Below, piece after piece: positions 1 to 64,000 of a DNA stretch of 64,000 nt. The notes beneath the pieces are model-generated. The model had not been told where the DNA came from and ran no database searches. It saw nothing but the letters and a program-made list of their open reading frames with translations. The position numbers and the translations under genes are program-made. The number at the start of each line of letters is the position of its first letter. The stretch's first letter is position 1. The DNA comes from Squalus acanthias (taxonomy: Eukaryota). The DNA is taken from positions 144,896,001 to 144,960,000 of the forward strand of contig CM059431.1 in assembly GCA_030390025.1 (NCBI GenBank), given 5' to 3'.

Positions 1-1420
1 GAACACGAAGGAACCACCAAACATGAAGCTGCTCTTACAGCACCTGCCAGTTCAAGTTCTGTTATCAAATTATTTCGCAAAGTTGAGGCAGCACTGTTGT
101 GAGAATGACCTTGTTTGCATACCGTACCGTTGGACATAATCACAGTTTGAGGTCAGTGGACTCTGCTTATAGTCATCGAGTCATACGGCACAGAAGGAGG
201 CCATTCGGCCCATCGAGTCCGTGCCGACTCTCTGTAGAGCAATCCAGTCAGTCCCATTCCCCTGCTCTATACCCGTAGCCATGAAAGCTTATTTCCCTCA
301 AGTGCCTATCCAGTCTCCCATTGAAAACATTGAGTGTTTCTGCTTCCATCACTTCTGTCGGCAGCGAATTCCAGGTCATCACCATTCGCTGCGTAAAAAT
401 GTTTTTTCTCACATCCCCCCTGTATCTCTTGCCAAATATCTTAAATCTGTGTCCCCTGGTACAAGTACCATCAACTAGTGCGAAGGGCCTTTCCCCGTCT
501 AACCTATCAAAACCCATCATAATCTTGTACACCTCTATCAAATCACCCCGCAACCTCCTTTGCTCTAATGAAAACAAATCCAGCTTCTGCAACCTGTCCT
601 TTTAGCTAAGATCCCGCATCCCCGGAACTATTCTGGTAAATCTCCTCTGCACCCTCTCAAGGGCCTTCACAACCTTCCTACAGTGTGGTGACCAGATCTG
701 GACGCAATACTCCAGTTGTGGCCGAACCAGCTCTTTATAAAGGTTCAGCATATCTTCTCTAGTTTTGTACTCAATACCTCTATTTATGAAGCCCAAGATC
801 TCATATGCTTTGCTAATCACTCTGTCAATATGTCCTGCCACCTTCAGGGACATATACACATTAACCCCCAAGTCCCTCTGTCCCTGCACACTCTTTAAAA
901 CTGTGCCATTAAGTGTATATTGCCTCTCCCTGTTCCTTCTGCCAAAATGCATCACCTCACATTTCTCTGTATTAAATTACATCTGCCACTTATCTGCCCA
1001 TTCTGCTAGCCTTTCTATGTCCTGTTGCAGTAGATTGGTATCATCATCTCTGTTTTCCACCCCCCCAAGTTTGGTGTCATCGGCAAATTTAGAAATTCTA
1101 CTCTGTATTCCAATATCCAGGTCATTTATATATATCAAAAACAGCAGTGGCCCCAGCACTGACCCTTGGGGAACACCACTGTCTACCAGAACTGAAAGAT
1201 GGCCGATATGTGTCATTGTCTTTTGATGCATCGAATAGCCGTCGTGGAAAGTTGCTTCCTGTCTTGGTTGACTTTTTCAAAGCTTGTGAAGGCCGTTCGG
1301 GTGTGCAAACTAAATTTGTGGCTTGTGTCGAACCTAGAAATTATTGAGATAATAAACGTATGGAATCGAAAGTGAGCTTGTGGCAGTGTCAGCAGACAGC
1401 ACAACGCAGACTTTGGCGGC
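1..1420 (+). mobile_element. Degenerate hAT-type DNA transposase remnant, split by a CR1 insertion (pieces about 1-168 and 1189-1420)
   Basis: Translations [59 protein letters not shown]...GVQTKFV and SADST/ADFGG recall hAT transposase motifs in the expected order; stops and frameshifts are present. Confidence 0.6.
169..1187 (-). mobile_element. 5'-truncated CR1 LINE (RT C-terminus and 3' tail)
   Basis: ORFs 977-1231, 602-955 and 248-592 give [34 protein letters not shown] and WNSLP; a short repeated tail lies at about 169-185. Confidence 0.95.
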
Positions 1421-1544
1421 CGACACAGTCATGGGAGAGAAACCGAGCACAGCAAGTGAAGGCGAGCTTACAAAGGGAATTGGTAGGCTTTTGATGCCCT
1501 GCTCCCATCGTGCACAACTGTGCCCGAACTGCATGGGATGCAAT

Positions 1545-3572
1545 CCGGTGAGAAAGAAAGACGGGACGGGCTCCACCGGGCCAGGTCCAGTGTCATGGCG
1601 AACGGAATAACTAGGGCAGTAGAAAGGGCTTTAAACCAATGAAGGGTGGGGGAGGGGAGGGGAGGATTCAGTAAATTTAAAAGCAGTGATATGTCGAGGC
1701 TCTGGAGCAGAGTAGAATTTTGGGTAAAAATAAGCAGAATGGTTCAGGAAGGGACAGAGAGAGTAACAAAGGTAATAAGGCATCAGTGACTAAGTTGACA
1801 TCAGGGAAAGAGAAATAAGCCAAAGCTAAAGGCACTATATCTGAATGCACGAAGCATTCGCAACAAAATAGATGAATTAATAGCGCAGATTGAAATGAAC
1901 AGGTTTGATCTAATAGCCATAACAGACACGTGGTGGCAAAGTGGCCAAGGTTGGTAACTAAATATTCCAGGATACTTAAATTTGAGAAGAGATAGGCAAA
2001 ATGGAAAAGGAGGAGGGGTAGCACTGATAATAAAGAATGGGATAAAGACATTAGAGGGAACTGACCTTTGCTCCGAAAATCAAGAAGTACAATCAGTTTG
2101 GGTGGATCTAAGAAACAGCACGGGCAGAAAACATTGGTGGGAGTTGCTTATAGGCCCCCAAACAGTAGTTATAATGAAGGGCTGAGTATAAACCAAGAAA
2201 TTAGAGGCGCATGTAACAAGGGTAATACAGTAATCATGGGGCACTTTAATCTACATATAGAGTGGATTTGAGTATAAGAGTAAAGACGTCTTACTGCAAT
2301 TATATAGGGCCTTTGTGAGACCACACATAGGGGGAAAAATTCTGCTGCTTTGCGCGTCCCGTTAGAGGACGCTAACGGGGTACAAAGCAACGAGCGCCCG
2401 GGCTCGGCGCCACTAACGCCGCTCGCGAAATTCAGCGGGAGGTAAGTGGCGGCGGTAGCCGGTAGCACCCCACAGCACTGCGCCTAAGACAATGATGTCA
2501 TCGCCGTGCGCCGCGCCCCGTTCGCACACCATCCGCAAACTTGGCTCGCGCTCCCTGCCCTACCACTTACACTAGGTCCAACAAGGTCAGGGTGGCGTTT
2601 ATGCGGCCAGGGCGGCGCAAATTAAAGGCCTGGTGCCGGGCGGCCATTTGTTTTGGTGCCGCCTGTCAGCACCGGCCCCCTCTGGCCCCCTCCTCTGAGT
2701 GCTGGGCTCTTTTGCCGGCACCCCGCTCCCCGGGGGTCCAGCAGTGCCTTAAATCAGGGGATGGGGGCCTGCAGTACCGCGGCACTACATGCCGACGAAC
2801 TTGGCACTGCAGCATGTAAGGCCGTGATATTCAATGGTTGCGCCCCGAAGATCGAGGGGAACGCTTCCAGTAGCGCCCCCCCTCCTGCTTGGGGTGCTAC
2901 CATTCAATTTCGGGAAGGGCACGCTAACTTTTTCGGGGCACTGAAAGAAGCACCCGGCGAAGTTAGCGGCCCGAAGGGGGTGCGACCCAATTCCCCACCG
3001 CCGCACCTCACCCCCACCCCCGGAGTATTGTGTACAGTTTTGGTCTCCTTACCTAAGGAAGGATATACTTGCAATAGAGGGAGTGCAACGAAGGTTGATC
3101 AGACTGGTTCCTGGGATGGGGGATTGTCCTATGAGGAGAGATTGAGCAGACTAGCTCTAGATTCTCTAGAGTTTCGAAGAATGAGAGGTGATCTCATTGA
3201 AACATGTAAAACTCTTACAGGGCTTGACCGGGTAGATGAAGGGAGGATGTTTCCCCTGGATGGGGAGCCTAGAACCAGGGGTCACAGTCTCAGAATAAGC
3301 GGTCGGCCATTTAGGACTGAGATGAGGAGACATTTCTTCACTCAGAGGGTGGTGCATCTTTCGAATTCTCTACCCCAGAGAGCTGTGGAGGCTCAGTCGT
3401 TGAGTATATTCAAAACAGAGATCGACAGATTTTTGAATATTAATGGAATCAAGGGATATGGGGATAGTGCAGGAAAGTGGAGATGAGGTAGAAGATCAGC
3501 TATGATCTTCTTGAATGGCGGAGCAGGCTCGATGGGCCAATGGCATAGTCCTGCTCCTATTTCTTATGTTCC
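1545..3572 (+). mobile_element. Internally deleted CR1 LINE (ORF1 end, endonuclease N-terminus, then a jump to RT C-terminus and 3' tail), interrupted by a MITE
   Basis: LYLNARSIRNK...GGGVALII from about 1830; an abrupt switch at about 2268 to EYKSKDVLLQLY; RRMRGDLIE...NSLPQ at 3170-3480; tail cctgctcctatttcttatgttc. Confidence 0.9.
2330..2996. mobile_element. GC-rich non-autonomous DNA element (Harbinger-like MITE) inserted in CR1 ORF2
   Basis: It interrupts the RPH|LEYC motif and has ends gggggaaaaatt ... aattcccc. Confidence 0.55.
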
Positions 3573-3902
3573 TAAAGAAATAATTGCATTTCTGCAGTGC
3601 CTTTCACGACCACCGGATTCCCAAAGTGCTTTACAGCCAATTAAGTATTTCTTTGAAGTGGAGTTACTGTTGTAATGTAGGAAACGCGGCAGCCAATCTG
3701 CGCACAGTAAGCTCCCACAAACAGCAATGTGATAATGAACAGATCACCTGCTTTTGTTATGTTGGTTCAGGGAAAAATATTGGCCAGGACACTGGAGAGA
3801 ACTCCCCTGCTCTTCTTCGAAATTATGCCACGAGAACTTTTACGTTCACCTGAGAGAGCAGACGGGGCCTCGGTTTAACGTCTCATCCAAAAGACGGCAC
3901 TT

Positions 3903-6900
3903 CCGACAGTGCAGACACCCTCAGTACAGCCACTCCGAAAGTGCGGCATTCCCTCAGCACTGCTCCTTCAACAGTGCAGCGCTCCCTCAGTATTGACCCT
4001 CCAACAATGTAGCACTCCCTCAGTACTGCTGCTCCGAGAGTGCAGCGCTCCCTCAGTACTGACCGTCCAATGGTTCAGCGCTCCCTCAGTACTGGCCCTC
4101 CGACAGTGCAGCACTCCCTCAGTACTGCCCCTCCGACAGTGTAGCGCTCCCTCAGTACTGCCCCTCCGACAGTGCAGTGCTCCCTCAGTAATGCCCCTCC
4201 GAGAGTGCAGCGCTCCCTCAGTATTGACCCTCCAACAGTTCAGCGCTCCCTCAGTACTGGCCCTCCGACAGTGCAGCACTCCCTCAGTACTGCCCCTCCG
4301 ACAGTGTAACGCTCCCTCAGTACTGCCCCTCCGACAGTGCAGTGCTCCCTCAGTAATGCCCCTCCGAGAGTGCAGCCCTCCCTCAGTATTGACTCTCCAA
4401 CAGTTCAGCGCTCCCTCAGTACTGGCCCTCCGAGAGTGCAGCACTCCCTCATTACTGTCCCTCCGACAGTGCAGCGCTTCCTCAGTATTGCCCTTCCGTA
4501 AGTGCAGCGCTCCCTCATTAATGCCCCTCTGGCAGTGCAGCTCTCCCTCAGTACTGCCCTTCCATCATTGCAGCAAACCCTCAGTACTGCCACTCTGACA
4601 GTGCAGCGCTCCCTCAGTACTGCCCTTGAATCACTGCAGTGCTCGATCGGTATTGACACTCCGATAGTGCAGCGCTCCATCGGTATTGACACTCCAACAG
4701 TACAGCGCTCCCTCAGTTTTGTCCCTTGGACAGTGCAGCGGTCCCTCAGCACTGCCTCTCCGACAGTGCAGACCTCCCGCAGTACAGTCCCTCCCACAAT
4801 GCAGCTCTCCCTCTGTTCTGTCCCTTCAACAAAGCGGCGCTCCCTCAGTACTGTCCTTCCAACAATGCAACGCTCTCTCTGTAATGCCCTTCCATCATTG
4901 CAGCGCTCCTCAGTACTGCCCCTCCGACAGTGCAGCGCACCCTCAGTACTGGCCCTCCGACAGTGCAGCACTCCCTCAGTACTGGCCCTCCGACAGTGCA
5001 GCACTCCCTCAGTACTGCCCTTCCATCAGAGCAGCGCTCTCAGTAATGCCCTTCCATTAGAGCAGCGCCCCCTCATTCTTCTTCTTCTTCGTAGGCAGTT
5101 CCTCGGAGCCGAGGATGACTTGCTTCCACAGTAAAGGACTGATGAGTCCAATGCGGGACCTACAGTCTATTTCACAGGTGGGGCAGACGGTGGTTGAAGG
5201 GGCGGGTGGGTGGGCTGCTTCGGTTGACGTGCGTTCCTTGCGCTTCTTGTGCTTGGCTTCCGCTTGCTCCCTTCGAAGAGACTCGAGGTGTTCGGCATCT
5301 TCCCGGATGCTTCTCCTCCACTTTGTGCGGTCTTTGTCCAGGGATTACCAGGTGTCAGTGGGGATGTTGCACTTTTTCAAGGAGGCTTTGAGGATGTCCT
5401 TGAAGCATTTCCTCTGCCCACCTGGGCCTCTCTTGCCGTGTCGGAGCTCCGAGTAGAGCGCTTGTTTTGGGAGCCTCGTATCGGGTATGCGGACGATGTG
5501 ACCCGTCCATTGGAGCTTATCGGTCATAGTCAACGCTTCGATGCTGAGGGATGTTGGCTTGAGCGAGAACACTGACGTTGGTGCGCCTATCCTGTTAATG
5601 GATTTGCAGGATCTTGCGGAGGCAGCGTTGGTGGTACCTCTCCAGTGCTTTGAGGTGCCCGCTGTACATGGTCCATGTCTCTGAGGCATACAGCAGGGTA
5701 GGTATCACTGCTGCTCTGTATACCATGAGCTTGGTGCTGGGTTTGAGGTCCTTGTCTTCAAACACTCTCTTCCTCAGGCGACCGAAGGCTGCACTCGCAC
5801 ACTAAAGGCGGTGTTGGACTTCATCATCGACGTCTGCCCTTGTTGACAGTAGGCTCCCGAGTTATGGAAAGTGGTCCACGTTGTCCAAGGCCTTGTCGTG
5901 GATTTTGATAATCGGAAGCAGTACTGTGTGGCGGGGGCAGGTTGGTAGAGGACCTTTGTCTTACGGATGTTTAGCGTAAGGCCCATGCTCTCGTATGCAT
6001 CGGTGAAGGTGTTGACGATAGTTAGGAGTTCGACCTCCGAGTGAGCGCCGTCAGTACTCCCTCAGGACTGTCCCTCCGACAGTGTAGCGCTCCCTCAGTA
6101 CTGCCCTTCCATCAGTGCAGCGCTCCCTCAGTACTGCCCCTCTGACAGAGCAGCGCTCCCTCAGTACTGCCCTTGAGTCAGTGCAGCGCTCGCTCTGTTT
6201 TGATCCTCCGACAGTGCAGCACTCCCTCAGTGCTGCCCCTCCGACAGTGCAGCACTCCCTCAGTATTGTCCCTTGGACAGTGCAGTGGTCCCTCAGCACT
6301 GCCCCTCCGACAGTGTAATCCTCTCTCAGTACTGTTCCTCCGACAATGCAGCGCTCCCTCAGTTCTGTCCCTCCAGCAGTGCAGATCTCCCTCAGTACTG
6401 CCCCTCCGACAGTGCAGCACTTTCTCAGTACTGCACCTCTGACAATGCCGCGGTCCCTCAGTACTGTCCCACCGGCAGTGCAGACCTCTCTCAGTACTTT
6501 CCCTCCGACAGTGCTGTGCTCCCTCAGTACTGCCCCTCCGACAGTGCAGCACTCCCTCAGTACTGCCCCTCCAACAGTGTGCTGCTCCCTTAGTACTGCC
6601 ACTGCGAGCATGCAGCGCTCCCTCAGTACTGCCGCTCTGACAGTGAGGTGCTCCCTCACTACTGCACCTCTAACAATGCAGCGCTCCCTCCTTACTGCCG
6701 CTCCGACAATGCAGTGCTCCCTCAGTTCAGCCCCTCTAACAGTGCAGCGCTCGCTCAGTACTCCCCCTCCGACAGTGGCTCACTCCCTCAGTCCTGGCCC
6801 TCCGACAGTGCAGCACCCCTCAGTACTGTCCCTCCGACAGTGCAGTGATCTCTCAGTACTGCCCTTCTATCAGAGCAGCGTTTCCGCAGTACTGCCCCTC

Positions 6901-8378
6901 TGACAGTGCAGCGCCCCCTCAGTACTGCCACTCAGACAGTGCAGCACTCCCTCAGTACTGCCCTTGAGCAAGTACTGCTCTCCATCTGTATTGACACTCC
7001 GACAGTGCAGCGCTCCCTCATTACAGCCCCTCCGACATTGCAGCTCTCCCACAGTAATTTCCATTTTACAGTGAAGCGGTCCCTAGCACTGCGCCTCCCA
7101 CAGTGCAGACCTCCCGCAGTGCAAACCCTCCGACAATGCGTCGCTCCCTCAGTGATGACCCTCTGGCAGTGCAGACCTCCCTCAGTACTGTTTAGCCGAC
7201 AGTGCAGACCTCCCTCAGTACTATCCCTCCGACAGTGCTGCACACCCTCGGTACTGCCCCTTCGCCAGTGCAGCGCTTCCTCAGTACTGCCCCTCCACAA
7301 GTGCGGCGCTCCCTTCGTACTGTCCCTCCGACAGTGCAGCACTCCCTCAGTACTGCCTCTCTGACAGTACGACGCTCCCTCAGTACTGCCCTTCTATCAG
7401 TGCTGCACTCCCTCCTTTCTGCCCCTCTGACAGTGCAGCGCTCCCTCAGTACTGCCTTTGATTCACTGCAGCGCTCCCTCAGTACAGCCGCTCCGACAGT
7501 GCAGCACTCCCTCAGTATTATCCCTTGGACAGTGCAGCGGTCTCTCTACACTGCCCCTCCGAGAGTACAGACCTTCCTCAGTACTGTCCCTCCGAAAAGG
7601 TAGCGCTCCCTAAGTTACGTCCCTCCGGCAGTGCATAGCTCCCTCATTACTGCCTCTCCGGTAGTGTAGCGCTTCCTCAATACTGCACCTCCCACCATGC
7701 GGCGCTCCCTCAGTACTGCCCCTCCGAAAGTCCAGACCTCCCTAAGTGCTGTCCCTTCGACAGTACAGACCTCTCTCAGTACTGTCCCTCCACCAGTGCT
7801 GCGCTCCCTCGGTACTGCCCCTCCGACAGTGCAGCACTCCCGCAGTACAGTCTCTCCGACCGTGCGGCGCCCCCTTAGTACAGCCCCTCCGACAGTGCAG
7901 CAGTCCCTCAGTACTGCTGCTCTGACAGTGCGGGGGTTCCTCAGTACTGCCCCTCTAACAGTGCAGCGCGCCCTCGTTACTGCCACTCTGACAATGCGGT
8001 GCTCCCTCAGTACTGCCCTCTAACAGTGCATCACTCCCTCAGTACTGATCTTCCGACAGTGCGGGGCTCTCTCAGTACTGCCCCTCCGACCCTGCATCAC
8101 TCCCTCAGTACTGCCCCTCCGACAGTGCAGCGCTCCCTCAGTACTTCCCGTCTAACAGTGCATCATTCCCTCAGTACTGCCCCACCGACCGGGCATTACT
8201 CCCTCAGTACTGATCTTCCGACAGTGCGGGGCTCTCTCAGTACTGACCCTCCGACCCTGCATCACTCCCTCAGTACTGTCCCTCCGACAGTGCAGCTCTC
8301 CATCAGTACTTCCCCTCTAACAGTGCATCATTCCCTCAGTACTGCCCCACCGACTGGGCATTACTCCCTCAGTACTGC
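3903..8378. repeat. 33-bp minisatellite (ccgacagtgcagcgctccctcagtactgcccct)n
   Basis: Roughly 100 diverged units; they generate spurious 11-aa repeat ORFs (QCSAPSVLPLR). Confidence 0.97.
5076..6047 (-). mobile_element. 5'-truncated RTE-clade LINE inserted in the minisatellite
   Basis: GLTLNIRKTKVLYQP and LQWTGHIVRIPDTRLPKQALYSEL...GGQRKCFKDILKASLK; (GAA)n tail at 5076-5090. Confidence 0.9.
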
Positions 8379-8721
8379 ACTGGGAGAGTCAGTCTAGATT
8401 GTGTGCTCAAGTCTCAGAAGTGGGTGGGGAACCCACAACCTACTTACTGTGAGTCGAGGGAATACAAGCCTAGTCTGTGCAACCAGCCCTCCTAATTTAA
8501 CCCTTTTCGCCACGGTATCATTCTGGTGATTCTGTGCTGACCCCTCCAAGGCCAATAGGTCCTGCAATGGGGGATCATAACATCCACAACCCCCCCTTCC
8601 TGACCTCTCCTGTGCCCCACACTCCTACACTGGGTTGTGATCTGGAGCAGCAACCTTGGCTGATGTTGCTCCTCCAGATACCGGGGCACTGAGGCTGTTT
8701 GAAGCTTCCCTCCGGCCATTT

Positions 8722-9120
8722 TTGTATTCGTTCATGGGATGTGGCCGTCGCGGGCAAGGAACAAGCATTTATTGCCCATCCCTAATTGCCCTCGAGAAGG
8801 TGGTGGTGAGCCGCCTTCTTGAACCGCTGCAGTCCGTGTGGTGAAGGTACTCCCACAGTGTGGTTAGGGAGGGTGTTCCATGATGTTGACCCAGCGACAA
8901 TGAGAATCGGCGATATACTTCTAAGTCATGATGGTGTGTGACTTGGATGGGAACTTGGAGGTGGTAGTGTTCCCATGCACCTGCTGCCCTTGTCCTTCTT
9001 GGTGGAAGAGGTCGCGGGTTTCAGAGGTGCTGCCGGAGAAGCCTTGGCGAGCTGCTGCAGTGCATCTTGTAGATGGTACACACTTCAGCCATGTTCCACC
9101 GGTGATGGAGGGAGTGAATG
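8722..9120 (-). mobile_element. 3' fragment of CR1-group LINE family B
   Basis: Reverse complement of the 3' ends at 14240-14665 and 51180-51570. Confidence 0.9.
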
Positions 9121-9156
9121 TAACAAGACCTGGACGACGTTCAGGCTTGAGCTGTT

Positions 9157-9706
9157 ACCACCTCCAGCAGTACAACCCACCGCAGCTCTGTAACCTCCTC
9201 CAGCCCCTACAGCCTTCCCTATCTCTGTAACCTCCTCCAGCCCGACAACCGTCTATATTACTGTCACCTCCTCCAGCCCCTACAGTCCACCCTATCTCTG
9301 TAACCTGCTCCCGCCCTACAACCCTCCCTATCTCTGCAACCTCCTCCGAACCTATAACCGTCCCTAATTCTTTAACCACCTCCAGCCCTACAACCTTCCC
9401 TATCTCTGTATCCTCCTCAAGCCTTACAAACCTCCCCATCTCTGTAAACTCCTCCACACCTACAACCCTCCCTATCTCTGTAAATTCTTCCAGCCCTACA
9501 ACCCTCCCTATCTCTGTAACTTCCTCCAGCTCTACAACCCTCCCGATCTCAATCAAAACCTCCAGCCCTGCAGCCCTCCGTTTCTCTCTAATCTCCTCCA
9601 GCCCCAAAATACTCCCCCTCTCTGAAACCTCCTCCAACGCTTACAACTCTCCCGAACTCTATAACCTACTCCAGCCCTACAACCCTCCCTATCACTGTAA
9701 CCTCCT
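9157..9706. repeat. 36-bp minisatellite (ctctgtaacctcctccagccctacaaccctccctat)n
   Basis: About 15 units; gives a 12-aa periodic ORF at 9155-9637(-). Confidence 0.95.
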
Positions 9707-10516
9707 GCTCTGATTGTGTGTGTGTGTGTAGGGGGGGGGGGACACTAGTCCGTGGATGGAGACTGGGACATTCCTGCTCTGTGTGTGTGTGGTTGGGGGG
9801 TGGGCTGGGGTGGGGCAGGAGGCACTAGTCAGGAGATGGAGCCTGGGCCTTTCCTGCTCTGTATGCCCACGTTTATGCTGCATTCCAGGATCACACAGAA
9901 AACAGACATAGAGCATTCGGCCCAAACAGTCCATGCCCGCGATTATGCTGCACTTCAGGATCACACAGAGCAAAGACACAGAGCATTCGGCCCAACCAGT
10001 CCTTGGGCATGGGTTCATTGAAAAGTGGGACCGCACATTTGAAGAATGGGAGGGAGAAAATGCAAAGGTTAATTTGGTGAGTCTATGCTCCCTGTCTGAT
10101 GTCTCAGTACATGGGAGCGGGGTCAGAGATTGGACCGATTGTATATACTGCGTTCATGCCCAGTGCAACTGCACATCAGGCGCAGAGCCGTGCCATGTGA
10201 CCCTATAACATCTCGTGTGGGTGGGACTCCAGCTTATTCGTGACTTAGTTCCGGCTGCTGTGTGATTGGCTCCTGTCTCCTTAGGGATGTCACCTGGAGA
10301 TAGATTTCCACCCCGAGTTACGCCCCATCAGTGGTATATTATGAAGCCAGAGCTGAAGCAGTCCGCAGACAATGTGAGTGAGTTTAATCACTGTACAGAG
10401 TGGCTAGAAAAAAAAGAGCAATTTACTATTAAATTAAGTAATTCAGCCATATCATGAATGGCAAATATATGCAAATTAAATATAAGGAATGTCACAAAAT
10501 TTTTCCCATTATATTA

Positions 10517-13500
10517 CATAGGATTATATAGGATATACGGCACAGAAACAGGCCATTCGGCCCAACCAGTCCATGCCGCTGTTTATGCTCCACTCGAGCC
10601 TCCTCCCGTCTTTCCTTATCCACATCTATCAGTATAACCCTATATTCCCTTCTCCCTCATGTTTGTCCAGCCTCCCCTTAAATGCATCGATACTATTCGC
10701 TTCAACCACTCCCGGTGGTATCGAGCACCACATTCTCACCACTCCTTGGTAAAATAGGTTTCTTCTGAATTCCCTAATGGAATTCTTGGTGACTATCTTA
10801 TATTGATGACCTCTAGTAATGCTCTTCCCCACAAGTGGAAACATTCTCTCTGTATCCAATCTATCAGAACTTTTCATTATTTTATAGACCTCTATAAGGT
10901 AACCCCTCAGCCTTCTTTTTTCAAGAGAAAAGAGACCCAGCCTGTTCATCCTTGCCTGATATGTATAACCTCGCATTTCTGGTATCGTCCTTGTAAATCT
11001 TCTCTGCACCCTCTCCATTGTCTCTATATCCTTTTTTATAATATGGGGTCCAGAACTGTGCGCAGTACTCTAAGTGTGGTCTAACCTAGGCTCGATACAG
11101 GTTTAGCATAACTTCCCTACTTTTCAATTCTATCCCTATAGAAATAAACCCTAGTGCTTGGTCTGCATTTTTAATGGCCTTGCTAAACTGTGGCGCAACC
11201 TTTAGTGATTTGTGTATTTGTACTCCGAGATCACTTTGTTCCTCTACCCCACCTAGACTCACACCCTCCAAGTGATAAGTGACCTCCCTATTCTTCCTAC
11301 CTAAATAAAATACCTCAAATCTGTCTGTGTTGAACTTCATTTGCCAATTATTTGCCCATTCTGCAAGTTTATTGATGTCCTCTTCTAATTTGTTGCAGTC
11401 CCCCTCAGTATTAACTAACCCCGCCCCCCTCCCCCGATTTGTTATCATCTGCAAATTTAGAAATTGTGTTTTTGATTCCAAAGTCTAAACCATGAATGTA
11501 AATTGTGAACAGCTGGTCCAGCACTAATCCTTGTGGAACACCACTACCCACCTTCTGCCACTGTGAATAGCTACCCTTTACTCTCACTCTCTGCTTTCTG
11601 TCCTGAAGCCAGCCAGCAATCCATTCTGCTACTTGTCCCCTGACTCCGCATTCTCTGACCTTGTTCGTCAATCTGTTATGGGACACCTTATCGAAGGCCT
11701 TTTTAAAATCTAGATAAATTACATCTACTGCATTACCATTGTACACTCTCTTTGTTACCTCTTCAAAAAATTCAATACAATTTGTAAAGCAAGATTTTTC
11801 CTTTTGAAATCCATGCTGACTATTCATTATTATACATTTCGTTTCTAGATGTTCTTCTATTGTCTCCTTTAGTAGGGATTCCATTATTTTTCCTACCACC
11901 GATGTTAAGCTGAATGGTCTATAATTCCCTGGAAATGTTCTATCCCCCTTCTTAAATATCGGTATTACGTCAGCTATCCACCAGTCCTTCGGCACTGCAC
12001 CTTTTCTAACGAATTATTAAATATGCGTAATCATGCCTCTGCTATCTCTTCGCTAGATTCTTTTAAAGTCGTGGATGCAATCCATTCGGAACAGGGGTCT
12101 TTGAGTTTGATTAGTTTATTTAATATATCCCCTTTTTTAAAAATGCACTTATCTCATTAATTATTTCATCATCCAATGTAATGTCCACCTGTTCTATCTC
12201 CCTGGTAAATACTGAAGCAAAATAATGATTTAATATTTCTGCCATCTCCCTATCGTTACCTGTGGTACTGTCCTGTCCATCCCTTAATGACTCTATTCCC
12301 ATCCCAACCTTCCTTTTTTATTGATGTGGCTGTAAAATATGTTGCTATTTTGTTTAATGTTCCTTGATAATTGAATTTCATAGTTTCTCTTTGCCTTCCT
12401 AATTTTTTTTACTTCTCTTCTAATCCCTTCGCATTCTCTCTTACCATGCATTCCCATGCTATCTATGTACTTAATGTATGCCTCTTTCCTTAGCCTTAAT
12501 TGTCTCCTTGTGTCTTTATTCATCCACGAAGTCTCGTTACTGTTTAGCTTGTTTTTTCCTTTCAACGGAATATATTTTTCCTGCACTCTGTTGAACACTG
12601 CTTTAAATGTTTCCCATTGTCGTTCTACATCGTTGTTTGGCAATATTGTTTCCCATTTTATCTTCGCAAGTTCTATTCTCAACCCCTCAAAATCAGCTTT
12701 TCTCCAATCTATTAACTTGTTTTTTGTCATTCTTATGTCCTTCTCTATGGTCATCTTAAAGCGTATTATATTATGGTTACTATTGCCTATATGTTCCCCT
12801 AGTTTTACTCATCTTATCTGATCTGGCTCATTCCCCATAACTAGATCCAACAGCGAATCCTCCCTTTTTGAGCTTTTTTAAATATTGTGTTAGAAAGGAG
12901 TCCTGTAGAAATTATAGGAACTAAATTTCCTCATCCCCTTTACCTACCTCTTCTTTCCATTTAATATCGTGGTATTTCAAATTCCCCCATGATTATTATT
13001 CTATGTTTTTTACTCATTTCCGTAATATTTTTGTATAGTTCTTCCCCTACCATTACAGAAGCCAGTCTTCAGCCAATTCGATTCACTCCACGTGATATCA
13101 AGAAACGGCTGAGCGCGTTGGATACAGCAAATGCTATGGGCCCCAACAACATCCCTGCTATCGTGCTGAATACGTTTGCTCCAGAACTAGCCGCGCCTCT
13201 AATCAAGCTGTTCCAGTAAAGCTTCAACACTGGCATCTATCCAACAATGTGGAAAACTGCACAGGTATGTCCTGTCCACAAAAAGCAGAACAAATCCAAA
13301 CCGGCCAATTATCGCCCCATCAGTCTCAGGAGGCACTTAATCACCAATAACCTGCTCACTGATGCCCAGTTTGGGTTCTGTCAAGTGCACTCAGCTCCCG
13401 ACCTCATCAGAGCCTTGGTCCAAACATGGACAAAGGAGCTGAATTCCAGAGGTGAGGTGAGAGAGACTGCCCTTGACATCAATGCAGCATTTGACCGAGT

Positions 13501-16085
13501 GTGGCATCAAGGAGCTCCAGTAAAACTGAAGTCAATGGAAATAGGGGCGGAAACGCGCCACTGTTGGAGTCATACCTAGCACAAAGGAAGATGGTTGTGG
13601 TGGTTGAAGGTCAATCATCACAGCCCCAGGACATCGCTGCAGGAGTTCCTCAGGGCAGGGTCCTAGGCAAAACCATCTTCAGCTGCTTCATGATCTTCCC
13701 TCCAACAGAAGGTCAGAAATGGGGATGTTCACTGATGACTGCACAGTGTTCAGCGCCATTCACAACTCCTCAGATAATGAAGCAGTCCATGCCCACATGC
13801 AACAAGACCTGGACGACAATCAGGCTTGGGCAGATAAGTGGCATGTCACATTCGCGCCACGGATGTGCCAGGAAATGACTATCTCCAACAAGCGAGAGTC
13901 TAACCACCTCCCCTTGACATTCAATGGCATTACCATCGCCGAATCCCCCACCATCAACATCCTGGGGGCTCTCCATTGACCAGAAACTTAAGGGGACCAG
14001 CCACATAGATACTGTGGCAACAAAAGCAGGTCAGAGGCTAGGTATTCTGCGGCGAGTGTCTCATCTCCTTACTCCCCAAAAGCTTTCAACAATCTACAAG
14101 GCTCAAGTAAGGAGTGTGATGGAATACTCTCCTCTCGCCTGGATGAGTGCAGCTCCAACAAAGCTGAAGAAGCTCGACACCATCCAGGACAAAGCAGCCC
14201 GTTTGTTTGGCACCTCATCCACCACCTTAAACATTCATTCCCTCCACCACCAGCGTACATTGGTTGCAGTGTGTACCGCCTACAAGATGCAATGCAGCAA
14301 CTTGCCAAGGCTTCTTCGGCAGCTCTTCCCAATCCCGCGACCTCTTGCATCTAGAAGGACAAGGGCAGCAGTCCCATGGGAAGACCACAAACTCGAAGTT
14401 TCCCTCCAAGTCACACACCATCCTGACTTGGAAGTATATCGCCGATCCTTCATTATTCATTATCATTCAGTATATCGCCGATCCTTCATCGTCGCTGGGT
14501 CAAAATCCTGGAACTCCATACCTAGCAGCACTGTGGGAGTACCTTCACCACACGGACTGCAGCGGGTCAAGAAGGCGGCTCATCGCCACCTTCTCAAGTC
14601 AATTAGGGGTGGGCTATAAATGCTGGCCTTACCAGCGACGCCCACATCCCATAAACAAAAAAAAACCTCCCTTCCACAATTAAGTGATCTGTAGACTACG
14701 CCTATTAGTGTGATTGATCCTTTATTATCTTTTATCATATCCATATGGATTCTACTTTTGTCTTGCTGATATCTACGTCCCTTTTTTCTACTGCCATTCT
14801 GTTATCCCTAATAAGTACAGCAATCCACCTCCTCCTTTTCCCTCTCTATCTTTTCTAGATATGTTATACCCTGCAATGATTAATTCTCAGGGCTGATTTC
14901 TCAGTAATCGCGATTATGTCTGGTTCCTCGCAACGTATGATTGCCTCCAGCTCCCCTGTTTTATTTCGGACACTGTGAGCATTGCTGTACAGAGAGTTTA
15001 ACTCCTTTTCAATAGGATTTCCTCTCACTTTATTTTTAACCATCTTTTTGGAATCCTGTTCTATAATTCCATTTGATCCCTTGCCGTCAATGTCCTCCCT
15101 TACATTATTCTTTCCTGTGCTCACTTTTCTGTTTTGTTTATATTTAGGCTGATTACGTTTCTTGTAGATCCCGCTCCCTTCTTACCAGTTTAGAGCCTTT
15201 GCCACCTCCCTATTCAGCCTTTCCACTAGGACACGGCTCCCATCCCGGTTCAGGTGGAGCCCCTCCCCTCGGTGCAGCTCCTTCCTGTCTCAGAGCTGGT
15301 GCCAGTGTCCCACGAAAATGAACCCCTCTTTCCCACACCAGCCCTTTAGCCACGTGGAAATTCTCCTGATCTGTCTGCTTCTATGCCAATTTGCATGTGG
15401 CTCGAGCAATAACCCAGAGATTATTACCCTCGAGGTCCTGCTTTTTAAGTTAGAGCCTAACTCCTGATACTCATTCAGCAGGACCTCCCACCTGTTCCTA
15501 CCTATGTCGTTTGTTCCAAGATGGACCAAGACAACTGGATTTCGCCCCTCCCTTTCCAAGTTCATCTCCAACCGCCGTGAAATATCCCTTACCCTGGCAC
15601 CGGGTAGGCAACACACCATTCAGGATTCTCGTTCATGGCTGCAGAGGATGCTATCTGTCCCCTAATTATAGAGGCCCCTATCACTACCACATTTCTATTC
15701 TGCTCTCCCCCCCCCCCCCCCCTTGGACAGCCTTCTGAGCCACGGTGCCTTGGTCTGCATTGTGGCTGTCCTCCCAGCAGTCTTTCTCCTTGTCCTCACA
15801 GGTAACGAGTACATGGCAAATGTTGGACAGGACCAGTGTCTGCGGGAACTCCTTCTCAACCTCTTGTAAATCCCCACTACCCGGCTCCCTAACAGTCAAA
15901 CCCTCCTATTCCTGAAACCGTGTTTTCATCTGGGGTGTGATCGTATTCTGGATAAAACTGTCCAGAAATTCCTCCCCCTCCTTGAAATGTCGGAGTGTCT
16001 CCAACTCGCACTCCAGCTCAATGCCGGAGAGATTCGAGATGGAGACATCTCCTGCAGATGTGTTTGCTCGTTCCAGCCTCTCCAA
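10517..16085 (-). mobile_element. Near full-length degenerate CR1 LINE (ORF1 esterase, endonuclease, RT) hosting a nested LINE
   Basis: ORF1 SGNH-like VCCLPGARVRD...VHLGTNDIG at 15290-15619; endonuclease LYSNAHSVRNK...IAITE at about 14900-15000; RT YLDFKKAFDKV at 11411-11995; tail at 10517-10540. Confidence 0.95.
13044..14665 (+). mobile_element. 5'-truncated CR1-group LINE family B nested in CR1
   Basis: NYRPISL, ALDINAAFDRVWH, FTDDCTVF, YKAQVRSVMEYSPLAW; A-rich tail. Confidence 0.93.
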
Positions 16086-16918
16086 TTACAGCTTCTGGAA
16101 TTAACGTGAACTATGTTTGTATTAAAATGTTCCTGGAGTGAGCAGTATCTCAGGACGGTGGAGAGAGAGAGAGAGAGAGGGAGAAGTCGAATCATCACCA
16201 CTTTATATGGGACTGAAGAAAGGCGTTGGGTTCGCAGAACGGATATGGTGGGACCAACAATACCCAATGTCGAACGCGGCTTACAACAGGAACTGATTGG
16301 ACAGGTGAGGAATTCTACTGAAAATCCAGCAGTAAAGGATTTTGCTGAGGTGGGAGTCTAACCAGCTATTGGTAGCTGTTCAACATCTGCCATAAGGCTC
16401 GACCTTTGATTCGGCAAGTTGACTGGGGAATCGCTCACATGCAAACCTTGCCCATTCCTCACTTGGGAGTGCTGCACCTGACCTGGAAATGTTTATGGGG
16501 ACAGTGTTGAGGGAGCTTTAAAATATTTCTCATGATGCCCCGTCTAATTATACCACGATGGTTCAAACACTTGCTAACCCTCATACTCCTTACATAGTGC
16601 CTCTGGCTTCCTTTTCTGTTACAGGGAATAGAATAGTTTCAGAACACAGAACAGGTTGTAATATCGGGCCTCAATCTAACATCATTATCTAAAACAGCCT
16701 CTCAATGCCAAAGCAGAAGGAACACACGCTGACTTGTATAGATAGAACTGAGAGTTTGGGATGTTTAAAGCAAGAGGTGGATTTGGCTGCAATTACACAA
16801 TTAAATAGTGGGACCTCACATTTTGAGGACGGGAGGAAGAATGACTAAGGGGTAATTGTGGGAATCTGTGCTCCCTGCCTGGGGTCTCAGTGCATGGGAG
16901 CGGAATTGGAGATTGGGT

Positions 16919-19900
16919 CAGGTGAGGGGAAATTTGGAAATCTTAAGAGAAAGTTCAAGGCAATAGAGCAGTGTAGCGATTTGGATAATAATACGCAGAG
17001 TGTGACAGGAAGGGACAGAGAGTTTAATGGTTGCAGTGCAGCAGGGAATAAGGTCAAAGCAGGGAATAAAGTTAAAACAAAAATTAAAGGCTCTTCATCT
17101 GAATGCACGAAGCATTCATAACAAGTCAGATGAGCGAGCGACACAAATAGAGATAAATGGGGTTGATCGAATAGCCATTACAGAGACATGGTTGCAAGGT
17201 GGCCAAGGATGGGAACTAAATGTTCCAGGGTACTTGACGTTTCGAAAAGACAGGTAGAATGGAAAAGGAGGGGGAGTAGCCCTGATAATAAAGGATGACA
17301 TAAGGACAGTAGCGAGAAAGGATCTCGGCTCGGAAGATCAGGAAATAGAATCAGCATGGGTGGAGATAAGGAATAACAAGGGCAGAAAACACTGGTAGGT
17401 GTAGTATATAGGCCCCATAACAGTAGCTATACCGTTGGGCAGAATTTTAATCAATAAATAGTAAGAGCTTGCAACAAAGGTAATGCAATAATCTTGATGG
17501 AATTCAATCTTCATATCGACTGGACAAATCAAATTGACAAAGGTAGTCTGAAGGATGTGTTCATGGAATGTATCCGGGACAGTTTCCTGGAACAATATGT
17601 CATGGTAGCGACCAGAGAAAAGGCTATTTTAGATCTTGTGTTATGCAATAAGACAGGGATAATTAGCAATCTCATAGTAAAGGATCTTCTGGGGCAGACT
17701 GGTCATAATATGATAGCATTTCACGTTAATATTGAAAGCGACATGCCTAAGTCCGAAACGAGAGTCTTAAACTTAAATAAAGCAAATTACATAGGTATGA
17801 GGTAAATTGGTTAAGGTAGATTGAAAAAATAGATTAAAAGGTATGGCGGAAATAAGCAATGGCTAGCATTTAAATAAATATTTCCTAATTCTCAACAAAA
17901 ATCATTTCCGTTGAGAAACAAGAACTCCACGGGAAAAGTGATACAACCGCGACTAACTAAAGAAGTTAAGGATAGCATTAGATTGAAAGAAGAAGCTTAT
18001 AATGTTGCACGGAATAATAGTAAGCCTAAGGATTGGGAGAGATTCAGAAACCAGCAAAGGTTGACCAAAAAATTGATAAAAAGGGAAAAAATACAATATG
18101 AGAGAAAACTAGCAAGAGATATAAAAGCAGATTTTAAGAGTTTCTACAAGTATGTAAAAAGGAAAAGAATAGCAAAAGTAAACGTTGGTCTCTTAGAGGC
18201 TGAGACAGGACAAATTATTATGGGGAATAAGGAAATGGCAGGAAAATTAAACAAATATTTTGTATCTGTCTTCACAGTAGAAGACACAAAAAGCATACCA
18301 AAATTGTGGGAACCAAGGGTCTAATGAGGGTGAGGAACTTAACATAATTAATATAAGTAGAGAAAAAGTACTAGAGAAACTAATGGGACTAAAAGCACAC
18401 AAATCCCCTGGACGTTACGTCCTACATCCCAGGGTTCTAAAAGAAGTGTCTGAAGAGATAGTGGATGCATTAGTTTTGATCTTCCAAAAATCCCTATATT
18501 CAGAAATGGTCCAAGAGGATTGGAATGTCGCAAAAGTAACACCTCTATTGAAGAAAAGAGGGAGAGAAAAAAACAGGGAACTCCAGGCCAGTTAGCCTGA
18601 CATCAGTCGTCGGGAAAATGCTGGAATCCATTATTAAGGAAGTGGTATCATGTCACTTCGAAAATCATAACATGATTAGGCAGAGTCAACATGGTTTTAT
18701 GAAAGGGAAATCGTGTTTGACAAATTTATTAGAGTTTTTTGAGGATGTAATTTGCAGGGTTGATAAAGGGGAACCAGTGGATGTAGTATATTTGGATTTC
18801 CAAAAGGCAATCGATAAGGTGCGACATAAAAGATTATTACACAAGATTAGGGCTCATAGGGTTGTGGGTAATATAGTAGCATGGATAGAGTATTGGTTAA
18901 TGGACAGAAAACAGAGAGTAGGGAAAAACGAATCTTTTTCAGGTTGGCAGGCTGTAACTAGTGGGTTGCCGCAAGGATCAGTGTTGGAGTCTCAGCTATT
19001 TACAATCTATATTAATGAACAAGATGACGGGGCCAAGTGCAATGTTTCCAAGTTTGCTGATGATGCAAAGCTAGGTGGGACAGTAAGCTGTGAGAAGAGC
19101 ACAAACAATCTGCAAAGGGATAGAGATAGACTAGGTGAGTGGGCAGTAAGGTGCAGGTGGAGTATAAAGTAGGTAATTGTGAGGTTATTCACTTTAGAAG
19201 GAAGAATAGAAAAACAGAATATTCTTTTAAATGGTGAGAAAATTTCAAATGTTGGTGTTCAGAGAGATTTGAGTGTAATCGTGCAAGAAACACAAAAAGC
19301 TAGCATGCAGGTACAGCAAGCAATCAGGAAGGCAAATGGCTTGTTTGCCTTTATTGCAAGGGGGTTGGAGTATAAGAGTAAGGAAGTCTTGCTATAATTG
19401 TACAGTGCCATCGTGAGACTACACCCGGAGTACTGTGCACAGTTTTGGTCTCCTTATCTAAGGAAGGATATACCTGCCTTGGAGGCATTGCAACGAAGGT
19501 TCACTAGATTGATTCCTGGGATGAGAGGGCTGTCCTATGATGAGAGATTGTGTAGAATGGGCCTATACTCTCTGGAGTTTAGAAGAATGAGAGGTGGTCT
19601 CATTGAAACATACACGATTCTGAAGGGGATTGACAGGGTTGAGGCTGAGAGGTCGTTTCCCCAGGCTGGAGTATCTAGAACTAGGGGACATTTTCTCAGG
19701 ATAAGGGGGAGGCCATTTAAGACTGAGATGAGAAGGAATTTACTCACTCAGAGGGCTGCAAATCATTGGAATTCTCTGCCCCAGAGGGCAGTGAATGCTG
19801 AATCTTTGAGTATATTCAAGGCTGAGATAGACAGATTTTTGAACTCTAGGGGAATCAAGGGATATGGGGATTGGGCGGGAAAGTGGAGTTAGAAACATAG

Positions 19901-20106
19901 AAAAATAGGAGCAGGAGTAGACAATTCGACCCTTCGAGCCTGCTTCTCCATTCAATATGATCATGGCTGAACCTCTATCTCAATACCATATTCCCACTGT
20001 CTCCCCAGAGTTTATGGTCGATTATCAGCAATTATCTTATTGAATGGGGGAGCAGGCTCCAGGGGTCATATGGCCTACTCCTGCTCTTATTTCTTATGTT
20101 CTTATG
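16919..20106 (+). mobile_element. CR1 LINE with near-complete degenerate ORF2
   Basis: ORF pieces 17027-19892 run from the endonuclease (LNARSI, IAITETW) through RT (YLDFQKA, FADDAKL) to WNSLPQ; tail ttcttatgttcttatg. Confidence 0.96.
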
Positions 20107-20149
20107 TAATTATCCGCGTTCATCCCCAGTGAAACTGCGCACCAGGAGC

Positions 20150-20410
20150 AGAGCATGGTCATGTGACTCTGTGACACCGCCACGGTGCGGAGCTCCGGCT
20201 GCTTTGTGACATTGTTTCTGGCAGCTGTGTGATTGGCTCCTGGCTCCTTTGTGATGTCACCTCGAGACAGGTTTCCGCTGCTGGTTTGGCCCCATCAGTG
20301 CTGTGTTACTGTGGGCGGCGCTGGAGTTGGCAGCTGATATTGAGAGTGAGTTCAGTCCCCATAAATAGGGGTTAGGATGGAAAAGAAGAATTTAGTATTA
20401 AAGTAAGTAA
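20150..20410 (+). promoter_or_regulatory. Putative Pol II promoter (copy B)
   Basis: gtcatgtgac E-box at 20158, inverted CCAAT at 20231, tgatgtca at 20252, gggcgg at 20313, cataaatag at 20360 and donor-like aa|gtaagt at about 20403. Confidence 0.4.
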
Positions 20411-20899
20411 ACCAATCAAATGTTATTAATTGTAAATATGTTCAAAATAAATATCGCAAGTCGCAAAATTAATCCTATTGTTTTCGAGTAAAAGATTCTG
20501 GAAATAATATGAATCATTTTTATATTAAAAGATTCTTGAAGTGAGCATTATCTCATGAAAGAAGAGAGATCGACATCGATCCGTCATCACACTAAATGAG
20601 ACTGGAGAAAGGTCGGTGGTTTCACAGTGCAGATCTGCTGGGACCAACAATCACATTGAAAAAGACGGGATAAAACAGGAAGCTTTAGCAGTAATTGGAA
20701 ACGTGAGGAGCTCCACTGAGAATCCCATCAGTACAGGATTTTTTCAAGGTGAGAGTCTAACAAGCTCTTGGGAGCCGTTTAGTTTCTTGCAAACGACGCG
20801 GCATTTGATGCTGTAATTTCACTGGGGATTCACTGGTATGTGAAGCTAGCCCATACCTCACCTAGGACAGCGTGCTGATTACAATTACAGGGATGTCTG

Positions 20900-21495
20900 A
20901 CCTGTAATCATACATTGCTTCAATTGAGACGGTTTGCTTCATTGGGTAGTGTCAGAGGAGCTGTACGCTGCATTGAACGCATGCCGTATCTGAATTAACT
21001 TTGCTTGACGAACGACTGTACAGTGAGATTTACATTTTATCTAATCTCTGTCTACCTGACCTGAGGGTTTCCGATGGGACAGTGTAGAGGGAGATTTACT
21101 CTTGTTAACCCGGGCTGTATCTGCCCTGTGAGAGTAGATGGAATAGTGTCGAGGGAGCTGTACTGTGTATCTGACCCGTGCTGTACCTGCCCTGTGAGGG
21201 TTGATTGAAGAGTGTCGAGCGAGATTCACTCTGTATCTGACCCGTGCTGTGCTTTTTCTGGGAGAGTTTGATGGGACAGTGTAGATGGAGCTTTAATCAG
21301 TATCTACCCCATGCTGGACTTGAGGTGGGAGTGATTGATGTGCAGTTTAAATATGCTTTACACTGCATGTATACCATGCTGTATCTGACCTGGGAGTGTT
21401 TAATGGGATCGTGTAGAGGTACTTTTACTCTGTATGTATCTCGTGCCGTTATGAACTGCGAGTGTCTGATGGGACACTACAGACGGAGTTTTAAA
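20900..21495. repeat. Degenerate 66-67-bp minisatellite (gggacagtgtagagggagctttactctgtatct...)
   Basis: Units recur at about 21076, 21140, 21207 and 21273, with more diverged flanking units. Confidence 0.85.
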
Positions 21496-21934
21496 CTATT
21501 ATTGCCCATGATTTCCCCTCGAATTATTGCACGTATGTCCCCTCCCATTGATACCCCTGATGAGCCCTACAATGTGGTTCTGACGCTCCCTCCTGTTATA
21601 GGGAATAAATTGGTGTTAGAACAGAGAGGTGATTGTTATATCTTCATCGAAGCACTATTATCTCACACTGCATTTCATTGCAAAGGCATGAGGAAGAGGC
21701 ACTGCCTGATTCTACACGAGGGAGTCTTTGGGGTGTATAAATCAAAAGGTGGACGTTTGGATCATTGAATAGTGGTGCTCATATTTGGAGTATGGGACGG
21801 AGAATTCGTAAGTGGCAATTTTGCGGGTTTGCGCTCCCTGCCTTAGGGTCTCAGTAGATGGGAACGGTTCGGAGACACTGCTGAATGTACAGCATGTATT
21901 CATCCCCAGTGAAACTGCACACCAGAAGCAGAGC

Positions 21935-22150
21935 ATGGTCATGTGACCCTGTGACACCTCGACTGGGCGGAGCTCCGGCAGCTTTGTAACATTGTTACTG
22001 GCTGCTGTATGATTGGCTCCTGGGTCCTTTGTGATTTCACCTGGAGACAGGCTTCCGCCCCTGGTTATGCTCCATCAGTGATGTGTTACTGTGGGCGGAG
22101 CTGGAGTTGGCGGATATTGTGAGTGAGTTCAGTCCCTATAAATAGGGGCA
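21935..22150 (+). promoter_or_regulatory. Putative Pol II promoter (copy C)
   Basis: gtcatgtgac, gggcggag twice, gattgg, and ctataaatag (TATA or MEF2-like) at 22136-22145. Confidence 0.42.
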
Positions 22151-22250
22151 AGGAAAGAAAAGAACAATTTAATATTAAAGAAAGGAATCCAACCAATTGC
22201 CATTAAAGGTAAATATATTCAAATTAAATATATTGATAATCGCACATTTA

Positions 22251-22944
22251 GACCCGGAAATTCGTCTTGGGCGGTGGCATAATGCGGGCGGTATCGAATC
22301 GGCCGCCGTTATACGCAGCGCCGGATATTCAGCTCTATTGCAGTCAATATGAACGCGGCCTCACTTCCTGCGGCCCTCGTGAAGAGCGCCACAGCCTGGA
22401 GTAGGGGCTTATGATGACGTAGTGGGGCTTTCAGAGGTGAATCTTTTTCGTCACACTTCAGACACTTACAGCCAATGGGTGCAGCGCTCAGCCGATTCCA
22501 TGTCGTGTCACCAATTATATTCAGGAACTCCTCCATCTTTCACCCCTTGCAGTTTGATTGTTAAGCAGTTTTTTTTTATTTTTGTATTTCCAGGATAACA
22601 AATACATCGCTAATACTTATGCTTCCTGTTTTTTCGCTATCATTAGATTTGTGGACATCAGCTCTGGGCATTGCTTTGTATCTTTAATCTAACGGAAATT
22701 GTATTTAATTCCGGCCAAGGGAATCCCTTTAGATTCTTCTAGCATGGAGTGGAACAAGAGGCAGATTCCAACGCTAAGTGCGGCCGTCAGACTCAGGACG
22801 GAACTCTGTAATCCTCCACTAACAGTCTACAACCACAGAACTCTCTGCACTGTGATACAAACACATCCAACGTTATCACCGTGTTCCGACTTCTAGATTC
22901 ACAAAGGAAAACTTCGCGCCAGTTACACCCGAACTATTCCAGTC
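22251..22944. mobile_element. Possible MITE
   Basis: It truncates copy C of the triplicated unit; imperfect inverted ends gacccggaaattcg / cgaactattccagtc. Confidence 0.4.
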
Positions 22945-23037
22945 TTTCTTTCTACCTCATTATGCAATGGATTTATAGCAAAAATTTAAATCTGTTGCTG
23001 CGTCTAAGAGTTTATGAGAGACTAGGTTTACGGAAGT

Positions 23038-23232
23038 ACATGAGAAAATAAGAAATAGGAGTAGGAGTAGGGCCATTCGGCCCCTCGAGCATGCTCCGCC
23101 ATTTAATGAGATCATGGCTGATCCGATTTTGGCCTCAACTCCACTGTCCTGCCCGCTCCCCATAACCCTTGTCTCCCCTGTTGCTGAAAAATCTGTTTAT
23201 CTCAGCATTGAATATATTTCATGACTCAGCTA
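23038..23232 (-). mobile_element. CR1 3' end fragment
   Basis: agaaataggagtaggagtagggccattcggcccctcgagc tail motif. Confidence 0.88.
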
Positions 23233-23894
23233 CAGGAACTGAAATCTGACACACAATCCAAATGCTGTCACTGCCCAATTGACTCTCTGATAGCAGAGTC
23301 TTGAAAGATTTGGTGGCTACTTCACCAGTGTCGGCACTTTATCAATTAGTATTCGGAATATATGGAACAAGATAATACCTCCGTATCTACTGAACTTCCC
23401 TCCGCTTTATTTAATTCTGCCGAATAAGCCACAGGATCAGGTGAACTTTCAAACTTCAATGGGGCGTAAACTGCCGGTAGGATATTTTACACCCGGCTAC
23501 ATCTCTTTTTCGTTATAGTCAGTGGAAAGAGAATTTCGGCCGGGTGTATGACTCTCAGGCAGTCCGCTCCAGACAGATTTCAGCTCATTCCGAAATTTAA
23601 AATGACGTTAGTTTCAGAATATTCAGATTCCACCAAAACCAAATGGATCGTTAACTAACTTTACAAATTGAGTTTAAAACAGTTTAAATTGGGGTCGCTG
23701 ATCAGAACAACTAGACCTGGAGGTTCGGCTGGAAATAAAGAACTTGGGTTGAAATGAGCCACGGGAGGAGAGGCCAAACTGACAGCATCGCATCGCTCGC
23801 CTGTTCTACGCTGCTATGGAACTGAATATTGGGCGGTGCCTATAACAGGAAGCGATGTGAATCTGCCTTACTGCACAAGTCGAGTTTCTACCCC

Positions 23895-24058
23895 TTGCAT
23901 TTATATAGCGCCTTTCAAAACCTCAGGATGCCATAACGTGTCTCACAGGTAACAAAGTACTTTTAAAGTGTAGTCACTGCAGTAATGTGAGGAAATGCAG
24001 AAGACAATTTTCTCACAGCAAATCCCAAAAACAACAATAAGATAAACGACCAGATAAG
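23895..24058 (-). mobile_element. Deu-type SINE 3' fragment
   Basis: ttgcatttatatagcgcctttc... matches 3585-3745. Confidence 0.75.
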
Positions 24059-24364
24059 ACACAATTGCGCATGGACTGGGGACACGAAACGATCGGTAGC
24101 ACATCGATCGCCTGTTATACGCTGCGCCCGATATTCAATCGAACTGAATATCGAGCCTGTCGTATAACGGTCGGCAAATGCGATTCGTCGGGTTTGCACC
24201 CCTTTCCGTGTCCAATTGCACCCTCAATGATCTGTTGTAATTCTGTTTGTTCAGGAATAAATACTGACCATGACATCATGCGGAGATGCCGGCGTTGGAC
24301 TGGGGTGGACAAAAATGAGAAGTCGCACAACACCAGGTTATAGTCCAACAGATTTATTTAAAAT

Positions 24365-24402
24365 TACAAGCTTTCGGAGCTGTCGCCCCTTCGTCAGGCA
24401 AA
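24365..24402 (-). ncRNA. Minimal type I hammerhead ribozyme motif (minus-strand copy)
   Basis: Reverse complement of the motif at 24683-24720. Confidence 0.7.
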
Positions 24403-24682
24403 GTTACTGTGAGAGAATCTATCAGAATTCACAGAATATAAAAACAGAGAAAATGCGTAGATTAAATCTTTCCCTACATCAAAGACACACTAAGAGCACA
24501 GCCAAGACAATGAGATGTGTCCCAGGGGGTCCAGGTGTTCTGACGCGTTGGACCCCCTGGGACACATCTCATTGTCTTGGCTGTGCTCTTAGTGTGTCTT
24601 TGATGTAGGGAAAGATTTAATCTATGCATTTTCTCTGTGTTTTTATATTCTGTGAATTCTGATAGATTCTCTCACAGTAACT

Positions 24683-24720
24683 TTGCCTGACGAAGGGGCG
24701 ACAGCTCCGAAAGCTTGTAA
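24683..24720 (+). ncRNA. Minimal type I hammerhead ribozyme motif
   Basis: ttgc-CTGACGA-aggggc gaca gctcc-GAAA-gc-TT-gtaa: CUGANGA and GAAA core, stem II ggggc/gctcc, palindromic aagctt in place of stem III, stem I ttgc/gtaa. Confidence 0.72.
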
Positions 24721-26347
24721 TTTAAAAAAAATCTGTTGGACTATAACCTGGTGTTGTGCGACTTCTCATTTTTGACCATGACATCGGAAGATTAGAGATA
24801 CCATGCAAGGCCGACTCGTGTAACAATTAGGAACTCTTTAGCATAATCCCAGGCTCAGTTACTGTTTTACTTGTGGATCCGAGTCAATTATAGACAGGCA
24901 ACGTAAAAGCTCTAACCTGAACTACCACCGCCGCTTCCTTCCCCTTGGGTTCAGGAGGAAAATTCCCGCACTGGGCGCAAAACTACGACACCAGGAGAAC
25001 TACATGCAGCCGGTAGATGAAAGAAAGCGCAAAAAAAGGCTGTGAAAAATAAAACACATTCCAACCAATAAATGTTAAAGGAAATTTCAACCAACAGATT
25101 AAACAATATATGCGGTGTCCATCAATCAGAAAAAGCGTGGAAAGATCGAGTGGACACTGCGCTGGCTGTATTCTATGGGTAACCGGGTATATTGAAGATG
25201 AGACCAGTGGAAGCAGTCCACGACATCTCCTCTGATGATCTTACACATCCTGCAGTGTGAACGGTGGATTTGACCAATCCCAGGGGCAGCCTCTCCTCCA
25301 CATCTTCCAATCACTAACACAAACTCCGAAGCTTATATTGGAAAACAGTTTCAGCTGAGGCATAACAGGAGGGCGTAAAAAATGTTAGTTAATTGGCACA
25401 AGTTTTCATCTGATGTCTTTGCACCGAACAACGCTCTCAAACCCAGGTCCCCAGTGGGGCTGGGCGGAGCTCCCAATACACCGCCTTGCACTGGGGATAC
25501 CCGGTCAACAACAGCTGGTAAAAGGCAGGGGGTATTACATATTACTGTCTGTGTGCAAACACAGGCAGAGGATTGTTCCAGCTCAATACCTGACTATTAC
25601 ATTGTACAGATCGTTGAATTAACTTCCCCTAGTATTTAGGATATTAGAAATTCTTACACAGCTTTACCTGTGTAACCAGGTGACTGATTCAGATTAACTG
25701 CTGTCAGGTTCCCTGTGACAAATTTCGTAAAAGCAAATAAAAGCTTTATTTTAGTGTTGCTGGGCAACCTTCGATTATTTCTCAGTAATAGAGACATCAG
25801 AAAAAAAACGGGCAAAACGAGGCAACTTCAGTTAACATTCATAAAATGGTGAAACATTGCGACACTGTGAAGGAGACAGCGGCATCGCTCCTTATTCCCA
25901 GGAGACGGGATGAGGCGGTCGGTGCCGCTGCAATCAGTCCAAGCAACACATTCAGCAAACCTCTGAGAAAAAGTAAGGTCACCAGGAGTTCTAAACCACC
26001 GAATCTTATCCTAAATCTGGCGGATATTCCTATCAATTACACGGTAGAATTAAATTACAGTCCTCCCTCTGTCAGATATTAAACCCGTTGATCAAATATT
26101 CTGTTCCATTATTAAACTTCATTTATCACTGACACTTTTCATACTAAAGGCTTATTTGTCAGGAGTCATCAGTTAATGAACTGTGAAAACCCAACGTCAA
26201 TGTTGAGTTAAATGACACGGGGCACACATAGATTCGCGTTCCTGTGAGATATTACAAGAACCATCTTGATGTGGCTGTAAGGAGAGAGAACCCCAGTTTA
26301 AGCTGGAATAGGAGCTAAAAGTGAATTCTAATGTTGCAAAGAAGGCT

Positions 26348-27262
26348 CTACTTCGAAATTCTTTTATTTTTAACCAATCTTAGAATCTGTGTCCAGGGAG
26401 ATTTCAGCAACTTCTTCAGCTTTTCTTTGAGTTTCCTCTGGGTCGCTGCATAAATACATGTGTTCAGACAGGAACTCAAAAGCTTCAGCATGGCTCCGGT
26501 TTCAGTGGCGATATAGTCTGTGTTTGTGAGGTCACCTCGGTAATAATTGATGTTTGTCAGTCCGGCAGTTGCAAAACTCACTACAGCTGTCAACCACAAC
26601 AGTATAAAACTGCCCGATATAGTAAACAGTAAAATTATAGATTTCCTTCGGTTCACCATCTCTGGGTCACACTGATTCTCACTCGCGTGACTCCGGAGTC
26701 CCCTGCGAGCTCTACTGGCCACTAAAATACGACTGATTGTCAAAGAATTGCACAAGGCGATTAAAGTAAAAGGAAGCCAAACTACCCAGACAGTGAGAAA
26801 CCAGAGGTAGGCTACACCTGGAGGTGAGGAAAAGAAGGCCACACTTGACAGGCAGCCCCACTGCACCTTGTTAATTATTTGCTGAGGTTCATACGCAAAC
26901 AAAAAGGTGATGTTTTTCAACAAGATCAGAACAGAGAACGTTGTTACAACCGCGACCGCAGTACTTTCGGTGCAATACTTTGTTTTAAACTTCTGGCAGC
27001 AGATAACAACAAATCGGTCAAATGTGAAGGAGACGGTGAACCAAACAGACAAATCGAGGGTGACAGCAGTCATGAATAGAATGAACTTACACACGGGAGT
27101 TTGATGCAGGAATGAACCTGGAAAGTGATAACTGAGAATGTGATACACCATTACATTGAAGATCATGACCAGTAGATCTGCTGTTGCCATGGCCACCATG
27201 TAGACAGAGATACCCTTGGAAAGGCCGCAGTTTCCTCGGGAGAGAATCACCATTGTCACCAA
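26348..27262 (-). CDS. GPR139-like rhodopsin-class GPCR, paralog 1, exon 2 (open 304-codon frame; gene possibly inactivated by loss of the splice acceptor)
   Basis: Hydrophobic TM pattern with MATADLLV (TM2), FTFDRF (DRY-equivalent), a Cys pair, WLPF (TM5) and SSCLNTCIY (TM7). Confidence 0.88.
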   Translation of the reverse strand: MVTMVILSRGNCGLSKGISVYMVAMATADLLVMIFNVMVYHILSYHFPGSFLHQTPVCKFILFMTAVTLDLSVWFTVSFTFDRFVVICCQKFKTKYCTESTAVAVVTTFSVLILLKNITFLFAYEPQQIINKVQWGCLSSVAFFSSPPGVAYLWFLTVWVVWLPFTLIALCNSLTISRILVASRARRGLRSHASENQCDPEMVNRRKSIILLFTISGSFILLWLTAVVSFATAGLTNINYYRGDLTNTDYIATETGAMLKLLSSCLNTCIYAATQRKLKEKLKKLLKSPWTQILRLVKNKRISK

Positions 27263-27441
27263 GTGAGGTTAGCTGATTAAGGGGAACGCGGGAAGTGCAG
27301 ACACACGGTTCACGAGTTGGTTCCAGTCACTACCGACTGTGCTGACTTCAGCGAAACACGTTACCTTATTCACCAGACTGTAAGAACAGGGGGGACAATT
27401 AACACCGATTAACAACAAACGGGTTTAAATGGCTCACTAAC

Positions 27442-27511
27442 CGGGGACACCGACGGCTGCGAGAATCGGGTAGTAAATCTCTTTTATCAGTAGAATATTT
27501 GGTCGCCCCAT
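27442..27511 (-). CDS. GPR139-like paralog 1, exon 1 (MGRPNILLIKEIYYPILAAVGVP)
   Basis: ATG at 27511, 70 nt, phase-1 donor G|GTTAGT; homologous to exon 1 of the other two paralogs. Confidence 0.8.
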
Positions 27512-27574
27512 TTTCTGTGAGAATGGATGACTTCTGTAGGAGATGAAAGACTCTGACTGGCGCACGGCTGAGGC

Positions 27575-27830
27575 AATGGAAGGGAACCTATATTTATCCA
27601 CACATCAATCCTCTAGGGAGTCAATCAGGTTAAATCATAATTAGCATTAGTTACAGTCATTTCACAAATAGACTCAGCTAAGTTGTTTTGCTTAGCTGAT
27701 ATGTCAGATTTAGGGAACTGTATGAAACTGTTATTTGAGAGTTTAACAAATACAGAGTTAAAATATTGTTTACAAGTGAAAAATTCAATCTCCCAGACTC
27801 GTGCTGTTTCGATTCGAACAGACCTGCTGA
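27575..27830 (-). promoter_or_regulatory. Conserved upstream region of paralog 1
   Basis: Collinear with 56220-56450 in reverse; contains tgactgtaactaatgctaattatgatttaacctgattgac and a TATA-like ataaatata. Confidence 0.55.
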
Positions 27831-27969
27831 AGGATAATCCCCTTCTACTAATCGCCATGACCCTGCCCATTATTCACTCCTAATACTCCAAATTCTCCAG
27901 ATTAGCCGGTGAAACATATCCTGCAATACTGGTGATGAACCCAGTCTGGCAGCATTAGCCATGATCTTG

Positions 27970-29460
27970 TTGCTCCAGTGCTAATCGTAGCCTACAATTA
28001 TACTAGAGTTGACTGTGCTTCTCCTGTACAAAATGGCACCCCTACACTTATACTAGAGGTGACTGTGCTCCTCCTGTACCAGTGGTGCCCTGGCCTTATA
28101 CTACAGTGGACGGTGCTCCTCCGGTAAAAGCGACACCCCTACACGTATACTAGAGTTGACTGTGCTCCTCCTGTACAAAATGTCACCCCTACACTTATAC
28201 TAGAGTTCACTGTGCTCCTCATGTAGAAGTGGCACCCCTACACTTATACTAAGGTTCACTGTGCTCCTCCTGTACAAGTGACACCCCTACACTTATACTG
28301 GAGTTCACTGTGCTCCTCCTGTACCAGTGGTGCCCTGGCCTTATATTACAGTTCACTGTGCTCCTCCTGTACAAGTGCTGCCCTGCCCTTATACTAGAGG
28401 TGACTGTGTTCCTCCTGTACATGTGGCACCCCTACACTTACAGTAGAGGTCTCCGTGCTCCTCAGGTAATAGTAGCATCCCTATACTTGAGCAGTAGCAC
28501 TACACTAACATTAGTATTGACAGTGATCCTCCGGTACTAGTGGTACTCCTCCACTGACACTAGATCTGCAAGGGCTCCTCCAGCAGAAATGGTTCTGCTA
28601 CACTTACTCTAGAGTTGACCGTGCAAGTCCGGTAAGAATGGTATCAATACAATTGCACTAGCGGTGACCGTGCTTCTCCAGTAACAGGAGACACTTACAC
28701 TTACACTAGTGTTGAGCCTACTTCTACAGTAATAGTGGTATCACTACACCAACACTAGTGTTGACCGTGCACCTCCCGTATTAGTCGTACCCATAATATT
28801 ATCATAGAGTGGACCGTGCTCATCCGGAGCTTGTGGTATCCTACACTTACACGAGATGTGAGCGTGTTCCTCCTTCACTACTGGTAACAATAAAGCTACA
28901 CAACAGTTGACCGCGCTCATCCGGTACTAGTGGTACACAACACTAGATAGAAGTGAATATGTGAAAGCTGATGAAGAACATGTTCGCTGACGACACCCAG
29001 CTCTACTTCCCTACCACCTGTCCTGATCGCTCCGCTGTCTCTAACGAGTCAATTCTTGTCCAACATCCAGTACATGCGCAGAAATTGTTTCCAACTAAAT
29101 ATTAGGAAGATCAAATTAATTGCCTTCGGTCATCGCCACAAACAACGTACATTAGCCACCAAATCCAGCCCTCTCCCTACGATGTATGTGACTTTGAGCA
29201 CCGATACTGGTGGTACCCTACACTTTCACCAGAGGTGGCCGTGCTCCTCTGGTACTAGTGGCTCCTACACTTACACTGGGTGTGAGCGTTCTCCTCCTGT
29301 ACTAGTGGCACCTACATGTACATTTGAAGTGACTTTGCTATTCCGTTATTACTCGCACCGCTGCATTTACACTAGATGTGACCCTGCTCCTCCGGTACTA
29401 GTGCAACACCTGCACTTCCACTAGTTGTGACCACCCTCCTTCGGTACTGGTAGTACACAA
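27970..29460. repeat. 48-bp minisatellite (ctacacttatactagagttgactgtgctcctcctgtacaagtggcacc-like)
   Basis: Tandem units; reverse complement of the 51575-56090 array; interrupted by an L2 fragment. Confidence 0.9.
28980..29178 (+). mobile_element. L2 RT fragment
   Basis: MFADDTQLY...FQLNIRKIKLIAFG. Confidence 0.75.
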
Positions 29461-29469
29461 CATTTACTT

Positions 29470-31250
29470 TCATTCATGTTATGTGGGCGTCGCTGGCAAG
29501 GCCAGCAGTTGTTGCCCACCTATAATTACCCTTCAGAAGTTAGTGGTGAGCCGCCTTCTTGAAATCGCTGCAGTCCGTGTGGTGAAGTTACTCCCATAGT
29601 GCTGTTAGTGAGGGATTTCCAGAATTTTGAGCCAGCGACGATGAAGGATCGGCGATATATTTCCAAGTGAGGATGGTGTGTTACTTGCGGTTGAACTTGG
29701 AGGTGGTGGTTTTCCCATTCGCCTACTGCTCTTGTTCTTCTAGGTGGTAGAGGTCGCTGATTTTTGAGGTGCAGTCGAAGATGCCTTGACAAGTTTCTGC
29801 AGTGCATCTTTTAGATCGTACACACTGCAGCCATCGCACACCGGTAGTGGAGGGAGTGAATGTTTATCGTGGTAGATAGGGTGCCAATCAAGCGTGCTGC
29901 CTTGTACTGGATAATGTCGAGCTTCTTGAATGTTGTTGGAGCTGCACTCATCCGGGCAAGTGGAGAGAATTTCATCACACTCCGGACTTATGCCTTGTGG
30001 ATGGTGGTAATGCTTTATGGAGTCAGGAGGTGAGACACTCGCTGCAGAAAACCCAGCCTCTGACCTACTCTTGTAGCCACAGTATGTATGTGGCTTGTTC
30101 AGTTAAGTTTCTGGTCAAAGATGACACCCATGTTGTTAGAGGTGGGGGATTCGGCGATTGTAATGCTATTGAATGTCAAGGGGCGGTGGTTAGAATCTCT
30201 CTTGTTGAAGAAAGTCATTGCCTCGCACTTGTGTGGCACGAATGTTACCTGCCACATATCAGCCAAGGCCAGAATGTCGTCCAGGTCTTGCTGCATGCTG
30301 GCATGGTCTGCTTGATTTTCGGAGGAGTTGTGAATGGAACTGAACTCTGTGCAATCATTAACGAACGTCCCCAATTTTCACCTTACGATGAAGCACCTGA
30401 AGATGGTTGGACCTAGGACACTGCTCTGAGGAATTCGTACAGCGATGTCCTGAGGCTGAGGTGATTGACCCCCAACAGCGACAGCTATCTTCCTTTGTGG
30501 TAGGTATGACTCCAACCAGTGGAGCGTTTTCCCCCCGATTCGCATTGACTTCAGTTTTACTAGGGCTCCTTGATGCCACACTCGGTCAAATGCTGCCTTG
30601 ATGTCAAAGGCAGTCACTCTCACCTCACCTCTGGGATTCAGCTCCTTTGTACATGTTTGGACGAAGGCTGTAATGAGGTCGGGAGCCAAGTGGTCTTGGC
30701 GGAACCCAAACTGGGAAACAGTGAGCAGGTTATTGTGAGTAAGTGCCGCTTGATATCACTGCCGACGACACCGTCCATCACTTTGCTGGTAATTGAGAGA
30801 AGACTAATGGGGCGGTAAGTGGCTGCATTGGATTTGCCCTGCTTTCTGTGGATAGGACATACCTGGGCAGTTTTCCACATTGTCTGGTAGATGCCAGTGT
30901 TGTACCTGTACTACAACATCTTGGCTAGAGGCGCAGCTAATTCTGGATCACAATCTTCAGCACGACAGCCGGGATGTTGTCAGGGCCCATAGCCTTTGCT
31001 GTATCCAGTGCGCTGATCCGTTTCTTGATATCACGTGGAGTGAATCTAATTAGCTGAAGACTTGCTTCTGTGATAATGGGGACTTCAGGAGGAGGTCGAG
31101 ATGAATCATTCACTAGGCACTTCTGACTGAAGATGGTTGCAAATGCTTCAGCCTTGTCTTTTTCACTTGCCTGCTGGACTCTTCCTTCATTTAGGATGTT
31201 GATGTTTCTGGAGCCTCCTCCTCCCGTTAATTGCTTAATTGTCAGCATCG
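29470..31250 (-). mobile_element. 5'-truncated CR1-group LINE family B
   Basis: ORFs 29526-31248 include AFDIKAAFDRVWHQG, WQVTFVPHKC and YRPISLLS. Confidence 0.95.
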
Positions 31251-31879
31251 TTCACTTTCCGAAGAGGTGGCAGTTTGGAACGTGCGCTGGGAAACTCTGG
31301 CGCTGATTTTCCGACGGTCTAAAATTTTCACCACCCGCCCTGCCCGTTGCATGAAAATGGAAATTCAATTCTGTTGGAATTTCCAGCTCTACCGTCCGTA
31401 GCCCGACTCACAAACCCCCACCAAAGAGATGCTGTTTGTTGCTCGGTGGCGGTTGTAGGAGCGATTCCTATTGGAACCACTTTATTAGGATTGTGCACGT
31501 GGGGAAACTTTCTTTCTGGAAATTACATGTTTTTGGCCTTTTACTATCGCCAGCTCACGAACGGGTTTTCCATCACCACCGGTGCTGTGGGATATTTTGT
31601 ACCTTCCCCTGCACCTGTGTCTATGAAGAGCAGGAACAGGAGAACGATGAGGAGCAGCAGGGCAAGCAGGCAGCTGGAGACTCGCTTCAGGACGATTTCG
31701 CCCAGGAGAGCCCAGTCCCCGCTGTCAGATATCTGTGACCGCAAGTCAGAGGTGGCACCAGACCAGGAATAAGATCAGGGACATCTGAAAAATAAACCAG
31801 TCCTGCTATCACGGAGCTCTCCTCCACAACCAACCAGCCTCCCAGCGGAAAACATCCTGATTCTTTTTTTACAAACAAT

Positions 31880-32385
31880 TACATATAATCTACAGCACAG
31901 AAACCGGCCATTCGGCCCCACTGATCCAGGCCGGTGTTCATGCTCCACACGAGACTCCTCCCACCCTACGTTTGTAAAGCTATCAGCATATCCTTCTATT
32001 CCTTTCTCCCTCATGTACTTACACAGCTTCCCTTTAAATACATCTAAGCTATTTGCCTCAATTTTTCCATATTGTAGCGAGTTCCACATTTTCACAACAT
32101 TCTGAGTAAAGAAGTTTCTCCTGAATTCCCAATTGGATTTATTGGTGACTATCGAATATGGTCCCGAGTTCGGATACTCCAGCAAGTGGAAACATCTTCT
32201 CTACATCTACCCTATCAAAGCCCTTCATAAGTTTAAAGACCTCTGTCAGGTCACCCATCAGCCTTCTCTTTTCTAGAGAAAAAGCCCCAGCCTGTTCAAT
32301 TTTTATTGATAGTTATATCCTCTCAATTCTGGTATAAATCTTGGAAATATTTGTTGAAACTTCTCCGGTGAATCTCTATCCTTTT
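31880..32385 (-). mobile_element. CR1 3' fragment
   Basis: FRRNFFTQNVVKMWNSL; tail similar to 10517-10620. Confidence 0.9.
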
Positions 32386-32999
32386 ACTAATACGTCTATC
32401 TCACCGGGACATCCCACCTTGCCCAAATTATTTCCCCTTATCCAAATAGTACTAAAAATGAAAGGAAACCATTCTGTGTGCTTTCCTCTTTTGATAACCC
32501 GCGGTGCTCCTGCCGATTCCTACAATTAAACGCCCTTTCATCCCAAACTCTCCGCTCTCCTCAGTGGGCCTTTTCCACCAGGCGGTTCTGACCTGATTGA
32601 CTGAAGCTGTCCAGCACGTTTCTTGTGGGACTGAGGCGGCACATCCTTAGATTTGGTGGCGGGTTGTTTCCCATTTCAGAAAAAAGTGCAGAAAATGAAG
32701 CCGCACTGCTTGGCTTTATCTGGAATGTAACCCTGGGGCCAGAAAGCAGTCCTTAATGTGGGAGATAACAGGGGCAGAAAGCTGAAAATAAGCGGCATGT
32801 GACTCTTCCACTGATTTCCGACATGTCGGTCTGAGTGAAGGAAGGCCTGTCGGGAAGTGATGTGGTGGGGTGAAGGGTCTTGAGGTCCCTCCTGCACATT
32901 GCTATCCAGCTCTTCTGGTAATCAATGGAAAGAGGCCCGGCGGCTGGTAATGGTGAACATGGTTATTATAGCGCACTGTTAGATGGGGCACTGACTCCT

Positions 33000-33220
33000 G
33001 TTACCTTGGCTGCTCCGTTGAGTTCACTGAAATTCTTCCACCTTTCAGTAGCCAAGCAGGCATTGCTGGAGGTGACAGTCACTGCCAAGGAAAACCACCT
33101 CCCACTGGGCTTGGACCGTGCCCTCCGCGGGCCTCCTGCCCTCAGGACCATGAAGGCGGATGGTCCTTTGTTGTATTTCACAGAGTAAGAAGAAGCTGAA
33201 GAGTGTGTGAATGTGAGGGC
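33000..33220 (-). mobile_element. Degenerate Myb/SANT-like (trihelix) ORF of a PIF/Harbinger transposon
   Basis: LLCEIQQRTIRLHGPEGRRPAEGTVQAQWEVV / AVTVTSS...RWKNFSELNGAAK across a frameshift, ending at a donor-like aag|gtaac. Confidence 0.5.
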
Positions 33221-34732
33221 TCTGTGTGTGAGGAACCAGCATCCTGAAACACTGCTGTGATCCAGATAGTTTCACAAACTATAGCCTTTATGTCCCATCC
33301 AAATTTAATGTTCCGCCCTAACCCGAGGCGGGATCCCAATATCGGGCGGTAAATGGGCTGTGTGCCTACGCTGGCAATTTCATTGGGGAAACCGGGGAAA
33401 GCTCTGCCGGGGTCAGGGTGGTGTCATTCAGGTAGGCGTAATTTCCGGTCGCAGTGCACTCGGGATGTTTATGAGCCAGGGAATGAAATCCAGACCCCGG
33501 AACAGATGTTTGTCTTTCCGCACTCTGGAGTAAAGTAGTGAGTAAACAGAGCGCACAGAGCAAAACAGGGCGAGGCGGATCCGCATTGAGCAAGAAAACT
33601 CGCCCAATGTTCCCTCCATTCTTTTTCCTATCTGTGCATCGCCCAGGCGATCCTTTAGTCCCCAGCGCTATGAGGGCGCATTCGCCCTCGGGGTCTTTAT
33701 CTGTCGGTGGGTCACTGTTCCTGACTCGGGTTGGCCCGGCCCTCTGACTCCCGCTTCTGCCTCGCTGTATGTTGTAAGATTGGTAGTTGAGAGCCTTTAT
33801 TTTGTCCGCTCAACACATCCTCCCAGCCCGACGGCCGCCGACTCAATGCTCATTTAATTTTATTGTTTGGACTACAGGAAACCCAAAATGCTTTGCTCTG
33901 AGTTTTATGGATCCACTGCCAGTGGACTGGGTTCTAGAGACTGAATTGGGCACGTTTCATCGCTACATGTGATTGACCAATAAAACTGGGGCTCTCGGTT
34001 TGCTAACCCAAGCGGGATTTTAGTGTAAATTCATTATTTACCCCTGGCTGGTAAAGTACATGCGCTCTTTATATAGAACACTCCATTATTCAGCATAACA
34101 CCACGATCTGGAGCTGGCCTCATCGAAAGAGGGAGTGTTCTCCCCATCTGGATCCTTCCCATAACGCTCCCATTCATGGTCAGGGCTCTCATTACGCCGG
34201 TGATCAATCAGGAGTTTATTCTCTTCCAGCAAGCCAGTTAATCTGCACTGTGGGATATTAAAGTGAGGCGTCACATCCCCCCTCTCGTTTTTTATCATTA
34301 TAAGAACCCTTTTCAATGCCGCTTCTTTCCGTCTTCTCTACAGCACAGACCGAGTCCGGCCTGACATGGTGAACTCTGTAGGGAGCAGTTGAGTTTCCAT
34401 TAGTTGAGATCAGACACTGAGCTGTGAGACTCTCTGCCCCACTGCTGATTACAGGGGAACGCGCTGTGAATCGGGATTGGATTCCTTTCCTGTGTTGAAC
34501 CAGTCGACTGTGATGACCAGCGATTCAGCGCAAACAATGGATTCTGTACAACCCAACCCCACTGATCATTGAAATGACCAAACCACCTAGATACATGTGG
34601 GTGACGGCACTGGCCTGGATGGACTGATCATTACAATAGATTGATCGCTGCAGCCCAATTCCACTGATCATTATAAATGCACCATGTAGGTACATGTGGA
34701 AAAGAGGATTGCCAAGGATGGACTGCTCATTA

Positions 34733-36230
34733 CAACAACAATAAACTTCATTTATATAATGCATTTAACTTAGTACAACTACTCAAGGTGCTTCACGTTA
34801 GTTTAATCAAACAAAACAGGATACCGAGCCACAGATGGAGATGGTAGGACAGGTGACCAACAGTTTGGTCAAAGGCGCAGGTTTTAAGGAGCTCTATAAA
34901 GAAGGAAATAAAGGCGGAAAGGTTAAGGGAGGGAATTCCAGAGTTTAGGGCCTAGGCAGCCGAAGGGACAGCCGCCAAGAGTGGGGAGAAGGAAGTTGTG
35001 GGGGGTGGGGTGGGGGGGGGGGCTGGGGGGTGCACAAGCGGCCAGATCTGGTTCAATGCAGAAATTTCTGAGGACTTTAAAGCTGGATAAAGTTACAGAG
35101 ATAGTTGAACGAGCAAAGGATGATGTTTCAATGGGACTTGTTGCAAGTTAGGTTATGGGCAGCAGAGTTTTGGGTAAGCTTATGTTTATGGAGGGTGGGA
35201 GACGGGAGACCGGACAGAATGCCATTGGATAGTCAAGTCTGGAGGTGGCAAAAGCATGGAGCGTTCTGGCGGTCAAAGGACCGGAGCTGGGAGATGTTAC
35301 GCAGTCTTTGTGATGGAGACGATATGAGGTCACAAGCTGAGCTGGGGCGCCGAGTTTGCGAACACGCTGGTTCAGCCTGAGACATTAGCCATGAACGTAA
35401 ATTGAATCGGTGGCGATAGAACGGAATTTGTCGCTGGGACCAACGACAATGGATTCAGACTGCCCAATGTTTAATTGAAGGCTCATCCACGACTGCAGGT
35501 CAGACAAGCGGTTTGACAACACAGAGGCAGTGGAGGGCATACATGTGAAATCTGACGTTCTGTTTCCAGATGATGCCGCCAAGCATGTAGATGAGAAATT
35601 GGAGGATGAAAGAGTATGACCTTTGGGCACACCAGAGGTAACGTTGCGAGAGTATGAAGATGAAGCCGTTGATGTATATTCTCTGGTGCTCCATAGGTAA
35701 GAGTGGAACCAGGTGAAGGCAGGAGAATGGAGGAGAGGCTTTTGAGGAGGCTGATGTGGTCAGTCATGTCGAAGACGGGAAGCATGAGGCAGGATAGTGC
35801 ACCCCGTTCACACTCACAGAGGATGTCGTTTCTGAATTCGATAAGGGCCCTTTCAGTGCTGTGGAAAAGGGAGAAAACTGATTGGAGAGATTTAGAAATG
35901 GAGTTGCGGAAAGATGAGCACGAATTTGGGAGACAACTGTACGTTCAATGGCTTTGGAGAGGAATAGGAGATTGGAGACGGGGCGATGGATTGCAAAGAT
36001 AGTGGTGAAGCTGCATTTGTTCGGAGGAGTGTGAGACGGCAGATTTGAAAGGGAGGGGACAGTACCAGAGCAGAGGGAATCATTCAAAGTATCAGCCAGC
36101 ATGGTGGCTAAGAACAGAAGTTGAGTAGTCAGCAATTATGTGGGATTTAGTTGGAATAGGGTCGAGAGAGCGCGAGGTGTATCACGTGGACAAAATGAGC
36201 TCGGAGAAGACATAACGGGAAATGGGGAAC
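34733..36230 (-). mobile_element. Degenerate L2 LINE 3' part
   Basis: HRPVSNLLFLSKAIERTV, VFDMTDHISLL, LQLNIGQSE, LHAFATSRLDY; (GTT)n tail. Confidence 0.85.
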
Positions 36231-36254
36231 ATCGGGGAATTCACGGTAATACAG

Positions 36255-36962
36255 TTACCCAAATATTCTGATCCCTACGGTGGGTATGCGCTGTGTGCCC
36301 ACGCGTAGGGACATCGGAAATTCCGGTTTTAGGCATGTACAGCGCATGCTTAAACCCGGCTTTTCCGATCTGTCAAGAATAGTCTTGACAGATCCACCGG
36401 CTGCCCTGGAGAAGGGCCTCTGCGGGCGGATAGTGACGCGTTTTGGAGACCTTCCGCCCGCAGAAAACACTTACAATTCATAAGGCCTGCTTTTACCAGG
36501 ATAAGAGTTGAAAAAAGTAAAAACAAATTTCACTGATTTATCATTTAAAAATGCTTAAAAAAAATTAAGTTTATTTTTAGTCCCGTAAAAATTTTCAATT
36601 ATTTTTTTAAAAAATACTTAATTATTGTAAATTCAAGTGATTTTAAAAATGTGATTTTTTAAAAAACTTATTTAAAGTTGTATTATATTTTTGTGGTGAT
36701 CTCATTCAGATATTTGACATGTCTTCCTGTTAAATGTATGAAGGGAGATTTCCTTCTGTTATTGGCTCCCCATGGCCGACGTGATCCCAGGGACGCTGCG
36801 AAACGCACGCGCCTCTGGGATACGTGGGCCCTGCACACTTCAAGTTTGGAGAGGCCCAGGAGCGGAAGTGTGTGCGTCCCGGGAGCCCTCAGGTAAGGGC
36901 ATAGATTTTTCCAGATCGCAGGCCTCCGCCCGCGGGAGGCCTGCGTTCGGAAAACCCGGCCA
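36255..36962. mobile_element. Harbinger-like MITE of about 0.7 kb
   Basis: Collinear with 58633-59385 and 63628-64000; GC-rich ends and an AT-rich core. Confidence 0.8.
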
Positions 36963-36999
36963 GTAACTCTTTTATGACAAATATACGGCAGGTGAATTT

Positions 37000-37435
37000 A
37001 GTTGAATACAGCAACTGTTTAATTAGAAATACAGGACTTTGAAGAATTTACAGGATTAGAACAATTTTTTAGTTAAAAATAGAATAAAAGGCACTATCGG
37101 GGAATACACTAACTGATTGATGAGAAATAAAGGATTGGGAAATTTAGGGGAACACAGTAACCATTTAATTAGTATTGGGGAAAACAGGGAATTAGGAGAA
37201 TACATTATCTGTTTAATTAGGAATAGAGAAAGGGGGAATTTAGGAGTAAAAGGTTTAATTTGTAATTGAAGCTCATGGAACGTAGTATCCGGGTATAAAG
37301 AATTGGTGACTGGAGAACACGGTTGCTGTTTAATAACAAATAGAGTGTATGGAATGTCAGGGAAACACAGTAACTGTTTAATTAGAAATAGAAAATCTCA
37401 GGGGAACACAGCTATTTAATTGGGAACACGGGGCT
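37000..37435. repeat. Degenerate tandem repeat (gggaacacagtaactgtttaattagaaatag, about 40-50-bp period)
   Basis: The motif recurs at about 37005, 37100, 37148, 37195, 37312, 37360 and 37400. Confidence 0.65.
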
Positions 37436-39329
37436 AGGTATCTCAGCCATACGGGACTGAATTTGACACGGTAATGTAATGGTTAAATTGTTCATGCCTT
37501 TGATTTCTATTTTATGTTTTGATATTAGAAGATGTGGTTGATTACACATCGGCTTCTCACTACTGGAGCTGGGTGAAGATGCATCGCTGACTGAGAGAAT
37601 TAAAACCTCTGCCTGCTGCCTTACTCCTGCCTTAAATACAGTTGGCTGTCTGAATCCAGTTAAATCAGAATGTGCCTATTACACAGAACAGCCCGCAACT
37701 CACCACCACTTCCCCCAGAAGCTGGACGCCAGCTGGATTGGCAGAGCCTGGGAATCACGGGGAAATTAATACAATTTACTTAACCTTTATCAGTAAAGTT
37801 TTACATAGTGAACGAGCTGTTTTTTTTATTGGGCTAACAAGTATTATAACTTTAGTTCATTATCTTATCAATAGTTTCGCTCTTGATCCATATAATTGCA
37901 ATTATACCAAGTGAAACCTTTATAGATAAGTCATGCTTTGTTTTTGTATCATTGATGTCAATTAAAAATGATGATGTATGTCCACATGCTTTCCTTCGCA
38001 GATCATAACCTTTCCACACGTTATCAAATGATTAATGTTCTCTGAAATATATGAATCAGTTTGGGATGACATCTCTTAAATTAAATTTCGTATTACTTCA
38101 TCCTGAAACTGCCCATTGCTGCAGGGTCAGGCCTGGTCCATCAGCTCAGCGGTGCTTTAAATTGTCTTGTACTTCCCTGCTTAACAGGCAAAGGCTGAAG
38201 GTTAACATGACTAAAGTATAAAGAGAAACCAATAGCATATAACATTAGCAGACTTCAGGACAGTCTGATTAACCCATTCCTTAAAGTGCCACTCTGTTGG
38301 TGTTAGCGTATTAACGGCCATCACTAAACAATATCTCATCAGCATCATATATATTATCACGACCTATACTATAGCGCAGATTTCTGCCTATTATTTTTAA
38401 ACATGTTCTCACTCTCTGGAGATACATTAACAAATTCATGTTGTGGTGATGTCACCGTGACTGGCCATGTCATGGATCCGTTCTTCAGGAATCTGCATCA
38501 TGTATATCGCATGCTGGTTGGTTCACGTTCAACGCGTCACTTCTATACACACAGTGACATCACAAGATCAGGCAGCACCAGTCATCCGATATTGACCCAT
38601 TTCTGTCCTTTCTGGCTGTCGATCAAAAGATCGGGGCGTGGACGTGTTTGAATTGAATTTCACCCTGCCTGGTCCTGATGTTTCGGATAGTGGCCAAGCT
38701 ATCAAATATATTCTTCTCATTGTTCAGTATAAACAAGGACACAAACATCGTCAACAGAAAGCTATAAATGAGTTATTTTCACTACACGTTCCTGACTTTT
38801 ACTAGATAGTGTATTGTGTAAGAATCTCTTTGTGAGATCTTCGATTCCAAATGATTCGACATTGACCCGTATTGGTGGCAGAAATTAAAACTTTAATCAT
38901 CACAAGCGAGAATCATTACAATTACTGTATCTTAAGCAGCAGTTTACAATTAATAATTAAGGGTTATACTACCCCGTTTCTGCTTCCGGTAATAACCGCG
39001 TTAACGATTGTCTGCACCCCTATGGCCCTGCCTCAGGCCCGTATTCGCCTGGAAATGTCTCTGAGAATTCTCTGGATCCTCCTCTGTCTTCCACAACTTA
39101 CAGCTGTCAGGAATTCCTTCTTATACACTATAGAGGAGTTTGATTACAATCTCCCCCTGCATGGTCCCGACGTTGCAAGATTTCACTAAGCTATCAAGTA
39201 CATTCTTCTCATTGTTCAGTACCAGAAAGGACACATACATCTCCAAGATAAATCTATAAATTAACTGTCTTAGCTACACTTTCCTGATTTTCACTAGACG
39301 GCGCAATGATAACAGATTGATATATTTTG

Positions 39330-39680
39330 TCATGTCTTGTCCAAGTGATATGAGTTAAGAAGGGACGGAACAGGATAGATAGAAGCAGGCTGCTTCCACT
39401 AGTTCAGGGATCAAGAACTAACGTTCAGAGATAAAATAATAAATGTAAGAGAATTAGAACTGAGGGTGTTTGAAACATCTTTACATGGAGAGTTATGAGG
39501 CTGAGGAATTAACGGAGGCAGAAATTATGTCAATATTCAAGTTTAAATTGAATAGATTGATCCATAATAATACCTTGAAGGGATGTTCAGACAGGCTGGG
39601 AAAAGTGAATGGAAGTATTTGTTCGGCGTAAACGCCACAAAGACTGATTGTGTCGAATGGATTGACACCTGTTATAGTAT
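39330..39680 (+). mobile_element. Old CR1 3' fragment
   Basis: Degenerate aagggacggaacaggatagat...tcaagaacta...aatattcaag...gatag layout of a CR1 3' end. Confidence 0.6.
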
Positions 39681-40177
39681 TCCAACATTGTGATGACCAG
39701 TTGAAATTTTAAGTAAATATCTGTGAACAAAGAGTCTAATGTCACATTGACAAGTCAAGTTCCTACTGTCTCCATCATTAGTCAATGGTCAGGAGAGAGG
39801 GCCCCGTTCTATTGGTCCAGGAGACAATGGGGGGCGGAGTCTGATGGGGAGACCGGCGCCTGCAACATTCACACCAAGATTACAGAAGAATTACTGTTTA
39901 AATTATACGTTTCTTTCAGCGTCAACATTTCCTTCAGTGGACATTTACTAACTACATTTCCGTGGTGACATTCCGCGCACCCCAGAAGAGCCATCATGTA
40001 TTCTCTGCTCTTTATTACAGGTGAGCGTGATTTTCACCGTGGGCCAAAGCTATTCCTGCTCGTCGCTGTGCTGCTCAGTAATTGCAGAGCCTGGGGACCT
40101 AATCTGCAAGTTAGGATTGACTCAAATAAAACTGACCGGAGAGACTGGAGAGAGAAAGGCAGGCTCAGTGCCTCAGG

Positions 40178-40580
40178 TAGAAGTATGAGAGGTAACCTCA
40201 TTGGAACCTGCAAGATTCTGAAGGGGATTGACAGGGTAAAAGCTGAGAGGATGCTTCCCCTGGCTGGAGTGTCTAGAACTAAGGGGCTTAGTCTCAGGAT
40301 AAGGGGTTGGCCATTTAAGACAGAGATGAGGAGGAATTTCTTCACTCAGAGGGTTGTGAATCTGTGGAATTCTCTGCTCCAGAGGACTGTGAATGCTGAG
40401 TCTTTGATTATATTCAGAGCTGAGACAGATAGTTTTTGGACTCTAGGGGAATCAAGGGATATGGAGATCGGGCGGGAAAGTGGAGTTGATGTCGATGATC
40501 AGCCATCATCTTAATGAATGGCGCAGCAGGCTCGAGGGGCCGTATGGCCTACCCCTGCTCTTATTTATGATGTTCTTATG
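40178..40580 (+). mobile_element. CR1 3' fragment
   Basis: MRGNLIGTCKILKGIDRV...RRNFFTQRVVNLWNSL plus tail. Confidence 0.92.
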
Positions 40581-42227
40581 TGCCCCGACCTTCCGGACAG
40601 ACCTGTAAACGGAATTGTCGTTACCAATACAAATGATACTTTGTATTGTGAATTTGCATTCCAGATTATTCTTAATCTGTTAAATGTTTCTTCTGTATCT
40701 TTGCCTTCTGGTATATGTAATAAACGTATGTGGAGTGTACACGACTACACTGAGCGCAATTCGGAAAGAGGTTTAGGTGGAATGATATTGAGACTATGTG
40801 GGAACATGATGAAATAATGTGCAAGCAATTAAAAGGGTTGCTTCAAGGAATAAATAGGCAAACAGGGGATGTTATATCGTAACAAGGAGAGTTTCTGGTT
40901 TCCATAAAGAAATGGCAGAAGGGATGGTGATAAAATTAATACGATAATCAATCAGAACAACAAACACTAAAAGGAACAATTGATGTCAAAGGCAAATGTT
41001 TACAATATGTGTGAAGGGTTTGTGCTGAATCAGGTTCAGAAGTGGTTAACTGATAGAAAAAAACAATCGGATCACAATTTTTATATTAGACGAACAAGTG
41101 AAGTTCCGGACGTCAGATGGGAATATAAATTGGTGTAAAATGCGAAGATTTGAATCGAAGCATTAGTTGGCATAGGAGATACATATAAAATATACAACAC
41201 ACTGGAGTTCTTTTAGGACAGGCTTGCGATCTCCTGAAGAAGCCCTTGCTACGGGAGTTATAATGTTATTATCAGTACCTCTATCTCATATACCTTGCAT
41301 TTAAGGATTAGTGTTTTATTATAACATTGACATGATTTAATGAAATGCATTAATAAGATGTTTCAATGTTTCCTAGTCCTCGAACTTGTATCAATGGTAA
41401 AGGATGTATGACGATATCTTATTATACCTCCACATAAAGGCAATGTGGTGATATGACAATATTCTACAGAAACCAAACAAGGATCACTTGTAAATCAGGC
41501 CAAACTGTAAATAGAATTATAAAACAGGCAAGTACCCTGAAGCAGACAATGGAAACAATGGAGGAGTCGGGAGGAGGGGCACTCTCACCTCGAGAAGGGT
41601 TCAGATCACCAGGTTAGACCGCCGTAGGTGGATTGTAGTCTTATTCAGAGAGGTTTCTGGTCATCTCGGCTCTATTACAAAACTACAACATTAACTGACG
41701 CATTGATCTGTGCGGTACACATTATCTAACTAATCTAGCAACGAGAGTAACAGGATACACCACCGCGCTCCTCAAATGCTCTCTGAATTTCGTCTGGGTC
41801 ACTCCATAAATGAAGGTGTTTGTGCAGCAGCTGAAAAGCTGAATTACTGTCCCAACATTTTTTGCCTGAATAAAACGAATAGACGTTTCCAGGTCTGTGT
41901 AAAGACATCGGCTGAGAATGAAGACCGGAGTAGTTGTCATCCAACACAGAATAAAACTGCCCGACAGGGTGAAGAGCAGAATGATGGATTGCCTACGATT
42001 CTCCATCTCTGGATCTCTCTGAATCTCGCTATTACTCCGGGCCCTGAGCCCCCTGCGGACTCTACTGGCCGCAATAATCTGTCTGACGGTCAGAGCATTA
42101 AGGAGCAAAATGAGAAAGAAAGGAAGCAGCGGCTTCAACAGACGGTCCAACCAGTAAAACCCCTCAAACGCTTCCGACATGGGAAGGGATTGTTTCCCCG
42201 TACACCTCAGACTCCCGCGAACATAAT

Positions 42228-42968
42228 GGCCCAGAAATTAAAGACTGAGTGTTGACGCGGGGGTAAGGCTTCCCCGCGAGCTCTCACTCCGCGTTGGCTT
42301 TTTCAGATCCAGCTCGCAGGAACTTGATGTTCTAGACATCAGCTGGGCAGTGCTTGCGTATCCCACCGGCGTAGTGAATGCGTGCGAGCTGTGGGATCAC
42401 GTGACTCAGTTAGAGCCAATGGCAGCACACCATCTTCCATTCATAAGTTTCACATAAGTGCTGTGAAAGCTATGAATCTTACACACCCCCAAAATAACAG
42501 CTAAACCTCAATTAAATTAAAAAAAACCATCACATTAATAAAATAAGTATAGTTAAATAAATTAACCATTTTAAATAAAAAAATAAATTTTTGAAAAAAT
42601 TTAAAATCTTTTAAAAAGTTATAAAAATAAACTTACCTGTCTTTAACGTCTCTAAAAAAGATATACCTGTTAAAAAAAATTCAAAATAATACTGAATTCA
42701 CTACTTACCTTGTTAAAAGTGGGTCTTACTCCTCCTTTTTTCATTTCTAAAATCGACCGTCCTTACCTGCGCGTCCAAAGCACTAAGTGCACAGCGTGCG
42801 CGCAGCCTGTAGCGCGCACGCGGTGCACCGAGGAACTGCCCCCTTTTCCAAAAACCAAGTGCCGGTTTTCAGCGCATGCGCAGTGCATGCAGAAAACCGG
42901 CAATTGGAGACAGAATACGCGAGAGTACGCAGTGCTTACTCTCGCGTCGCGGGACTAATTTTTGGGCC
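42228..42968. mobile_element. 741-bp Harbinger-group MITE with a 3-bp TSD, inside GPCR exon 2
   Basis: TIRs ggcccagaaatta / taatttttgggcc; AAT on both flanks; removing it restores the reading frame. Confidence 0.9.
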
Positions 42969-43529
42969 AATAAGTTGATTCCATATACAGGAAATAAAAG
43001 GGGATGTTCTTTAAACGGAACCCCAGATATATTGTGAAAATAACTACCGCCGCAATTTTCGGGGTGCAATATTTCAACTTAAATTCCGGGCAGCAAATGG
43101 CTACAAAGCGATCGAAAGTGAAAGCGACGGTGAGCCAAACAGAACAATCCAAAGCAACCTGACACAGGACATAATGGACAAGACAGAATGGAGCCGGTTT
43201 CAGGAATTAGATTTTCCAATAAATTCTAGTAATCTGGTACATCAGGACTTCAATAATCACCACCATTAAATCCGCTACTGCCATCGCCACCAGGTAGCGA
43301 GTGACACATTTGGAGAGACCGCAATTTCCTCGGTACAGGATGGAAATCGCCACCAGGTTAACTTGAATAAAGAGAGAAAGAAATGTTATAATTATGTTAA
43401 ACCACAAAATTACAATCAACCGGAATGTGTGAGCAACTAAAAGCTTCCTTTCTTTCATCCCATGAGGACAATTGCTCATTAATGTTTGCGCGATTTTTTT
43501 AACTAACATGTTAGAAAATAAGGAAATAC

Positions 43530-43925
43530 TTGCATTTATAAAGAACCTTCGATGATCTCAGGACGTCCCAAAGCGCTTTGTAGCCACGTTTTACATTTTT
43601 GCTATTTTAATGTTAAAATCACAGCAGCCAAGATCTTTCAAACCGCAATCTGATAATGACCAGATTATCTCTTTCAGTGATGTTGGTTGAGGGATAAATA
43701 TTGGCCAGGAAACCGGGGAGAACTCCCCTGCTCTACTTCGAAACATTGCCATTGGATCTTTTACATCCACCTGAGAGAGCAGTTGCGGCCTCGGTTTAGC
43801 ATTTCATCTGTAAAACGGCTCATCCGACAGTGCAGCTCTCCCTCACTACAGCACTCGAGTGTCAGTCTGAATGAAACCTTCTGACTCAAAGGCGAGAGTG
43901 CTATCAACTGAGCCGCGGCTGACAC
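43530..43925 (-). mobile_element. Deu-type tRNA SINE, essentially complete, in the intron of paralog 2
   Basis: Head tggctcagttgatagcactctcgcc-like on the minus strand; body matches 3585-3905. Confidence 0.85.
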
Positions 43926-44114
43926 TTTGGAAAATATAGAAAAGTATGTTAATAGTGAAAAGGCTTGCAGATGATCGAAGGTGTTGTGGGGATCTGTAGA
44001 GGATAGAAGATAAATGAAACTAAGTGCGTGTAAAGGTTAACGGAGCAGATGGGAATAAATACGGACACATCGGATTGAACTGGATCAGAAAATATAAAAA
44101 TGAGGAAGTAACAA

Positions 44115-44600
44115 TAAACAACAACAACAACTTGTATTTATATAACGTCTTTAACGTAGTAAAATGTCCCAAGGCGCTGCTCAGGAGTATTTTAAGACAA
44201 ACAATTTGACAGCGAGCCACTAAAGGATAAATTTGGACAGGTGAACAAAAGCTTGGTCAAAGAGGTAGGTTTTAAGGAGCGTCTTAAAGGAGGAAAGAGT
44301 GGTACCGAGGTGGAGAGGTTTAGGCAGGGAATTTCAGAGCTTAGGGTCTGGGCAACAGAAGGCATGGTCACCAGAGCTTTAGCGATTATAATCAGGGATG
44401 CTCAAGAGAGCAGAATTAGAGGAGCGCAGATTACTCAGGGGGTTATGGGGCTGAAGGAGATTACAGAGATAGTGAGGGGCGAGGCCGTGGAGCGATTTGA
44501 AAGCTAGGAAGAGAATTTTGAAATCGAGGCGCTGCTTAACCGGGAGTGAATATATGTCAGCGAGCACCGGGGTGATGGGCGAACGGGACTTGATGCTAGA
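44115..44600 (-). mobile_element. L2 LINE 3' end
   Basis: ITPVLADIYSLPVKQRLDFKILFLAFKSLHGLAPHYLCNLL; (GTT)n tail. Confidence 0.9.
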
Positions 44601-45889
44601 AGAAAGATTTCGGGAGAAATTAACTGCCCCACCACAGTAAACATCTTCACCGCCTACCCAATGTCGGTCTGAATTGTAGAAAGTGGAAGCAGGATAGGGG
44701 AACGGGATTCTACAGCTGCAGCCACAGCAGATCATATGTTAAAATGTGACATGATTCTGAACTAAATCATTTGTTATACTTTATATTCTGAATACACATT
44801 TTGACCATCAGGATCATTTGGAAGGAAGCAGTTCCCATTGTGGCGCACAGTCTTATGACGTACGGACTGTTAGTGCTGACTCAGATATTGACAGTGCATT
44901 TTGGATATATACAGCGCGAGTGAGAATGCTTCAAACATTTAATTAACCTGAATGGTCAACAATACCGTGCCTTTAAATAGGAACTAATCTTACAATAGCA
45001 TATGTGGATAATAATAACACTCTGAATTTTCAGGGTAATCCACGAGCACACATTGGTGATCTAACACCAGTCCCGGATATAATCTGGAGACTGCTTGGGG
45101 CTCAGTAGTGATGATAAATCCGGTCACCAGTAAACTTGTTACTTGTCAGACAATAAAAGTAATTGGTTGTTTGCGGAGCGAATCAATTCGCGAGAAGGCG
45201 CTGCTCAAATTCAAGTCCCAGCTTACCAGGGATAGAGAAGACTGTAACTGGTGGGCAGTGAACACTCAAAGGAAAGTGAAGAGACAACTTTATAACAAAC
45301 ACGGAGAAACACCTCATCATCCGGCAGGCACCAATAGCGATAATACAGTCTAACATCGCTCCATACAAAGCAATAACTGGTTATAAAGACTTACCTGGGA
45401 CACCGATGGCTGTAAAAATTAGGTACAGAATTTCCGGGTAATCAATCATTGTATTTTAGAGTGAGATGTTTTCTTACGGGCCGATGTTACAGGATTCAGC
45501 CCAATTGAGACTCTGCTGGGAGTTATTCCAAATGTTTAATATTCATACAATGACTTTTGTTAGTCTTTAAATTTGAACAAACAGAAGACACCACCGGACA
45601 AATTTAGCACAAAACAATTGTATAAATTATACAGGTGATGTAGCGCACTGTTACTCTATTTATTATAGAAGAAGGTGTGGATCCTGTACTGCTTTAAGGT
45701 TCCATCCCAAGTGCATCTGAGATCCGTAAATTTCACCCATTTATAGACCACTCGGTGCCCCGGTGAGAAAATCCGCTTACACAATAACTGGCGTTAGTTA
45801 CAGTCACTTAACAAACAGGGCAAGATTTTCCGCTTCAGTGTCCTGAAACACCAATGGTGTAACAATGCACCTCGGTCCATAGATTATAC

Positions 45890-48262
45890 ACTAACAGTAC
45901 ACAACTCTATCATTACTGGTGTTGACTCTACCCTAACAAAACTGGTGGTGACCCTACACTAACATTACTGGTGGTGACAATAATCTAACATTACTGATGG
46001 TGACCCTACTCTAACATTACTGGTGGTGACACTACTTTAAGATTACTGGATGTGACCCTATTCTAACATTACTGATGGTGACTCTACACTAACGTTACTG
46101 GTGGTGACTCTACACAAGCATTACTGGTGGTGACCCAACTACATCGTTATTGGTGCTGACCTTACTCTAACATTACTGGTGGTGAACCTCTTCTAACTAA
46201 ACTGATGATGACATTAATGCAACATTACTTTTGTTGACTCTACTTTAACAATACTGTTGGTGAATATATTCTAACATTACTGGCGGTGACCCTACTATAA
46301 CATTACTGGTGGTGTTCCTACTCTAACATGACTGGTGGTGTCTCTACTTTAACATGATTGGTGGTGACCCTAATCTAACATTACTGGTGGTGACCCTAAT
46401 CTAACATTACTTATGGTGACTCTACTCTAACATTACTGGTGGTGACCCTAATCTAACATTACTGATGGTGACTCTACTCTAACATTACTGCTGGAAACCA
46501 CACACTGACATTAATGCTGATGACTCGGATGTAACTTTAAATGTGGGCACGCTACTCTGACATTGCTGATTTTGACCAAACTGTAACATTACTGGGGCTA
46601 ACTCAACTCTATTATAACTGGTGGTTACGATACGCTAACATTACTGGTGGTGACTCTATTCAAACATTACTGGTGGTGTCCCTACTCTAACATTACTGTT
46701 GGTGACGCTGCTCTAACGTTAGTAGTGATGATTCTACTCTATCATTAAATGTGGTGGCGCTACTCTAACATTAGTGCTGGTGACTATACTCTAACATTAT
46801 TGGGTATGACTCTACCCTAGAATTACTGGTTTTGACCTTACTCTAACATTACTGGTGTTGACAATACTCTAGAATTGCTGGTGGTGGCCCTACTATTACA
46901 TTACTGGGGGTGTGCCTACTCTAACATTACTGCTGGTGACTATACTCTAACATTACTGGATATGACTCTACCCTCGCTTTACTGGATGTGACCTTACTCT
47001 AACATTACTGGTGGTGACAATACTCTAGAATTGCTGGTGGTGGTCCCACTAAGACATTACTAGGGTTGTGCCTACTCTAACATTACTGGTGTTTATTTTA
47101 TATTAACGTTAATGTTGGTGTCTCTGCACTAACATTACTGGTGGTGAATCAAATCTAACCTAACTGATGATGACTTTAATGGAACATTACTGGTGCTGAC
47201 ACTAATTTAACATTACTGGTGCTGATCTTGCTCTAATATTACTGGTGGTGACTCGACTCCAACATTACTGATGATGAACCTACTCAAGTTTTTAATGGTG
47301 ATGATTCTTCTCTAACATAACTGCTGGTGACTCTACTCTAACGTTACTGGTGGTGACTATACACTGATTTTAGTGGTGGTGATCCTACTCTAACATTATT
47401 GTTTGTGACTCGACTCTAATATAAATGGTCGTGACTCTACTCTAACATTACTGGTTGTTACCCTACTCTAAAATTGCTGGTTTTGACTCTACTTTCACAT
47501 TGCTGGTGGTGACACTACTCTGATGATAGAATAAGATAATCAAGAGTAAAGTTAAATAGAATTCACAAGCAGTAATATTAGAGTAGAGTCAAAACTAGTA
47601 ATGTTAGAACAGAATCATCACGAGAAAATTTAGGGCAGATTCACCACCAGTAATGTAAGTGTAGGGTCGCAACCAGTAATGTTAGAGTCTGGACAACACA
47701 AGTAATGTTAGAATAATGCCACCACAAGTAATGTTAGAGTAGAGATACCACCAGTAATGATAGAGTAGAGGCACAAAAAGTAATATTACTGTAGAGTCAG
47801 CACCAGTAACGTTAGAGTATGTTCACCACCTCCAATGTTAGTGTATGTTCACCACCTCTAATGTTACAGTCAGATCAAGACCAGTAAAGTTAGGTTAGTT
47901 TCAACACCAGTACAAATAGAGGAGGATCATCGCCAGTAATATTAGAGTAGGGTCACTACTAGTTATGTTAGAGTAGGGTCAGCATCAGTAATGTTAGAGA
48001 ATGTTCGCCACCTGTAATGTTACAGTCGGGTCAAAACCAGTAAAGTTAGGTTATGTTCACCACCAGTAATAATAGGGTAGGGACACCACTAGTAATGTTA
48101 TAGTAGGATCACTATCAGTAATGTTAGAATAGGGTCACAACCAGTAATGTTAGAGTAGACTCACAACCAGTAATGTTAGAGTAGGTTCACCAGAAAAATG
48201 TTTGAGTAAGTTCACTACCATTAATGTTGGAGTAGGGTCGACACCATTAATATTAGAGTAGA
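45890..48262. repeat. 26-bp minisatellite (ctaacattactggtggtgaccctact)n with an internal strand inversion at about 47530
   Basis: Forward units span about 45890-47522 and reverse-complement units about 47540-48262. Confidence 0.95.
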
Positions 48263-48264
48263 AC

Positions 48265-51200
48265 GGGAATGGTACCGTAGTGGTAATGTCACTTGGCTGG
48301 TAATCCACAGGCGTGGATTAATGATCCAGAGACGTGAATTCAAATCCCTCCACGGCAGCTGGGGAATTTAAATTCAGTTAATTAATTAAATCTGGAATAA
48401 AAAGCTAGTATCAGTAATGGTAACAGTGAAACTATCGGATTGTCATAAAAACCCTGGTTCACTAATGTCTTTTAGGGAAGGAAATCTGCCGTCCTTACCT
48501 GGTCTGGCCTATATGTGAATCCAGACCCACAGCGATGTGGTTGACTCTTAACTGCCCGCTGAAATGGCCGAGCACGTCACTCAGTTGTAACTAACCGCTA
48601 CAAAACAAAATAATAAGAATGAAACCGGACGGACCACCCGGCATGAACCGCAGCACCGGCTGCGGACACAGAAACGGCACACCCAGCCCAGTCAACCCTA
48701 CAAAGTCCTCATCACCAACATCTGGGGACTTGTTCCAATATTGGGAGAGCTGTCCCACAGACTAGTCAAGCAACAGCCTGACATAGTCATACTCACAGAA
48801 TAATACATTTCTGCCAATGTCCCGAACTCCTCCATCACCATACCTGGGTATGTCCTGTCCCACCTGCAGGACAGACCCACCAGGGGTGGCGGCACAATGG
48901 TATACAGTCGGGAAGGAGTGGCCGTGGGTGTCCTTAACATTGACTCTGGACCCAATGAAGTCTCATGGCTCCAAGTCAAGCATGGGCAAGGAAACCTCCT
49001 GCTGATTGCCACCTACCACCCTCCCTCAGCTGATTAATCAGTGCTCCTCCATGTTGAACACCATTTGGAAGACGCAGAGAGTAGCAAGGGCACAGAATGC
49101 ACTCTGGGTGGGGGACTACAATGTCCATCACCAAGAGTGGCTCGGTAGCACCACTACTGACCGAGCTGGCCGAGTCTTGAAGGACATAACTGCCATTCTG
49201 GGCCTGCGACAGGTGGTGAGTGAACCAACACGAGGGAAAAACCTACTTGACCACGTCCTCACCAATCTACCTGTCGCAGATGCATCTGTCCATGACAGCA
49301 TTGGCAGCTGTGACCACCGCACAGTCATTGTGGACACAAAGTCCCATCTTCACACTGAGAATACTCTCCATCGTGTTGTGTGGCACTACCACCGTGCTAA
49401 ATGGGATAGATTCAAACAAGATCTAGCAGCTAAAAACTGGGCATCCATGAGGCGCTGTGGGCCATCAGCAGCAGCAGAATTGTATTGCACCACAATCTGT
49501 AACATCATGGCCCGCCATATCCCTCACTCTACCATTACCACCAAGCCAGGGAGCCAAACCCTGGTTCAACAACGAGTGTAGAAGAGCATGCCAGGAGCAG
49601 AACCAGGCGTACCTAAAATTGAGGTGCCAACCTGGGGAAGCTGCAACACAGAACTACATGCATGCTAAAAAGCGGAAGAAGAATGCGATAAGACAGGGCT
49701 AAGCGATCCCACAATCAATGGATCAGATGAAAGCTCTGCAGTCCTGCCACATCCAGTCGTGAATGGTGGTGGACCATTAAACAACTAACGGGAGGAGGAG
49801 GCTCCAAGAATATCCCCATCCTCAATGATGGTGGAGCCCAGCACCTGAGTGCAAAAGACACGGCTGAAGCGTTTGCAACCAACTTCAACAAGAAGTGTCG
49901 AGGGGATGATCCATATCGGCCTACTCCCGAGGTCCCCACCATCACGGAAGCCAGTCTTCAGCCAATTCGATTCATTCCACGTGATATCAAGAAACGGCTG
50001 AGCGCACTGGATATAGCAAAGGCTATGGGCTCTGACAACATCCCGGCTATCGTGGTGAAGACTTGTGCTCCAAAATTAGCTGCGGGTCTAGCCAAGCTGT
50101 TCCAGTACAGCTACAACACTAGCATCTATCCGACAATATGGAAAACTACCCAGGTATGTCCTGTCCACAAAAAGCAGGACAAATCCAACTCGGCCAATTA
50201 CCGCCCCATCAGTCTACTCTCAATCATCAGCAAAGTGATGGAAGGTGTCATCGACAGTGCTATCAAGCAGCACTGGCTCACCAATTACCGGCTCACTTAT
50301 GCCCAGATTGGGTTCCACCAAGACCACTCGCCTCCCGAACTAATTACAGCCTTGTTACAAACATGGACAAAGGAGCCGACTTCCAGATATGAGGTGAGAG
50401 TGACTGCCCTTAACATCAAGGCAGCATTTGAACGAGTGTGGCATCAAGGAGCCCTCGTAAAACTGATGTCAATGGGAATCGGGTGAGGGGGCGAAATCTT
50501 AAATGGCTGGAGTCATACCTAGCACAAAGGAAGATGGCGGCGTTGTTGGATGTCAGACATCACAGGCCCAGGACATCGCAGCAGGAGTTCCTCGGGGCAG
50601 CGTCCAAGGCCGAACCATCTTCAACTGCTTCATCAATGACCATCCCTCCATTATAAGATCAGAAGTGGGGAAGTTCGCTGATGACTGCACTGGCTTCAGT
50701 GCCATTCGCAAGTCCTCAGATAATGAAACAGTTCATTCCCACAAGCAACAAGACCTGGTCAACGTTCAGGCTTGGGCTGATAATTGGCAGGTAACATTTG
50801 CGCCACACAAGTGACAGGCAATTACTATCTCCAACAAGTGAGCTTCTAACCAACGCCCCCTGACATTCAACGGCATTACCATCGCCGAAATCTCCACCAT
50901 TAATGTACTGGGGATCTCCATTGAACAGAAACTTAACTGGACCAGCCACATTAATACTATGGCAACAAGAGCAGGTCAGAGGCTGGCTATTCTGCGGCGA
51001 GTGTCTCACCTCCTGACTCCCCAAAGCCTTTCCGCAATCTGCAAGGCGCAAGTCAGGAGTGTGATGGAATATTCTGCACTCGCCTGGATGAGTGCAGCAC
51101 CAAAAACATTCAAGGAGCTCGACACCATCCAAGACAAAGCAGCCCGCTTGATTGGCACCACATCCACTACCTTAAACATTCACCCCGTCCACCAACATGA

Positions 51201-51572
51201 GTGCCCTGACTGCAGTGTGTACCGTCTACAAGATGCACTGTAGCCATGGCTTTTTCGGCAGCACCTCACAAACCTGCGACCTCTATCACCTAGAAGGACA
51301 AGGGCAGCAGGCGCATGGGAACACAACCAAATTCAAGTTCCCCTCCAAGTCACACACCATCCTCACTTGGAATTATATCGCCATTGCTTTATCGTCGCTG
51401 GCTCAAAATCCTGGAACTCACTCCCTAATAGCACTGTGGGATTACCTTCACCACACTGACTGCAGCGTTTCAAGAAGGCGGCTCACCACCACCTTCTCAA
51501 CGGCAACTACAGATGGGCAATAAATGCTGGCCTTGCCAGCGTCGCCCAAATCCCATGAACGAATATTAAAAA
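48265..51572 (+). mobile_element. Apparently full-length CR1-group LINE family B with a tRNA-like head and a single degenerate EN-RT ORF
   Basis: A-box-like sequence at 48270-48284, B-box-like at 48336-48347; endonuclease TNIWGL...PDIVILTE from about 48705; GDYNVHH, LDHVLTN, DH; RT FADDCT; A-rich tail. Confidence 0.9.
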
Positions 51573-51574
51573 CA

Positions 51575-54500
51575 ACGGAGGAGCACTGTCACATCCAGTG
51601 TTAGTGTAGGGGTACCAATAGTACCGGAGGTGCACGATCGGCTCTTTTATAATTTTATACTTACGACTATTAGGGGAGGTGCACGGTTAACATTAATGTC
51701 AGTGTAGTGACACCACTATGACTATAGGAGCACGCGAATATCGAGTGGAAGTTGATCGCACCACCAGCACCAGACGTGTCTGGTCATCTCTTGCATAAGT
51801 GTAGGGTAGCACTCGTACCATAGCAGCACGGTCAGCTCTCGTGTAGGTGTAGCGTTCCAGGAGTACCTGAGGAGCACGGTCAACTGTAGTGCAACTATAG
51901 GGTTCCACGAGTAACTGAGGAGCACGGTCAACTGTAGTGTAAGTGTAGGGTTCCAAGGGTACTTGAGGAGCACGGTCAACTATAGTGTATGTGTAGGGTT
52001 CCACTAGTACCTGAGGAGCACGGTCAAATGTAGTGTAAGTTTAGGGTTCCACTAGTACCTGAGGAGCACGATCAAATGTAGTGCAAGTGTAGGGTTCCAC
52101 TAGTACCTGAGGAGCACGATCAAATGTAGTGTAAGTTTAGGGTTCCACTAGTACTTGAGGAGCACGATCAAATGTAGTGTAAGTGTAGGGTTCCACTAGT
52201 ACCTGAGGAGCACGGTCAACTGTAGTGTAAGTTTAGGGTTCCACTAGTACTTGAGGAGCACGATCAAATGTAGTGTAAGTTTAGGGTTCCACTAGTACCT
52301 GAGGAGCACGATCAAATGTAGTGTAAGTGTAGGGTTCCACTAGTACCTGAGGAGCACGGTCAACTGTAGTGTAAGTTTAGGGTTCCACTAGTACTTGAGG
52401 AGCACGATCAAATGTAGTGTAAGTTTAGGGTTCCACTAGTACTTGAGGAGTACGATCAAATGTAGTGCAAGTGTAGGTTTCCACTAGTACCTGAGGGGCA
52501 CGGTCAACTGTAGTGTAAGTGTAGGGTTCCACTAGTACCTGAGGAGCACGGTCAACTGTAGTGTAAGTGTAGGGTTCCACTAGTACCGGAAGAGCACGGT
52601 CAACTGTAGTGTAAGTGTAGGTTTCCAAGGGTACCTGAGGAGCACGGTCAATTGTAGTGTAAGTGTAGGGTTCCACTAGTACCTGAAGAGCACGGGCAAC
52701 TGTAGTGTAAGTGTAGGGTTCCACTAGTACCTGAAGAGCACGGACAACTGTAGTGTAAGTGTAGCGTTCCACTAGTACCTGAAGAGCACGGGCAACTGTA
52801 GTGTAAGTGTAGGTTTCCACTAGTACCTGAGGGGCACGGTCAACTGTAGTGTAAGTGTAGGGTTCCACTAGTACCTGAGGAGCACGGTCAACTGTAGTGT
52901 AAGTGTAGGTTTCCACTATTACCTGAGGGGCACGGTCAACTGTAGTGTAAGTGTAGGGTTCCACTAGTACCCGAGGAGCACGGTCAACTGTAGTGTAAGT
53001 GTAGGTTTCCACTATTACCTGAGGGGCACGGTCAACTGTAGTGTAAGTGTAGGGTTCCACTAGTACCCGAGGAGCACGGTCAACTGTAGTGTAAGTGTAG
53101 GATTCCCCGAGTACGTGAGGAGCACGGTCAACTGTAGTGAAAGTGTAGGGTTCCACTAGTACCTGAGAAGCACGGTCAACTGTAGTGTAAGTGTAGGGTT
53201 CCACTAGTACCCGAGGAGCACGGTCAAATGTCGTGTAAGTGTAGGGTTCCACTAGTACCCGAGGAGCACGGTCAACTGTAGTGTAAGTGTAGGGTTCCAC
53301 TAGTACTTGAGGAGCACAATCAACTGTAGTGTAAGTGTAGGTTTCCAAGGGTACCTGAGGAGCACGGTCAAATGTAGTGTAAGTGTAGCGTTCCACTAGT
53401 ACCCGAGGAGCACGGTCAACTGTAGTGAAAGTGTAGGGTTCCACGAGTACCTGAGGAGCACGGTCAACTGTAGTGTAAGTATAGGGTTCCACTAGTACCT
53501 GAGGAGCTCGATCAAATGTAGTGTAAGTATAGGGTTCCACTAGTACCTGAGGAGCACGGTCAAATGTAGTGTAAGTTTAGGGTTCCACTAGTACCTGAGG
53601 AGCACGGTCAACTGTAGTGTAAGTGTAGGGATCCACTAGTACCTGAGGAGCACGGTCAACTGTAGTGCAAGTGTAGGTTTCCACTAGTACCTGAGGAGCA
53701 CGGTCAACTGTAGTGTAAATGTAGGGTTCCACTAGTACCTGAGGAGCACGGTGAACACTGGTGCAAGTGTAGGGTACACAAATAACGAAGGATACATCTA
53801 GTTTAAATGTAGGATTACCACTAGTGCCAGTGGAGCACGGTCACATCTATTTAAATGTAGAGGTACAAGTATTGCAGGTGGAGCACGCTGACATCTAGTA
53901 TAAGTTACCACTCTTAGTGGAGGAGCACAGTCACATCCAGTTTAAGTGTAGGGGTAACACCACACTTAAACTAGGATGTAACAAGAGGTAGCAAATGTAA
54001 CACCGCTATTCAAGAAAGGATGGAAAGAAAAAACAGGGAACGACTGGTCAGTTAGCCTGACATACATCGTCGGGAAAATGCTGGAATCCATTATTAAGGA
54101 TGTGGTAACAGGGCACTTAGCAAATTATAAGATGATGAGGCAGAGTCAACATGCTTTTATGAAAGGGAAATCGTGATGTGCAAATGCATTAGTTATTTGA
54201 GGATATACCTAACAGGATTGATAAAGGGGAACCAGTGGATGAAGTATATTTCGATTTTCAAAAGGCATTCGATAAGGTGCCATTAGAAAAGTTGTTACAC
54301 TAGATACGGGATCATGGGGTTGGGGCTAATATATTAGACTGAGCAGAGGATTGATAAAGGAAAGATAACAGACAACAGGAGTAAACGGGACATTTTCAGC
54401 TAGGCAGGCTACTAAGGATCATTGCTGTGGCCTCAGCTATTTGCAATCTATATTAATCGCTTAGATGGATGTAATGTATCCAAGTTTGTGGCGATACAGA

Positions 54501-56090
54501 ACTAGGTTGGAAAGTAAGCTGTGAGGAGGACATACATAGTCTGCAAAGGGATATAGCCAGGTATAGTGAGTGGGCAAGAACATGGCAGATGGGGTATAAT
54601 GTGGGGAAATGGAAGGTTATTCACTTTGGTAAGAACAACAGAAAATATTAATATTTTGAATTGGTGAGAAACAAATAAATGTTGGTGTTCAGAGAGATTT
54701 AAGTGTCCTCGTACAGGAAACAGAGAGAGTTAGCATGCAGGCAGAACAAGCAATTAAGAAGGCAAATGGCATGTTGGTCTTTATTCCAAGGGGGTTGGAG
54801 TACAAGTGTAAGGAAATCTTGCTGTATTTGTCCAGGCCTTTGGTGGGAGACCACACCTTGAGCACTGTGTACAGTTTTGGTCTCCTTTTCTAAGAAAGGA
54901 TATACTGGCATTAGAGGAGATGCAACAAAGGTTCACTAGATTGATACCTGGGATGAGACAGTTGTCCTAAGAGGAGAGATTGAGTTGATTGGTCCTATAC
55001 TCTCTATAGTTTAGAAGAATGAGAGGTGATCTCATTGAAACATATAATATTCTTAGAAGGATTGACAGGGTAGATGCTGAGAGGTTGTTTCCCCTGGCTG
55101 GAGAGTCTAGAAATATGGGGATAGCCTCAGGATAAGGAATCGGCCATACAAGACCGACATGTGAGAAATGTCTTCACTCAGAGGATTTTGAATCTTTGCA
55201 ATTGTCTACCCCAGAGGGCAGTGAATGCTCAGCCGTTGAGTATATTCAAGATGGAGATAGATAGATTTTGGACTCTAAGGGAATCAAAGGATATGGGGAT
55301 CGGGCGGCAAAGTGGAGTTGATGTCGAATATCAGCGAGGATCTTATTGAATGGCGGGGCAGGCTCGAAGGGCGGTATGGACTACCCCAGTCCTATTTATT
55401 ATGTTCCTATGTTCTAGTGTACTATCATTGGAAGAGCACAATCAGCTCTATTATAATGTTAGGTGTGCAACTGATACTGGAGGTGCACGGTCAACACTAG
55501 TGTTAGTGCAGCGATACGACTTTTACTGTAGGAATACGCTCAACTCCAGTGTAAGTTTAGTGGTACTACTAGTACAAGAGGAGCACGGTCACAACTTGTG
55601 CAACTGCAGAGCACCGCTAATAGCAGAGGGACAAGGTTACCTCTAGTGTAAGTTTAGGGATAATATGAGTACACGAGGAACATGGTCACCTCTAGTGTAA
55701 TTGCAAAGCACCGCTAATAGTGGAGGTGCACGGTCAGCACTAGTTCAAATGCAGGTATATTACTAGTACCGGAGGAGAACGGTCATCCCTAGTGTAAGTG
55801 TACGGGCACCACTTGTGCAGGTCGAGCACATGCACATCTAGTGTAAGTGAAGGATTAGCATTAGTACTTGAACAGCACGGTCAATACTAGTGTCAGTGCA
55901 GTGCTACCACTATTACCATTGGACCACATTGAACTCTACTGTTAGTGTAGGGTGCCAGAACGACAGCAGGAGCATGGTCCTCTTTAGCATAAGTGTAGAG
56001 TACCACAATACCAGAGGAGATGGTTACCTCTACTGTAAGTGGAGGCTACCACTATACCGGAGGAGACGGCCACCTCTAGTGCGGCCTGAC
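51575..56090. repeat. 48-bp minisatellite (gaggagcacggtcaactgtagtgtaagtgtagggttccactagtacct)n, interrupted by a CR1
   Basis: Homogeneous core at about 51830-53755 with diverged flanks; gives a 16-aa repeat ORF on the minus strand. Confidence 0.97.
53985..55412 (+). mobile_element. 5'-truncated degenerate CR1 LINE
   Basis: Collinear with 18530-20106. Confidence 0.92.
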
Positions 56091-56513
56091 TGTGCTCATC
56101 ACTGGTATTGAAGGATTTGTTTCACTGCCTGTTCTGAAGGAGTTGGTGCACTAGGTAAATCATGGGCAGGGTCAGGACGAATATTGCAAGGTGAGCTACC
56201 TTCATCACGCCTGTAGGAATAGAGTCAGCGCCAGTACTGGAAGATTTGACTTTCCACTTGTAAACAATGTTTGAATGTTGTAACTTTACAATAATAATTT
56301 CACCTATTTCTCTTAATCTGACGTATCAGACAAGAAAAACAACTTACCTGAGTCGATTTGTTAAATGACTGCAACTAATGCTAATTATGATTTAACCTGA
56401 TTGACACCTTAGAGGATTGAAGTGAGTATGAATATAGGTTCCCTTCCATTGCTTCAGCCCTGCGCCAGTCAGAGTCTTTCATCTGCTGCAGAATTCATCC
56501 ATTCTCACAGAAA

Positions 56514-57935
56514 ATCGGACAACAAACTATTTTGCTAATCAAAAAGAGTTACTACCCGATCCTCGCAGCTGTCGGTGTCCCCGGTGAGCCATTGTAAAAT
56601 GTTTGTTGTTAATCGGGGTTAACTGTCTCCTCTTCATACAGCCTGTTGGCTAATGTAACGTGATTTCTAGATGTCAACATTACACAGTCGGTAGTAACTG
56701 GAACCAACTAATGAACCGGGTGTCTGCACTTTCCAAGTTTCCCTTAATTCGATAATATCACTGATGTTACGATGTTCTTTGGAGCTCCAACTCAAGGATT
56801 TTAGCGGATTTCCGGACCGTCTTGTCCCCCCGTGCAGAGTGAGCGTTGCAGCAGCTCATTAAACTGTGTGGGTGGGTTTCCCAGGTAATGGCTCCAATAT
56901 TAATCCTGTTCTCACACTGTTCCGTGTAGATAATCGCACTGAATGGAGCAAAATGCTCTCAACAGTTTTCTCCATATATATTTCAAAACAGACACTGGAA
57001 CTTTATTTCTCTCCTCTCTGTTTCTTACAAAGAACTTGGTGACAATGGTGATTCTCTCCCTAGGAAACTGCGGACTTTCCAAGTGTATCTCTGTCTACAT
57101 GGTGGCCATGGCAACAGCGGATCTACTGGTCATGATCTTCAATATAATGATGTATTATATATTCAGTTATCACTTTCCACTTTCATTCCTGCCCCACACT
57201 CCGGTGTGTAAGTTAATTCTATACATGACTGCTGTCACCATCGATTTGTCTGTTTGGTTCACCGTTTCATTCACATTTGACCGATTTGTAGTTATCTGCT
57301 GCCAGAAGTTTAGAACAAAGTATTGCACCGAGAAAACTGCGGCCGGGGTTATAACAAACGTCTCGATCCTAATTTTTTTAAAGGACATCCCCGTATTGTT
57401 TGCATTTGAACCTGAACAAATAATTAACAAGGTGCAGTGGGGCTGCCGGAATAGTGGGGCTTTTTTTTCCTCACCTCCTGGTGTAGCGTACGTCTGGTTT
57501 TATTCTGCCTCGGTCGTTTGAATTCCCTTTACATTAATTGTCTTATTTAATAGTTTGACAGTCAGCCGTATTTTAGTGGCAAGTAGAGCCCGCAGGGGAA
57601 TCCGGGGCCACAGGAGTGAAAATCAGTGCGATCCACAGATGGAGAACCGAAGGAAATCCATCATGTTACTGTTCACTGTATCGGGCAGTTTTATATTGTT
57701 GCGGCTGACAAATGCCGTGAGTATGGTAACTACCAGACTGACAAACACGACTTATTACCGAGGTGACCGCACAGACCCTGGATATATCACCACTGAAACC
57801 GGAGCAATGCTGAAGCATTTGAGCTCCTGTCTAAACCCGTGTATTTATGCAGCGAACAAGAGGAAATTCAGAGAAGAGTTGAAGAATGTGGTGAAATCTC
57901 CCTGGACACTGATTCTGAGATTAGCTGGAAAATGA
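56514..57935 (+). pseudogene. GPR139-like GPCR paralog 3, pseudogene (exon 1 56514-56583; exon 2 about 57031-57935)
   Basis: Close paralog of gene 1. Start ATG appears changed to ATC at 56514, the expected acceptor AG reads AA at 57029-57030, and TGG is changed to TGA at 57519-57521. Confidence 0.9.
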
Positions 57936-58632
57936 GGATGAAAAGAATCAAGTCAAACGAGATCTTTCTCGTACGTAAAGCTCAATTTCAACTCCTTTTC
58001 AATCGTAGACAATCCTTCTTTCTGGTAATGTGAAAAATGGGTGAGTTCTTGTGTAAACATTTCTTCCATTTTGCAGCATGCATTGATGTCTGCTTTGCTT
58101 TCTTTTTCTACGCTTCTTTCGTTGAATACACATAACCTATTCCTGCAACTTTAGCACATTTCACCTTCAGGGATCAAAGATAACAATGATGAGGTTCAGC
58201 AGTGGAGTCGGACACGTGGGTAACAGAGGAATCCACCTTACACTGTAGGTACTGGGATCGGGCGCGCCACTTTAAAATCATCAATAAAGTTTTATTTGGT
58301 GCCTTAACGATCAAAGGTCTTGCGATCCCCGATATTGGTAACTATGCTGGAAGTTTGGTGTGAATATTTCAGGCGCGGGTTTCTCTATCGGACTCCATTC
58401 CTCATTGACAAATGAAGCGGGCTCTTGTCCCGTGATCAGTGTTCGAATGGAGGAAACAGTTCGTAACTCGGCTCATCGATGTGAACTTTCACCTATTTTG
58501 CCCCAGAAACAGACTTAAATTTTCGATTGTACACTGACTGGTGTCTCTCACTCAGCACAAAGATGGAGTCTGCTATTGTTTTGTGCTGCCGATAAAAGTA
58601 TCATGAGTAATATTATTGATATTCTGACTCAC

Positions 58633-59385
58633 GGGCCGCATATACCGAACCCTACGGGCGTGTACGGGCTGTGCACACACGTAGGGGCATCGGAAATGCC
58701 GTTTTCAGGCATGCGAAGCGCATGCGCTGAAAACCGGCTTTTTCGATCTGTCGAGAATGCTCTGGACAGATCGGACGCCTGCCCTGGAGAAGGGAGTCTT
58801 CGGGCCGATAGTTCCGCTTTCAGGAGCACCTCCGCCCGCAGAAAACCCTTACAAATCTTACGCCTGGTAAAAGCAGGCGAAAGGCCTGTCTTTTCCAGCA
58901 TAAGCGTTGGAAAAAAGTAAAAAACAAACATTTTCTTCACTCATTTATAATTTAAAATATTTTTTTAAAAAGGTAAGTTTATTTTTAGCCAGTAAAAAAC
59001 TTTACTTATTTTTGCAATTAAATTGTTGTTTAAAATATTTAATTTATTGTAATTTCAATTAATTTTAAAAACGTGATGGTTTTTTTAATTTATTTAAAGT
59101 TTCACTATGTTTTTGGGGTGATCTCCATTCATACTTTTGACAGGTCTATTTGTCAAGTGTATGAAGGGAGATTCCCTTCTCCTATTGGCTCCCCATGGCC
59201 CACGTGATCCCAGGGACCCTTGCGAACTACCTGCGCCTATGCGTTATGTGCTACATGCGCATTTCGACTGTGGAGAGGCCCAGGGGCGGAAGTATAGGCG
59301 CCTCGGGAGTCCTCAGGTAAGTCCGTACATTTTCCAGATCGGAGGCCTCCGCACGCAGGAATCCTCCGATCGGAAAATACGGCCC
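58633..59385. mobile_element. Harbinger-like MITE
   Basis: TIRs gggccgcatataccga / tcggaaaatacggccc; homologous to 36255-36962. Confidence 0.85.
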
Positions 59386-59739
59386 ATTCTGTCTCAACCA
59401 GTCTCCCAAACAAAACGGTAAAGGAAGGTAAAAATTAATGTTTATTCATAAAATTATTAACTATTACATTTGATGCAAGTTATCGGTAAAAAAAAGCAAC
59501 CCTGCAAGAAATTCTGATAAAATAAGCTGATATAAAGTATTCTGTGTTTGGCTGAACATGTGCAGACGATCAGACACAATCTTTGGTCATTATCGTCTTA
59601 TTATGCTGTTGCACATTTTTTCAAATAATATCTGAAAAATACCAGCAACTTTGAATCAGTTACAAATTGTTCATCGGCGATCTCGCCTGATTGTGCGAGA
59701 AACGCCAAGGAATGGGAGCAGAATATCAATGGGAAGGTG

Positions 59740-60400
59740 CTGAAGGGTGTGGATGAACTGCGAGCGATAGGGATCCATATAATCAATTCCGGAAAGGTGG
59801 ATGAGAAAACCAACAGAAATGTGTGTTTTATAGACATGGGCTTTGATCACAAGAATAAACAAGTGATGATGAATCTTTACAAAATGCTGGTGAGGCCACT
59901 GTTAGAACACCAGGTACAGCTTCGGCCCCTCATTGTGGAAAGGCCATTAACTCCACTGAGAGCGGGCAGTGTAGATACACTAGGTTGGTGCAATGGATCA
60001 GAACTATACTGAAAATAAGGGACAAGATATTGGGACTATTTGCACTGTAGCAGTGAAATCTAAGAGACGTTTTAATACAGAATTTAAACATTTTGAACAG
60101 TTTAGCAGAGTGAAGAGGGAGAGAGCATTCCATCTAGTTGAGTAGCTGGCAATAAAGGGTGATCGGCTTTAAATGGTCACAAAGGGAATGAGCAGACTGG
60201 TTAGCACAAACTTCTTTATGCAAAGGTTTGCTGGAGATCGAATGTTTGCCTCAGGCAATAGTTAAGGGAAAGTTAGAAGTATATTGAAGCAGAGAAAATA
60301 AATGACACTGGATGACAGTTGAGATAGTTTTTGATTGTTGTATCAAATAATCCACTACATAGAGAATGGGTCACATGACCTACTCCCGCCCAGTAAATGT
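59740..60400 (+). mobile_element. Old CR1 3' fragment
   Basis: HKNKQVMMNLYKMLVRPLLEH. Confidence 0.75.
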
Positions 60401-60618
60401 GTATGGTTTTGTCGAGTTACTTACGTTGGTGTAATTTTCATTGTTTTCTTTCTAATATAGCTTCTTCGTTGTGATTCTATTAACCAAAACATTAAAAATT
60501 AACTGGTACCAAGGATGATCCCAATAGTCACCCGTCCCTTACAGGTTTCCATTTGTCGATATCCTACTTTCATTTCGTAATGAGCTCGCTGTGCAGTGCC
60601 AGATCTCCCACCCATCCC

Positions 60619-62458
60619 ATAAGAACATAAGAAATAGGAGCAGGAGTAGGCCAATCGGCCCTTCGAGCCTGCTCCGCCATTCAATAAGATCATGGCTGAT
60701 CTGATCCTCACCTCAAATCTAAAGAACACAAGAAGTAGGAGCAGGACCCGGCCACTCAGCCCCTGGGCCCGCTACGCCACCCACAGGGCCTCGACCGATC
60801 CGAACTCAGCCTCATGTCCAATTTCCTGCCCGCTCCCCGTAACCCCTAATTCCCTTTACTTCTAGGAAACTTAATGATGTAGCTTCCACAGCTTCCTGGG
60901 GCAGCAAATTCCACAGACCTACTACCCTCTGAGTGAAGAAGTTTCTCCTCATCTCAGTTTTGAAAGAGCAGCCCCTTATTCTAAGATTATGCCCCCTAGT
61001 TCTAGTTTCACCCATCCTTGGGAACATCCTTACCGCATCCACCCGATCAAGCCCTTCACAATCTTATATGTTTCAATAAGATCGCCACTCATTCTTCTGA
61101 ACTCCAATGAGTAGAGTCCCAATCTACTCAACCTCTCCTCGTATGTCCACCCCCTCATCCCGGGGATTAACCGAGTGAACCTTCTTTGTACTGCCTCGAG
61201 AGCAAGTATGTCTTTTCTTAAGTATGGACACCAAAACTGTATGCAGTATTCCAGATGCGGTCTCACCAATACCTTATATAACTGCAGCAATACCTCCCTG
61301 TTTTTATAATCTATCCCCCTAGCAATAAAATCCAACATTCCGTTGGCCTTCTTGATCACCTGCTGCACCTGCATACTAACTTTTTGATTTTCTTGCACTA
61401 GGACCCCCAGATCCCTTTGTACTGCAGTACTTTCCAGTTTCTCGCCATTAAGATAATAACTTGCTCTCTGATTTTTCCTGCCAAAGTGCATAACCTCACA
61501 TTTTCCAATATTGTATTGCATCTGCCAAATCTCTGCCCACTCACCCAGCTTGTCTATATCACCTTGTAGGTTTTTTATGTCCTCCTCACTTTCTACTTTC
61601 CCTCCCATCTTTGTATCATCTGCAAACCTTGATATGTTACACTCAGTCCCCTCCTCGTTAATATAGATTGTAAAGAGTTGGGGACCCAGCACCGACCCCT
61701 GCGGAACACCACTGGCTACGGGTTGCCAGTCCGAGAATGAACCATTTATCCCAACTCTCTGCTTCCTGTTAGATAACCAATCCTCCACCCATGCCAGAAT
61801 ATTACCCCCAATCCAGTGATTTTTTTATCTTGAGCAATAATCTTTTATGTGGCACCTTGTCGAATGCCTTCTGGAAGTCTAAATACACTACGTCCATTGG
61901 TTCCCCTTTATCCACCCTGTACATTATGTCCTCAAAGAACTCAAGCAAATTTGTCAGACATGATTTCCCCTTCATAAAGCAATGCTGACTTTGTCCTATC
62001 AAATTATGTTTATCTAAATGTTCCGTTACTGTCTCCTTAATAATCGACTCCAAAATTTTACCCACCACAGATGTTAGACTAACTGGTCTATAATTTCCAT
62101 CTTTCTGCCTACTACCCTTTTTAAATAAGGGTGTCACATTAGCAGTTTTCCAATCTGCCGGGACCTTTGCTGATTCCAGGGAATTTTGGAAAATTATTAC
62201 CAAAGCATCCACAATCCCTATTGCCACTTCCCTCAAGACCCTAGGATGTAAGCCATCAGGTCCAGGGGATTTATCCGCCTTGAGTCCCATTATTTTACTG
62301 AGTACCAATTCCTTAGTGATTTTAATCGTATTTAGCTCCTCCCCCCCTAGAGCCCCCTGTTTGTCCAGTGTTGGGATATTCTTAGTGTCCTCTACCGTAA
62401 AGACTGAAACAAAATATTTGTTCAGCATTTTTGCCATCTCCATGTTTCCCACCATAAT
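60619..62458 (-). mobile_element. 5'-truncated, relatively young CR1 LINE
   Basis: ORFs 61802-62455, 61030-61788 and 60812-61042 carry full RT motifs; tail cataagaacataagaa. Confidence 0.96.
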
Positions 62459-63445
62459 TTCTCACCGTTTGTAGATGTGGAACCTTGTCCGCTGCTTTAT
62501 TAAAATCCGACTGGGTCATTCCAACTGCGTTTCCCCTGCCCTACAGGCCAGTGATGTGTTTCAGAAACTCCAGCAGGTTAGTTAAAAATGACACACCGTC
62601 CCTTCAAACGAGATAATTCCCTTTTACTTTGCTCCTTTCCCAGGTGCCCAGCCACTGGATCTCTCCTGGCCTTATTTTGAACACTGGGATTATTTCAGCC
62701 ACTGTCGAGTCCTCAGGAAGCTTCTCTAATTGAGGAAACTTGCAGCAGTGTCAGTAACCGGTCACTCCTGTCAGTCCCCATTCCTTTATCTCGCGGTTTC
62801 TGGGTCTCTGGATTTCTGAATCCAGAGTTGTGTGGTTGAAAACTGTAACTACATTTAAAAAAAACCTTGATCGTTGCCTCTCATACAAACCTTCAATGAT
62901 GCACTTGTGATCCACTCCGAATATTTATCAAGCGGCCTTTGCTGATCTTTACTTTCTACCTACTGGATTCGTTGGATAATTAAAAAGCTTTTTCTTAATC
63001 CTTGATATTGCTCCTGAATAATGAATTGGACCCACGGTGCCTCCTATTGTCTTTTAAGTGAATAAATACATTAAAATTCCACACTCACTGACACTTTCTT
63101 AATTACTTTCCGCTTGTCTACTCCAGCGCTGGGATCTCCCAGAACTGCGCCACGGCCGGCGTCTCACTCGCACAGCTGGCGTTTTGTCGGAAAATTCTGG
63201 AAGCGCTTCCTCAGCTTTCATTCCATTCACATTAAAGGGCGGAAGATCGCGGGCAACACAAGCGGTAGAGATTCAGAAAGCACATAAGGAGGCCATTCGG
63301 CATCTCATGCCTCTCCCGGCTCTTTGAAATAGGAATCAAATTAGTCCAAATCCCCTGCTATTTCCCCACTGCCCAGCAACCATTTCCTTTTCAAGTATAT
63401 ATCCAATTCCTTTTTGAGATTTACTATTTTTATAAAAATGTGAGC

Positions 63446-63630
63446 AGTGGCTCTGCGGCAGCATTCTCGTCTCTGCATCAGATGGCAATGGGTTAATGTC
63501 CAGCTACAGAGACTTGAACACAAAATATATGCTGACACCTCAATGCAGTACTGAGTGTGTGCTGCACTGTCGGAGGTGCGGTCTTTTGGATGGAACGTCA
63601 AACCGAGGCACCGTCTGCCCTCTCAGGAGG
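63446..63630 (+). mobile_element. Deu-type SINE 5' part, cut by a MITE
   Basis: tgcagtactgagtgtgtgctgcactgtcggaggtgc...aaaccgaggc is the reverse complement of the SINE core at 3850-3930. Confidence 0.8.
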
Positions 63631-64000
63631 ACCCGGAACTTGCGGTCTGTCAAGAATTCTCTTTGCAGATTCTCCGCATCCCCGGGAAAAGGTCCTCCGA
63701 GGGGCCGAGAGTTGCGCTATTCACCGAACCTCCGCCCGCTACATGCCCGTGAAATTCTTACGCCTGGTAAAAGCAGGCAAAATGCTTCCCGTACCTTCCG
63801 GAACTCCAGGTAAATTCGGAGGCATCTGCCATAATGCCATCTTTTACCAGCATAAGAGTTATAACATAAGAAAAAAAAATGTTCTCATTTATACTTTAAA
63901 AACCCTGTCTAATAAGGTTAGTTTATTTTTAACCCTGTTAAAACATCTAATATACATTTTTTAAATTACATTTTTGTTTAAAATCTTTAATTAAATGGGA
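63628..64000. mobile_element. Harbinger-like MITE, truncated by the window end
   Basis: Shares tctgtcaagaat, ttacgcctggtaaaagcaggc and ttttaccagcataagagtt with the copies at 36255 and 58633. Confidence 0.75.

Follow-up and report, generated by a model that had tools for sequence, protein, structure and literature searches.

The segment 24265-24785 of the window, a 64,000-nt stretch of Squalus acanthias DNA, carries an insertion that is very probably a unit of an endonuclease-positive (EN+) Penelope-like retroelement. It is composed of two 5'-truncated pseudo-LTR copies in head-to-head orientation, each bearing one minimal hammerhead ribozyme motif, with a tail on one side only and a short flanking duplication. 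The locus is thus not an unusual element but a common, already described insertion layout of Penelope-like elements. The anatomy of the insertion, its empty sites, its repeat family and the form of its hammerheads are observed directly. The account as a whole, in which an inert EN+ Penelope-like copy would have been inserted by an enzyme supplied from elsewhere, through priming on two target strands and with its junction at an RNA hairpin, we hold to be likely, with slightly more reserve than the class assignment itself.

Local alignment of the left half of the segment with the reverse complement of its right half gave one inverted block, 24306-24533 against 24778-24549. Because the outer 6 nt of this inverted match enter the right flanking repeat, the arms of the element were delimited as 24312-24533 (222 nt, 3' end facing left, element sense on the minus strand) and 24549-24772 (224 nt, plus strand), with a 15-nt spacer at 24534-24548 (plus strand). 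This bears out the original prediction of near-perfect inverted arms around a spacer of that size. The two arms differ by three substitutions (24356/24728, 24360/24724 and 24457/24625) and by one 2-nt indel, which corresponds to a substitution rate of 1.35% with a Poisson interval of 0.3-3.9%; two of the three substitutions sit in an A/T run and could reflect slippage or sequencing error. The left arm alone is extended by a Penelope-type tail of 34 nt (24278-24311, minus strand) that has no partner on the right side, in agreement with the left-only extension of about 32 nt noted before. The unit is bordered by a perfect 13-nt direct repeat, the left copy at 24265-24277 being identical to the right copy at 24773-24785, which is the full length that had been proposed for this target-site duplication. 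Over the first 6 nt of the right copy, 5 positions are identical to those with which the element itself would continue. The duplication measures 13 nt, or 11 nt if the TG shared at the right junction derives from the element, and the left-only tail measures 34 nt, or 32 nt with the ambiguous TG given to the element.

The 3' ends of both arms point outward. Beyond the cut site of its hammerhead, the left arm with its tail extends for 90 nt and the tail-less right arm for 56 nt. At the centre, the region 24532-24550, spacer included, forms a small hairpin, and the dinucleotide CA at 24532-24533 may be regarded, from loose contig ends, as a 2-nt microhomology at the inversion junction. No tandem array was found at 24265-24785, and no second copy of the element was found within the 64-kb window.

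A similar organization is given for EN+ Penelope-like units in the available sections of PMC8557442, namely an adjacent inverted 5'-truncated copy and a tail of 30-40 bp, often present at one end only. The insertion shares with such units the head-to-head 5'-truncated copy, the one-end tail, the short duplication, the junction palindrome and the heavy 5' truncation. It differs from them in the extent of the truncation, which leaves no more than about 240 nt of the 3' end in either copy and thus no ORF. The rotifer examples in the accessible part of PMC3846280 carry inverted pLTRs, a 31-bp tail and a target-site duplication of 8-10 bp, compared with 11-13 nt here, and the palindromes at their inverted junctions are interpreted there as traces of self-priming. 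In an alga, new insertions of Penelope-like elements (PLEs) are very short and 5'-truncated, according to the portion of PMC9977147 at hand. Collectively, the head-to-head arms, the one-sided tail, the hammerheads and the published layout support a Penelope-like origin with inverted pseudo-LTR ends, as was originally suggested. Animal non-LTR retrozymes are comparable in being non-coding, in their type I hammerhead and in their kinship with PLE pseudo-LTRs. Retrozymes, however, consist of units repeated in tandem, head to tail, with their hammerheads on one strand (bioRxiv 10.64898/2026.07.22.740005, as far as its available text goes), whereas the present locus comprises one inverted unit, flanked by a target duplication and with its motifs on opposite strands.

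To compare the locus with related DNA, we used contigs from four of 20 sequencing runs, two of them from one organism (two studies) and one each from two others. At some fixed positions of the flanks, all four runs depart from the window sequence, and the empty sites described here are therefore homologous loci, orthologous or paralogous, and not this allele. Two empty-site joints were recovered, 24263>24772 in run X1 and 24269>24781, with three letters between, in runs X1 and X5. Both skip a net 508 nt, i.e. 521 - 13, which is the element plus one copy of the repeat. Flank contigs of X1 and X7 also end at 24275, within the repeat. The homologous sites in X1 and X5 are thus empty and shorter by exactly 508 nt and, together with the low divergence of the arms, this supports the relative youth of the insertion. 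The recency and the non-coding nature of the copy stand as predicted; the copy may come from a non-autonomous family or be a truncation of an autonomous one.

Fold-back reads can create near-perfect palindromes, and none of the contigs shown spans the junctions of this particular copy. Even so, an assembly or sequencing artefact is hardly credible as the source of the structure. A fold-back would mirror the flank instead of stopping at an element boundary with a 13-nt duplication and a one-sided tail; moreover, the unique right flank matches the empty-site contigs, and the arms differ from each other at four places.

The same contigs show that the arm belongs to a high-copy family. In X1, the depth of the element bins ranges from 54,784 to 3,456,508 vs 129-945 in non-repeat flank bins, depth being a sum over contigs and not a copy number. 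The last 110 nt, tail included, are about 10 times deeper than the remaining arm, which itself lies far above the flanks, in all four runs; deep repeat coverage over the tail bin 24270-24326 is likewise found in each of them. Twelve of the 15 joints listed (from a total of 120) connect left-arm with right-arm sequence at other centres, and the list of joints with inserted letters, with 12 of its 67 rows listed, adds four further left-to-right-arm joints. These joints, detected merely as skips, are read as other head-to-head insertions with centres of their own. The offsets between their two 5' ends range from 0 to 72 nt and do not exceed 17 nt in 11 of the 16 mapped rows listed, some rows being mirror views of a single joint. 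In six of these 16 rows one 5' end falls within 10 nt of the hammerhead core; the present copy starts about 155 nt upstream. Another joint, seen in X1 and X5, has its entry point into the window at 24274, inside the left repeat by four bases; this hints that element sequence may overlap the target at the left end too (24274-24277).

Loose ends located before 24532 (12 contigs, X1) and before 24541 (9 contigs, X5) roughly agree with each other, and in both cases the family runs on upstream in plus orientation. The spacer can therefore be read as a 5' prolongation of the right arm, with an overlap of 2 nt at the junction. On this reading it derives from the arm that lacks the tail, and the connection was made through 2 nt of microhomology. 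These data also bear on a different origin, in which the palindrome would move whole as a short non-autonomous unit, be it MITE-like, a fold-back element or a copied master palindrome. Such a unit would present a long near-perfect inverted repeat flanked by a duplication, as is seen here, and the sequence upstream of 24384, about 10 times less deep than the last 110 nt, may represent a distinct subfamily. On the other hand, the ends are made asymmetric by the 34-nt tail, so that symmetric terminal inverted repeats are lacking, the other joints have different centres, the loose ends show the family upstream of the centre, and the 64-kb window holds no further copy. We consider a mobile palindrome very unlikely and retain the EN+ Penelope-like assignment.

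When the two strands of the 64-kb window were scanned with a descriptor, exactly two minimal hammerheads were detected, at 24687 on the plus strand and at 24397 on the minus strand, with a chance expectation of 0.02 per window (100 dinucleotide shuffles). There is one per arm, and both contain the CUGACGA box, the GAAA box and the CUU site, which confirms the core, with its stem II and a 4-bp stem I, that had been recognized in each arm. In the right arm, the hammerhead occupies 24683-24720 (plus strand): stem I is formed by 24683-24686 paired with 24717-24720, the core 24687-24693 is followed by an extra A at 24694, stem II pairs 24695-24699 with 24704-24708, GAAA lies at 24709-24712 and the palindromic AGCU at 24712-24715. 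The cut site expected after 24716 is supported, with CUU found at this position. In the left arm, the hammerhead extends over 24362-24401 (minus strand), with the core starting at 24397 and a predicted cut after 24368; about 350 nt separate the two cut sites. A single unpaired base lies between the CUGACGA box and stem II, and the motifs also show G10.1-C11.1 and the palindromic 15.2-16.2. Stem II counts 5 bp and stem I 4 bp, each including one G.U.

In the available part of Cervera and De la Pena 2014 (PMC4209133), minimal hammerheads (min-HHRs) are characterized by the extra base between 9 and 10.1, by G10.1-C11.1 and by a palindromic 15.2-16.2, and dual min-HHRs are found on opposite strands, 100-700 bp apart. 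The motifs resemble the metazoan PLE pseudo-LTR hammerheads of that text in their core boxes, extra base, helix I of 4-5 bp and opposite-strand pairing distance, and are unlike its Schistosoma families in helix II, 5 bp here vs 7-8 bp. The sequence family of the arm was not found by name in the same part of the paper. The covariance-model check that had been suggested gave a negative outcome: Rfam hammerhead models produced no match at the gathering score in the window, nor at E values up to 10 in the region 23500-25500, probably because stem III is missing and an extra base is present.

At position 24685, A makes up 67-100% of the family depth and renders stem I fully Watson-Crick. Both arms of this copy carry G (C at 24399), the G.U version, and since they share this minority variant, they derive from a common source sequence. 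Loose ends at 24379-24380 reveal other versions of stem II in which pairing is still kept. When the window and two related contigs described below (L002 and L003) are compared, stem pairing is kept in 29 of 30 cells and two pairs are changed on both sides, a count drawn from only three sequences and equalled by 40 of 500 shuffles. The core, intact in this copy, may be under selection in the family. A pyrimidine run ending in CAG (24667-24677, plus strand) lies directly 5' of hammerhead stem I, is mirrored in the left arm and resembles a splice acceptor; in two of the joint rows, a 5' end falls exactly on 24677. In the D. virilis Penelope, an intron end maps to helix I (PMC4209133, available part).

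Relatives of the arm were searched for in sequence collections. The exact 23-24 nt arm pattern had 0 matches in the viral, metagenome and prokaryote genome collections. A degenerate hammerhead pattern retrieved three marine metagenome contigs, L001, L002 and L003, and 0 sequences from the genome and viral collections. L002 is 79% identical to the arm over 71 nt and is provided with the downstream 9-bp stem at the same offsets; L001 and L003 resemble the arm over the 45-nt hammerhead only (82% for L003). In L003, the same hammerhead form is located about 750 nt downstream of a GIY-YIG-like ORF. The nearest atlas clusters of this ORF (score 0.97) consist of GIY-YIG proteins, with the Pfam GIY-YIG domain assigned to 23-34% of their members, and no Pfam or NCBIfam model matched the ORF itself. 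L001 is a sibling contig with an inverted RT fragment (RVT_1, E 1.5e-5, under the family cut-off); this fragment gave chance matches only against PDB sequences and, in NCBIfam, a weak group II RT match along with chance matches, far below the cut-off. Searching the window with the L001 and L003 proteins returned nothing, and no protein matched the open frame of the arm when this was extended by 14 flank codons and used as a query, a weak test. The evidence tying the family to an RT/GIY-YIG ORF of Penelope type is thus indirect and runs through the 45-nt hammerhead of L001 and L003, not through the arm as a whole. In L002, the hammerhead-plus-tail module spans 886-1003 and the other ORFs look prokaryotic by eye; this contig is possibly chimeric.

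The whole unit is predicted to fold at -432.7 kcal/mol (z = -45.7), and the hammerhead region folds no better than shuffles (z -0.11 to -0.86). Stem II has a pairing probability of 0.0 both in the complete unit and in transcripts growing from their 5' end; in single-arm contexts the value is 0.03-0.66, depending on the boundaries chosen. The proposed sequestration of the ribozyme in the hairpin is therefore supported computationally. Since the two hammerheads are on opposite strands, no transcript holds both and no dimer can form in cis; moreover, in any transcript the complement of the hammerhead is made before the hammerhead. Self-pairing of the stem III palindrome is predicted at -6.5 kcal/mol over 6 bp, four of which would be those of stem III, and could take place solely between separate molecules. 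Minimal hammerheads showed no cleavage as monomers and low cleavage as dimers in the available part of PMC4209133. In-place cleavage of a read-through RNA, with its single hammerhead buried in a 220-bp hairpin, seems unlikely from these models. Given one hammerhead per strand and their burial in the hairpin, this copy most likely does nothing, the hammerheads being passengers of the pseudo-LTRs. Incidental dsRNA from read-through may possibly arise and would not count as function.

The surroundings of the insertion are relevant to a possible host role. The nearest ORF, 26348-27268 (minus strand), encodes a 7tm_1 protein closest to chordate GPR139-like clusters, and its stop lies about 1.6 kb from the insertion. 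It belongs to a GPR139-like 7tm_1 cluster that also contains 57033-57923 (plus strand), whose protein is 76% identical to it, and a third member in two pieces, 42985-43359 and 41725-42099 (minus strand). The insertion could in principle serve the host 3' of the GPR139-like gene as a small-RNA precursor, an editing substrate or a ribozyme switch: its hairpin is very stable and lies downstream of the minus-strand ORF, and Penelope copies yield small RNAs in rotifer and fly, according to the accessible part of PMC3846280. Nevertheless, related genomes lack the insertion at the homologous sites, the strand of the gene carries an AATAAA at 25750, between the stop codon and the insertion, and the matches to miRNA models are those of a generic hairpin, far under the gathering score (best 40.9 vs 81 bits). 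A host function is accordingly very improbable, and inertness remains the preferred reading.

Several other repeats occur in the window. A second high-copy repeat fragment at 23871-24041 is SINE-like by its depth and A-rich loose ends. Short imperfect palindromic repeats at 22306-22340, 23767-23849 and 24078-24173 are mutually related (72-92%), and 24109-24173 holds a 29-bp inverted pair with a 7-nt loop. Two opposite-orientation arrays of a 26-nt unit fill 45904-48261 and meet near 47540, and a 48-nt minisatellite (51796-53775, 41 copies, 90% match) contains a 383-codon open frame without a family match. Broken LINE-type fragments (RVT_1, Exo_endo_phos_2) are located at 11414-12013, 18552-19169, 49006-50483 and 61033-62461.

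For the mode of insertion, the Poseidon element of Anolis carolinensis provides the nearest model. In the available part of Frangieh et al. 2024 (PMC11167929), its PAc protein cleaves and extends both strands, and RT starts at two internal sites bounding the tail. One of these start regions lies at 111-118 nt of the ORF and the HHR cut at +26, so that subtraction places the former 85-92 nt past the cut. According to the same text, the PAc hammerhead is protein-assisted and its cleavage is dispensable for insertion, the RT start site is not homologous to the cut DNA, and cleavage at 5'-ATT-3' is preferred. The present unit is similar in that the hammerhead lies upstream of the putative tail-bounding starts, the tail ends 90 nt past the cut as compared with 85-92 nt, and a stem-loop surrounds the start region. 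Two differences from what is given there for PAc are apparent. The PAc ORF starts inside the hammerhead, whereas here there is no ATG at this place and stops are found in all three frames; and the PAc target sites are AT-rich and homology-free, whereas the present target shows microhomology and, with 6/13 G+C in its duplicated part, is not AT-rich.

We infer the enzyme, the priming sites and the joining step, as well as the inactivity of the copy, in the following way. An RT/GIY-YIG protein, supplied from elsewhere, would nick both target strands about 13 nt apart. The top-strand 3' end would prime cDNA at a distal internal RNA start, giving the tail-bearing arm, and the bottom-strand 3' end would prime at a proximal start, 34 nt upstream, giving the tail-less arm; this proximal priming was possibly aided by the 5/6 match between target and RNA. 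In such a two-primer fit, the distal and proximal start sites are 90 and 56 nt past the cut. Both cDNAs would stop early, on reaching the small hairpin that the RNA forms some 150 nt 5' of the hammerhead, and would be joined via the 2-nt CA/TG pair that closes this hairpin; fill-in would then yield the head-to-head repeat and the target duplication. We rate this two-primer route as somewhat more probable than its alternatives taken together. Since the spacer appears to be native to the tail-less arm and to be joined through the microhomology, two-strand priming is favoured over a simple fold-back of one strand. Folding back of a single cDNA that began at the tail end was rejected, as the spacer would be antisense, and a fold-back from the right end alone was rejected for want of a template for the tail.

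The joining step might have taken another course within the same class, the bottom-strand cDNA snapping back at the hairpin, copying itself and then annealing to a shorter tail-bearing top-strand cDNA. The spacer would then be the snap-back loop, and both primers would be those of the two-primer route. Indeed, the two 5' ends are just 15 nt apart here, the other long-arm joints show 2 and 13 nt, and the small offsets prevail in 11 of the 16 rows; yet the joint list consists mostly of short arms, for which small offsets are to be expected in part, certain rows mirror one another, five of the 16 have offsets of 35-72 nt, and all this evidence comes from the 15 of 120 and 12 of 67 rows listed. 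The G shared by both arms at 24685 points to a single source sequence, but a common source RNA accounts for it equally well. Self-priming has been proposed from junction palindromes (PMC3846280, available part); in the present case, the minus strand across the spacer pairs weakly, -17.6 vs -24 kcal/mol for the plus strand when both are folded as RNA. We therefore regard this course as possible, with roughly half the weight given to the two-primer route. The offsets of the long-arm joints (2 and 13 nt elsewhere, 15 nt here), although few and from selected rows, make us lean towards coupled 5' ends. A more specific version, in which the tail-less cDNA snaps back at the RNA-encoded hairpin and pairs with the tail-bearing cDNA, each target strand being primed at its own start site, is slightly more doubtful still. 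If it is true, the family as a whole should display coupled 5' truncation points, and the spacer should belong to the tail-less arm.

The tail region can form two crossing 9-bp stems, of -9.1 and -9.9 kcal/mol, a result equalled by 7 of 200 shuffles. L002 retains one of these stems at identical offsets (equalled by 19 of 200 shuffles) but not the other, and L003 behaves like shuffled sequence (129 of 200 equal it). A conserved two-stem switch in this region is not supported.

As a single locus, this insertion is one of many truncated Penelope-type ends and matters little alone. It provides a presence/absence marker inside the GPR139-like receptor cluster. Above all, it is a clean specimen for the way in which Penelope elements form inverted repeats and one-sided tails, a question named in the available parts of PMC8557442 and PMC11167929. 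Furthermore, the deep repeat coverage suggests that the genomes of this group contain enough copies for the junction model to be tested by counting.
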